From: Schmidtea polychroa | Lineage: Eukaryota | Direction of reading: 5' to 3' | Assembly: GCA_044892525.1 (NCBI GenBank) | Contig: CM097885.1 | Location: forward strand, 191,394,001-191,458,000 | Length of the DNA: 64,000 bases | Part shown: positions 1 through 64,000 of the stretch, one piece after another | How positions within the stretch are numbered: the stretch's first letter is position 1 | Layout of the letters: every line of letters starts with the position of its first letter | Position numbers and translations under genes: made by a program | The notes under the pieces: model-generated | The model's input: the letters and a program-made list of their open reading frames with translations, nothing else | The model's database searches: none | What the model was told of the DNA's origin: nothing

Positions 1-206
1 GATGTGTTTCCAGTCTAGCCCTAAGTATAGTTATATAAATTTTCGTTAGTTTTAATATTTTGTGAAATGTTAAGCGTGAAAATACTTTTTTGATAAGCAG
101 CGCTTGATATTCATTGTCTTTTGTTGTCGCAAACGTTCACTAGCAGTTACTGATACTTAATGAGTAATAGATCAAATTATATTTTTGCACACAAAAATTG
201 ATCTTA
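1..206 (+). repeat. Copy of composite repeat cassette (hAT terminus plus AT-rich repeat), nearly identical to 61341-61546
   Basis: The same sequence is read at 61341-61546 and, inverted, at about 26190-26390. This copy breaks at a TA (205-206). Confidence 0.9.
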
Positions 207-216
207 CCGGATAGTC

Positions 217-305
217 TCGAAAGTAAGACCAGGTCTTACTTTCGAATTTTTATAGATTTCAAAGCGAAATAAAGAAATCGAAAGTAAGACCGGTCTTACT
301 TTCGA
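217..305. repeat. Two copies of a 14-bp-arm palindrome TCGAAAGTAAGACC/GGTCTTACTTTCGA
   Basis: 217-245 has a 1-nt spacer; 278-305 is a perfect 28-bp palindrome. Confidence 0.9.
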
Positions 306-498
306 GTGGCGAATGATACCCCAACCCTTGTTATGCCCTCGTTAAATCAATAAGAATGTGAGGAAATTAACACATAAAAATAAAATTGTAAAACAAAATA
401 CACTTTAACAGAACATAAATAAAGGTAAAACATAGAATATGAATTCACAGTGTTTTTAATGAAACATGATTTCATTTTTATTCACCAAAATCAACATA

Positions 499-1582
499 CT
501 ACTTCTCTTCCCATAATTCTTCTTCCACAAAAAAATCATCGTCTGCTTCCACACCTATCAATTTTTGTTTAAGATTGTTATTAAACAAATCCCCGTTATA
601 GTCTTGATTAACCCCAAAAATGCCACAACAAACAAATGTCCTTTGTATACTTTCGGTCTTTATTTGATCAACCGATTCAGATACCCATTTGAATATAATT
701 TCCCAACAGGGTTTCTGCCTGTATCCCATTTTAGTGAAATTTGCATCCCCATTTGCCATCCATTCCGACCATCTTTTTCTATATTCGTTTTTAAAAATAA
801 AATTAATAACAACATCAAGAGGCTGTAAAAATGCAGTTGTTTTTTCCGGAATTTCAATTGTTTTCACATTAAGTCGAGTGGAAAGATCTGTAACTTCATT
901 TCTTGTATGTGCACTAAACTTATCAAAAATAATTACAGCTTTCCTGTTTTGCCCAAAAATATTATCGCATGGAAAACAATTTTGGATCCACGTTTTCATT
1001 ATTTCTGTTGTCATCGTTCCAGATTCAGATGTAATTACCATTAGATTTTTTGGAATAAAGCATTTGGGAACTTTACGCAATTTTTTAAGAATCACAAGAG
1101 TTCTATGAAGTTTTCCATTGGCTGAAATAAGTAGCACGACTGAAAAATGTGTTTTGCAGTGCCCAGTTCCCTTTGCTTCGACATTTTTTTTCACCTTTGG
1201 TAGTTATAGTCTTTGATGGCATAGTATCTATATAAATGGGTGTTTCATCCATATTATAAATATTACTTTCATCATACATTTGGCAAATTTTCACTTTTTC
1301 TAAATGGTTTGTAATTATTTCCTTTATCTCGGAATGACTTCGATTATCCTGTTGTCCAATGCTTGTTATTTTACGATAGGATAGATTGTTTCTTCTAAAG
1401 AAATTATGAACCCAACATTGACTTAATACAAGCGACAAATTGTTTGCAGTTATATATTCCATTGCTTTTTGTCTCAAAAGGTACACGGAAACTGCTCGTT
1501 TGAAAACCATCCTTTCGAATTTAACATATTCAACCAAAAGTTTTTCCAATTCTGGAAATTCGGCTTTTCTTCCACATCCCAC
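499..1582 (-). pseudogene. pogo/Tigger-type transposase (CENP-B-type HTH plus DDE_1), one frameshift, 5'-truncated
   Basis: ORF 1103-1582 has W-x2-NFFRRNNLS (HTH) and IYNMDETP (first D). ORF 499-1194 has FDKFSAH and FLQPLDV (second and third D). The two ORFs overlap in different frames. Confidence 0.88.
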
Positions 1583-2419
1583 AAACGAAAAGAAAAGAAA
1601 AAGAACATTTGAGGCTCATCATTATTGATCCAGTACAACGACTAAGACATAAATAGATTCGTTAAAGATTTCATCAATTAAAAATTTAGTTTAGTATCGA
1701 TTAGAAAGATAGATTGCACCAATTGACAATTTGGTATTTATTATCATCAATTAGAAATATAACTTTCAACAATTGACAATTTGGTATTTACTCATTATTA
1801 TCGACTTGGAAATATTGGATTTAATAATCATTAGCAAATCAATTGGGAACTTAACTTCATTATCTTTCTATTGGAGTTGGAAATCAAAAAGAAAAAACAG
1901 ACTGTAGCATCGATAAAGAAGCTCAAAACCAGTTCACGGTTTCGCTATTATTAACTAGTTAGTTATTACTTTTGAATTGTATATTTATATAGATATATAT
2001 TATTTCTAAAAATTAAAGGGATACAGTCACCAGTCAACACTTTTGTAGCTGTTCTGACTGTTATAATTTCAACTATTAACCAATCATCTGGGTTAATAGT
2101 ATAGCGATAAAACTTCGGGAATCCCTGCCCTTTATCCGTTCACCGATATCGTGCTGTTGGCGCATTTAGGGCCAGCCTTGATCCTTTGAAATAATCTTTA
2201 GGGCGGTTTGGATAACCGATATCTGAGCTTTAGAGTGCAGCCAGTTTTGTTAATTGTAATTGTATTAATTGTTTGTAAAATACTTTAGTTTTAAATAAAT
2301 ATTTAAAAGCATATTAGTTATTTATATCCAAATTACCTACATGTGTTATAACTAATATTTGTGGAGTCAGATTTACGATTGTGTTAGTTCGAGTACCTAC
2401 CCATCGAACCTAACAAATA

Positions 2420-3810
2420 GATAAATTTTTATTCCTTTTCGACGGAACTCGCATTATTGCTTCTTTTCCAATCAAAGCTCTTCCACCACACCCTAATCGT
2501 TGAAAAATGAAGTTCCTGTTGAGTTTGCTGCGCATTGCATATTTCATCGCCAGCATTTGGTTGTAAAATATCTGAGTGAACGCCTCCATAAATTAGATGA
2601 ATGTTTAAAGAGAAGTTTCATTTTTATTAGAGCGACTAATACTAACAGTTCAGGAACTAAGCAAAGAGAATTGAGACTTCATATCTTCTGAAGAATAAGT
2701 GCGTGCTCAGATGGGACTTTCACAAGATATCTTTTAAATCAAATGTTAGAAGTTTCTAAAATTCAATAAAAATTAGAAAATTTGAGTTTGCAAATGTGAA
2801 TAACTGCTAAGAAAGCTACTGACTGAATCTTCCATATGCTTTGAAAAAAATAAGATTTTCAATAAATGCGTGAGAAACAAAAATAGAGGTTGCTGTAATC
2901 TGAATTGGATTAGAAACATTAAGTTCTGCCACAATGTCACTCTACACGCTGTGATGGCTCATTCAAAGCTTCAGTAAACACGTCACCTTCAAGTTATTAT
3001 TAATAACCATCTCTAGATACATATTTACTCAAGCGCATTATTATGTACCATACAACTTTTATTGCTCACCGTTTCAGTGATTTAACCACTTTCCTCAGAC
3101 CTTCTCGCATGTAAATGAGTGACAACGCACCTAAGTTGACATGCAATATGGCCACAACCTCCAATAATATTGTTTGCAATTAATATAAATGCTAGATTAT
3201 ACGTTTTGATAGTTTTGTAAGTTATTAGCATTTGCTATGTCATTTTATCATTTCTTGCTTCAGTTGTCAAGGAAAAGCTGATAGAATAAAAAGAAATCAA
3301 AAATAAAATATTTCATTTGCTGTTATCCAAAATATTTCAACATAGAAATGGGTAAAATAAAATATCAAATATTTGTGTACTGACCAGTTAATAAGTAGTA
3401 TACAAATATGAAATTTGTTGAAAATTAATTTTTTTTGGAAAATCTTTTTCATTATTTTTATTAATTAGCAAAAAATAAAGTTGAGCATCCCAGCAGAAAT
3501 TTTTAAGGTTGTATTGCGCATCTTGCGGAATTTTATAACTTTGAAAATTCAATTGCAAAAATTTAGCAATCCGTTGGCCTATCATCTGGATATACTAGCA
3601 TACTCAAATTTGTTATTTCTTTATCATCAACACAAGTATCTTGTGAGAGATCTTTTTCAAAGTTAAAATGTTTAAGTCAAAAACATTTGGAGGCATTTAT
3701 GCTCATGGCGTGCGAAAAAGATATTCTAAATAACATTGACAATAGAGCAACTGTTATAATGAGAGAAAAAAAGAGAAATATTAAAAAAACTTGTTTAATT
3801 TTAATATTTA
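2420..3810 (+). repeat. Composite cassette block (Tc1 fragment, Buster-hAT fragment, unique repeat, hAT dimerisation-domain fragment)
   Basis: Shared with 62430-63430, 60306-61180 and, inverted, 24290-25290. Contains AAHCIFHRQHLVVK and TQVSCERSF remnants. Confidence 0.85.
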
Positions 3811-3814
3811 TTTA

Positions 3815-4577
3815 TAATGAAAAATATACAGAGGGGCAAGTAGCATTGAGATTAGAAGTGCACTTATCAATTGCCCATCGTGCAGTTTCGAGATTTAATT
3901 ATCTTTGAAGGTATTCATCAAAACATCGTTGCGGAAGACCTCCTGTTACTACCGAGCGAAGTGATGCTTTCATTCGCAGGTATGTCGATTGATATCAGCT
4001 CGTCATATTCTTGGTGAGTTACCTGGTAATTGCAATCCTAGCATTTGTACTATTCAAAGTCGAATTATTCATAAATTGCAGGTTACTGCCTATTGTCTAG
4101 TCACAAAATCATGTCCTTCTAAAAAGAAAATTGCAAATCGAATGGCTTTCTGCCATTGCTACAAAGACTGGACATCTATTGACTTGCATATAGCCCAGTG
4201 TACAGCAGTTCCATTGCAATCATCAATATCTTCGTCTACCCCCTAATCAACCTTATCATTCCAAATTTATTATCATGACTGTCAAACATTAACCATCCCT
4301 GATGATTTGAATGGCCATTAAATGTGTTAGAACAGGTGGAAGTTGGTTATTGCCTGCAGGCACAACAATCATCTCCAGTGTGTATGTTGGTATACTGTCA
4401 CATCATCAACTACAATACATGGCAGATAACAATTGCATCCTTATGCTTCATGACAGAGCTCCATGCCACTCAGCTAAGGTTGTGCAAAAGTGGGTCATGG
4501 AACACAATATTCCTGTAGTGGATGGCTGGCTTGGATCATTACCAGATCTAAATCCAATTGAAACTGATGGACACAAT
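3815..4577 (+). pseudogene. Tc1-family transposase relic, cut at its 3' end by a hAT insertion
   Basis: The N-terminal HTH is followed by GRPPVTTERSDAFIRR. The DDE_3 motifs HDRAPCH and W...PDLNPIE are present with many stops. The start recurs at 63911-64000. Confidence 0.8.
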
Positions 4578-7500
4578 CAGTGGCGGACTGGGCCGGCGGG
4601 ACACCGGGACATTTCCCGGTGGGCCGGTCGAATTAGAGGCCGCGAGGCCGGCGATATGTAAACTATTAAATTATTTCTTCTGATTAAAAAAATTAAATAA
4701 ATGAAACAATATACAATACACCCATACCTCGCTTTACGGCTTAGATACGTTCTACGAAACTTGGCCGCAAAGTGAAAAGCCGTATAACGAATCAATTATT
4801 CTAATACAAATTCATACAAATTCAATGAGATCGGTTCCAAATTTGTTAAATATGTAACTTGATTTATCATTCAAAATGCATTTTATTTTTTTATTTCATT
4901 TAAATCAAAAATACATACATAACAAGTACATACATTTGTACATAAAATAATAACAGACTCCAAAACCAACAATAATCTATAAACAAAGATGAAACAACTT
5001 CATGTTACATAAAATATAAAATAGGATTTTAAAAAACATAAAATATCCACTGAACGATGGCTAAGTCTTGTGTCTGTTATTAACCCATCAACGCCGGCCA
5101 TATTCATTTGAGGACGATAAGAAAAATAAAGATTCAACAATATTGGAAGACTATAATATTTCTCACGTTTTATCTTGTTAATATAAACACAGTAATGAAT
5201 CAATGGTCCAAATTTGTTTTAAATTTAGTTCCTTATTTGACGGTTTGTTAGATAAGATTTAATGTTTTGAAATTAAATACGGAGTTACTATCGCGCTGCT
5301 TGTTTATGTCTTTAGGACCACCGGTGTTTTTATTATTTAACAAAATTGTTAACTTATACTGCATCCAACTGGAAGTGTTCATTTTATTTTAATTATATAA
5401 TATTATTATTATTATTTTATAAACTATATATATGTAAGATGATTTATTGTTCTTTTCATACATTTTTGATAAATCTTATTTTCTTAAAGCGTATACTATC
5501 AATGCAAACTTTAAGAATAAATTATTGATTAATTTTTGTTTAGGTGTTAATGGGTTAAATAAATACTTATTGTATTATATTGTTAAATTATTTACGTTTA
5601 TTATTTAGAAAAAATGGAAAAAAGAAAATTTAAAGGAGGCGCTCAAAAAGAGAGAAAAAAACGACAAAAAATCATGCAAGAAGCTGCTAAAAATACTCTT
5701 AAATTAAGTGATATGTTTGCTTCAACTTCTAAGATCAATGCATTTGATATTGAAAATTTGAATGAGGATTTGGATTTAAGTTCATCAGTTTCGAGGAATG
5801 ATGATACTATTATGTGTCCCATTGGCGCAGATAAAGTTTAAACATCAATTCTCGAAGAAATAACTTCAGTTTCAGTCCAATAATGAAATGATAACACCAA
5901 CAAACAAAATGTTTAATTTCTTATCAGATAATTATTTCATAAGGCCAGGAAATCAAAATTATGAAGAGTTTTTTAAAAAACATCCATGCCAACCAACCAT
6001 TGATGACATTACTAATTTACCTTTTAAACCAAATTTAATATTTTATAGAGAAGATAAAGTAAATAGGCGTTGGCTATCATATAGTTTGGAAAAAAATGTT
6101 CTATTTTGTACCATGTGTTTGGCTTACAGTGATATTACAAACGAGAGTTCGTTTGTAAATCGTGGAATGACGGACTGAAGGCACACTTTGCAACGTGTTA
6201 AAGAACATGAAAATAGTAAAACTCATGAAAATTGTGTAAATTGTCATATGCTCAAATCTAAAGGCAAAGATATTTATAATTTAATGTTCACAAATGAATC
6301 AAGCATACGTCAGAAAAATATTATTGAACGAAAGCAAGTATTGGAAAGAATTATAGATGTTGTAAAATTAATTGGAAAAAGAGGATTAGCTTTACGCGCT
6401 CACCGATCTGAATCTGTTTCTTCACTTTCACTTGAAAAAAATCAAGATGACCATAGTAATTTTTTAGAAATAATATTGCTACTCTCTAAATATGACGCTG
6501 TTTAAAAAATAACATTTATCAAGAGTCATCAAAGAAAAGAAGAAAAATAATGAAACATCTGCGGGAACTAAAGGTAGAGGCAGTTTCATTTCATTAATTT
6601 CAAAATCTACTATTAACCAGGTAATTTTGGCCAGTGGAAAATTAATTCAAGATAGCATTTTGTTAGATATACAGGAAGCAGGTATTTTTTCTTTGCAAAT
6701 TGAAACCACACAGGACATAACACAAAAGGATCAGTGCTCAATTGTTGTCCGATATGTAAAGTGAAATATTTATGAACGTGTAGTAGCTGTTTTAAATTGA
6801 AAATCGTCTACAGGGAAAGACATTTGCAATTTAATTAGTATTTTTATTAAAAACAGTGGATTAAATATTAAAAATTGTATCGGTAATTCGACAGACGGAG
6901 AAGCAAACATGCGTGAACAGTATAATGGCTTCACCAGTTGGTTAAGTAAAGAATCGCCTGGTCAAATTCACGTTTGGTGTTATGCCCACGTATTGAATTT
7001 AGTTGTCACAGATGCTACTAGTTCGGTAATTGAAGGTACTTCTCTCTTTCAATTACCAACTCGTGTGCCGTATTTCTAAGAGAATCTTATCAACGTATGG
7101 ATGTTTGGGAAAACACCAGTGTAAAAATAAGGTATCAGAGACTTAACGTTATAGGTGAAACAAGATGGTCAGCAAAAGAAACAGCACTTAAAAAATTTTT
7201 GGGCATTATGATAACAAAGAAACCTCATTATGTATCAAATTTATTGATAACTTATTGATAACTTTGAATTATTTTGTGTCTAATGTATCTTTCAATGCTC
7301 AAATTAGACACACTACATCAACACTAATGGAGTATTTATTGAAATTTAATGTTATACTTACAGCGCATATTTATTTAAAAATTTTTCAATATATTGGACC
7401 GTTATCTAAATATTTACAAACCAGCAATTTAAATTATTTAACAGCTTATAACATGGTAACTTCCACATTAAATTCTTTAAAAAAAATTTCACGTGATTTT

Positions 7501-8459
7501 AGTAATGTAAAAGAAAAGTCAAATTCATTTGCTAAACGTGCGAATACACTACTTGAAGAGGAAAATTGTGAAATAATTGTCGAAGAACATATACCAGAAG
7601 AGAGATTTAGACGACGAAAGAGAATGCCCGACGAAATAACCGAAGATCATGAATTTCAAAAACCAATCGAAAAATATAAAATAAACACGTTTAACGTAAT
7701 TATGGATACCACAATAAATACTATAGAAAACCGTTTTAAAAATCATGGAAAATTATATGCAGACATGGCAATATTAGACCCTAAAAATTTTACCGACAAT
7801 AAATGTTCAGAAAACAGTTTAGAAGAGCTCAGTAAATTACTAGTAAAATATCATAAAACAGCTACAGCGTCAAATTTAAGGGAGGAATTAACTGATTTAA
7901 TGACAAAATGGGACGACTTTAAAATATCTATGCAAGATATATATAACATCGATGAATTAACTGATTCAGATTCAGAAATAATAAGTGAAGTGTGCCTCAA
8001 AAACAAAAAGAGTTGCGAAAATTGTATTTATTGCTGTTTTAATTTCTTGGCTAAATATAATTTATATAGCAAAGTATACAGCAATGTTTATTTTGCATAT
8101 AAATTTATTTTAACATTATCTTCGACGCAAGTAGCTTGTGAAAGTAGTTTTTCCAAATTAAAAATTATAAAATATAGACTCAGATCTTCCTTGTCACAAG
8201 ATAATTTGCAGTTTTTGATGCTTATGGCGATAGAGAAGGATATTTTGGTTAATTTAAATAATTATACAATAATAGATAAAATAAGAGAAAATGCTCCTGG
8301 TATTAGTAAATATTTAGGAATCTTTTGTTTATTTATTTTTTATTAAGTATGTATTTATATGTAATATTATATTAAAATGTTATTTTATATTATATTGTTT
8401 TTTTTAGGCCGGTACACTTGGGGTTTCCCGGGCCGCTCAAATTTGCCAGTCCGCTACCG
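4578..8459 (+). mobile_element. Decayed hAT DNA transposon (ZMYM1-like/Ac-type transposase)
   Basis: Left end CAGTGGCGGACTGG at 4578; degenerate right end CCAGTCCGCTACCG at 8446-8459. No TSD recognisable. Confidence 0.8.
5614..8346 (+). pseudogene. Fragmented hAT transposase
   Basis: Contains the TTF-type Zn finger (RRWLSYS...FCTMC), GKRGLALRAH, an RW motif and the C-terminal TQVACESSFSKLKIIKYRLRS dimerisation domain. Split by several stops and frameshifts. Confidence 0.88.
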
Positions 8460-10672
8460 TTGCCTTTAAATGAATAAGGGGAGAATATATCTACCCTTCA
8501 TTCACTGAGGCTTTTTATTTTCTGTAATATTCAGGCTGGAGTACTTGGAGCGCTTGCAACAAACATTTATTGACTTTTCACAGAGTCGCTGTTATAATAT
8601 TGATGCTTTGGATAGGTATGGTAATGCTTTGTAATACGTATAAATATAAATATATATCCATATTCTTATTGGAAAAGGGTATTGTGGTTCCCAATGGCTT
8701 TGTTGATATCCATTCATTATATATCTGTCTTGATTATTTGAGACCGAATCGATATCCTGATGTGATTTTAAACACATTTTGTATTCATTAATATTTCTCT
8801 GGCAAATTTGTGGAATGATCATCAGTTAGGGTATTGATGGGCTTCCTCAAGTAGGGTATTCTGGTTCTTCACTGATATCTTAAACGCATTTTGTATTGAG
8901 TTATATCTTGTAGAGTAGGCATGGCAAGATCATCAGTTCAGGTATTGATGAGTTCCATGACGTCGAGTAGAATATGTTATTTAGGCATCATCTTGGTCTC
9001 TAGAGAAAAGGTTGGAGTCGGAAGGAAATGAAAGGAGCCCTACATCCGCACTGACTATCTGTGCTGATTTTGTACAAGTGAAATGTTACAAAAAAAGACA
9101 GGCTACACTTGACTCATTTTTGCATTGAATTAAATTGTATTTACCTACCTATTTATTATTTTAATTAGGAAATTTGTAATTAATATGATAATTTATATTA
9201 CCTATATTAAATTTACAGTTTCAGAGTATATAAAATAAAATTATTGAAAAAAAATATACATTGTTTAATTTTATGTGTGTATTACTGGTTAATGTCCTTA
9301 GTTGCCAAAACCAAATAAATATTTCATTAAAATAAGGATAATTTAAAAACAATAGTAATTTCTATTATCTTCGAATCTCACTTCTTTTGATCTGATTTAT
9401 TTAGAAAATAAAAAATTTAAATGATAATGTCAATTTGATAAATCATAATTGAAAAAATAGGCAAAATGAATAAAGTCAATACAGAAATGCATCAAAATTT
9501 ATTAAAAAACAAAGATTTTATTCTGAGGATTTCTCAACTTCTTCAGCAACTGTTTCTGATTGTTCAACTTCTTCAACAGCTTCAGTTTCTTCAACTTCAG
9601 CAACTTGTTCGACTTCAGCAACAACTTCACAATGTTCGTTACACATGTTTAATAGAGATGAATTGCATAGAAATTTACTCGTATTTATACAGCTAAACAA
9701 TGCACACAAACTGATATTTGATTGGTCATTGCATCATGAATGAATGAAATATTTCATGAGTAATTTAATTGCATTATTACTGAAGCATGTTTGTAAATTT
9801 TATCAAAGTTGTAATAATTGAAACATTTGTTGTACAAGTAATATTTTTGATAGAATTTTGAAATTTGTTTTTCATCGTGCTATAATAAACAAATGGAAAT
9901 TCATTTTCTCTGTCGTTTGACCCCAATACGAATAATGTCAACGCATATATCATCATATTTATCATGTCCTCTAATGGTTCCTCTAATTTTAGTTAATTTT
10001 TTGTTTGTTGGGGATTTTTAATTAGTATTATAAATTATTATATTAAAATCATCTGTCATTCATCGTGGACAATAAATAAATTGGACAAAAAACGGTATGC
10101 TTTATTGTTATTAAATATTAATTAGTAAAAACAACCAGTTTATAGGTAGGTCTGTTAAAGGGGTGCCTTGAAATAATTAACGTAGGGAATTTATCCTAAT
10201 ATTTATAAGAGCCACATGGAAGTAATACGCTTCTACTTTAAATACCAATGTAAATCCTAAGCATATTCAAAAATGAAACACTTTAAACTATTTTACGATT
10301 GCGTTCGGAATTGCACATTTTCATATTAACATATAATAGTTGAAAGGTTATTAATGTTGTTTCAGTGGGTCATTTGCATTATTATCTGCATAAGAACATG
10401 AATTTTGTGTAGAATATGATATTGGAAATTGGCCTCTTTTTAAACGAATCCAATTTTAAAATTAGAACATTTACGAACAAAATGATTAAGGAAGGATAAG
10501 TTGATCATCACAAGAAATAAATATTAACAGGAAATTGAGGAGGTTGGCCTCCAAGTTTAAAATAAATATTACCAATAATTGAAAAAGTTTAAAATGTTGA
10601 TCAAATTTCATTTAACCTTTTAATTGCAAAATTTGTAAAATAAAATATCTAACTGACAATCCTTCATGTAAT

Positions 10673-13600
10673 CAGGGGCGCTCCAAGCGGGCGTGCAACG
10701 CGTGCGTGGCACGCAGGCGGCCGTTTGAAAGGCGGCAAATTAAAAAAATGCATTTGCAAAAACAACAATTTCATTTTGTAAAATTCATTTTTTCATTTTG
10801 TAAAAAAAAAAAAAGTTTTGTTACTGAACGCACACAGTTTGTGTAGTATCATTGAACGCACTCCATTAATTTTTATATATCTGTCTTGGCTTGTCATTGA
10901 CAAATACTATTACACTAAATAACTTTGACAAGTTGTCAAAGTCATTTAGTGTTTTAATTTTGGATTCAAAACAACATTAATATTTCCAGTTTTTAAATTT
11001 ATAAAAATCAATAAGATTTTTATTTTTAAAAAAAAATAGAGATATATAATATTAGATTAGAAAGCAGGATTGTATTATAGAATTTGGTAAGTATAATGCA
11101 ACTTTTTCAATATTTTTGTTAAACATAAGTGTTATGATGTACGTTAGATATTTTTTATTTGTATTATTTGCACCATTAGATATGACCGGAAGAAAAACAA
11201 AACGTTTATCTGGCGCACAATACAAAAAGCAGCGTTTAAATAAACTGAAATCAATGCAGAGTTTGAAGAATTCGCTTTCAAAATATTTTGAAAATACACC
11301 AACAGCGTCGTCAAGCACACCTATAGAAATAGAAAATAATGTTACCATATCTGTTGACGATAATAAAAGTTCTAGCGATAGCGATGAGAATGAATATGAA
11401 ATTTTTACAGAAATTCGGTCTGAAAATTCATCTGTTGGAAATTCATCTGACGAAAATTGTGAAGCAAATATAATATTGGACGATCCAGGTATGTGGGCAA
11501 ATAATATATCAAGTATAACCGCACGTAACCTTGTTGAAAGAGGACCGATTCAAATAAAAAATTTCGAATTTCCATTGTCAAGTGGGCGTAAATTTTCAAA
11601 GTATTATTTAAGACAATTGCCGAACGGAGAAGAAACACAACGCGAATGGCTTGTGTATTCAATTACTAAAAATTCTGTGTATTGTTTTTGCTGTAGGATA
11701 TTTGATTTCAGTGATAAAAGCAGTCTATCCGATTCATCGGGTTTTTCTGATTGGCAACATTTATCGTTAACTTTGTCTCGACATGAAAAAAGTCAGTTTC
11801 ATAATGAAAATATAAAAAAATGGATATTGTTAAATAAATCATTAAAAAATAATACTACAGTTGATAGTGCGAACCAAAGACTATTACAAGCCGAACGAAA
11901 GTATTGGTATGAAGTAATTCAACGAATAATATCTATTATTCAATATCTTTCTAGGCAATGCCTTGCCATAAGAGGAAAGTCAAATCAATTATATGCAAAT
12001 AACAATGGAAACTTTTTGAAAGCAGTAGAAATGGTTGCCAGATTTGACCCTATTATGCAAGAGCATGTACAACGGATTGAAAAGTCTCGAAACAATTTGA
12101 AATATATGCCTCATTATTTGGGGGATAAAATACAAAACGAAATTATCAATATTATTAGCACAAGTATTAAAAACGCTATATTAGATTTAATTAGAAAAGC
12201 AAAATATTTTTCAATTATATTAGATTGCACACCAGATGTTAGTCATACTGAGCAATTAACTATTGTAATAAGAATTGTGAATTTGGAATCAAAAAAAATT
12301 GAAATACGTGAACATTTTTTGGGTTTCTATCAAATAACAAATACTACCGGCGAGGGGTTAACCGAATTTGTTTCAAAAGAACTTTCAAATCTAAATTTAA
12401 ATATTCATAATATGCGTGGACAGGGATATGACAATGGTGCCAATATGCGAGGAAAGCATAATGGCTTACAAAAAAGAATTTTAAATATCAACCCGCGAGC
12501 ATTTTTTGTACCATGTTCTGCTCATAGCTTAAATTTAGTTGTTAATGATGCGGCACATATTTCACATGAAACAGTAACATTTTTTGATTTAGTACAAGAA
12601 ATATATGTAGTTTTTTCGGCGTCAACTAAAAGACGGGCGATAATAGTAAAATATTTACCGAATTTAAAATTAAAACCCCTGAGCGATACAAGGTGGTCAA
12701 GTAGAATTGATGCCATACAACCACTAAGGTATCATACTGAACAAATTTATAAATCTCTTTTTGAAATATCAAATGATCAATTGATTGACTTTAAAACCAG
12801 ACATGTGGCAAATTCTCTTTCACTAAAAATATCAAGTTATCGTTATTTATGTTCCATTGTTATTTGGCATGAAATTTTGATGAAAATTAATGTTGTTAGT
12901 CAAATATTACAGAACCCAAACACCGATATCAATAGAAGCGTTACCGCGTTAGATGATTTAATAGAGTTTTTAAAAATTGTCGTAATGATAATGGATTTGA
13001 AAAAATGCTTACATCAGCTAGTGAATTAGCCGAAAAATTACACGTAGAACCTAAATTTCAAGAAATTTCAAGTTTAAGAATAAGAAGAAAAACACCAAAT
13101 TTTGATTATGAAGGCAAGGATGAACCAATATTAGATCCAAAAACAAATTTTAAAATTAACTTTTATTTCTGCATTATCGACCAAGCATTAGTATCAATTA
13201 CAACAAGATTCGAAGCGTTAAAATCGTATAATGATATATTTGGATTTATGTATAATATTAAAGATATAACAGAAGAAATACTTTTGAAAAGCTGCAAAGA
13301 TTTACATTTGAAATTAACTGACGAACAAAGAAATGAGTCCGATATTAATGGAATTGATTTATTCAAAGAGATAAAAACTATAAAGATATTTTTAAAAGAA
13401 GAAGATATTAAACCTCAATCTATATTATTATATATTTTACAAAATGATCTTCAGGCAACATTCCCAAATATATTTATTGTGACCAGAATTCTATTAACAT
13501 TACCAATCTCAGTTGCAACAGGTGAAAGATCGTTTTCAAAATTGAAGATAATTAAAAATTATTTACGATCAACTATGCTCCAGGAACGTTTAAGTAATAT

Positions 13601-13969
13601 ATCAATAATTTCAATAGAACATGAAATCCTAGATAATTTAGATATGCATGACTTAATTTCACAATTTGCTTTGAACAAGGCAAGAAAAGTCTCTTTTGTA
13701 TGAGTAGTAAACTATTAATTTCATAAACTTTCTATTGTTTGTGTGTACTAAACTATAACTTTCCTAAACTTATCTGTTTTGTGATTAATAAACTATAATT
13801 TTCATAAACTATTGCATGTGATATGTGTGTTCTTCCGCAGTTTGTTTAATTTTTACTTTAATTAAATGTTATTTTTATTTTGGATTATAGAAACTTTTTT
13901 GCAGCAAGGATGAAGAGCGGCGTGAAATTATTTTGCACTCAAGCGGCCTAACAGCTCGGCGCGCCCCTG
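10673..13969 (+). mobile_element. Near-intact hAT transposon, 3297 bp, 8-bp TSD CATGTAAT
   Basis: TIRs CAGGGGCGCTCC / GGCGCGCCCCTG. TSD at 10665-10672 and 13970-13977. The empty site is visible at about 34171-34200. Confidence 0.96.
11182..13703 (+). CDS. hAT transposase of about 840 aa, split only by one -1 frameshift at 12967-12976
   Basis: ORFs 11116-13029 and 13005-13703 contain the TTF Zn finger, LDCTPDVSH, GQGYDNGANM, CSAHSLNL, TRWSSR and VATGERSFSKLKIIKNYLRS. The likely start is MTGRK at 11182. Confidence 0.9.
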
Positions 13970-15161
13970 CATGTAATCATCATTTATAGAAAGTTTCTAT
14001 ATAAAATACTTGCGGCCTTAATTTGATATATGCGGACGTTGAAAGGATTTGATGAAAATGTTTACGCTGTAATAATTATTTGCCATTTATAGTTATTATA
14101 GTTAAAACTAAATTTCGAATATTTGATAAAAAAATTATTTCATGCAAAACAAATGCTTCAGTAATAATGCAATTAAATTACTCATGAAATATTTCATTCA
14201 TTCATGATGCAATGACCAATCAAATATCAGTTTGTGTGCATTGTTTAGCTGTATAAATACGAGTAAATTTCTATGCAATTCATCTCTATTAAACATGTGT
14301 AACGAACATTGTGAAGTTGTTGCTGAAGTCGAACAAGTTGCTGAAGTTGAAGAAACTGAAGCTGTTGAAGAAGTCGAACAATCAGAAACAGTTGCTGAAG
14401 AAGAAGTTGAGAAATCATCAGAATAAAACCTTTGTTTTTTAATAAATTTTGATGCATTTCTATATTGACTTTCATCATTTTGCTTATATTTTCATTTCTG
14501 ATTTAAATTTAAATTTTTGTATTTTTTAAATAAATCAGAAATCACTATTATTTTTATGAAATATTAAGCAAATGTAATTATTTATTTTATTAATTTCTCA
14601 TTGAAATGGGATGCTTGAAATTATTTTGTGATTTAGTTGTCAGTGGATTTATAATTTAGTGGATTTATAATTTAGAAACCTGTAGATTTATTATTTACAA
14701 TTTTGAATCAAATATATTTAAAAAACTAATTATTTTTACAAAATCGAGATTTGTAATTTTTATGTTTAATTATCACAATAATATTTTGACGTTTTATGAA
14801 CCAAATTTTTCAATTTTATATAAATTAAATGTGGAAATTAGAAACTATAGCTGAAATGTATAAAAGAACATTCATAAAAATTCATCTAATTATTCATTAC
14901 AATAACCAATCAGAATCCATCCGAATGATCCAATCAAAATTGAAGACACTGAAGCTGTAAAAATATTCAAACAATCAGAAGTTGTTGAGGAATCATCAGA
15001 ATAAAATTTTGTTTTCTAATAAATTTGTATTTCTATATTGTCGTTTATGCTGATATTCAAAATTATTTTTTGACAATTGAAGATGTTAATTTTCTTTATT
15101 TTATATAGTTAACTAATCTGATGAATAGTATAGTTAAATAAAAATCTCCTTAAGGACAATA

Positions 15162-15338
15162 TCTAATATATAAAGATGAAAGTTTGTTTGATTTCTATAG
15201 AATAACCCACCGTTGGACCTAGGTCCTAGGGTGCTGAAATTTTTCATGTGGCTGGAACGTAATAACATTAAAAAAAATTAATTTAAATGAATTATTATGA
15301 TAAATGTAAACTCGGGCGAAGCCAGGTACAACAGCTAG
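15162..15338 (+). mobile_element. Complete non-autonomous mini-Helitron (177 bp)
   Basis: Sits in A|TC...CTAG|T. The 5' end TCTAATATATAAAGATGAAAGTTTGTTTG and the 3' hairpin CTCGGGCGAAGCCAGG followed by ACAGCTAG resemble invertebrate non-autonomous Helitrons. No TSD. Confidence 0.8.
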
Positions 15339-15989
15339 TTTTGAATAAATGTTTTCGAGTTATTAAATAATTGGTTTTGATATGATGTCTGTAACTAAAA
15401 TAATTTTTGTAATATTTATCTACTTATACATTTAGAGTAGTATAAAAAATCATTAATTATGAATTTAATTTTTTTAATAGCGTTATATCCAGACTGATCG
15501 GAAATTATGATATGTGATAATAAATATAAATTGCAAAAGAATAAATAACAGAATATTGATAATTCATTAAAATAATCTATTTAAGTCACATGCACATCTC
15601 TCATACATATAATTTATATATTTTAGTTTTTGGCCTTTTTTAATAGAAGCTTCTTAAGATGCATGTTACATTAATGTTTTTGTTGATAAAACTTCCCATT
15701 TTCATTGTCACTTCTTTTCCAGCCAAAGAGAACGCCCTCACTTTCTGTTGAGACTGACTGAATACTTTTAAAAAATTTCAAGATATTGATGGAATTTTGA
15801 GATTTGATTGCAGTGGGTCGTGTGAAATAAATTCTTTTCTTCTGCTTTTCTTTTACTGATTATTACAATTACTGATATTATTTTGAAGAATGCTAAACCG
15901 ACTTCTGAAAATTTAAATTTTGTAGCGTACTCTATGGCAGGGATGGACAAGTTTTTAAGTGACGAATCAAATTAAAATAAAAATATTTA

Positions 15990-16733
15990 ACTGTGGGCCA
16001 CAAGCAAAATATATTTTTTATTGATTTTATATATACATATTAAATTTTACTTTTTGAAAATAATTTTAGAAATATTTGGAACTAATTGTGTTGTAGCCAG
16101 CCTTAATATAGCCTCCAGGTTTACGTCCGTAATACGAGATCGTAGCTTGCCTTTCTTTATATTCATAATTATGAAGGGTTGTTCACATATATACGTTGAA
16201 GCAAACAAAGATGCGTAACGTCCCGCCGTATCATATAAATTTGGGTACTTGTTCTTATCCACACATTTATAAAATTTTCTATGTCGCCGTCATTAAATTT
16301 TTGTTTTAATATTTCACAGATTGCAAGTCTATTAATTCCAATTGTATATAAGGCTGGCTTCTTCTGGATTTATTGAAAAGGATTCGAAAATATTTTAAAA
16401 TCGAATTTATATTTTTTAAAATCCTCGAATCTTTTCTCAAAAATTTCTATTAATTTTCCAATATTTCCAAAGTCGACTATATATTTTATTTTTAATACAA
16501 CTTTGGCAATTCGGGAAATGAAAACATTGACCATTCAAAAATCGTGTTTGGAATAATTTTAATTTAATTTCGAATGCTTCCTCGTGATTTGCCATATCTG
16601 ATATAAATTGATTTTTTCCTTGAAGCTTCAAATTTAGGGACTTTATGTGAGTTGTGACGTCCACCAGGAAAGCTAATTCACTTAGCCATTTTTCATCATT
16701 AATTTCTCGTACAAAGTTTTCCTTATCCGTCAT
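15990..16733 (-). pseudogene. Buster/SPIN-type hAT transposase relic (GTF2IRD2/EPM2AIP1-like)
   Basis: WLSELAFLVDVTTHIKSLNLKLQG and YPNL...SLFASTYICEQ...RSRITD..L...LRLA are typical Buster C-terminal motifs. Confidence 0.82.
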
Positions 16734-16880
16734 AAATATCTTTGGTAATTAATCCAGAAATATAATACGTAATAAAAACTATTGTTACTTTTCTATAAAG
16801 TATTTGACAAATTTTTTAAGTTTAGGTTTATATTTTCTATCTTTATAAAAAATGTTGTTTATAAACATACTGCAGTTGCA

Positions 16881-18745
16881 CAGGGCGCATATCTGAAGGG
16901 GGCGCTAAATTAGGATGTAAAATATTTTAATGTTACCAAAAAATATGAATAATTAAAAAAAATTATCATATGTCATGCACGACAAACGACTCTAGCTAGC
17001 CTATCTTATCTTTACCATTACTGGTTGGACTGGTCCATTAGCGTGCAATAGGTGTGTATTTTGTAAAATCGCCACCCTGACATTATGCAAAGCGCAGTGG
17101 CCATATTGTTCTCATCTGCCTTTGGAAAAAAACAACAAATCATTGAAAAGAAAATGTTTAAATCTTTCATTTTTTAATTTTTAAATACGGTAATTGATAA
17201 ATAAAATAATATTATTAATTTAAAATAAAATAGAATAATTTTAAAAAATGGATTTAAACAAAATGGGTATTACGAAGAAACCATCTGGTGCAACGTTTAA
17301 AAAATTGAAGAAGTTTCGCGAGGAAGAACATAAAAGAACACAAAAACAATTGGGGAAATGGCTGACTCGAACCTCTACTTTCACATTAAGCGGAGGAACG
17401 GAGTTTAGTGTCTCTCAAATAGAAAACAATGACAATGCAACTGATGATGAAGTTGAAAATACCGTAACGTAACCATCAGGGTTATCCGTTTTTTTGAAGA
17501 CGTGAAATCATGCTTTGTGTCGACACATAATGGTAATGCAAGCTATGCAGTCTATGATCCAAGCAATTCAGATAGTTTTGGCGAACAAAGTCTGGAAATT
17601 GACGTTGAAGTAAAAGACATTGATGATAAATTATCAATATCAGCCGACAATCGTGATTCAAACTCAAAACAATCAGAACAATCTGAACAGATCCATTGAT
17701 TGATAGAGATAACCGTAGTTTGCAGTTAAAGAATATATCTGTTGATGCGGCTTCCAAGCTTGTACGTGGACTTGCGGCTTCCATACAGAATCTGCGAGAA
17801 TAAAGGGATAGAAAATATAATTTCGACAGCTAAAGACAAAGCTAAACAAATCGTAATTCAAGCAGACTTTGCAGACAAGAGAAAAAGAAAAGTTAAACGT
17901 ATGAGTTTTGAAGAAGGTGAAGATGAGGCTCATTTAATGAGGCCTGAGAAAGATTTTGAGAGACAAAGCAAAACAGTTTTTGACAGCATCCTAACGCAAC
18001 TGCAATGGCGTTTTGAGACCATTACTAGAGTTTCATCAGATTTTGAATTTCTGATTGGAAATTCTCTTTCAGTTCTTTCAGTAGAAGAATTAAAAAAATG
18101 TGCGGCTTATTTAACACAGAAGTATGGTGATCTTGATGCTGTGGAATTTATGTCAGAAATTGAGAGTTCCAAGTTTCAAGCAAATGCGTTGATGGGCAGT
18201 TTAAAAAATTCAAATCCAATTGAAATTTTACAACTTATTCATACATATTCCTAGATGGATATTTACCCAAACATTGAAATTGCACTCAGAATTTTTTTAA
18301 CCATTCCTGTTACAGTTGCTTCATGTGAGAGGAGTTTTAGCAAACTGAAACTGGTGAAAAATTATTTGCGATCGGCTATAGGGCAGGAACGTTTGACAAG
18401 TTTATCAATTGTGTCAATTGAAAATGATTTGTCAAATTCTTTGAACTATGACAACATTATTGACAATTTGGCATCATGAAAAGCTCGCAAAGTTTATATT
18501 AAATAGATTTGAATATTCTGGTTATATAATATGTAATCTTTTCATTTTTTTCAATTAGCAATATAATTTTAAGAACATTACTACCTAGTATAATAGCTGG
18601 AGATAAATAAATATTAAATAGTTAACAATCGTAATATGAACATTATATTATAGACTTTTTATAGTAGGCTTGTTTTGAATTCGCGTGCTGGGGGCGCCAG
18701 ATATATGAACCGCAAAGGGCGAAATAATGCCTTGTTACGGCCCTG
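16881..18745 (+). mobile_element. Internally deleted hAT element
   Basis: Ends CAGGGC.../...GTTACGGCCCTG. The N-terminal ORF 17248-17472 is followed by C-terminal fragments 17742-18479 (VTVASCERSFSKLKLVKNYLRS); the catalytic core is missing. No TSD. Confidence 0.78.
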
Positions 18746-20184
18746 TGTAGGAGCTCTAGCTATTTCATGTTTTTAAAAGTCGTTACAATTAAGCAGTTCT
18801 AATTCGTATTCTGATTGGATCATGCGGATCGAATCTGATTGGTTCTTGTTATAATTCATTTATCGAGGTGAAATTTAATGAATGATTGCATAATAATTAA
18901 GTTCAATTTTTGTGTGCAAAAATATAATTTGATCTATTACTCATTATTTATCAGTAACTGTTAGTGAACGTTTGCGTCAACCGAAGACAATGAATATCAA
19001 GCGCTGCTTATCAAAAATGTATTTCCACAATTAACATTTCACAAAATATTAAAACTATTATTCATCAGATTAGTTAACTATACAAAATAGTGAAAATTAA
19101 CATCTTCAATGTCAAAATATAATTTTGAATATTAATATAAAAATACAAATTTATTAGAAAACAAAATTTTATTCTGATGATTCCTCAACATCTTCTAATT
19201 GTTTGAATATTATTGCAGCTTCAGTGTCTTCAACTTTGATTGGATCATTCGGATGGATTCTGATTGGTTATTGTAATGAATTATTAGATGAATTTTTATG
19301 AATGTTCTTTTATACATTTCAGCTATAGTTTCTAATTTCCACATTTAATTTATATAAAATTGAAAAATTTGGTTCATAAAACGTCAAAATATTATTGTGA
19401 TAATTAAACATAAAAATTAAAAATCTCGATTTTGTAAAAATAATTAGTTTTTTTAATATATTTGAATCAAACTTGTAAATAATAAATCTACAGGTTTCTA
19501 AATTATAAATCCACTGACAACTAAATCACAAAATAATTTCAAGCATCCCATTTCAATGAGAAATTAATAAAATAAATAATTACATTTGCTTAATATTTCA
19601 TAAAAATAATAGTGATTTCTGATTTATTTAAAAAATACAAAAATTTAAATTTAAATCAGAAATGAAAATATAGGCAAAATGATGAAAGTCAATATAGAAA
19701 TGCATCAAAATTTATTAAAAAACAAAGATTTTATTCTGATGATTTCTCAACTTCTTCTTCAGCAACTGTTTCTGATTGTTCGACTTCTTCAACATCTTCA
19801 GTTTTTTCAACTTCAGCAACTTGTTCGACTTCAGCAACAACTTCACAATGTTCGTTACACATGTTTAATAGAGATGAATTGCATAGAAAAATATCTCGTA
19901 TTTATACAGCTAAACAATGCACACAAACTGATATTTGATTGGTCATTGCATCATGAATGAATGAAATATTTCATGAGTAATTTAATTGCATTATATTACT
20001 GAAGCATTTGTTTTGCATGAAATAATTTTTTTTATCAAATATTCGAAATTTATAAACTATAAATGGCAAATAAGTTTTACAGCGTAAACATTTTAATCAA
20101 ATACTTTCAACGTCCGAATATATCGAATTAAGGCCGCAAGTCTTTTATATAGAAACCTTTTATATATGATGATTACATGTAGAA

Positions 20185-20450
20185 TTGTCAGCTGCAATTC
20201 GCTTTTCTAAATTCTTTATTTAGATTATGTTGCATCACATACATTTGCTAATTATCTACTAAGAGTATTTTCATCAAAAATACATATTCCTGCTAACTTT
20301 CCTGTAATTCGTTTAATTGACTTTTCCGCGTATTAATTGCATGAGCTGCATGACTTTTATCACCTCTAGTGTCAATTCGATGGCTATTGGGCAAGTAAGT
20401 TATTCTCATTGATAAAATATTGGCAAAGATATATCAAGTGCTTTTTATGA
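20185..20450. repeat. Diverged dispersed repeat, inverted relative to about 63490-63810
   Basis: Shared blocks include TCAATTCGATGGCTATTGGGCAAGTA and its reverse complement at about 63543-63568. Confidence 0.65.
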
Positions 20451-22023
20451 ATTTGAAACTAGAGGTAATCTTTAAAATACTGTGTTTTTCCCAAAAAAAA
20501 AGTAATTTTCAAGAAATGACACCCCCTAAGCGCCAACACAATGATCTATTTTGCTAGTTTTATTTATCTATTTTCAAGGACAAATTTTGACGATAGATCT
20601 TTCTACCTCATGTTAAAAATTCTACCGGAAAAAACTAGATGAGTATAAGGTCATCCATATACTATTATGTACACACCGATGAAGGACGGTATGTGTATTT
20701 CGAGCGACTAATTGGTGTACGAGTGCACATGAAGGGGAAAGGGGTGTTCCAATACTGTGTATATGCGCCAAAAAATGATATAAAGATTAACACATCTTTT
20801 GTAATTGAATTATTTTTGAATTTCATCCTTAAAACCAATATTAAAAATATCAACTACTTAATGCGTTTCTGTACTGGGGATTAAGGCCGCCGTGCGTATG
20901 TGGGCATAGTAAAGGGAACCTTAAAAATTTACAGGTGCAACCGGGAGTTTTTTGCGTACAAAATACATTGGTGGTCCAATAATTTTAGTTCTGGAGTTAG
21001 TCAAATTTTTCATTGGAAAAAAGATTTCTAAATTATGAAGCAAGTTAAAATACTCCATTTTGTGTTCAAGGGTTAAAAACAAAAAGCCAACCATCCTCTA
21101 GTTGAGACTCTTTCTCCAGTGTTATTTCGTAAATAATAACAAAATAATAATAATAATGACAAAAGTTTGGACTGGCTCTGTTTTCTCAGATAACACTTTC
21201 AGAAACAAAAAACTTAATACTAAATGAATATATATTAATTTTCAAGCTTCATTAATTTCACTTTATCGCTATATTTTTTTATATTATATGAATTACTAAT
21301 AACGATAAAACAAAATATATGTTAATAATAAATTAAATAAGAAAACTTAATGTTATGACAGGAATTAGAATTCTCAATGCGAACCGAAATGGGAAAATGA
21401 TATAAAAGAACTTTCGAACACTGGATTGAGAGAAAAGAGTATTGCACAAAATTTAAAGACAACTATTTAGAACATGTTGAAAATTTGAAAAAATATATGC
21501 TTTGGTTTTTATTCTTCGTTTACAAACTTCATTGAGTATTGCAAGTAAATATTTCTAAGTTTATTTAAAATACACGGTGTCACAGAATTTGGGACTTTAT
21601 TGCATCACCTTTGTAATCTTTAGCAGAATTCTATGAAATTTTCGTCAAATGTCAATTTTATGGAGGTACCTTTCAACTGCATGTTCTAACATGCCTCATA
21701 ATCTCTTTAAATTTCTTTATAAAATTCCTCTGCGATATATTCAAAAAATTAATATTTGCTTCAAATAAGGTCAAAGGAAAGATGTTTAATGAATACGTTC
21801 TTCAATGAATACATCTTTCAAAATTTTAAGAAGCCCCTTTTATGACATTAACATTGTAAGGAGATATACTAATAGTTCATAATAAACTAATTATATAACC
21901 GGGTCACTATGATTTCGATATTTGACGATTAAATCCGGAATGTTTGCGCGCAATGTGGTGAAATATGTATGTATGTGATCTATATCAATAATATGATTTA
22001 AACTAATAAAACTGTATTTTTTA

Positions 22024-23370
22024 CAGGTTTAGCTCGAAAGTTTCTGCCAATGATTAAAGCTATACAGAATGAAATATATGAATTAGTGGTTAATTAAATT
22101 TTTGACTGTGCATTCTACAATAGTTCTAATATTAATATATTTTAGAATTTTCAAATTTTCGAAATATAGTAAATTATAAAATATTTTATTTGTATGAAAT
22201 TAAAAATTGTATATATCCCGTATTAATGTTAATCGTGTTTCTCGCCAGTATTCGTACTGAAATAGAGTTTTCTCGAAACTATATTCGTAAAACCAGTTAT
22301 TATAATTGGAAGAGAGGACTGTCAAATGACAAAATTCATAAAGAAATCAACTGCAGCCTCGGTGAAGGTATTGCTTCCTTAAAACATCCTCCCATTGGTT
22401 AACCAAATTCAATAGTGGAAACTTTGTCGCTAAAGATGATTGACGCAATTGACGGACGTCATACGATCTGGAGGAGGAGATACAAATTGTTTTTAATGAA
22501 AATTCATGAACCAAAACAAGACCAATTTTGATGAAAGAATTGGTTGTCACAAAGAGCCCATGAGGAGATTATTGATTTAAATGGGAAAGCGCTACCTGTG
22601 ATGCGTATGGATTCCATATGCGCTAACCGATGCAGCAAAGACGAGAGCCACAACGTATGAACACCTACTCCAACAGTAGCACCGCAATAATTTCCTGCAT
22701 AGACTTATTATCGCTGATGAAAGCTAGGTTTATTGACAGAACAGTGACCGCCAACGTCACAAGTCTTGGAAATGTGCTGGAGATCAATACGTGACAGAAT
22801 CAAAAACCATCCTTATCAACAAGAAATTCTTGCTGAGTCTGTTCTGGGAATAAAAGAATTATTTTGATGGATGTTCTGCCCTCGGGTGAGATAGTCACTG
22901 ACAAGTATTACTGCGACTTCTTGGAAAAAATGAATGCAGTTGTATATGAAAAACGGCGAAAACGAATATCTGATGACAACCTCTATCTCCAGCACGACAA
23001 TGCAAGGCCTCATAAGGGTGTCATCGCGTAGGAAAAGATTAAACAGCTTCGTCTGAATATTCTCGAAAATCCATCATACTCACCAGACTTGGGCCCCTCT
23101 GATTTGTTACCTCTTCTGGTCAATGAAATCTGCATTACAAGGAAAAGATAACGCCCGTTCTTCTGATGTGGTACACGACATTCAACAATGGACAGCTTTG
23201 AAGCCGCAGCAATTCTTCGGGGAAGACATCAATAAGCTACCGGGAAGATGGCAACGATGCATTAATCACAATGGTAAATATTTTAAAAACTTGTGTTAGA
23301 TTAATAATTAGACAAATTATTGTTATAAATTTGTTGTTGAAATTTCGGGAGTACCTTTGAGCCAAACCTT
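22024..23370 (+). mobile_element. Decayed mariner element (~1.35 kb)
   Basis: Imperfect TIRs AGGTTTAGCTCGAAAG / CTTTGAGCCAAACCT. Relic reading frames give WIPYALT (WVPHEL-like), LQHDNARPH, YSPDLGPSD and LPGRWQRCINHNGKYF. Confidence 0.85.
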
Positions 23371-24289
23371 CAGATTATGCAATTGGAGATTTATTGCATG
23401 CTCTGGTTTGGAATATTTTAAATAAATATTGAATCGCAATGTCTTCTGCTAACACAGTGATCACTCCAGGACTTCTAAGTTTTATCAAGCCACTGAATCA
23501 ATTGCTGCTAAATAATGATTTATGAACTTTTATTTTGGATTTGAAAAGATATTTTGAAATTTCTCAACAACTGACAGAATTTCGAGAAACGGTGACCAAG
23601 GTGTTTCTTTCAGTGGAGTTTATCCAGAAATTAGAAAAAAAGTCAGGGTGATTATTCAAGTTATGAAAAGAGACTACGAAAAGCTTTCGAGAATAGGAAA
23701 AATATTTACATGAATTTAGATGCAGTTCTAAGATATAGAAAAGGAAATGTAAGTGGAAAAAAGTTAAATAGTTTATTGGCAAAAATTAAATAAAAATAAT
23801 ACAATATAAGTTATGGAAACAAAAAATGTACTGAAATTAAGTGATGTTAATGGATTGAACTCAAAAGGTTTAGTTTTCCTTGATTATGATTCTGGTGCTT
23901 CAGCATACATTCAAGACCTAAATAGGAGTCTGGAATTAACTATTGTTTTTTAATTTTTAGCCTGTCCTAAGGAAGGAAAACATGAAAAGAATGAGATAAA
24001 AAAATATAATGTCATTTAATTTGTTTCGTTTGTTGAACAAAAAATTATGTAGAACTTGAATTATAATCATTTAAACATACTACTTTATAATATTTTGGAA
24101 GTAGTAGATTCACACCTTATGGCGGCTACACAAAAAATTGTTCAAATAATACTATTTCAGTTATAAAATCTGTTAATGTTTAAAATTTTAATCATTTATC
24201 TCAAACAGTAAAGGAGTTTTGTAAAAAGGAAAATTTACTTAAAAGGCTTAATTCATATAAACATAATGAAAAATAATGAAAAAGATTTT

Positions 24290-26780
24290 CAAAAAAAAAT
24301 TAATTTTCAACAAATTTCATATTTGTATACTACTTATTAACTGGTCAGTACACAAATATTTGATATTTTATTTTACCCATTTTTATGTTGAAATATTTTG
24401 GATAACAGCAAATGAAATATTTTATTTTTGATTTCTTTTTATTCTATCAGCTTTTCCTTGACAACTGAAGCAAGAAATGATAAAATGACATAGCAAATGC
24501 TAATAACTTACAAAACTATCAAAACGTATAATCTAGCATTTATATTAATTGCAAACAATATTATTGGAGGTTGTGGCCATATTGCATGTCAACTTAGGTG
24601 CGTTGTCACTCATTTACATGCGAGAAGGTCTGAGGAAAGTGGTGAAATCACTGAAACGGTGAGCAATAAAAGTTTTATGGTACATAATAATGCGCTTGAG
24701 TAAATGTATATCTAGAGATGGTTATTAATAATAACTTGAAGGTGACATGTTTACTGAAGCTTTGAATGAGCCATCACAGCGTGTAGAGTGACATTGTGGC
24801 AGAACTTAATGTTTCTAATCCAATTCAGATTACAGCAACCTCTATTTTTGTTTCTCACGCATTTATTGAAAATCTTATTTTTTTCAAAGCATATGGAAGA
24901 TCCGTAGGTTTCTTAGCAGTTATTCACATTTGCAAACTCAAATTTTCTAATTTTTATTGAATTTTAGAAACTTCTAACATTTGATTTAAAAAATATCTTG
25001 TGAAAGTCCCATCTGTGCACGCACTTATTCTTCAGAAGATATGAAGTCTCAATTCTCTTTGCTTAGTTCCTGAACTGTTAGTATTAGTCGCTCTAATAAA
25101 AGTAAAATTTCTCTTTAAACATTCATCTAATTTATGGAGGCGTTCACTCAGATATTTTACAACCAAATGCTGACGATGAAATATGCAATGCGCAGCAAAC
25201 TCGACAGGAACTTTATTTTTCAACGATTAGGGTGTGGTGGAAGAGCTTTGATTTGAAAAGAAGCAATAATGCGAGTTCCGTCTAAAAGGAATAAAAATTT
25301 ATCTATTTGTGCAGCGATGTCTGTTTCTGGGGAGTATTTCAAGGTTGTTACAAAAACATCATAAAACATGGTGAAATTTCGCGAGGTTTTATCGAGGTTT
25401 ATTGAGTTGCTTCACTCAAAAAATATTAAATCCGGAATTTTTATAATGGATAATGTAAGGTTTCATCATTGCAGAGAAGTTTCGTGTTTGATTAATAATA
25501 CGAATTTTAAATTACTTTTTCTACCATCCTATTCGCCATTTCTAAACCCGATAGAAAATTTGTTTTCCAAATGGAAAAGTACTGTGATGACAATGCGACC
25601 TGAAAATGAAGAACAACTGATACGATATGTAGAAGAATCAACTGATTTTTTTTCGTTTCACGATTTTCAGGGATATTGGAGGAATATGATGAGGTATATT
25701 TTTGAATTCTGACATTGTACAACGTAGCCAGTGTCCAATAGAGTATTTTTTTAGTCAGATTTAGTCAAATTGAAATATATTGAAGGATTTAATTATTCCC
25801 TTAATTATAACCTCAATGAAGAAATGATAAATTGACAATTTATTTAAAAATATTGACATTTTTGGGAACAAATGAACACATGAACAAATGGATATGAAGG
25901 GATGACAATTAATGAGATTATCCAATATCCTACAGAACAATATAACATAAATCAACAATTTCATTAGAAAGAAATATATCTACAATTTTTTAAAAATTCA
26001 ACATAATTTAGAGATGGCAAAATATTTCCGCCATTATTCAAACTGTGATTGGATCATGTGAATCGAATCTGATTGGTTCTTGTAATAATTTATTATTTGA
26101 TCGAATATTGTAATTAATAATTGTGATCAATCAAGTGAGTCATTTATCGAGATGAATTTTTACGATTGTTTGCATAATGATTAAGATCAATTTTTGTGTG
26201 CAAAAATATAATTTGATCTATTACTCATTAAGTATCAGTAACTGCTAGTGAACGTTTGCGACAACAAAAGACAATGAATATCAAGCGCTGCTTATCAAAA
26301 AAGTATTTTCACGCTTAACATTTCACAAAATATTAAAACTAACGAAAATTTATATAACTATAATCAGGGCTAGACTGGAAACACGTCGGAAAATATCGGT
26401 GACGTAGGCCCACAATATTAAATTTAAGAAAAAAAATATCAAAAAAGTACATTTGTAATTTATAAATATATTTATTATAATAATAAGTTTATTAATAATT
26501 GTAACAAAAATCAATTAAATAAATAATTAAATAAATATTATTAAAATTAAACAAGTTTTTTTAATATTTCTCTTTTTTCTCTCATTATATCAATTGCTCT
26601 ATTGTCAATGTTATTTAGAATATCTTTTTCGCACGCCATAAGCATAAATGCCTCCAAATATTTTTGACTTAAACATTTTAACTTTGAAAAAGATCTCTCA
26701 CAAGATACTTGTGTTGATGATAAACAAATTTGTACCTTAAAGATAAATTTGAGTATGCTAGTATATCCAGATGAAATTTT
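24290..26780 (-). repeat. Inverted copy of the composite cassette at about 60945-63430
   Basis: Near-identical reverse complement; the ORF track returns matching peptides (25761-25964 vs 61763-61966). Confidence 0.92.
25200..25750 (+). pseudogene. IS630-Tc1-mariner superfamily (DDE_3) transposase C-terminal fragment
   Basis: GIFIMDNVRFHH...FLPSYSPFLNPIENLFSKWK. A second copy lies at about 61990-62520 (-). Confidence 0.85.
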
Positions 26781-27695
26781 TGCAAAACTGTATAACAGCA
26801 TCATACAATACAATTTATGCATGATTTGCATGATCTTACTGTATTAATCATACTTCATCATCTTCATCAAAAAACAATTAACTTCAATCTTTTGCTGAAG
26901 TACCATTAAAAATTTTCCACTTTTTTTGAAAATCTTTTAGTTCAGCTTTCAAAATTTCCTTCGTAATATTTTTATTTAATTATTGATTTATTAAATTGGT
27001 TAAAGATTCAAAAATGTGAATAGGTATATTAATACTTGAAATTTGTGGGAAATTATTAGGATCTAGATAGAATATATCATTATAAAGAGGTAATAACATT
27101 ATACTGGTAACTGCATCCATTATAACATTATATACACTTATACGAAATCTATTGTTAGAATTATCCGTTCTATTTCTTTTATTTGTTTCATATAACAATG
27201 TTTCAATTTGAATTTCTATTTCTCTCTTGTCTAGTTCTTCGTTTGCAGCCAATGCAAAATTTGCTGCTGCTTGACATACAGTACAAAATCTCTGTATTTT
27301 AAAAAGATTCCCAATCGTATATTTTACCATACCAAATGCAATTGCAATATCCATACCTGATGTTTGTAAGTATGATGACAAAGATATTGTTTCTTCAAAT
27401 ATTCGTAAAAATATTTGAGCTGTTAAATAATATCAAATTTTAGAAACGCTGTCAAAATAGTGTTTCTTTGATGTCAAATTTCTTTGTTAAACTTTTCGGA
27501 TATATAGATTTCATAGAAAGTCTGCGGAACATCGACGAAAAATATAATTCCAGATGTACTATTACATGTACCAAACATTTTTCTTAATGTCTTATCTTTG
27601 GCCCACCAACGTGTTTCTCCAATAGCAGAAATAAATTTAAATTTACTAAACTCTCACCATATGTTGAGTCGTTTATAAAATTCTTTTAAAAAAAT

Positions 27696-27728
<33 letters not shown>

Positions 27729-27840
27729 TCTGGAGAATTACTGTGTTTATGTTTATAGGTTCTAATTCGCGTAAATTAAATCCAATTAATACTTGAGCGT
27801 GTAGAGGTCCTATTAATCGAGGGCCGGCCGCCGTAACAAG
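26365..27840 (-). mobile_element. hAT relic with terminus AGTCTAGCCCTG and transposase fragments
   Basis: ORFs 26980-27381 (YLQTSGMDIAIAFGMV, FRISVYNVIMD) and 26547-26831 (TQVSCERSFSKLK) resemble the 7255-8346 subfamily. Confidence 0.75.
27701..27728. repeat. (AT)14 microsatellite
   Basis: Read directly. Confidence 0.95.
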
Positions 27841-27859
27841 TAAAAAAATGAATTTGTAC

Positions 27860-30800
27860 AAAGCTTAAAAATAGTTGAATAGCACCTAATCAGATTATAA
27901 AATACGTTTTCTTAGTCTGAGAACTCAGAAGGGTTCTACAATAATCTCCACTCTACCGTTGAAACTTTAATAAGCTGTGATACCATAACTGCTGTTGGTT
28001 ACCCAAAGGAAAAACTTATTCGCATACTCAGATAGACTGACTTAGATAACCTTCATGACTTAGCAATCATATCCCCTTATGTATACCCGTGGTGATGTGA
28101 CACGTTGGTATTGTATACACAGGTCGGAATCTACCAGCAGGTGAGCTCCCATGGTAGAACTACGCCCGGTAGAATTCACAGTTCGGGTTAAAGAGTTCAA
28201 TAGAAGAACTTACCTCATTTCATTTATACAAACTGGCGTCCTGGTCCAAGGGACGTCTTTAATTTAACACCGTGGTCATCATTGTTCCTATGAACTTCAA
28301 GCATAAATTCAAACAACTCATCGTAACTTTATAAATTCGACGTCAATAAGTTTTAACGAGTGACACAAAATACATTAAAAATCACAAATAAGTAAATCAT
28401 TGAAAATCAACTGACAGGGTACACTCATGCAATTCATTTAGGAAGGTAGATCTTTGATCAAGGAATCGGTTTCATCGAACTTGAATTTGACTTATTAGAT
28501 CATTTCGCCCTTGGCTAACAGGGTGTTGATGTCCACCTGAAGCCGAGCATCATTGCACATGCGGGACACTTCCGTTGAAATTATTCGGAAATTCTCCTTT
28601 GGAGTAGATGCGGTTATCTTTGGAGTTTGTTCTTTGTTGGTTTTAGCAGCGAACAGGGATGCTTCTAGAACAGCGAACGCTTCTTTTCGTTTTTGATTTT
28701 TCTCGGCCCGTAATGGGCGTTTTCGCTTCTTGGCCGATGAGACGAGAGAGATACTGGTAGAACTGGGTATTGATGTAGTGGTTGTCGTGGCGGTATCGGT
28801 AGACGCATTATTGAACTTGAACACATTATTGATCCGGATAGAATGGGATCCTTTAATGGTGGAAAATGATTTCCATGGCTACTACAATTTGTCTTTATTG
28901 GTAGTGATTCGTCTCCTTGATGATGTAATGGGAATACATTAGTCCCGTCTTGGACTGGATATTCTCGGACTCGTCATTGGATCTCTGCCTCTGAATATAC
29001 TTTATATAAAGCTTCAGACTGAGCTTTTATTGTTAATCGTTGGCATCGGCTTTCTTCTAGGAGGCTGTCTCGACAGTGCTCCAGCCGTAATACCTTAGTC
29101 TTCTCCTCCTTCATTTGGGAAGAGGAGAACCATGTGCATTCATAATGTTCTTTTCGGTTTTTCAACGTCCCGATGTACTCCTGTAGTTATCTGATGTCTG
29201 CGTTTTATTCCGCGAAGGAAAAACATGGTTGAAGTCCCTTTGGCGGCAGACTTCGCTCGCACATTCTAGAAATGAAGCAGTCGATGAACGTTCCGTGAAG
29301 TTCGTCATTTGTGCTTTCCCCTTTTTATTTATTCACATTCTTAATTCGAATACAATCATACTCAAAATTATTATAGTTGTAACTTTGACTGGGGTGAAAT
29401 TTGATCAACAGTGATTTTAAAGTAAGTTTTATATATTATCAATTTACGTTGTTTGTCAGTTATTTATTAGGGAATCGAATTTAACTTATTATTCACTGAA
29501 GGCATTAATTTTCTTATCAAAATAAATAATTAAACATAGACTTTGCATGTGTGATTTTTTTTTAAATTAAATATTTCAGTTGTAGAATTATTATTCACAG
29601 ACCATTTTTATGGTTTATATCAAGCATTTCATGTTGTCGGTTGTCGTTGGATGTCGATCAGTTCATCTTAGTGTCTTGTCTCTCTGTGTTGTGCAATTAT
29701 TTTCACTTTTCCAGTGGATCCATGTTTACGTCGACGTATGATTACTTATAAACAAATCTGATGGATTTAGTCAGAACAACGATCGTTAGCCTAAATTTAT
29801 TTATCTTATCCTCCACTTTTATTTAGAGAAAATCTTAATAACGTTGTGCGATAGAATACTGTTAGCCGGATGTTTACCGTGTGGAGTTAATCGTCGTCGT
29901 TTACGAATGAAAGATGATTCGTGAATTCAGAGATTCTATTGCAAGTAGTGAGATAATTACAGAACCTAATTGACATCGAATTATGATTATTTCAGTAATC
30001 GTACTTTCTCAAAACGTTGGAATATTTCGATCGCAAATTATGATCGTAGTTTCGTCTGGGTCGGATCAGGAGTACTTGTCGAATTAAAGAAACGAAGATG
30101 GAAAATTTCCCGTGAATCAGTGGATATTAAATCTCAAAGCTACCTCGATAATACCTCCTCAAATGGGACTTTCTTTGCTCAATTTGGAATTTCTCTATTG
30201 GAAAAGTCTGGAATCATGTGAGATTGGAAGATTTTTAGAATTGCAAATTTTCGCGAAAACGACATCTATTGCTTCTCGATGAAAACACCCGTCATTACAC
30301 TCGATGGATTATATAGTCAAGCTTCTCCACTTACCAGGACCACCTAGACAACACCGGTATCACTACCGGCCGTTTTCTACACCGTCCCGATAGACAGAGT
30401 TCACAGCATTTATGCTATTAACAACAATAAAAATGTTATGAAAAATAAATATTGTTACAAAACATTCATTGTGGTTATAAATCGTCTACTTTTAATGATT
30501 GAAAAATAAATGAAATGAATTTACCCGGCGACCATGTCCTTTGAAATCTGAGTATGATGTCATAAATGATGTTCTCTGCATTAATCGTTTAAGTCATTCC
30601 CGTGGCTACTCTGAGCGCGCAATTCATATCGTCTCCTTTCACTGCATAAACCTGGAATTTTGGAGTCATGGCATAGTTGAAATTCAGATCATAATAGTAA
30701 AGTCTAATATTCGTTATTGGATACTCATCATACTCGGGGTTTTCAGACGGCATCGTCGCCGGTTCCATGAAGGAGAAGGGCAGGTTGTTCATTATGTTGG

Positions 30801-31900
30801 GTTTTTGATTAATTTAAGTCGGTTACCTCTGACTCCTCGTGTCCTTTAAATCAAAACAATAACGACCCAACGTATATTGAAATAACAAAATTCACAATCT
30901 TTTCTCACCACTTTACAATCAATAATCAAAGTACGTTTGACCGATTCTCCGCTCGGCGTTGATGCTTTGTAAATAGATAATATTCACCTTTTATTTCTTT
31001 AGATTCTCTCGACCCACGTTTTCCTCTTTTTCTGTTTGATTTGATTCTTTTTCACCTTTCCGTATTCCTATTCTATGTCTTCACTTTCCTAATCTCCTTA
31101 ATTCGTTTTACCTATTCTTAACTCGGTTTCTTCTAACCCTAGCTGAGGCAAAATGCCGATTTGCTCTGATTTTCCCTTTCCTTATATACTCCTCGAAATC
31201 GGGATGACAAATGGTTATTGCCGAGCCAATCTTTCACTTGACATTTGCTTCCACGTATCTGCGGAAATTCATGAAAACACAAACAACTTCGTAAATAAAA
31301 TTAACTACTTACTTGGTGATCCAAACAGTTAATCACTGATGAACTGAGAAAATTCGGGGTTAATTAGTTTTCCTCCGCCTTATAATTCGGTAAGTAGAGC
31401 TTCGATAAGGTCTACGAATCCTTGGATGATACTTGCTAATATTAAAATGTGGAATAATTCTATGAGTTGCGTGTGGCTAAAATTATCGATCACAATAGGT
31501 TTCTGGTAGATTTTCTCTGAAGTAGCTGATTGATTTCGAAATAGTTGCTGATTATGGTAGAAGTTAGTACCTTTACAAATTGATTTTGAAGTAGTTATCA
31601 AACTAACTTAGTGGCCGCCTTATATAGTAAATTTTAACCAATTAAAATTGAGTCGGGTTTGATTTTTGGTTATTTTTCTTTATTTTTTTTGTTTTTCTTA
31701 TGTATTATTTTGTTTTATTTTGCTAATTTATTAGTTTATTAATTTTCTTGTATTTTTGCGTTATTTCGCCTATTTTTGTTGTCTTTGGGTGTGTGACGGC
31801 CTATTTTTAGTTTTTCTTTGAATATTAATTAATTTTTCGTACTTTTATTTACGTTTTTCTTTTTTTCTTGGTTGGGTTTTATTTTTCTTATTTCTTAAAT
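27860..31900 (-). other. Unclassified block of decayed ORFs with TATA-like promoters
   Basis: Higher complexity than its flanks, with broken minus-strand ORFs (28495-28824, 28974-29165, 30589-30792, 31380-31601) and TATATAAG motifs near 31183 and 31620. Paralogous pieces at 35791-35970 and 43256-43647. Confidence 0.45.
30795..31190 (-). repeat. Diverged ~390-bp repeat with putative TATA/Inr leader; second copy at 43256-43647
   Basis: Colinear conserved blocks AATTTAAGTCGGTWACCTCTGACTCCTC, TTTGACCGATTCTCCGCTCGG, GATAATATTCACCTTTT and CTGAGGCAAAA. Confidence 0.8.
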
Positions 31901-32329
31901 TTTATTATTATTGCGTCCTTAATTTATTTGTTGCTAATTTAATTATTTTATTTATTTTTTTTTCTGTGTTTTCTCCTTCTCTCAGTTCACAGCCATTAAT
32001 CGTTTAGCAATTATTTTTCCGTTTAGCCCAACACTGCTATGTAACCAGCGGTGGCACATAATACGAAAACATGCCAGCTTCAAGGTAAATGTAGAATTTT
32101 TTGAGTGAATGTATTATATGGTGCTGCGACGAACGACAGAATTTATCTACTAGAGCACTTCTACACACGTCATCAACATATTTATTTTGTTGTCTCATTA
32201 ATCAACCATTGAGTTAAATAGAAATAGAAAGAAGTAATAATTGTAAAAATATAAGTTAATTGCATTAAAAAAATAAAAAACCATATTTGTGGGCCGGTAG
32301 GCCTATCGGGATATTCCTGGTATCCAGCA

Positions 32330-34880
32330 CTGACTATACTATTCATCAGTTTAGTTAAAATAGTGAAAATTAACATCTTCAATTGCCAAAAAATAATTTT
32401 AAATATCAGTTTAAACAATAATATAAAAATTTATTAGAAAACAAAAATATTTATTCTGATGATTCCTCAACATCTTCAGCTTGTTTAAATATTACCACAG
32501 CTTCAGTGCCTTCAACTTTGATTGGATCATTCGGATGGATTCTGATTGGATATTGTAATAAATTATTTGATGAATTTTTAAGAATGTTCTTTTATCCATT
32601 TCAGTCATAATTTCTGATTTCCACATTTAATTTACATAAAATTGAAAAATTTGGTTCATAAAACGTAAAAATATTATTGTGATAATTAAACATAAAAAAT
32701 ACCAAATCTAAATTTTGTAAAAATTACTTTATTTGATATATTTGAATCAAGTTTCTAAATTATAAATCCACTGACAACTAAATCACAAAGTAATTTCAAT
32801 TGGAATGAGAAATTAATTAAATAAATAATTACATTTTCTCAATATTTCATAAAAATAACGATAATTTAAAAACAAGTGATTTATATTCGAATCTCACTTC
32901 TTTTTATCTGATTTATTTAGAAAATAAAAAATTTGAATGATGTAAATTTGATAATTCATAATTGAAAAAATATGCAAAATGAATAAAGTCAATACAGAAA
33001 TGCATCAAAATATATTAAAAAAAGGTTTTATTCTCATGATTTCTCAACTTCTTCTTCAACAACTGTTTCTGATTGCTCGACTTCTTCAACAGCTTCAGTT
33101 TCTTCAACTTCAGCAACTTGTTCGACTTCAGCAACAACTTCACAATGTTCGTTACACATGTTTAATAGAGATGAATTGCATAGAAATTTACTCGTATTTA
33201 TACAGCTAAACAATGCACACAAACTGATATTTGATTGGTCATTGCATCATGAATGAATGAAATATTTCATGAGTAATTTAATTGCATTATTACTGAAGCA
33301 TGTTTGTAAATTTTATCAAAGTTGTAATAATTGAAACATTTGTTGTACAAGTAATATTTTTGATAGAATTTTGAAATTTGTTTTTCATCGTGCTATAATA
33401 AACAAATGGAAATTCATTTTCTCTGTCGTTTGACCCCAATACGAATAATGTCAACGCATATATCATCATATTTATCATGTCCTCTAATGGTTCCTCTAAT
33501 TTTAGTTAATTTTTTGTTTGTTGGGGATTTTTAATTAGTATTATAAATTATTATATTAAAATCATCTGTCATTCATCGTGGACAATAAATAAATTGGACA
33601 AAAAACGGTATGCTTTATTGTTATTAAATATTAATTAGTAAAAACAACCAGTTTATAGGTAGGTCTGTTAAAGGGGTGCCTTGAAATAATTAACGTAGGG
33701 AATTTATCCTAATATTTATAAGAGCCACATGGAAGTAATACGCTTCTACTTTAAATACCAATGTAAATCCTAAGCATATTCAAAAATGAAACACTTTAAA
33801 CTATTTTACGATTGCGTTCGGAATTGCACATTTTCATATTAACATATAATAGTTGAAAGGTTATTAATGTTGTTTCAGTGGGTCATTTGCATTATTATCT
33901 GCATAAGAACATGAATTTTGTGTAGAATATGATATTGGAAATTGGCCTCTTTTTAAACGAATCCAATTTTAAAATTAGAACATTTACGAACAAAATGATT
34001 AAGGAAGGATAAGTTGATCATCACAAGAAATAAATATTAACAGGAAATTGAGGAGGTTGGCCTCCAAGTTTAAAATAAATATTACCAATAATTGAAAAAG
34101 TTTAAAATGTTGATCAAATTTCATTTAACCTTTTAATTGCAAAATTTGTAAAATAAAATATCTAACTGACAATCCTTCATGTAATCATCATTTATAGAAA
34201 GTTTCTATATAAAAGACTTGCGGCCTTAATTCGATATATTCGGACGTTGAAAGGATTTGATTAAAATGTTTACAATGTAAAACTTATTTGCCATTTATAG
34301 TTTATAAATTTCGAATATTTGATAAAAAAAAATTATTTCATGCAAAACAAATGCTTCAGTAATATAATGCAATTAAATTACTCATGAAATATTTCATTCA
34401 TTCATGATGCAATGACCAATCAAATATCAGTTTGTGTGCATTGTTTAGCTGTATAAATACGAGTAAATTTCTATGCAATTCATCTCTATTAAACATGTGT
34501 AACGAACATTGTGAAGCTGTTGCTGAAGTCGAACAAGTTGCTGAAGTTGAAGAAACTGAAGCTGTTGAAGAAGTCAAACAATCAGAAACAGTTGCTGAAG
34601 AAGAAGTTGAGAAATCATCAGAATAAAACCTTTTTTTTAATAAATTTTGATGCATTTCTGTATTGACTTTATTCATTTTGCCTATTTTTTCATTTCTGAA
34701 TTTTCAAATTTACATTAAATTTTTTATTTTCTAAATAAATCAAATCAAAAGATAATAAAAATAACTATTGTTTTTAATTTATTTTTATTAAATATTAAGT
34801 AAATGTAATTATTTATTTTATTAATTTCTCATTGTAATGGAATTCTTGAAATAATATTGTGATTAACTTGTCAGTGGATA
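32330..34880. repeat. Uninterrupted copy of the foldback cassette (arms about 32880-33300 + and 34350-34740 -)
   Basis: About 32900-34185 is nearly identical to 9380-10672 and continues directly into sequence matching 13978 onward. Confidence 0.9.
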
Positions 34881-34889
34881 AGTTTGGTG

Positions 34890-35100
34890 AAGAAAAGAAA
34901 TTTCCCTTAATAATATTTTGCAGTTGCTACGGATGGCGCATTGGCTATGACAAGGCATCACAAAAAATTCATAGCGTTCCCGTCTGAACAAGTTAACGTC
35001 TTGTTTGCTGTGCATTGCGTATTTCATCCGCAGCATTTGTTTGTAAAATGTCTGAATGAACGCCTCCATAAATTAGATGAATGTTTAAAGAGCAGTTTCA
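34890..35100 (+). pseudogene. Buster-type hAT transposase fragment
   Basis: VATDGALAMTRHHKKFIA...VHCVFHPQHL matches the TDGA and HCxxHxQ motifs. Shorter copies occur in the composite cassette. Confidence 0.75.
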
Positions 35101-35172
35101 CTTTATTAGAGGGATTAATACTAATAATTCAGGGATTAAGAAAAGAGAGTTGTGACTTCATATCTTCTGAAG

Positions 35173-35287
35173 CAGGGCTTTTCAAACTTTTTAAACAAGG
35201 GACCCCTTATTTTTATTACGCTTAGTTTACGGACCATTTTACGGACCCTCATAAAATCGCTCACGGACCCCAGTTTGAAAAGCCCTG
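35173..35287. mobile_element. 115-bp hAT MITE with 16-bp TIRs and 8-bp TSD TTCTGAAG
   Basis: CAGGGCTTTTCAAACT...AGTTTGAAAAGCCCTG; TSD at 35165-35172 and 35288-35295. The empty site is seen at about 2681-2700. Confidence 0.95.
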
Positions 35288-35790
35288 TTCTGAAGGAATA
35301 AGTGCGTCCTCAGATGGAACTTTCACAAGATATATTTTAAAACATGTTAGAAGTTTTAAAAAATTGGAAAATTTCAGTTTGTAATAAAATTTTATTAATT
35401 TGTTCAGAAATTTGACAAAGTCGTAAAACCTAAGTGATTTATATGAGTTATAAATAATAAAGCAATGACAAAATTTATAATGACAGGCAAACACAAAGAA
35501 GTCTTAAAATCTCTCCGTGTAAAAATTTAGTGTTATTAAATAAAAGAAAGAAGGAAATCTAAAAAATGTTTACCATTTTGCTTACCACATCTTCAGAAAG
35601 TCAAAGTAAGACAAATCAATAACCTACTACATAGGACAAATATCCAAATTGTAGGACTTTCCTACCGTAAGTAGGACGTGTGGCAACTTTACTTTATAAT
35701 GTAAATATTTAAAGTGTTGGTTGCTTAGGGGTGTGTCATTTTAAATTTTAAATACGTTAGGGGTAATCATAGGTATTCACTCGACTCTTT

Positions 35791-35974
35791 CCTAAGCACC
35801 TCCATGACTATTGCACTTTAAACCATTTGTGTACCCATGCCGACGACCATGTTGGTACTGTACACAAAGGCGAAAAAACAATGAGCAGGTGAGCTCTATT
35901 GCTAAAACTACTCCCCATTGTATTTTCTCTTCGGGTTCTAGACGGCCGATAGAAAGTCTTACGTCATCTATCAT
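35791..35974 (-). pseudogene. Fragment of an unknown protein gene, paralogous to 28041-28220
   Basis: GVVLAIELTC...LCVQYQH...HGYT...SHGG here versus GVVLPWELTC...LCIQYQR...HGYT...SHEG at 28.1 kb, with several synonymous codon differences. Confidence 0.6.
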
Positions 35975-37008
35975 TTTCTATTTCTACTTTTCTATCTCAT
36001 TCGGCTATAGTCCTCATTTCTAGATGTTTTCTATAATTTCTTTTCAAAATTTTGTGCAGGGATGCGCCCTTATTTTTCTATTAATAAATGTTGCTAGGTA
36101 TTTTCCTTGATATTTATGAATATTTAACCTATCTCGCAAAAAATTTGAGCAGGGATCGGCCCTTATTTCCAAGTTAATCCACACTTCCCGTAATATTTAA
36201 ATTGTTCTTCAAAAAATTTGAGCAGGGATCTGCCTGTATTCTTAGTCCTAACCTATGTTTGACCGAAGGTACTTCCAGCGACGGACCCGTGGAGAAGCCT
36301 CCACATTTCGGCCCGAAATCAGCTGCGTGATTGAAAAGCCAGCATACCCACCAGTCTAAGCATTCCGAAGGTACCCCAAACCATGGTATGCTGGATCTCA
36401 ATTCCACGGTACTATCGTTCATAATCAATAAGCATAACAATCGAACCCAATAAAAATTATTATCCAAAACTTAAAAATTAAATGAAAATTAAACAATTAA
36501 ACAACTAAACTAAACTGATTATAAAATTTATTTTAGCTTAAAACATATAAAAATTTCATATAAAAATAAAATTACCCAACCCAATCCACGATGGCATGAA
36601 ATCGAGAACAAATTGAGAGCAAGTGTTTACCGTCAATGTAATGGTTACACTATCCGAAATGACCAGCTGTGGTGTTGAAAAAACTAGCTCCTTCAAATGA
36701 ATTTGTAATCAGTATTTATACTGATTTTGAATGCGCATTCATGCATTCTCTGCCACTCTATCCAATTAGAGTGCGAGAAATTTTGAATTAATTTTGTATA
36801 CATGCATGAGTGTGTGCAATTATTTATTTTTAATTTCATTAATTTAATTCATTAATTATTAATTTTTTATTAATTTTAATTTTATAAATTTTATAATTTA
36901 AATAATTTGAGTTATATTAATTTTTATTAATTTAAACACTTTTATTCTTTAAATTTAATAAGTTACATAACCATTTAATTCTATAAACTTTACAATTTAC
37001 ATAATGCT

Positions 37009-37129
37009 AACTGTTTCAACCAGTCAGAGGGGGATTGCCTCTGGACTGGCAGTTTTGGCTTTTTTCTATCGCGTCTGTGTGCGCGGTCTGGTTAGACCGA
37101 TTCTTGTTGGTGTGCGCACACAGACGCGA
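37009..37129. other. Two adjacent GC-rich stem-loops, one with a perfect 16-bp stem and an internal hairpin
   Basis: 37020-37049 pairs as CCAGTC-AGAGG/CCTCT-G-GACTGG. 37069-37084 TCGCGTCTGTGTGCGC pairs with 37114-37129, enclosing GGTCT-GGTT-AGACC. Confidence 0.85.
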
Positions 37130-37229
37130 GAAGTAGGTTTTATGGTTAAATTGTGAATTTTTATATAAATGGTTTTTTAGAAATTATTGATTCGATGGAT
37201 TGTTATAATTAAATTAGGTTTTAAATGGA

Positions 37230-37964
37230 ATGTTGTTTTACCGGATTAATTGGATTTCTTTGGTAGATTTGTTTAAAATTTGTTCTAAATTAAAATCTGT
37301 GGAAATTATGATGAATTTCATTCTCAGAATGTTCGGTTCTATTGGTTATTGCAATGCATGTGATAAAGTTATTCCAGCATTTGAATTGATAATGCGAGCG
37401 GGAAGTTTTGTGTATCATTTGGAATGTTTTGGTTGTCAAAAATGTAATCATAGAGGAGCTCATGGAATTATTGTTGTGGTTGATGTTACCGATCAAGATT
37501 CGTTTAACAATGTTAAAAATTGGCTTAATGAAATCGATAGATATGCAAAAGGAAAAGTTCCCGATAAAATGATTGAGACGAGTTCAGCTACGAGATTGTT
37601 TAATATTACTGAAAGTACCGGAGGTGTTATGATTGGAATGATCCCTGATTGTCGATCTCAAGTATGTCGTGCACGAATGGAAGCAGCTCGATTTAATTCT
37701 GAAATTGGAAATAAAATGACTTGTGAGATAAGATGTTTGTCTATGTTTGTCTATGTCTATGTTTATATTGATCAATTCAATTCCCAATCGGCTGAGAGGC
37801 GACCATTAGGATGTTCAATGATGGCATTATCTTCTAATCTTGAACTGGACAAAATGTTATTATTCAAAACTGATCGACGTGGCCCTGTAGAGGCGAACAA
37901 TAAAATTATCAATCGTTTTTTTGGACTTATTCAGCTAACTAATTTTATTATTTTGACGATTTAA
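37230..37964 (+). CDS. Chimeric 244-aa ORF: partial LIM domain plus Rab1 fragment plus proteasome alpha-6 fragment
   Basis: A continuous open frame containing three recognisable segments (next three features). Expression unknown. Confidence 0.7.
37328..37454 (+). pseudogene. LMO: LIM-only (LMO1/3, Beadex-like) second LIM domain fragment
   Basis: [43 protein letters not shown] keeps 6 of the 8 Zn ligands and the IPAFE-VMRA motif. It is preceded by the splice-acceptor-like TTCTCAG. Confidence 0.85.
37452..37547 (+). pseudogene. RAB1: Rab1/Ypt1 GTPase internal fragment
   Basis: [32 protein letters not shown] matches the Rab1 consensus [32 protein letters not shown]. No P-loop or NKxD. Confidence 0.92.
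37548..37880 (+). pseudogene. PSMA6: 20S proteasome subunit alpha type-6 internal fragment
   Basis: KVPDKM...[25 protein letters not shown] and Q.AE.RPLGCSM...FKTD match the alpha-6 motifs KVPDKL, DSRSQVQRARYEAA and QNAEMRPLGCCM. Confidence 0.85.
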
Positions 37965-38569
37965 TTTTTATATCGTTTAAATAATTTTCAAATAATTCTA
38001 TTTTACATTTTATTATTTTTCTATCGAAAGTTTTAAGTGTTGAATTTTTTTGTTAAATTTATTTATCTCTTTATTCTATTATACGGGGTTTTTTTGATTC
38101 TTAATGTGTGATGTAACTTATTTTATTTATTTTATATTAAACCTTGATCATAAATTTTTTCAACTTTGCGGTTTTTGTGTTAGGTATTTTCGATCGATTA
38201 AAACAAACTCTCAGTTCTCGGTTTCAGCCCAACAAAAGTAACAAAAGCGTATTACCTGATGACATATTAAATTTTACTATTCTCCACTAAAGTTAATTAA
38301 AATAAAAGTAAATCTCAAACAAAATATTGAATTTACAATGTCAACAGTTAATAAGTAATATACAAATATATTTGAAGGCGTAAAAACACTGACAGAAATA
38401 TTTACAGAAAAAATAAATTTCCTTATATTTTTATTTTCGCATCTCTAAATCCAAATTTGAAAGTTTCATCATAAGAATAATACACGTGTAATAAATGTTT
38501 CAATTATTACAACTTTGTCATGAAAATTAGAAAACAGATGCTATTAGCTTAAACCAATTAGATTACTTA

Positions 38570-38830
38570 TAAAATATTTCATTCATTCATTATGCAATGA
38601 CCAATCAATATCAGTTTGTATAAAAACGAGTAAATTTCAATGATATTCATCTATTTCAAACATGTGTAACGAACATTGTGAAGTTGTTGCTGAAGTCGAA
38701 CAAGCTGCTGAAGTTGAAGAAACTGAAGCTGTTGAAGAAGTCGAACAATCAGAAACAGTTGCTGAAGAAAAAGTTGAAGAATCATCAGAATAAAATTTTA
38801 TTTTTTAATAAATTTTGATGCATTTCTATA
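38570..38830. repeat. Further, more diverged copy of the E/V-rich arm
   Basis: Matches 14200-14470 with deletions. Confidence 0.85.
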
Positions 38831-39062
38831 TTGAAAAAGTTCTGAATAATTTCTTTTTAAAATACTATTTATTAATAATTGGTATTATTATTAATTGGTA
38901 TTTATTATTTAAGTTTACAGATTTTTTTTGTGCTACTAATCTTCCCTAAGTTTTCATATTATGAACATAGGTTAAATAAAAGCTTTTTCTGTACTTATCA
39001 CAGTTTTTTAACTATAAATAGTTTATTATTTCATTTTACACGATTTTCGGACGACTTGAAAC

Positions 39063-41752
39063 CAGGGCCGCCGCGTACGATTGTTCATATTGTGCGCCGC
39101 ACAAGGGCGCCGAGTGATAAAGGCGCCGTCAGGCGCCTCTTTCACTCGGCGCCACCTCACTAAATAAAAAAAATTAAAATTAAATATAAAAAAATTAAAT
39201 GATAAAGAAGAAAAAGTGACAAATATGGATTTATTAGAGAGATACTGGAAACGCGGGCGCAACGTATACCTTATTCTAACACGCTATGAAAGCGCGCTCG
39301 TGACTTCGTGCAATGCGATCGGTGTCGATCGCTCAACTTCGTTCGATAAAGGCGTCACCGTGACGCGCGGCATTTCACATTTACGTCTAGTCAAGACCAC
39401 CACTGCATTTCTCTTCTGCGAAATCAAATATTTATTGATTTTCATCAGGCATTCATTATAAAATTTCAACGTAAGTATAATTTACAATATTAAATAACTA
39501 ATTATATATTAAATAACAATATTAAATAATTACAATGTATAATAAATTTTAACTTAAAATCCTTAGATGTCTGGAATCGGAAAAAAATCAAAATTATCAG
39601 GCGCGCAAAATAAGAAAAATAGACTTCAGCGAGAAGACGCTCGACAAAAGCTATCAGGTTCTTTAGATAAATTCACTATTAAAACTATTAATCCTACTAC
39701 GACTGCAACGGAAGAAAATCAAGACCTGAATCTCGAAACACAAAGTTCTTCTGGTGTATCCACAAACTCTACAATAGAAAACGAATCGAAAGAAAGTAAT
39801 AAAACCGATTCCGATTCTGAAAAAATTGATTTTAATGATCCGGCTACTTGACCAAAACAAATTAATATAAAATTAAGAGATTGTTTAATAGAAAATGATC
39901 CTAAGCAATTAATTTTGAAAGACTTCCCAAAAAATGAGTCTGGACGTAAATTTTCTGATAATTATTATTATCGAACTTGATACAACACCAGACATAAGCC
40001 ATACTGAACAGTTAACCATTATCATAAGATTTGTTTATCACAATAAATCGAGAAATGTCGTGAGCATTTTTTAGGATTCCAAAGTGTAACTGACACAACC
40101 GGTGTAGGTTTATTCGAGTTCATCATTAACCATTTGAAATTAATGAACATTAATATATCAGATTTACGCGGACAGTCGTACGATAACGGAGCTAATATGC
40201 GTGGGAGACATAATGGACTTCAACAAAAAATTCTTGAAATAAATTCACGAGCTTCTTTCGTTCCATGCGCTGCTCATTCATTAAATTTGGTAGTGAACGA
40301 TGCAGCTAAAATTTCATTTGAGACGGTAAATTTTTTTAGTGTGATTCAAGAACTATATAATTATTTTTCAATTAGTGTGAAACGGTGGGATGTATTAAAA
40401 AAATACGTTAAAAACTTAACCCTAAAACCACTTTCTGCAACTAGATGGGAAAGTCGGATAGAAGCCCTGAAACCTCTGAAAATGTATATGTCAGAAATTT
40501 ATCAAAGCTCTATTAGATATCACTAATTACCACACAAAAGACATGGATTCTAGAGCTCAAGCAAATAATATAATTTCAAAAATTTGTTCTTTTAAATTTT
40601 TGTGTTCCGTCTCAATTTGGTATGATATATTGAATCTTGTCAATATTGTCAGCAAAATAATGCAAAAGCCCACATTCGATTTACAATTAGTAACAGAAAA
40701 TCTTAATTCAATTTTGAACAACTTAAAAAGTCTTAGAACTGATGATAAATTTGAAGAACTTGTGACGTCTGCAATGGCTAAAGCTAGAGAACTTGATATT
40801 GAGCCTGATTTCCCTAAAACTCGAAAGCGAAAAAAAAGGAAGTTATTCGATTACGAAGCATCAGATGATACAGTGAAGGATGCAAAACATGATTTTAAAA
40901 TTAACTTCTACTTCGCGATTCTGGACACCACTATATCGTCAATTTCAGAACGATTTCAACAATTGCAACAACACAACGAAGATTTTAAAATAATACACAA
41001 CATCAACCAACTAAAACAATGGGATAATGAGGATTTATTGAAACACTGCAAAGATTTGCATATAAAATTAACCAACGGTGCAAGCAATGAAGATATTGAT
41101 GGTATAGCTCTAAACGAAGAATTAAAAACCATTCAATTTTTTATAAAATCTGACTTGTCTCCTCACGAGGTTTTAAATTACATTTATAAAAATGCATTAA
41201 ATGAGATCTTCCCGAATATAACTATTGTATTACGCGTTTTTTAACATTACCTGTGTCTGTTGCTTCTGGAGAAAGAAGTTTCTCTAAGTTAAAACTAATT
41301 AAAAACTATTTACGGTCTACCATGAAAGAAGAACGATTAACGGACTTATCTATAATATCTATAGAAAGCGATATTTTGGATTCCATAGATATTAACGATC
41401 TCATAAAAATCTTTGTAGCTGCTAAAGCTAGAAGAGTAAATATGTAAAAAGTATTTTGATTTTTGAGTGATGAATAATTATAAAGTAATCTAAGTCTTAA
41501 TATATGTTTGAGACAAGCAAATTTTATTGATTGCTTAGATTTAGCATTATATATTGTATGTATATAACCCATGCCTGTATATTATGGTATTGTATAAGCT
41601 TTAATTATATTTTAAAATAAAAGTATTCATTGGAAATATTCTAATGATTAAATTCATAACAAGTCATAGTTTTTGACATGGGAGTTCAGTTCAGGGAAGG
41701 GCGCTGAAAAAAATCTGGCACAAAGGCGCCTCTTACCCACGCGGCGGCCCTG
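39063..41752 (+). mobile_element. Internally deleted hAT transposon, 2690 bp, perfect 14-bp TIRs, 8-bp TSD CTTGAAAC
   Basis: CAGGGCCGCCGCGT...ACGCGGCGGCCCTG; TSD at 39055-39062 and 41753-41760. Transposase fragments span 39567-41447 with a deletion junction near 39978. Confidence 0.95.
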
Positions 41753-41976
41753 CTTGAAACATCCTCAATTTGAAAATATGAAATATCTTTTTAACAGATT
41801 TCTGATCAAGATATACCTTGTAAATAAATAGTTCGGTGAAAATTGAGTATTATTCCATCTTAAATTTATGAAGGACGAGAAATATTTATTATTTTCTATT
41901 AAGTGTGGGTTTATGAAACTAATATTTTCTTAAAAGAGCAATGTAAAATATGATTTTACACTCAATACCTCTCATG

Positions 41977-42487
41977 CAGTGGCATAAATAGCGTACGGCC
42001 AGTGGCAGATCTTACTTAAAAATTTTGTAAAAGTATTTAAAAAATTCAAAAGAAAATTTTATTTATATAAAAACTGAATTCTTCTTGTTTTCTACAAAAT
42101 TCTTTAATTACTAAATCATAAAATTGTCTTTAGTAGTCAAAAGTTCGTTTTAAAAGATATTAAAAATTTAAAATATAGAATTTCTCAAAATTGAAGTGCC
42201 AGCAATGCTTGCATTGCTTCTATGGACTAGCCACCACTGGTCCTGGCTCATCCTTTCCAATGTGTAAAAACTTGTATTATAGTAACCGGGTATCTTAATA
42301 TATTTCGTGAAACAAAAGGCTGGGAAGAATTTCAGGCTACCAATAAAGTCCGCCAATACCCAATTTATATTTTTTAAATTTTATATTTTTTTAATTGTTG
42401 AATTATAAATATATAATAGGTACCCAAGTTAGGTGCCCAATCATTATGTTTTGCTATGGGGCCCGATCTATCCAAGTTACGCCACTG
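41977..42487. mobile_element. Possible old hAT MITE(s)
   Basis: CAGTGGC... and ...GCCACTG ends with only a partial TSD (CTCTCATG vs TTTTTATG). A second CAGTGG/CCACTG pair lies inside. Confidence 0.4.
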
Positions 42488-42639
42488 TTTTTATGTTATA
42501 TCGTTTAGAGTTCGGTATCGTATTTATAACAACATCAGTGTAAGTCTCTTCATTTACTATACTAACTTACCAACCATCCTAAAAAATTATAACAGCAAAG
42601 GATAATAGAAAATTAATTTAGTTTCACTAACATTTACTG

Positions 42640-43040
42640 ATAAATAATGAGTAATAGATCAAATTATATTTTTGCACACAAAAATTGATCTTAATTATTA
42701 TGCAAACATTCATAAAAATTAATCTCGATAAATGATTGACTTGATTGATCACAATTTTTAATTTATTACTTTAATTTAATCAAATAATAAATTATTACAA
42801 GAACCAATCACATTCGATCCGCATGATCCAATCACAGTGCGAATAATGGCTGAAATATTTTGCCATGTCTAAATTATGTTGACTTTTTAAAGTATTGCAG
42901 ATATATTTCTTTCTAATAATATTGTTAAGTTGACATTTTGGGGTACGGGGGGTACGGTAGGATATTCGATAATCTCATTAATTGTCATTCCTTCATATCC
43001 ATTTCTCACCAAAATGTCAATATATTTTTTTTAATTAATT
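42640..43040 (+). repeat. Host repeat copy whose continuation is split across 44735-44759 and 60011-60120
   Basis: The three pieces join in order to match 61490-62020. Confidence 0.75.
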
Positions 43041-44802
43041 TTTTTTCATTTCAATTATTTTTCAAATTTTTTTTATTTCGCAATGATTTTTGTACATTTA
43101 AATATTCATCTGGACAACTCCAAAATATATTAAGAAATAAACCAAATGAAGCTTTAAGGTCAAATTTACAAAATAACTTACTGAGTGACGAATATTATTT
43201 TTTTCATAAAATTATTAAATTGTATTTACTGCTGTCATTTTATCCGTTTGAATATTGTTGGGTTTTAGCTAATTTAAGTCGGTAACCTCTGACTCCTCAT
43301 GTCCTTTTAATCAAAACAATAAACTACCCAAGGTATATTTGAATCACAAAAATATATTTCTATCGACAATTAATCACCAAAGTTTTACAAGTTTGACCGA
43401 TTCTCCGCTCGGTGTTGATGCTTTGACAAAAGATAATATTCACCTTTTTATTTCTTCAGCTTCTTTCGACCAACGATTCCTTTTGCTATTTAATTTGATT
43501 CCTTTTCCCTTTTTCATATCTCCTATTCTATATTTTCTTTTCTCTAATCTCATAAATTCGTTTTTGCCGTTTGCCTATTCTCGTTTCTTCTTACCCTAAC
43601 TGAGGCAAAATTCCGATTATTTTGAATTTCGACTTTGATTTTATACTGGAATAATCACTTTGATTAATCGATTTTTGACCTGATTGCTCCTATCTGACAA
43701 TGGTTTGACAACCGGCTCCTTGAACGTTGTTTGCACCATATCATGATTAATTGGCTGCCTTTGCTATTCCTTCGTAATAGTCCTACCTTTGTTTGTCTCT
43801 ATTAATCATGCTGTCATGATTATGGTCTTACGAGATTCTCATTTTGTTTACTTTTCATGTTAATCGATCTCGGGTTCTTCATTGACTCGGGTTTTTTATT
43901 AGCCAATTAATGAATGAATTAACAATTTTTTGTTTTAACACATTTGAATGCTTTTTGACCCTTTCTAACCATTTTCTGACAAATCCCTAATCATCATCTT
44001 GTTGACCATCAGCTAATCTATACCTGTTCCGTTTTCCCCATTCAATTTAGATAACTTTACAATTTATTGATTTTTCTCGCATTTCCAGATTCTTGCCCTT
44101 CGCAATTGCTATTGCCATTTCCTAATATTGCTTCCATCATACTTTCCTTTGCTATCAATTATGTGCATGATCACGCTTTTATTTGTCTTTTCCTTCACCT
44201 ACTTTTTATTTAAATTTTCAACCTAAATTTATTTAAATTTATTTTAATTTACTGACTTCAACTATATTATTATTGAAAATGACACATTCAGACGAGTTAT
44301 CGAAATAAGAGAAGATATAAAAGAAGTAAATGTGTTTATGACAAGGGGATTTCATCAATTTTAAAGGAATATATCAGCATGATTTGTGCAAATAAAACAC
44401 CTGAATATGACATTTGGACACTACTGTAAGACTTCAAAACTTTTTTTCCAAGACAGATATTGATGCACTTCGTTAAAAGTTATACACAAAATCTTCCTGA
44501 AGTACATAGCTCTTTATCTGTACGTTCTTATGAAAAGCTATATTTTCCATCAAAAATATCACCAAGTTTATTCTTTATTCTCCTAACTGGTTACATTCGA
44601 TATTTCATAACATCATATTTTGAAATAATGCCACAAACAGCTATACGTTCCATGTACCTATGTTTGGAAAGATGTGAACAGTTGGCAAGTTTATTAATAA
44701 TCTCTCATTACTAACCCTTGAGCAAATTATTTTCAATTTATCATTTCTTCATTGAGGCTAGTAGGTAGATAGTAGCCCACTGCAGCAATGACCCCCCCGG
44801 TG

Positions 44803-44875
44803 GGGGGGGGTTCTGCAGCAACTTTTTTTTTGCTGCAACTTTTTTTGCTGCAACTTTTGATTACGCAATTTTTCA
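44803..44875 (+). repeat. Left 73-bp terminal inverted repeat (G8 plus three TGCAAC-T(n) units)
   Basis: Reverse complement of 59938-60010 with one mismatch (44817); T-run lengths are identical. Confidence 0.95.
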
Positions 44876-45555
44876 GACTATAGTGAGGGGGTCTCGATGG
44901 TCCTGGGATTTTCAATACAAAAAAATTTTTTCTATACAAAAACGATGGTCCTGGAATTTTCAATACAAATAAAATTTTTTCAATACAAAAATCCGACTAC
45001 CACTAAAAAAGCATGGAATTTTCAGACTATAGTGAGGGGGTCTCGATGGTCCTGGGATTTTCAATACAAAAAGCTGGTCTACACTAAAAAAGCATGGTAA
45101 TTTAAGGTCTCAGGATATTTTCAATACAAAAAGGTTGTCTTCAATAAAAAAGCATGGATTTTTCTAGGTCAATTCAGGTGAGTCTCCTTGGTCCTGAGAA
45201 ATAGGTGGTCTACACTAAAATAACGTGGTAATTTAAGGTCTCAGGATATTTTCAATACAAAAAGGTGGTCTTCAATAAAAAAGCATGGATTTTTCTAGGT
45301 CAATTCAGGTGAGTCTCCTTGGTCCTGAGAAATAGGTGGTCTACACTAAAAAAACGTGGTAATTTAAGGTCTCAGAATATTTTCAACACAAAAAGCTGGT
45401 CTACACTAAAAAAGCATGGTAATTTAAGGTCTCAGGATATTTTCAATACAAAAATCCGACTACCACTAAAAAAGCATGGAATTTTCAGACTATAGTGAGG
45501 TGAGTCTCCTTGGACCTGAGAAATAGGTGGTCTACACTAAAAAACGTGGTAAATT
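44876..45555. repeat. Satellite A, left arm (modular units sharing GGTCTACACTAAAAAA)
   Basis: Recurrent ~60- and ~70-bp modules, mirrored at 56680-58765. Confidence 0.9.
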
Positions 45556-46180
45556 TTTCAATTAAAGTAAATAATGGTTCTAAAAAATTAAATTACAGTA
45601 AATTATGGTCCTAAAAATTAAATTACAGTAAATTATAGTCCAAATTTTTAAATTAAAGTAAATTATGGTTCTAAATTTTAAATTAAAGTTAATTAAGGTC
45701 CAAATTTTTAAATTAAAGTAAATAATGGTTCTAAAAATTAAATTAAAGTAAATTAAGGTTCTAAATTTTAAATTAAAGTAAATTAAGGTTCTAAAAAATT
45801 AAAATAAAGTAAATTATGGTCCAAATTTTTAAATTAAGTAATCAATGGTAAAAAATTTTAAATAAGTAAATTAAAGTAATAATTTTTAAATTAAGTAATC
45901 AATGGTAAAAAATTTTAAATAAGTAAATTAAAGTAAGATTTTAAAATTTAATTACAAAAAGTTGAAGGTGTTTGAGAATTGAAATTTTTTAATGAAAATT
46001 TTCAATGGTAATTTTTAATGAAAATTTTTATGGAATATTTTTTTAAGTAATTTTTAATAGAAAATTTTATGAAATATTTTTCAATGGTAATTTTTAATAG
46101 AAATTTTTATGAAATATTTTTCAATGATAATTTTAGATGGAAATTTTTATGAAATATTTTTCAAAGACAAATTTTAATAA
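45556..46180. repeat. Satellites B (~30-bp AAAGTAAATTATGGTYCTAAAAATT) and C (~40-bp TTTTAATGAAAATTTTTATGAAATA), left arm
   Basis: AT-rich tandem arrays mirrored at about 55860-56680. Confidence 0.88.
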
Positions 46181-46189
46181 TAATTCAAC

Positions 46190-48030
46190 AACAAATCAAC
46201 AACTTAGTACCAACAACCAGTAACTTACGAACATGTATTACCAACCAGATACCTACAACCAGTTACCTGATACCAAGTACCAACAACCAAAACATGCAAC
46301 CAACTAGGTACCAAGTACTAACAACCAACTACTAAGTACTAACAACCAAAAACAACCAACCAGGTACTAGATACCAAGTACTAACAACCAAGTAACTTAC
46401 CTAGTAATAAGCACTGTCAACTAGTTACTAACAACCAGTTACCTGCTACCAAGTACTTACAACTAGTTACTAACAACCAATTACCTGCTACCAAGTACTT
46501 ACAACTAGATACCACGTACTAACTAACTCTCAACCCCCACCTACCCATTAACTAGTTACCAAGTACTTACAACTAGATATCACGTACTAACAACCGTCAA
46601 CAACCAGGTACTAAGCCTTATCAACCTACAACTAGTTACTAACAACCAGTTACCTGATACCAAGTAAATACAACCACCTAACAAGTACTAACAATCAAAA
46701 ACAATCAACCAACTAGGTACCAGATACCAACTAGCTACCAAGTACTAACAACCAACAACAACCAGGTACTAAGCATTAATTACTAACTACTAAGTACCTA
46801 CAACCTACAACTAGATACTAACAACCAGTTACCTGATACCAAATACTTACAACTAGATACCAAGTACTATCAACCAAAAACAACCAACCAACTAGCTACC
46901 TGTTACCAAGTACATACAACAAAACAACCAACCAACTAGGTTCCAAGTACTTACAACTAACTACCAAGTACATACAACCACCTACCAATTACCTAGCTAC
47001 AACCTACAACTAGATACCAAGTACTATTAACCAAAAACAACCAACCAACCAGTTACCTGATACCAGATACCTACAACTAGATACCTACAACTAGTTACCT
47101 GATAGCAACCAACTAGGTACCAGATACCAAGTACTAACAACCACCAACAACCAGATACCTACAACTAGTTACTAACAACCAGTTACCTGCTACTAAATAC
47201 CTACAACCAACTAGCTACCACCTACCAAGTACTAACAACTAGATACTAACAACCAGTTACCCATTAACTAGCTACCAACTACTAAGTACCTACAACCACC
47301 TACCCATTAACTAGCTACAACCAGTTAACAACTAGCTACCACCTACCAATTAACTAGCTACAACCAGCTAACAACCAGTTACCTGCTACCAAGTACTTAC
47401 AACTAGTTACTAACAACCAATTACCTGCTACCAAGTACTTACAACCAACATCAACCAGGTACTAAGCATCATCAACTAGATACCAAGTACCTACAACCAA
47501 CTAGCTACCACCTACCAATTAACTAGCTACAACCAGCTAACTAGGTACTAGATACCAAGTACTAACAACCAGTTACCAACTACTAAGCATTAATTACCTA
47601 CAACTAGTTACTAACAACTAGTTACCTGATAGCAAGTACTTACAACTAGATACCACGCACTAACTAACTCTCAAACAACCAGATACTTACAACCAGTTAC
47701 CAACTACTAACTACCTACAACCACCTACCCATTAACTAGCTACAACCAGCTAACTAGGTACTAGATACCAAGTACTAACAACCAGTTACCTGCTACTAAG
47801 TACCTACAACCACCTACTAAGTACCAACAACCAACAACAACCAGCTAACAACTAACTACCACCTACCAAGTACTAACAACCAGCTAACAACTAACTACCA
47901 CCTACCAAGTACCTACAACCAACTACCAAGTACCAAGTACTAACAACTAGCTACCACCTAACAAGTACCAACAATCAACTAGCTACCAGATACCAAGTAC
48001 CTACAACCAACTACCAAGTACTAACAACCA
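46190..48030. repeat. Satellite D, left arm: aperiodic C/A-rich array of shuffled short words (TACCAAGTAC, TAACAACC, AGTTACCTG, CCCATTAACTAGC)
   Basis: The strand is strongly G-poor; mirrored as a G/T-rich array at about 54585-55800. Confidence 0.9.
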
Positions 48031-48525
48031 GATGACCACGTGAAATTATTAATTAAATAGGTAAAATAATGTTTAATTTTTAAATTAACTAATCAATGAT
48101 CTAAAATATTAAAGTTAAAGTCAATTTAAGATGCAAATCTTAGTCAATTAATCAATGACCACATGAAATTATTGGTTAAATATGAAAATAAGGGTTATAA
48201 TTAGTTGTTTAGTAAATTATGGCGTAAAATTAAGTAATAAAGGATAAATAGGCAAAATAAGGATAAGTAAATTAAAGTTAAAAATTTTAAATAAGTAAAT
48301 TAAGGTTCAAAATTTTAAATTAAAGGAAACAATGGTTTAAATTTTAAATTAAAGCTAAATGAGTAAATTAAAGTAATAATTTTTAAATAAGTAATGTAAT
48401 AAGTAAATTAAACTAAGATTTTTAAATTTATTAACAAAAAATAGAAGGTGTTTGAGAATTGAAATTTTTTAATGAAAATTTTTATGAAATATTTTTTAAG
48501 TTAATTTTTAATGGAAATTTTAATG

Positions 48526-48556
<31 letters not shown>

Positions 48557-49025
48557 TCAACAGTTACCAACAATCGGTTACTAAATATTTTTAACTAGGT
48601 GCTAACAAATACTTACAACATGATACCACGTACTAACTAACTCTCAAACAACCAGATACTTACAACTAACTACTAAATATTCTTCACTGTATTTTATGAA
48701 ATGCATTTTTAAATTAATATTTTTTATACAGCTTCTATAATAATTTTAATTACAATCAGTAGAAAAACCTTTTCAAAATGTCTAAATTTAACAAAAATGT
48801 TGATTTTCATCAAAAAACCACAACTCAACCACTTTAAAACACCACGTGGAATTCAAAATAATTACAATGAAAGACTAATGAATTCTAATTTACAAAACAT
48901 TCTTCTTTTAAATGATAACTACTGACTTATTATTGCAAAGTAAAAATCGCATTCAATATATACTTATTGTTGATCAGTTTTATTATATATACTCTGAGTT
49001 TATCCGACAGGATGTTTTGACCCCC

Positions 49026-49090
49026 TAAGGGTACTGGTCGTAAGGGTACTGGTCGTAAGGGTATTAGTCGTAAGGGTACTGGTCGTAAGG
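49026..49090. repeat. 15-bp tandem repeat TAAGGGTACTGGTCG (~4.3 copies)
   Basis: An inverted array of about 3.5 copies lies at 53701-53753 and a degenerate third array at about 52171-52250. Confidence 0.9.
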
Positions 49091-49863
49091 ATATTGCTAA
49101 CTCTCAACCCCCACCTACCCATTAACTAGCTACTAAGTACTAACCACTAGGTTTCAAACAACTAAATACTAAACACTAACAACCAACAACAACCAGGTAC
49201 TAAGCATTATCAACCTACAACTATATAACAACAATCAGTAAACAACACTGTACCTACTACCAAATACAAGATACCACCTACCAAGTACCAACAATCAACT
49301 AACAACACATAAAAATAATAGCAATTAAATACAAAATATTCTTCATCGCATACACTATTTTCTTATCAAAATCTAAAAAGTCAACCAACTACTTACAACC
49401 TACAACTATGTACTAACAAATTGATCTTTAAAAGCAAATACTCATCACTTGAAAAAATTAGATGAAAAATTAATTGAACTCAGGGCACTTTTAAGATATT
49501 TGAACTCAAGGCATCAATAACTTAGTAAAAATTGATTAAATTATTGTAAAAATTTAAATTATTCAAAATATACTAAATTAAAAAAATATAATTAATAGAC
49601 AAGAAAGAACTTTAAATTCTAGTCATTGATCATTCAAGTTAATATGAATCAACTAAGATAATAAATTAATAAGAATTTTGAAATAAGATCTAGTAGATAA
49701 TTGATTTAGATTGAATAAATTAATTTAAATAAAATTAAATTTAATTATTTTTTGTAAAAGTAATACATGTACTCAAATTGATTGACTGATTTCTCAATAT
49801 ATTCAAAAAATCAGTATAAATTCATTACAATTATCAAAGTCATCAATCTACAATAAAAATAAT

Positions 49864-52800
49864 TATCATAAAATTCCAAAAGACACTGATAACTAATGAT
49901 AACATCTAATAAACCAGTAAATTTATTTAAATGACAATAATTGGTATATCCTAGTGAATTCTCCAATTTCTCATTTCCTCCCAAATATATCAATATGTAA
50001 AGATTGGTATTGTAATGATAAATACTTGTTAAAGATCATATATTCACCTCAAACTAACAAGATTCCTTAAAATCCCTTAAATGACTATATTTCTACCCTT
50101 AATTCATATTATTACAAATATTTCACTAAAATCATCTAAAAAGCATCAAATTTCATTGAAATAACTCTATCTTTTAAGATTGATATTTTAATGATAAGTA
50201 CTTGTTAAAGATCATATATTCCCCTCAGACTAATAAGATTGCTTAAACTCCCCTTTAAATGACTATAATTCTAACTTTAATTCCTATTATCATACATGTT
50301 TCACTATTGATAAAACCAGTTATAATTAAATTTTTGTTAATCACTGTAAATTTTTGTAAATCACTGTACTTGAAATTTAAAATAAATATAACTGACTAGG
50401 TCCCATTGAAAGATTAAATTTATCCATTCAATAAAATATATTTCTTCAAATGATCATTTTTACCAATATTCAACCGATTTAATTACTAATTAAAATCAAG
50501 TTTCCTTTCAATAAAGATCAATTTTATTTAGTGTTTGTCGATGTTTTAAGTCCATATTTCTCAACTTTTGTCATTCTCCGCCTAAATAAAGATAAAAATA
50601 AATTAAAGTTGAAGTCAATCCCAATTATCTATAAAGATTTCATTGTCAAAACCAAGTAAATCGATCATTATCCCTACTTAATAGAACATTGTTCTAAATT
50701 AATTTACTGTGCATTAATCACAATCTAATAAAACGATATAATTATTATTGATACATAACTGACTAATTGACATTTCCCTTAAAACATTGATATTTTACCA
50801 ACAGCATACTTAAAAAATCATATATTCCCATCTTAACCCATCTCTCATTAAATTCAATCGACTATATCCCCCTTACAATGATATATTCCCAACTTATCTG
50901 ATCTCTCATTAAAATCAATCGACTATATCCCCCTTACAATGATATATTTCCATCTTATCTGATCTCTCATTAAATCTAACCGACTATATCCCCTTAAAAA
51001 ATCATATATTCCCACCTTATCTGATCTCTCATTAAATCTAACCGACTATATCCCTTTAAAAATCATATATTCCCATCTTAACCCATCCCTCATTAAATCT
51101 CACCGACAATATCCCATCTTATCCGATCTCTCAGCAAATAATTCTACCCTTTTAAACATCTATCCGATTATATCCCTTATTTTCCCTAAAGATTCCGCCC
51201 ACTTGAGCCCTTTAATATATATCAATCCTCTTAAAATCCTCAGAGAAATTCAAAAATATGACTTTTAATTAATTTTTATAGAACCAGACAAATAATAAGA
51301 GCCCATTAAAAGATCAAAATTCACTAAATTTTCTACAAATATTTACCATCAAATACTGGAGATGATATATATTGTTTGATCATAATTCTTCAGCTATTCA
51401 ACCAATCATTTTCAAGCAATAACAGCAAACTAAATTTCTGTATATCCTACAATAATTATCAAGTAAATTTAAAGTCATTGATAAAGTTGGTTTCTTAGCT
51501 TATGTTTTTTAAAGATCATCAATGTGTAAATATTCTTAGAAAATTATTGAAAAATTATTTATTCAAATATATTACAAAGTTATCATCAAAAATTTATTCT
51601 ATCACTTAATTATTAACCTAATTGTCAATGAAATTAATTTTTATTTAAAAACTATTCAATAAAATACCACTAATTATCAAGAAATTAACTAAATTTATCA
51701 ATTAAATTTATCACCATTAAAACTTTTAATCAGTCAACATGAAATTCTTAGAGAATTATTCAATATCCTCATAAAAATTTATCATATCACTTCATTATTG
51801 TAAAATCTCTAATTATTAACCTCATTGAAAATAATTTTTATTTAAAATTAAAAAAAACAAGTCAATAAAAATACATCCAATTATCAAGAAATTAATTAAA
51901 TTTATCTTAGAATTAGCATTAAATTATTAAATATTCATTCAATAAACATGAAATTTGCAAAAATGTTAGAAATCCATGAAAATGATAGATATCTACAAAA
52001 ATTACGGATATTCACAAAAAAGTATGGAAATTCATGAAAATATTAGAAATTCATAAAAATGATAGAAATTCACAAAAAAGATAGAAATTTACTTGAATAA
52101 AACCATCAACTCTAAAAATTATCAATACCTTAAACATCAAATTTGCCTAAATAATCATTCAAATAAAAACATTAAATACCTTTACGACTAATACCCTTGC
52201 GACATGTTGAATGTGAGTAGTACCCTTGTGAGCAATACCCATAGGGGGACAGAATATTTTGTCGGATAAACTCAGAGTATATATTAATTAACTCATTTAT
52301 CATTGAATTAGTCAAATTATCATAAATTTCGATAAAAAATCTAAAGTGGTAAGCAATGTAAAGAGAAATATTCTTTAAACTTTGATAAAATTAACAATGA
52401 AGGTGGTAAGAATCTTCATTAAAATGAGGAAATTACTCGATGATAAATTCAAATGGGTGAAAATAATTGGTAGAATAATTCATTAATGGATCATTGAATG
52501 GGCATATATAAGATGAAGTTTGATAAGAATGGAAATATATTATTTAAAATTATTTCATAAAATTCATAAATTTAATAAAAAAAAAACAAATATTTGTGGG
52601 GAATAATTAATCAAAATCGGGGGGATATTAGTGATTAATTAATGGGAAATAGAGAATCGGGGAATATAAGTGAATAATTAATGGAAAATCAGTGGAAAAT
52701 ATAGAGATTAAATAGTGGAGAATAATAGTGAATATAAGTGAGGAGGATATATAATTTAAGATAGTTTATTACATAACAAGCCATGACTAGGTTATTACAT

Positions 52801-52970
52801 AACAAGCTGTGATTGGTATTTTACCAACATTTTACCTAGTATATAATTTAATTTTAATTGTATTTTTAATATATTATTGTTTAATTCCAATGATAAGTTT
52901 AAATAGTCTTTAATGATTAATAAATTAATATCTTGAGAATTTAAAAAACTTTACTTAAAATTTTTGAAGT
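49864..52970. other. Central non-palindromic spacer with internal tandem duplications
   Basis: Arm homology stops at 49863 and 52971. Contains ~180-bp duplications (about 49990-50300 and 51590-51910), a ~60-bp array and a ~20-bp array (about 51960-52090). Confidence 0.75.
50815..51130. repeat. ~60-bp tandem repeat, about 5 copies
   Basis: Unit approximately ATATATTCCCATCTTATCTGATCTCTCATTAAATCTAACCGACTATATCCCCTTAAAAATC. Confidence 0.88.
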
Positions 52971-54208
52971 ATTATTTTTATTGTAGATTGCTGACTTTGA
53001 TAATTGTAATGAATTTATACTGATTTTTTGAATATATTGAGAAATCAGTCAATCAATTTGAGTACATGTATTACTTTTAAAAAAATAATTAAATTTAATT
53101 TTATTTAAATTAATTTATTCAATCTAAATCAATTATCTACTAGATCTTATTTCAAAATTCTTATTAATTTATTATCTTAGTTGATTCATATTAACTTGAA
53201 TGATCAATGACTAGAATTTAAAGTTCTTTCTTGTCCATTAATTATATTTTTTTAATTTAGTATATTTTGAATAATTTAAATTTTTACAATAATTTAATCA
53301 ATTTTTACCAAGTTATTGATGCCTTGAGTTCAAATATCTTAAAAGTGCCTTGAGTTCAATTAATTTTTCATCTAATTTTTTCAAGTGATGAGTATTTGCT
53401 TTTAAAGATCAATTTGTTAGTACATAGTTGTTGCTTGTAAGTAGTTGGTTGACTTTTTAGATTTTGATAAGAAAATAGTGTATGCGATGAAGAATAATTT
53501 TTTTTATTTAATTGCTATTATTTTTATGTGTTGTTAGTTGATTGTTGGTACTAAGTTGTTGGTTTCTTGTATTTGGTAGTTGGTACAGTGTTGTTAATTT
53601 CTCGATGGGTTTTGATGGTGGTTGTTAGTACATGGTATCTAGTTGTTAGCTGATTGATAGTAACTACTTAATGGGTAGGTGGGGGGTTGAGAGTTACCAA
53701 TACCCCTACGACTAGTACCCTTACGACTAATACCCTTACGACCAGTACCCTTAGGGGGTCAAAACATCCTGTCGGATAAACTCAGAGTATATATAATAAA
53801 ACTGATCAACAATAAGTATTTATTGAATGCGATTTTTACATTGCAATAATAAGTTATCATTTAAAAGAAGAATGTTTTGTAAATTAGAATTCATTAGTCT
53901 TTCATTGTAATTAAAATTATTTTGAATTCCACGTGGTGATGAGTTGTGGTTTTTTGATGAAAATCAACATTTTTGTTAAATTTGAAAAGGTTTTCTAATG
54001 ATTGTAATTAAATATATTTTTGAAGATAGATAAAAAATTAATTTAAAAGGCATTTCATAAAATACAGTGAAGAATATTTAGTAGTTAGTTGTAAGTATCT
54101 GGTTGTTTGAGAGTTAGTTAGTACGTGGTATCATGGTGTAAGTATTTGTTAGCACCTAGTTAAAAAATAATCAGTAACCGATTGTTGGTAACTGTTGAAT
54201 TATTAGTA

Positions 54209-54211
<3 letters not shown>

Positions 54212-54270
<59 letters not shown>
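54212..54270. repeat. (TTA)~20 microsatellite; mirror copy (AAT)~10 at 48527-48556
   Basis: Read directly. Confidence 0.95.
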
Positions 54271-54271
<1 letters not shown>

Positions 54272-54584
54272 CATTTAAATTTCCATTTAAATTTTCATTA
54301 TAAATTACATTTCTCAAAAAAGTTGGTGGTTATTCAATCTTTTGATAATAAATTTAAAAATCTTACTTTAATTTACTTATTTAGCTTTAATTTAAAATTT
54401 GAACCATTGGATACTTAATTTTAAATTTTGAACCATTGTTTTCTTTAATTTAAAATTTTTAACTTTAATTTACTTATCCTTAATTTACCTAATTATTCTT
54501 TATTTCTTAATTTTACACCATAATTTACTTAACAACTAAATATAATCCTTATTTTCATATTTAACCAATAATTTCATGTGGTCT

Positions 54585-55800
54585 TCTGGTTGTAAGTGTT
54601 TGGTATCTAGTTGACAGTGCTTAGTACTAGGTAAGTTACTTGGTTGTTAGTACTTGGTTGATAATGCTTAGTACCTGGTTGTATGTACTTGGTAGGTGGT
54701 AGTTAGTTGTTAGTACTTAATGCTTAGTAGTTGGTAACTGGTTGTTAGTACTTGGTAGGTGGTAGCTAGTTGGTTGTAGGTACTTAGTAGTTGGTAGCTA
54801 GTTGAGTGTTGGTTGTAGCTAGTTAATGGGTAACTGGTTGTTAGTATCTAGTTGTAGGTACTTGGTAGGTGGTAGCTAGTTGTTAGCTAATTGTTGTGGG
54901 TTGTTGGTACTTAGTAGTTGGTAGCTAGTTAATGGGTAGGTGGTAGCTAGTCTGTTGTAGGTACTTAGTAGTTGGTTGATAATGCTTAGTACCTGGTTGT
55001 TGACGGTTGTTAGTACGTGGTATCTAGTACCTAGTTGGTTGGTTGTTAGTACTTAGTATTTAGTTGGTTGATAATGCTTAGTACCTGGTTGATGTTGGTT
55101 GTTAGTACTTGGTAGTTGGTTGGTTGCTGTTAGCTGGTTGTAGGTACTTAGTAGCTAGTTAATGGGTAGGTGGGGGTTGAGAGTTAGTTAGTACGTGGTA
55201 TCTAGTTGTAAGTACTCGGTAGCAGGTAATTGGTTGTTAGTATCTAGTAGTAGGTATCAGGTTGATGTTGGTTGTAGGTACTTAGTAGTTGGTAATTAAT
55301 GCTTAGTACTTGGTTGTTGTTGGTTGTTAGTACTAGTTAGGTGGTAGTTAGTTGTTAGCTGGTTGTTGTCGGTTGTTAGTACTTGGTAGGTGGTAGTTAG
55401 TTGTTAGTACTTGGTAGGTGGTAGATAGTTGTTAGTACTTGGTACCTAGTTGGTTGCTTGTTTTTGGTTGTTAGTACTTGTTAGGTGGTTGTAGGTACTT
55501 GGTAGGTACTTAGTAGTTGGTAATTAATGCTTAGTACTTGGTTGTTGTCGGTTGTTGGTACTTAGTAGGTGGTTGTAGGTACTTAGTAGCAGGTAACTGG
55601 TTGTTAGTACTTGGTATCTAGTACCTAGTTAGCTGGTTGTAGCTAGTTAATGGGTAGGTGGTTGTAGGTACTTGGTAGTTGGTAACTGGTTGTAAGTATC
55701 TGGTTGTTTGAGAGTTAGTTAGTGCGTGGTATCTAGTTGTAAGTACTTGCTATCAGGTAACTAGTTGTAGGTATCTGGTTGGTAATACATGTTCGTAAGT
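54585..55800. repeat. Satellite D, right arm (G/T-rich strand)
   Basis: Uses the reverse-complement vocabulary of 46190-48030 in a different word order and length. Confidence 0.9.
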
Positions 55801-55859
55801 TATTGGTTGTTGGTACTAACTTGTTGATTTGTTGTTGAATTATTATTAAAATTTGTCTT

Positions 55860-56680
55860 TGAAAAATATTTCATAAAAATTTTCATTAAAAATTATCATT
55901 GAAAAATATTTCATAAAAATTTCCATTAAAAATTACCATTGAAAAATATTTCATAAAATTTTCTATTAAAAATTACCATTGAAAATTTTCATTAAAAAAT
56001 TTCAATTCTCAAACACCTTCAACTTTTTGTAATTAAATTTTAAAATCTTACTTTAATTTACTTATTACATTACTTTAATTTACTTATTTAAAATTTTTTT
56101 ACCATTGATTACTTAATTTAAAAATTTGGACCATTATTTACTTTAATTTAATTTTTAGAACCTTAATTTACTTTAATTTAAAAATTTGGACCATAATTTA
56201 CTTTAATTGAAAAATTTGAACCATAATTTACTGTAATTTAATTTTTTAGAACCATAATTTACTGTAATTTAATTTTTTAGAACCATTATTTACTGTAATT
56301 TAATTTTTTAGGACCATAATTTACTGTAATTCAAAAATTTTGACCATAATTTACTTTTAATTTAATTTTTTAGGACCATAATTTTTTGTAATTCAATTTT
56401 TAGGACCATTATTTACTTTAATTGAAAAATTTTGACCATAATTTACTGTATTTGAAAAATTTGGACCATAATTTACTTTAATTTAATTTTTTAGGACCAT
56501 AATTTACTGTAATTCAAAAATTTTGACCATAATTTACTGTAATTTAATTTTTAGAACCATAATTTACTTTAATTTAAAAATTTGGACCATTATTTACTAT
56601 AATTTAATTTTTAGAACCATAATTTACTTTAATTTTAAAATTTGGACCATTATTTACTTTAATTGAAAAATTTACCACGT
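55860..56680. repeat. Satellites C and B, right arm
   Basis: Reverse complement of 45556-46180 with more B units. Confidence 0.88.
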
Positions 56681-58765
56681 TTTTTAGTGTAGACCACCTA
56701 TTTCTCAGGACCAAGGAGACTCACCTCACTATAGTCTGAAAATTCCTTGGCTTTTTTAGTGTAGACCAGCTTTTTGTATTGAAAATATCATGAGACCTTA
56801 AATTACCATGCTTTTTTAGTGTAGACCACCTATTTCTCCGGACCAAGGAGACTCACCTCACTATAGTCTGAAAATTCCTTGGCTTTTTTAGTGTAGACCA
56901 GCTTTTTGTATTGAAAATATCCTGAGACCTTAAATTACCATGCTTTTTTAGTGTAGACCAGCTTTTTGTATTGAAAATATCCTGAGACCTTAAATTACCA
57001 CGTTTTTTAGTGTAGACCACCTATTTCTCAGGACCAAGGAGACTCACCTCACTATAGTCTGAAAAATCCTTGGCTTTTTTAGTGTAGACCATCGTTTTTG
57101 TATTGAAAAAATTTTATTTGTATTGAAAATCCCAGGACCATCGAGACCCCCTCACTATAGTGTGAAAATTCCATGCTTTTTTAGTGGTAGTCGGATTTTT
57201 GTATTGAAAATATCCTGAGACCTTAAATTTCCACGTTTTTTTAGTGTAGACCACCTATTTCTCAGGTCCAAGGAGACTCACCTCACTATAGTCTGAAAAA
57301 TCCTTGGCTTTTTTAGTGTAGACCACCTATTTGTATTGAAAATATCCTGAGACCTTAAATTACCATGCTTTTTTAGTGGTAGTCGGATTTTTGTATTGAA
57401 AATATCCTGAGACCTTAAATTACCACGTTTTTCTAGTGTAGACCACCTATTTCTCAGGACCAAGGAGACTCACCTCACTATAGTCTGAAAAATCCTTGGC
57501 TTTTTTATTGATAGTAGGATTTTTGTATTGAAAATATCCTGAGACTTTAAATTACCATGCTTTTTTAGTGTAGACCACCTATTTCTCCGGACCAAGGAGA
57601 CTCACCTCACTATAGTCTGAAAATTCCTTGGCTTTTTTAGTGTAGACCAGCTTTTTGTATTGAAAATATCATGAGACCTTAAATTACCATGCTTTTTTAG
57701 TGTAGACCACCTATTTCTCCGGACCAAGGAGACTCACCTCACTATAGTCTGAAAATTCCTTGGCTTTTTTAGTGTAGACCAGCTTTTTGTATTGAAAATA
57801 TCATGAGACCTTAAATTACCATGCTTTTTTAGTGTAGACCACCTATTTCTCCGGACCAAGGAGATTCACCTCACTATAGTCAGAAAATTCCTTGGCTTTT
57901 TTAGTGTAGACCAGCTTTTTGTATTGAAAATATCCTGAGACCTTAAATTACCATGCTTTTTTAGTGTAGACCAGCTTTTTGTATTGAAAATATCCTGAGA
58001 CCTTAAATTACCACGTTTTTTAGTGTAGACCACCTATTTCTCAGGACCAAGGAGACTCACCTCACTATAGTCTGAAAAATCCTTGGCTTTTTTAGTGTAG
58101 ACCATCGTTTTTGTATTGAAAAAATTTTATTTGTATTGAAAATCCCAGGACCATCGAGACCCCCTCACTATAGTGTGAAAATTCCATGCTTTTTTAGTGG
58201 TAGTCGGATTTTTGTATTGAAAATATCCTGAGACCTTAAATTTCCACGTTTTTTTAGTGTAGACCACCTATTTCTCAGGTCCAAGGAGACTCACCTCACT
58301 ATAGTCTGAAAAATCCTTGGCTTTTTTAGTGTAGACCACCTATTTGTATTGAAAATATCCTGAGACCTTAAATTACCATGCTTTTTTAGTGGTAGTCGGA
58401 TTTTTGTATTGAAAATATCCTGAGACCTTAAATTACCACGTTTTTCTAGTGTAGACCACCTATTTCTCAGGACCAAGGAGACTCACCTCACTATAGTCTG
58501 AAAAATCCTTGGCTTTTTTATTGATAGTAGGATTTTTGTATTGAAAATATCCTGAGACCTTAAATTACCATGCTTTTTAGTGTAGACCACCTATTTCTCA
58601 GGACCAAGGAGACTCACCTCACTATAGCGTGATAAATCCTTGGCTTTTTTATTGATAGTAGGATTTTTGTATTGAAAAATTTTTTTTTGTATTGAAAATC
58701 TCAGGACCATCGTTTTTGTATAGAAAAAATTTTTTTGTATTGAAAATCCCAGGACCATCGAGACC
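56680..58765. repeat. Satellite A, right arm, expanded, with a 1013-bp higher-order duplication
   Basis: Identical ORF-track peptides at 57278-57463 and 58291-58476 (offset 1013). Modules begin TTTTTTAGTGTAGACC. Confidence 0.92.
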
Positions 58766-59229
58766 TTATTATCTTATTACCTCCCCTTGTCTTATTATCA
58801 CCTTTCTTACTAATACTTGTTACTATTATTTATACTTTTGCTATTGTCTCTACTATTACTGTTATTGTTAATATTGTTGTTGTTATTACTATTGTTATTA
58901 CTATTATTATTTTAATTATTATTATTATACATATCATCATCTATAAATACGGTACCGAGTGTCAATCACCGAATAGGTTAATGTAGGAACCCTTGTAGGG
59001 GTTCTGCCTATTTGGTGGTCTTTTTAGTTGTTTATATTAATATTATAATAATCTCTACTATACTATTGATACTATTATTTTCATTACTAATATTCTAATA
59101 CTACTATATCATCCGAACCTTCAACTCCTTTTAATGTATACTATAATAAGTAACTATCACTGCGCTATAAACCTCGCGGGGGAGCCTTCCTGCTCCAACT
59201 TTTACATGTATTTAGGAGAATCCCGGAAC

Positions 59230-59570
59230 ATATCAACTGCTACCTGATCTCTCCTATCATACAATATAAGAACGTCCCGTGTGCAATCAATCTACTCTAT
59301 CATCACACCGAGACCTGCTTCAATCACAACCGAATTCACTCCTACGATCAAATCTCGGAAAACATCAACTACTACCTGACCTCTCCTATAAGAAAGTCCC
59401 GTGTGCAATCAATCTACTCTATCATCACATTGAGACCTGCTACAATCACAACCGAATTCATTCCTACGATCAACCCTCGGAAAACATCAACTACTACCTG
59501 ATCTCTCCTATCACACAATATAAGAACGCCCTATGTGCAATCAATCTATTCTATGTGACCTGCTACAAAA
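59230..59570 (+). repeat. ~120-125-bp tandem repeat, about 2.5-3 copies, in the right-arm-specific segment
   Basis: Recurrent GTGTGCAATCAATCTACTCTATCATCACA...GAGACCTGC...ATCAACTACTACCTGA. Confidence 0.8.
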
Positions 59571-59937
59571 AATCTATATCCTTATCTATATATAAGTATA
59601 CCAAAGCATTACCTTATCTACAATCAGTCTATCTCCTATCTATACGAGACATGGCTGATCAAACCTGTGATTAGCCGTGTTTATACCTACTCTTCTCAAA
59701 GATGCCTACCTATAAATGTTGAATGAGACTTCAGGAGCTTCAAAATGGAACCCAGACCACAAGCCAGACTGAAGGTTTCAAAGAAAAACACGTTAGATGA
59801 AGGAGTATTGCACTCTAACATCCACAGAGTATTGAATAAAAGCAGCAGACTACATAAGGGTGAGAATCGATCTCCCCTTCCTGGCCAGGTGGCCCTAGAC
59901 ATTTAGTTAAAATAAAATTTGATTTTTTTTTTTTTTT

Positions 59938-60010
59938 TGAAAAATTGCGTAATCAAAAGTTGCAGCAAAAAAAGTTGCAGCAAAAAAAAAGTTGCAGCAG
60001 AACCCCCCCC
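59938..60010 (-). repeat. Right 73-bp terminal inverted repeat
   Basis: Partner of 44803-44875, followed immediately by TGAGGCT. Confidence 0.95.
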
Positions 60011-60305
60011 TGAGGCTGTAATTAAAAGAATAATTAAATCCTTCAATATATCTCAATTTGACTAACTAAATCTGACTAATAAAATACTCCATTGGACACT
60101 GGCTTCGTTGTACATTATCAGAAATTAAATCATAAAAATAGAAACCGGAGCCCATTATTTCTCATGCAATTGTCACCAAGTATCACTAAAATTCTCGAAG
60201 CGAACCAAATAAGGAGTTGCTGCTTCTTCTCTGTGAAATGGTTCACTATTTGTCACTAGACAATGTTTGAAAATGTGATTGGGATAGGAATAGAAAGGCA
60301 ATTGC

Positions 60306-63300
60306 TTATTGTAATTGTAAATTAAATGAATGTTTAAAGAGAAGTTTCACTTTTATTAGAGCGACTAATACTAACAGTTCAGGAACTAAGCAAAGAAAAT
60401 TGAGACTGCATATATCTTCTAAAAGAATAAGTGCGTGCTCAGATGGGACTTTCACCACTTTCCTCAGACCTTCTCGCATATAAATGAATGACAACGCACT
60501 TAAGTTGACATGCAATATGGCCACAACCTCCAATAATATTGTTTGCAATTAATATAAATGCTAGATTATACGTTTTGATAGTTTTGTAAGTTTTTTTTGC
60601 TATGTCATTTTATCATTTCTTGCTTCAGTTGTCAAGGAAAAGCTGATAGAATAAAAAGAAATCAAAAATAAAATATTTCATTTGCTGTTATCCAAAATAT
60701 TTCAACATAGAAATGGGTAAAATAAAATATCAAATATTTGTGTACTGACCAGTTAATAAGTAGTATACAAATATGAAATTTGTTGAAAATTAATTTTTTT
60801 TTGAAAATCTTTTTCATTATTTTTATTAATTAGCCAAAATTAAAGTTGAGCATACCAGCAGAAATTTTTAAGGTTGTATTGTGCATCTTGCGGAATTTTA
60901 TAACTTTGAAAATTCAATTGCAAAAATTTAGCATACCGTTGGCCTATCATCTGGATATACTAGCATACTCAAATTTGTTTTTAAGGTACAAATTTGTTAT
61001 TTCTTTATCATCAACACAAGTATCTTGTGAGAGATCTTTTTCAAAGTTAAAATGTTTAAGTCAAAAATATTTGGAGGCATTTATGCTTATGGCGTGCGAA
61101 AAAGATATTCTAAATAACATTGACAATAGAGCAATTGATATAATGAGAGAAAAAAGAGTAATGTTAAAAAAACTTGTTTAATTTTAATAATATTTATTTA
61201 ATTATTTATTTAATTGATTTTTGTTACAATTATTAATAAACTTATTATTATAATAAATATATTTATAAATTACAAATGTACTTTTTTGATATTTTTTTTC
61301 TTAAATTTAATATTGTGGGCCTACGTCACCGATATTTTCCGATGTGTTTCCAGTCTAGCCCTGATTATAGTTATATAAATTTTCGTTAGTTTTAATATTT
61401 TGTGAAATGTTAAGCGTGAAAATACTTTTTTGATAAGCAGCGCTTGATATTCATTGTCTTTTGTTGTCGCAAACGTTCACTAGCAGTTACTGATACTTAA
61501 TGAGTAATAGATCAAATCATATTTTTGCACACAAAAATTGATCTTAATCATTATGCAAACAATCATAAAAATTCATCTCGATAAATGACTCACTTGATTG
61601 ATCACAATTATTAATTACAACATTCGATCATATAATAAATTATTACAAGAACCAATCAGATTCGATTCACATGATCCAATCACAGTTTGAATAATGGCGG
61701 AAACATTTTGCCATCTCTAAATTATGTTGAATTTTTAAAAATTGTAGATATATTTCTTTCTAATGAAATTGTTGATTTATGTTATATTGTTCTGTAGGAT
61801 ATTGGATAATCTCATTAATTGTCATCCCTTCATATCCATTTGTTCATGTGTTCATTTGTTCCCAAAAATGTCAATATTTTTAAATAAATTGTCAATTTAT
61901 CATTTCTTCATTGAGGTTGTAATTAAGGGAATAATTAAATCCTTCAATATATTTCAATTTGACTAAATCTGACCTAAAAAATACTCTATTGAACACTGGC
62001 TACGTTGTACAATGACAGAATTTAGAAATATACCTCGTCATATTCCTCCAATATCCCTGAAAATTGTGCAACGTAAAAAAATCAGTTGATTCTTCTACAT
62101 ATCGTATCAGTTGTTCTTCATTTTCAGGTCGCATTGTCATCACAGTACTTTTTCATTTGGAAAACAAATTTTCTATCGGGTTCAGAAATGGCGAAGAGGA
62201 TGGTAGAAAAAGTAATTTAAAATTCGTATTATTAATCAAACACGAAACTTCTCTGCAATGATGAAACCTTACATTATCCTTTATAAAAATTCCGGATTTA
62301 ATATTTTTTGAGTGAAGCAACTCAATAAACCTCATAAAACCTCGCGAAATTTCACCATGTTTTATGATGTTTTTGTAACAACCTTGAAATACTCCCCAGA
62401 AACAGACATCGCTGCACAAATAGATAAATTTTTATTCCTTTTCGACGGAACTCGCATCATTGCTTCTTTTCCAATCAAAGCTCTTCCACCACACCCTAAT
62501 CGTTGAAAAAATAAAGTTCCTGTCGAGTTTGCTGCGCATTGCATATTTCATCGTCAGCATTAGGTTGTAAAATATCTGAGTGAACGCCTCCATAAATTAG
62601 ATGAATGTTTAAAGAGAAGTTTCATTTTTATTAGAGCGACTAATACTAACAGTTCAGGAACTAAGCAAAGAGAATTGAGACTTCATATCTTCTAAAGGAA
62701 TAAGTGCGTGCACAGATGGGACTTTCACAAGATATTTTTTAAATCAAATGTTAGAAGTTTCTAAAATTCAATAAAAATTAGAAAATTTGAGTTTGCAAAT
62801 GTGAATAACTGCTAAGAAAGTTACTGACTGAATCTTCCATATGCTTTGAAAAAAATAAGATTTTCAATAAATGCGTGAGAAACAAAAATAGAGGTTGCTG
62901 TAATCTGAATTGGATTAGAAACATTAAGTTCTGCCACAATGTCACTCTACACGCTGTGATGGCTCATTCAAAGCTTCAGTAAACATGTCACCTTCAAGTT
63001 ATTATTAATAACCATCTCTAGATTTACATTTACTCAAGCGCATTATTATGTACCATACAACTTTTATTGCTCACCGTTTCAGTGATTTAACCACTTTCCT
63101 CAGACCTTCTCGCATGTAAATGAGTGACAACGCACCTAAGTTGACATGCAATATGGCCACAACCTCCAATAATATTGTTTGCAATTAATATAAATGCTAG
63201 ATTATACGTTTTGATAGTTTTGTAAGTTATTAGCATTTGCTATGTCATTTTATCATTTCTTGCTTCAGTTGTCAAGGAAAAGCTGATAGAATAAAAAGAA

Positions 63301-64000
63301 ATCAAAAATAAAATATTTCATTTGCTGTTATCCAAAATATTTCAACATAGAAATGGGTAAAATAAAATATCAAATATTTGTGTACTGACCAGTTAATAAG
63401 TAGTATACAAATATAAAATTTCTTGAAAATTAATTTTTTTTTGGAAAAACAGTATTTTAATTATTACCTCTGGTTTTAAATTCATAAAAACCACTCGATA
63501 TACCTTTTCCAATATTTTATTACTGAGAATAACTCATCACCTACTTGCCCAATAGCCATCGAATTGATACTAAAGGAAATAAAAGTCTACAGCTCATGCA
63601 ATTATTACGTATGGTATAAAGTCGATTTAAAGGATTACCTGATAAGTTCACTAAGCATCTACAATGGCGGACAAAAGTTTACAGCAATACGTATTTTTGA
63701 TGAAAATAAATTATTTATAAATTAATTACAATTAGTATTTAATTAGCAAATGTTTGTGATGCAACCTACTCTAAATATAGAATTTAGAAAAAACAATTGC
63801 AGCTAATCTAAGTGTGATTTTTCCTTGCTGTTTTTATTATTTATATTTTGTTGTTTCTGCTCATTGATCGAAAACGCAAACTTTAAGGTCTAAAATAATG
63901 ATCTTACAGAGTGAAAAATATACAGAGGGGCAAGTAGCATCGAGATTAGAAGTGCACTTATCAATTGCCCATCGTGCAGTTTCGAGATTTAATTATCTTT
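60306..64000 (+). repeat. Head-to-tail copies of the composite TE-fragment cassette
   Basis: The block at 60306-60830 recurs at about 62590-63430. In between lie a hAT fragment and terminus (to about 61365), the AT-rich repeat and the Tc1 fragment (about 61990-62520, -). Confidence 0.85.

Follow-up and report, generated by a model that had tools for sequence, protein, structure and literature searches.

Retroviruses acquire host sequence by transduction, in which read-through transcription, packaging and recombination during reverse transcription join spliced host exons to the element. Helitrons, Pack-MULEs and Pack-CACTA elements capture genes at the DNA level; introns are usually kept in the captured pieces, and such elements are bounded by inverted repeats or by TC...CTRR ends. 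A third route, LTR-mediated retroposition, has been described in animals, including joints that show microsimilarity (Tan et al. 2016, Genome Res, PMC5131818). In that study, some retrocopies drew on at least two parent genes, and products were frequently in frame and transcribed together with the LTR (PMC5131818). In maize, the non-autonomous LTR element Bs1 has picked up parts of host genes in three separate transductions, and these make up a single hybrid ORF (Jin and Bennetzen 1994; Elrouby and Bureau 2001, 2010; in PMC13317346). Here we describe a locus of Schmidtea polychroa for which LTR-mediated retroposition and Bs1 appear to be the closest published parallels. It lies in a 64-kb stretch of genomic DNA, referred to below as the window, and comprises a 244-codon ORF (37230-37964, + strand, from a mechanical ORF listing) with pieces of three host genes. 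In our judgement this ORF is probably a passenger in a 922-bp solo LTR, a member of a non-autonomous LTR family whose LTRs carry mosaics of host scraps copied from RNA.

When the ORF was compared with PDB chains using phmmer, residues 26-79 matched LMO4/LMO2 (E = 1.7e-11), residues 72-121 matched Rab1A/Rab1B/Ypt1 (E = 3e-13) and residues 107-206/218 matched PSMA6 (E = 5e-17). Pfam gave LIM at 41-75, Ras at 73-111 and Proteasome at 107-218, with all three matches exceeding their gathering scores. A preliminary description, made from the sequence alone, had proposed that an LMO LIM domain, Rab1 and PSMA6 run together in one open frame of 244 codons, and each of the three segments did find its parent by both methods. 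The limits given there for the segments proved right to within a few bases (37328-37453, 37454-37547 and 37548-~37895), and the Arg codon said to be common to the LIM and Rab pieces does span their junction, at 37452-37454. All three pieces keep their native frame; the remaining two frames of the captured block contain 25 and 10 stops. The ORF lies in DNA of 30% GC.

Neither end of the ORF belongs to the captured block. The first 33 codons come from an AT-rich stretch (37141-37327, + strand) for which no homology was found and which ends in ...ttctcAG just 5' of the LMO piece. From the preceding stop to that point (37218-37327), 36 codons are open, an event with a probability of ∼0.04 given the base composition. 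At the other end, the frame stays open through the 3' end of the insertion at 37933 and reaches a stop 29-31 nt farther on. Start and stop both fall in non-homologous AT-rich sequence and, as the former lies within the insertion and the latter past its end, the two ORF ends are accidental. The exact 244-residue product is not on record in public protein collections. Word-based searches and an exhaustive search of representatives identified a single related chimera in public protein sets, P0008; among the 1.84 billion representatives covered by the exhaustive search, no other similar protein was seen.

The LMO piece (37328-37453, + strand) is exactly one conserved 126-nt exon. This could be seen by alignment to L004, the genomic locus of one mispredicted LMO protein, in which the exon occupies 1515-1640 and has the form cag|A...CACAG|gt. 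In full, its borders read ...ttgcag|ATTGTTTGG...AACCACAG|gtctgt, with 126 nt between them and phase 2 at entry and exit. Similarity between the window and L004 covers the 126 nt from 37328 to 37453 and ceases at both exon borders. The same two points, immediately ahead of LFG and immediately behind CNHR, are where many mispredicted LMO proteins from the exhaustive search break off. The piece encodes the end of LIM1, the first zinc finger of LIM2 and the start of the second finger, and is ∼70% identical to its best real homologue. It covers only positions 1-35 of the 58-position LIM profile in Pfam; being a single exon, it does not contain the two complete LIM domains, with two zinc fingers each, of an LMO protein. 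In the window, ...ttctcAG|A marks the 5' border of the exon, and the last exon bases, CATAG, run straight into A GGA GCT CAT GGA, the GAHG of Rab1. Because this joint lies at the exact donor end of the exon, it points to splicing, as judged from the alignment, rather than to random breakage or template switching.

The Rab1 piece (GAHGIIVV...EIDRYA; 37454-37547, + strand) corresponds to residues ∼83-113 of Rab1A, based on the PDB and Pfam matches, and is 76-88% identical to Rab1/Ypt1 proteins. It includes only positions 68-106 of the 162 in the Ras profile. The P-loop, switch I, switch II and NKxD are absent from it, and hence it is not a complete G domain.

The PSMA6 piece (37548-37895, + strand) is intron-free and decayed, and is colinear with PSMA6 residues ∼55-160. 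Its best PSMA6 hits are flatworm-like. Aligned to residues 55-159 of PSMA6 from the flatworm Macrostomum, it shows 46% identity over a colinear path and passes unbroken through the Macrostomum intron position at residue 123/124. The ends of the piece fall within exons of the Macrostomum gene and not at exon ends. Judged on the gene structure of Macrostomum rather than that of the host, the PSMA6 piece would be of RNA origin. Exon-precise LMO edges and an intron-free PSMA6 piece together point to pieces derived from RNA, through an RNA intermediate and reverse transcription. Only positions 21-127 of the 189-position Proteasome profile are covered and there is no Proteasome_A_N match in Pfam; the piece has neither the N-terminal alpha-subunit motif nor a full proteasome fold. 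Tandem Repeats Finder identified a short tandem duplication within it (ATGTTTGTCT / TGTCTA; 37733-37766, + strand), which adds five codons and appears as a five-residue gap against PSMA6 and as a 15-nt insertion against the sibling copy described next.

The related chimera P0008 is encoded by L001, an 826-nt ENA contig from an independent metagenome assembly (ERZ2272692). At 257-763 of L001, a piece of SNF8 (ESCRT-II) continues in frame into the derived PSMA6 piece that is also seen in the window. Positions 597-787 are 88% identical at the DNA level to 37546-37736 of the window, and derived residues are shared. Beyond the PSMA6 piece the two copies have no similarity: the upstream 300 nt of L001 scored 31 against the 5' part of the LTR, which is not significant relative to shuffles (24 ± 3.5, maximum 36). 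The 5' partner of the PSMA6 piece is variable, being Rab1 in the window and SNF8 in L001. PSMA6 homology appears to start a few codons farther upstream in L001 (CVATQ...), which suggests that in the window the Rab1 piece took the place of the first part of an older PSMA6 piece. A 23-mer taken from this region had no exact match in metagenome contigs or viral contigs when PSMA6 sequence of the window was searched for, and a peptide-pattern scan of metagenomes returned no relative of the chimera. The SNF8::PSMA6 chimera also indicates that the sample behind L001 contains the same retroelement family, or its host.

Comparison of the two copies shows that the PSMA6 piece is drifting neutrally. Its dN/dS between the window and L001 is 0.94 (NG86), the differences are spread 9/7/8 over the three codon positions, the PSMA6 part of L001 has an in-frame TAA stop, and the window copy bears the insertion made by the tandem repeat.

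Ends of the form TG..CA together with a duplication of 4-6 bp are the mark of an LTR integrase. To our knowledge, Helitrons make no target-site duplication. That the chimera is carried by an insertion is well supported. The insertion is 922 bp long (37012-37933, + strand), starts with TGTTTCAACC and ends with GGACTTATTCA, and is flanked by a perfect 6-bp duplication, GCTAAC, found on the left at 37006-37011 and on the right at 37934-37939 (gctaac|TGTTTC...TTATTCA|gctaac). Its termini, TGTTTC from 37012 and TATTCA up to 37933, are of the TG...CA type, and the duplication is of the length expected for an LTR retrotransposon. When the AT-rich flanks were shuffled, 38% of the shuffles had some 6-bp duplication adjoining TG..CA, whereas only 0.8% had one with at least three G/C; it is thus only the G/C content of GCTAAC that makes the duplication significant. 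GC content is 35% inside the insertion versus 20% for the flanking DNA, and it changes abruptly at each end, from 2-14% to ∼50% at 37000 and back to 14-20% after 37933. Given the TG..CA ends and the 6-bp duplication, we read the insertion as a solo LTR, an assignment drawn from its termini and the duplication. The window lacks a second LTR, a primer-binding site, a polypurine tract and gag, and neither gag nor pol was found nearby. It also contains no second copy of the insertion in its 64 kb and no paralogous empty site, and public collections yielded no other copy sharing the LTR ends. The ORFs at 40134-41244 were considered as gag and rejected; 39567-41450 is a decayed hAT transposase. At neither end of the insertion is there an A or T run of 8 or more, i.e. 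the poly-A tail of a LINE-mediated processed retrocopy is lacking. The insertion site itself (36820-37005) has a GC content of 2-14% and consists of short repeats in tandem, their periods ranging from 9 to 34 nt, and AT-rich sequence related to this array resumes after the insertion.

Other elements could be discerned within the LTR. A pair of GC-rich hairpins occupies its 5' end (37020-37130, + strand), and the predicted fold of 37000-37150, which holds them, has an energy of -62.5 kcal/mol compared to a shuffle mean of -41.7 (z = -5.2). These hairpins may represent a further capture, of a small RNA, or may serve a regulatory role in the LTR. The spacer between them, AGUUUUGG, resembles an Sm-binding site. 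A spliced-leader or snRNA origin was considered for the hairpins and found no support, with no match to them in Rfam or tRNA scans. A motif scan picked out a candidate TATA-like motif, TATATAA (37162-37168, + strand), and a candidate AATAAA (37899-37904, + strand) 30 nt before the LTR end.

How might three host genes have come to lie in one LTR? We envisage that scraps of host RNA were copied in during reverse transcription of the element, by LTR-mediated retroposition or transduction, with the reverse transcriptase or a read-through spliced transcript carrying host sequence into the part of the element from which both LTRs are made. Capture was probably serial, with pieces joining on the 5' side and each trimming the start of the previous one. 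Identity to homologues is graded, from 46% for PSMA6 through ∼70% for LMO to 76-88% for Rab1, and this decay, along with the shorter PSMA6 start in the window than in L001, suggests that PSMA6 was captured first, Rab1 second and the LMO exon last. PSMA6 would come first because it is the most decayed piece and also occurs in copies with other partners. Since the LMO::Rab1 joint falls exactly at the 3' end of the exon, it most likely arose when the LMO exon donor was spliced to an AG inside the Rab1 scrap. Codons for Tyr-Tyr-Arg can read ..tattatAG|A, and under such nested capture, copies with longer Rab1 pieces would read ..TATTATAG|A.. at the point where LMO is joined, and copies with the LMO exon would make up a young subgroup. 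The Rab1::PSMA6 joint (37545-37550), on the other hand, looks like a template switch at 2-3 bases, with CA or CAA as the microhomology. Both the splicing step and the template-switch step are presumed from the form of the joints. The full element would later have been reduced to a single LTR through LTR-LTR recombination. The mosaic itself looks like neutral cargo and not a new gene, and presumably has no function.

One feature of the locus, its openness, could be taken to mean that the mosaic is translated in the active element, with the LTR frame continuing into Gag and selection keeping it open even though residues drift. The ORF runs open past the 3' end of the LTR at 37933; each of the three joints (LMO::Rab1, Rab1::PSMA6, and SNF8::PSMA6 in L001) preserves the frame; and the 36 non-homologous codons upstream are also open, with P ∼0.04. 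In addition, RNA-type runs contain 11-29% of the 31-mers of the captured block, which shows only that this copy or its siblings occur in RNA assemblies. The in-frame joints and open upstream codons do exceed the openness expected under simple neutrality. However, the first reading of the stretch and the protein search both favoured open copies, and this ascertainment explains much of the excess. There is no amino-acid constraint between the copies, as seen from the dN/dS and from the stop in the sibling; the domains are truncated, none being foldable like its parent; and the partners are swapped from copy to copy. We therefore regard translation of the mosaic as unlikely, and we hold the same low expectation for its fuller form, in which the family serially splices host exons into its LTR and the mosaic is kept open as a leader or N-terminal extension of Gag. 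The suggestion in the preliminary description that the unbroken in-frame junctions reflect recency or selection finds no support in the neutral divergence of the PSMA6 piece or in the stop in L001.

A different vehicle, namely DNA-level capture by a Helitron or a Pack-type DNA transposon, had been put forward in the same description. The window is rich in DNA transposons (hAT, pogo/Tc5, mariner-like and a foldback element), and the splice-acceptor-like ...ttctcAG just before the LMO exon could be intron DNA. Concatenated host fragments within a transposon, with the possibility of chimeric ORFs, are likewise a feature that this locus has in common with Helitron, Pack-MULE and Pack-CACTA captures. 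But the retained introns, inverted repeats and TC...CTRR ends of those elements are all missing here. Alignment of the insertion ends to each other gave a terminal inverted repeat score of 6.0 versus a shuffle mean of 6.2, and a repeat search gave no arms. Helitron ends (5'-TC, CTRR-3' and a hairpin near the end) were found on neither strand; the two strands of the insertion start with TG and end with TTCA or AACA, and the flanking bases are C and G. Instead, the 6-bp duplication and TG..CA ends carry the signature of an LTR integrase, the LMO donor joins Rab1 without an intron, and the PSMA6 piece is free of introns. A DNA-level origin is accordingly very improbable. What survives of the earlier proposal is the broader point, since a transposon-borne, in-frame capture of three conserved host genes is just what the insertion with TG..CA ends and GCTAAC duplications contains; the Helitron or Pack-type vehicle has to be given up.

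We give equally little credence to the idea that the captured pieces have become a host chimeric gene or exon under selection. It would account for 244 open codons in 30% GC DNA, flanked by a TATA-like motif upstream and an AATAAA near the end, and some RNA-run contigs share words with the ORF. Against it, the PSMA6 piece diverges neutrally from its counterpart in the sibling, where a stop interrupts the frame, all three domains are incomplete, and both the start and the stop of the ORF lie in non-homologous AT-rich sequence, with the stop outside the insertion. Apart from P0008, nothing among the 1.84 billion representatives resembles the product. The new chimeric gene envisaged in the preliminary description is thus not borne out by three truncated domains, an ORF that ends beyond the insertion and a sibling interrupted by a stop. 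Finally, although at most about half of the locus's 31-mers occur in any one run, an assembly artefact that joined unrelated reads is the least credible explanation of all, given the clean ends, the target duplication and the independent ENA assembly L001, in which the same derived PSMA6 piece is attached to a foreign partner.

Other features of the window are recorded here as observations in their own right. A decayed hAT element at 39000-41750 has stops in its transposase, which comprises a DUF4371-like part and the C-terminal SGERSFSKLKLIKN motif; a 22-nt GGCGCC-rich palindrome occurs at 39106-39153, and a related 18-mer at 41724-41741. Further hAT relics are present at 5587-8346 and 11056-13703, a pogo/Tc5 relic at 499-1615 (- strand), and mariner-like scraps at 25365-25709 and 62156-62431. 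A unit of ∼280 bp occurs at least six times, in both orientations (9442-9740, 14201-14502, 19655-19957, 32955-33253, 34401-34703 and 38617-38815). It encodes a small acidic ORF rich in Glu and Val (MCNEHCEVVAEVEQ...), and the opposite strand is open too (LLQQLFLIV...). Two of the copies form an inverted pair with 98% identity (33017-33290 and 34364-34637). This unit could belong to a repeat or represent a small gene family. Nuclear RNase P RNA was matched at 2884-3163 and 62889-63168, both on the - strand, with scores of 32.5 and 32.4 bits, just over the gathering score. The two matches are full length and 60 kb apart. Repeats of 25-26 nt lie near them, at 3385-3409 and 63390-63415, and others are at 24319-24343, 38345-38370 and 60750-60774; because such repeats accompany both matches, they suggest a repeated unit or segmental duplication rather than two independent RNase P genes.

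Returning to the reading of the locus as RNA-copied host scraps in a solo LTR, its relationship to described systems can be specified. As in LTR-mediated retroposition, pieces of host mRNA lie inside LTR-retrotransposon sequence, with short microsimilarity at a joint. Unlike in that system, the mosaic here would lie within the LTR itself and be propagated in a repeat family with changing 5' partners, and one of the pieces has exact exon bounds, which implicates splicing as well as template switching. Bs1 provides the likeness of an LTR element with partial host genes fused into one hybrid ORF. Its captures are in the internal region, and its ORF has been reported to be expressed and is possibly functional, whereas the pieces described here lie in the putative LTR and evolve neutrally. 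Retroviral transduction would explain an exon-precise joint like that between LMO and Rab1. It differs in that the pieces here are short scraps, with no complete coding unit of the oncogene kind, and in that the mechanism at this locus is one that we infer.

These comparisons bear on how such loci should be read. A long open "fusion" of three genes is, on the interpretation we favour, the cargo of a mobile element, and a tempting false positive is thereby removed. The locus would also represent a clean case of RNA-mediated exon shuffling by an LTR element, in which the exon-edged LMO piece indicates that splicing, beside template switching, may supply host sequence to LTRs. Were the mosaic after all translated as a leader, the LTR would be a site at which host exons are repeatedly recruited into a retroelement protein.

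Follow-up and report, generated by a model that had tools for sequence, protein, structure and literature searches.

A large insertion in a host repeat

In a 64-kb window of the Schmidtea polychroa genome (the whole stretch of DNA that we analysed, 64,000 nucleotides), a diverged copy of a host repeat of about 2.6 kb is broken up by 15,251 bp of inserted DNA (44760-60010; Table 1). The interrupted copy can still be traced on both sides, at 42623-43004 and 44729-44759 on the left and at 60011-60127, 60318-60455 and 60450-60821 on the right. To read the insertion point, we aligned the two junctions with two uninterrupted paralogous copies of the host repeat (61870-61975 and the reverse complement of 25750-25855). 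On the left, host homology extends to the heptamer TGAGGCT and includes it; on the right, it begins at that same heptamer. In both paralogs this position reads TGAGGTT, once, and carries no insert at exactly that point (n = 2 host-repeat copies). The initial annotation had read these same heptamers and proposed an insertion with a target-site duplication; the four-way alignment returns the heptamers as claimed, and the two empty paralogous sites support the duplication.

Thus, the locus holds a single insertion of 15,251 bp into one host-repeat copy, with a 7-bp target duplication. Seven is the simplest reading: the bases adjoining the heptamer exclude a flanking repeat of 8 bp or longer on both sides, and assigning the T at 60011 to the element would, with just one copy to go by, also allow 6 bp. 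In general, hAT transposons create 8-bp duplications, and a hAT element in the same window (10674-13965) provides a control: compared with its own uninterrupted paralog it shows the expected 8 bp, so the paralog method works. With 7 bp at its flanks, the large insertion was rejected as a hAT element.

Table 1. Features of the inserted element and of its target site, in window coordinates.
Feature	Position	Strand	Evidence
Left target-site duplication, TGAGGCT	44753-44759	.	Host homology through heptamer; paralogs TGAGGTT once
43-bp extension at the left terminus, beyond the inverted repeat	44760-44802	+	
Left inverted repeat (flanking domain), 73 bp; three GCTGCAAC/CTGCAGCAAC motifs with T runs between	44803-44875	+	
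Left array A, outer domain (48-bp pair, then ~60/131-bp units)	44876-45556	+	TRF, arm comparison
Left array B, 30-bp period, ~12.8 copies	45550-45930	+	TRF
Left array, 13/40-bp period	45977-46179	+	TRF
Left array, 7/14/21/28-bp period, C+A-rich (G 8%)	46197-48030	+	TRF
Left inner domain 1, mostly unique; small 28/39-, 13-, 3- and 15-bp arrays	48157-49083	+	TRF, arm comparison
Left inner domain 2, unique	49241-49875	+	Arm comparison
Middle domain, 3,083 bp, 24% GC, non-coding, unique	49876-52958	.	
Right inner domain 2	52959-53595	-	Arm comparison
Right inner domain 1	53696-54583	-	Arm comparison
Right 7-28-bp array, G+T-rich on + strand	54587-55835	-	TRF, arm comparison
Right 13/40-bp array	55838-56004	-	TRF
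Right array B, 30-bp period, ~19.8 copies	56076-56674	-	TRF
Right array A, 2.1 kb	56672-58765	-	TRF, arm comparison
Right-arm-only segment, 1,172 bp	58766-59937	.	Without left counterpart
Right inverted repeat, terminal	59938-60010	-	Arm comparison
Right target-site duplication, TGAGGCT	60011-60017	.	Junction/paralog alignment
Uninterrupted paralogous site, next host-repeat unit	61888-62024	+	Paralog alignment
Second uninterrupted paralogous site	25701-25839	-	Paralog alignment

Mirror-ordered arms around a unique middle

Direct comparison of the two arms (44803-49875, 5.1 kb, and 52959-60010, 7.05 kb) shows that they are colinear and in inverse orientation. Tandem-repeat blocks and unique segments alike stand in mirror order, from the outermost module to the innermost, at identities of 75-97%. 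In each arm TRF detects arrays with periods of about 131/60, 30, 13/40 and 7-28 bp, and the first unit of left array A runs on directly out of the inverted repeat. Inner domain 1 is 88% identical between the arms (gaps ignored), and inner domain 2 reaches 97.2%, with 18 substitutions and 2 indels. The inner domain also holds at least four more small arrays, likewise mirrored. The initial annotation was right in placing several tandem-repeat families, in mirror order, in long inverted arms; its count of four satellites was too low.

Between the arms, the middle domain contains 61-bp and 19-bp arrays of its own and, at about 52177-52291, a third copy of the 15-bp-repeat segment. We looked for residual symmetry within it (49876-52958) and found none. 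Its length agrees with the 3.1-kb spacer described initially.

Long-read assemblies are known to fail where long inverted repeats are separated by a short spacer, and the locus has just this architecture. Could the palindrome be a fold-back chimeric read or a mis-join? We consider this very unlikely. The arms differ by substitutions and indels, in copy number and by a one-sided 1.17-kb segment, all of which argues against a fold-back chimera: even the best-matching segment carries the differences listed above, and elsewhere the arms are 12-25% apart. Moreover, the 3.1-kb middle is unique, and both outer junctions match one host-repeat copy to the base and show the target duplication.

The same differences between the arms raise another possibility, namely that what inserted was a small element with inverted ends of 73 bp and that most of the 15 kb grew later in place, through array expansion, inverted internal duplication and nested insertions, the palindrome being a local product. 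In fact, some growth is evident on the right, where array A has clearly grown by a duplication of 1,013 bp (56668-57666 = 57681-58678, 98%), where the arm-specific 1.17-kb segment lies, and where array copy numbers are unequal to those on the left. The innermost arm segment is also more alike (97.2%) than those further out (84-88%), as expected if it had been recruited late. However, all modules stand in mirror order from ends to centre, and the outer arrays are 14-25% apart between arms, yet the two copies of the target duplication agree perfectly and the end repeat matches at 72 of 73 positions. It thus looks as if much of the divergence between the arms predates the insertion. Nested insertions, too, would have left internal duplications or internal inverted ends, and we see no such marks. 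We therefore regard growth in place of most of the element as unlikely. As for the right-arm-only segment, which stands in for about 17 bp of the left arm and has its own 3-18-bp and 122-bp arrays, we rejected a clean nested transposon: it has neither inverted ends nor a duplication of its own.

An asymmetric pair of ends

The 73-bp inverted repeat (44803-44875 against 60010-59938) matches at 72 of 73 positions, and its 44-nt core occurs at only these two places in the window (0 expected in shuffles). On the right it reaches the terminus. On the left it lies 43 bp inside the end; here the 73-bp terminal inverted repeats of the initial annotation hold for their sequence and for the right end, and need correcting for the left. 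Read from their outermost bases, the two ends of the element mirror each other over the first two bases only.

The 43-bp left extension is unique in the 64-kb window. It carries one additional CTGCAGCAA motif and, together with the start of the inverted repeat, forms a C7-GGT-G9 hairpin; the left end as a whole (44753-44880) folds with z = -5.6. Its first 16 nt resemble the unit of the 7-28-bp array, a likeness equalled by 2 of 300 shuffles. Three simple accounts of the ends were tried and rejected. The extension is not a plain inverted copy of the repeat tip, since pairing is confined to the G/C run. A composite of two complete elements is at odds with an end repeat present just twice in the window, and a retroposed insertion with the absence of an A or T tail from both ends.

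Alternatively, an extrachromosomal palindromic DNA fragment might have been captured just once where a chromosome had broken with staggered ends, without a transposase or family of its own. The single copy in the window is the only one known, the metagenome and viral contigs searched having yielded none, and the 43 bp at the left end are odd and "filler-like", partly resembling internal array units. Against such a capture stand the exactness of the 7-bp duplication, with all host bases kept, and the near-perfect inverted repeat with its reiterated short motifs at the ends. Strand transfer by a transposase or integrase characteristically leaves just this, an exact duplication with no host base lost. 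A one-off capture seems to us highly improbable.

Coding capacity and the Polinton reading

No stop-free stretch in the element exceeds 134 codons, and the longest one falls within a 122-bp tandem repeat. Pfam returned nothing at E<=0.01 for translations of the element, Rfam gave no match, and the initial statement that it has no recognisable protein ORF stands. The element is non-coding, hence non-autonomous.

Polintons (Mavericks) create 6-bp duplications, have inverted repeats from their very ends (AG...CT), and encode a protein-primed DNA polymerase B, a retroviral-type integrase and capsid-module genes. The initial annotation had drawn a comparison with them, and the element could be a gene-less derivative in which the duplication is GAGGCT (6 bp) and the ends read AG...CT, an autonomous relative supplying the integrase that moved it. 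Its size is within the Polinton range, and giving the T at 60011 to the element would produce both the 6-bp duplication and the AG...CT ends. However, seven identical flanking bases are most simply a 7-bp duplication, so that AG...CT ends need the less parsimonious 6 bp. Apart from this, the ends agree in their first two bases only, and arms of tandem arrays are a foldback structure. The comparison fails because the polymerase, integrase and capsid genes are absent (open frames of 134 codons at most, no Pfam match) and because 43 bp separate the left inverted repeat from the end. Such a derivative is very improbable.

A probable foldback-type DNA transposon

What, then, is the element? Its arms make up most of its length, tandem-repeat outer domains are followed by non-repetitive inner domains and a middle domain, and a target-site duplication flanks the whole. 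This is the published foldback layout of flanking, outer tandem, inner and middle domains (PMC4079207), shared by FB, Galileo, Tetris, Tm1 and Rehavkus. We conclude that 44760-60010 is probably a single copy of a class II (cut-and-paste) DNA transposon that is non-autonomous and of the foldback type. It is very large but otherwise a recognisable foldback type, notable for its size and for its asymmetric left end. The initial verdict that it fits no family cleanly was overstated, given this domain order and the parallels with Galileo (PMC4168063).

Two groups of foldback elements are the closest for comparison. Members of the P superfamily create 7-8-bp duplications and encode a THAP-domain DDE transposase. 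Galileo, a Drosophila member of this superfamily, has 7-bp duplications like our element, and its non-autonomous "two-arm" copies include a non-coding one of 9,021 bp with internally repetitive arms of 4,246 and 4,680 bp (PMC4168063). In both, the long, internally repetitive inverted arms vary in length from arm to arm (in Galileo also from copy to copy), and arms have been lengthened through expansion of tandem repeats and recruitment of internal sequence (PMC4168063). The two are likened in architecture and duplication length, and they differ in several respects. The present element has no remnant of a THAP/DDE transposase; it is larger (arms of 5.1 and 7.05 kb, 15.25 kb in total); it carries several unrelated arrays rather than one; and its left end is asymmetric. 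TGAGGCT does not fit the Galileo target consensus of PMC4168063 either, though a single site is weak evidence.

The second group comprises the Mutator-related elements FB, Tm1 (nematode) and Rehavkus (beetle), and probably Tetris. Duplications of FB and Rehavkus are 8-10 bp long, mostly 9 bp. Those of Tm1 are 9 bp (8-10 bp) (PMC3169594), and those of Tetris 8-10 bp (PMC4079207), whereas our element has 7 bp. FB, Tm1 and Rehavkus share with it composite inverted arms of tandem repeats and copies that are mostly non-coding, and satellite arrays are found in the arms of Rehavkus-type elements in Tribolium (10.1101/2024.12.02.626372). Tm1 also has asymmetric outermost motifs inside the duplication; these are 7 bp long (PMC3169594), whereas here the asymmetry amounts to 43 bp and is restricted to one side. 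Tetris, from Drosophila virilis, is likewise non-autonomous and linked to satellite DNA, with the same domain order and a non-coding middle; its outer repeats arise from the flanking domain, just as the first array here grows straight from the inverted repeat (PMC4079207). Unlike our element, Tetris is assigned provisionally to Mutator, has one main repeat family of about 220 bp and is much smaller (PMC4079207). The 7-bp duplication thus weakly favours a P/Galileo-like enzyme over the Mutator-like enzymes of most foldback elements.

One further class was considered. Helitrons and Helentrons have asymmetric ends and a 3' hairpin, and they leave no target-site duplication; we rejected them in view of the clear 7-bp duplication.

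How could a foldback-type element of this size move? We envision that a transposase encoded elsewhere in the genome would bind the repeated motifs in the ends, and perhaps further motifs that recur in the neighbouring arrays. It would then excise the element and insert it at a cut staggered by 7 nt. Arrays within the arms may expand and contract by unequal exchange or slippage, of which the 1-kb duplication in the right arm could be an example, and the innermost arm segments may be kept alike by exchange between arms or may have been recruited only recently.

Search for further copies

Within the 64-kb window, the repeats of the element occur nowhere else and no part of it has a second copy. 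Metagenome contigs were scanned for exact matches to two cores, one of 28 nt from the end repeat and one of 25 nt from array A, and viral contigs for element sequence; neither scan gave a hit. A search of paper full texts with six 18-22-mers of the element was likewise empty, as were protein-space searches with stop-free translations spanning the left terminus and array A. These results lend no support to the initial proposal that the element seeds satellites. With only one copy known, the element is a candidate member of a mobile family.

The transposase ORFs of the window are of the hAT and pogo types; neither a P-type transposase nor one common to these ends was seen in it. The hAT transposase reaches only about 57% identity in its best matches, which are scattered over insects and other animals, and looking up ORFs of the window by exact sequence gave no match. 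For a chimeric ORF at 37230-37964, only conserved Rab and proteasome fragments found matches, and another repeat of the window has 171 nt in common, at 90.6%, with one ENA contig.

Significance

The element may also be read more ambitiously, as a representative of an undescribed lineage of giant non-coding transposons in an AT-rich animal lineage, with intrinsically asymmetric ends (hairpin-bearing over 43 bp on the left, plain on the right), a 7-bp duplication and a transposase not yet tied to foldback elements, carrying half a dozen unrelated tandem-repeat families from place to place in the genome. We hold this to be quite unlikely. As a single copy, the foldback-type element described here opens no new question, and the link between foldback elements and satellites is known already from Tetris, Galileo and Rehavkus. 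Palindromes of this length are potential hotspots of rearrangement and are hard to assemble. If other copies exist, however, the element would be among the largest non-autonomous foldback-type elements described, and a clear case of one mobile unit with many unrelated tandem-repeat families, which would bear on how satellites are born and dispersed.

Insertion into a host repeat

The 15,251 bp at 44760-60010 were inserted into a diverged copy of a ~2.6-kb host repeat (see table), with 7 bp of the target duplicated. When both junctions were aligned with two uninterrupted copies of this repeat (paralogs), host homology extended on the left through TGAGGCT (44753-44759) and started on the right with TGAGGCT (60011-60017), and each paralog carried the heptamer once, as TGAGGTT. 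Thus, the target duplication proposed in the initial annotation is borne out, its C variant being common to both flanking copies. An 8-bp duplication is ruled out by the bases adjoining the heptamer; for the duplication to be 6 bp, the T at 60011 would have to be part of the element. As a control for the paralog method, a hAT element at 10674-13965 gave the expected 8-bp duplication (CATGTAAT) against its uninterrupted paralog (34166-34200). This hAT element has inverted termini and is apparently a complete copy; its transposase is split between an ORF at 11116-13029 and a second, overlapping one at 13005-13703, suggestive of a single frame break.

The host-repeat copy hit by the element bears another insertion or replacement of ~1.7 kb (43005-44728), only ~30 bp to the left of the element, of which 43256-43618 is 80% identical to 30795-31161. 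The host repeat is partly tandem, and the nuclear RNase P RNA model (gathering score 28) aligns over its full length within every unit, conserved GAAGGUCUGAG block included, so that RNase P RNA-like sequence is multi-copy in the window.

Coordinates of the element, its host repeat and RNase P RNA-like matches (window positions)
Feature	Left or sole position	Right position	Remarks
Host repeat, ~2.6 kb, copy	60821/60947-63465		+
Host repeat, copy	2413-3815		+
Host repeat, copy	24272-26774		-
Host repeat, interrupted, more diverged copy	42623-43004, 44729-44759	60011-60127, 60318-60455, 60450-60821
Nuclear RNase P RNA match	2884-3163		-; 32.5 bits
Nuclear RNase P RNA match	62889-63168		-; 32.4 bits
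Nuclear RNase P RNA match	24565-24844		+; 27.7 bits
Left terminal extension, outside end repeat	44760-44802		43 bp
End repeat, 73 bp	44803-44875	60010-59938	inverted; 72/73 identical
Right-arm-only segment		58766-59937	1,172 bp, replacing ~17 bp of left arm
~60/131-bp-unit array	44876-45556	56672-58765
30-bp array			12.8 copies left, 19.8 right
13/40-bp array			both arms
7-28-bp array			1.83 kb left, 1.25 kb right
Inner domain, first part	48157-49083	54583-53696	88% identity, gaps ignored
Inner domain, second part	49241-49875	53595-52959	97.2% identity
Middle	49876-52958		unique; own 61-bp and 19-bp arrays

Architecture of the element

Direct comparison of the arms (5.1 and 7.05 kb) upheld their mirror order: inward from the end repeat, the same modules follow one another colinearly, the ~60/131-bp array starting straight from its inner edge. 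The 7-28-bp array is strongly strand-biased (G 8% on the left, C 8% on the right). Where four satellites had been described, the arrays are indeed mirrored, and the inner domain adds four further small mirrored arrays. The end repeat contains three GCTGCAAC-type motifs with T runs between them, and its 44-nt core has no further occurrence in the window (0 expected by chance). The 73-bp inverted repeat is real but not strictly terminal, since its left copy starts 43 bp inside the end.

This 43-bp left extension occurs once in the window. Its C run forms one side of a C7-GGT-G9 hairpin, and it bears one additional direct copy of the CTGCAGCAA motif; its first 16 nt differ at two positions from one unit of the 7-28-bp array (only 2 of 300 shuffles were as good). 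Such an extension could represent a true asymmetric terminus or have been gained in some earlier event. Much of the difference in arm length comes from a 1,013-bp internal duplication (98% identity) in the right ~60/131-bp array. The right-arm-only segment showed neither inverted ends nor a duplication of its own.

A fold-back chimeric read is expected to yield near-identical arms, but these differ by 3-25%, with many indels, unequal copy numbers and the one-sided segment, and one host-repeat copy fits both outer junctions to the base. We thus consider an assembly artefact unlikely.

No symmetry was found within the middle. As previously noted, the element has no recognisable protein ORF: its longest stop-free stretch (134 codons) lies within a 122-bp tandem repeat, and ten stop-free stretches gave no Pfam match. 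Rfam gave no match inside the element either.

Genomic setting

The window is AT-rich (GC ~30%), free of N bases and densely filled with repeats and transposon ORFs, from hAT (DUF4371 and hAT dimerisation domain; closest relatives ~57% identical, from many animals) and a pogo-like DDE_1/Tc5 element. A pogo/Tc5-type transposase remnant with two ORFs (DDE_1, HTH_Tnp_Tc5) lies at 499-1582 (-). A single 244-codon ORF (37230-37964, +) fuses LIM domain, Rab/Ras GTPase and proteasome alpha subunit fragments; over 171 nt it shares 90.6% identity with L001, an unrelated ENA contig encoding another chimera (EAP30 and proteasome), and the region looks like a repeat with captured gene fragments. A sub-threshold histone 3' stem-loop match (39127-39178, +; 22.5 bits, gathering score 34) is probably chance. 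Another long inverted-repeat structure (13966-15135 and 19053-20191; ~1.17-kb arms, 93-99% identity, ~3.9-kb spacer) is composed of members of a repeat family that recurs at 9318-10674, 32333-34187, 34351-34879 and 38404-38834.

No part of the element recurs in the remaining 49 kb of the window. Metagenome, viral, protein-space and full-text collections gave no match, a weak negative because none of them is a eukaryotic genome set.

A probable foldback-type transposon

Foldback-type elements are usually non-coding copies mobilised in trans. The order found here, flanking inverted repeat, tandem-repeat outer domain, non-repetitive inner domain and non-coding middle, is the four-domain layout published for these DNA transposons (PMC4079207, figure 1 and text). 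Their arms vary through repeat expansion and recruitment of internal sequence, and in Galileo one 9,021-bp non-coding copy has arms of 4.2 and 4.7 kb (PMC4168063). Satellite arrays occur in the arms of Tetris (PMC4079207) and Rehavkus (10.1101/2024.12.02.626372), and the outermost motifs are asymmetric in the Tm1 foldback family (PMC3169594). Thus, the initial annotation is supported in part, as regards a mobile-element insertion carrying satellites, but the structure belongs to an established class and does not stand apart from all families.

On the length of the duplication, Mutator-type foldback elements (8-10 bp, mostly 9; PMC3169594, PMC4079207), hAT (8 bp) and pogo are all disfavoured. 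The 7-bp duplication of Galileo and the P superfamily (PMC4168063) agrees with ours, a likeness of length and not of compared sequence; however, TGAGGCT does not match the reported Galileo target consensus (PMC4168063), and no transposase remnant was found in the element. This affiliation is a lead, not an assignment. The earlier comparison with Polintons fails on the defining features tested: the element has no genes, its inverted repeat starts inside the left end rather than at it, and the 6-bp, AG...CT reading requires a less parsimonious duplication length.

Because its layout matches that of foldback-type elements, the element would most likely be moved by cut-and-paste by a transposase encoded elsewhere, which would recognise the reiterated motifs in its ends and integrate it via a 7-nt staggered cut. 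Within this class, it is unusual in its 15.25-kb size, the number of its different arrays and its asymmetric left end.
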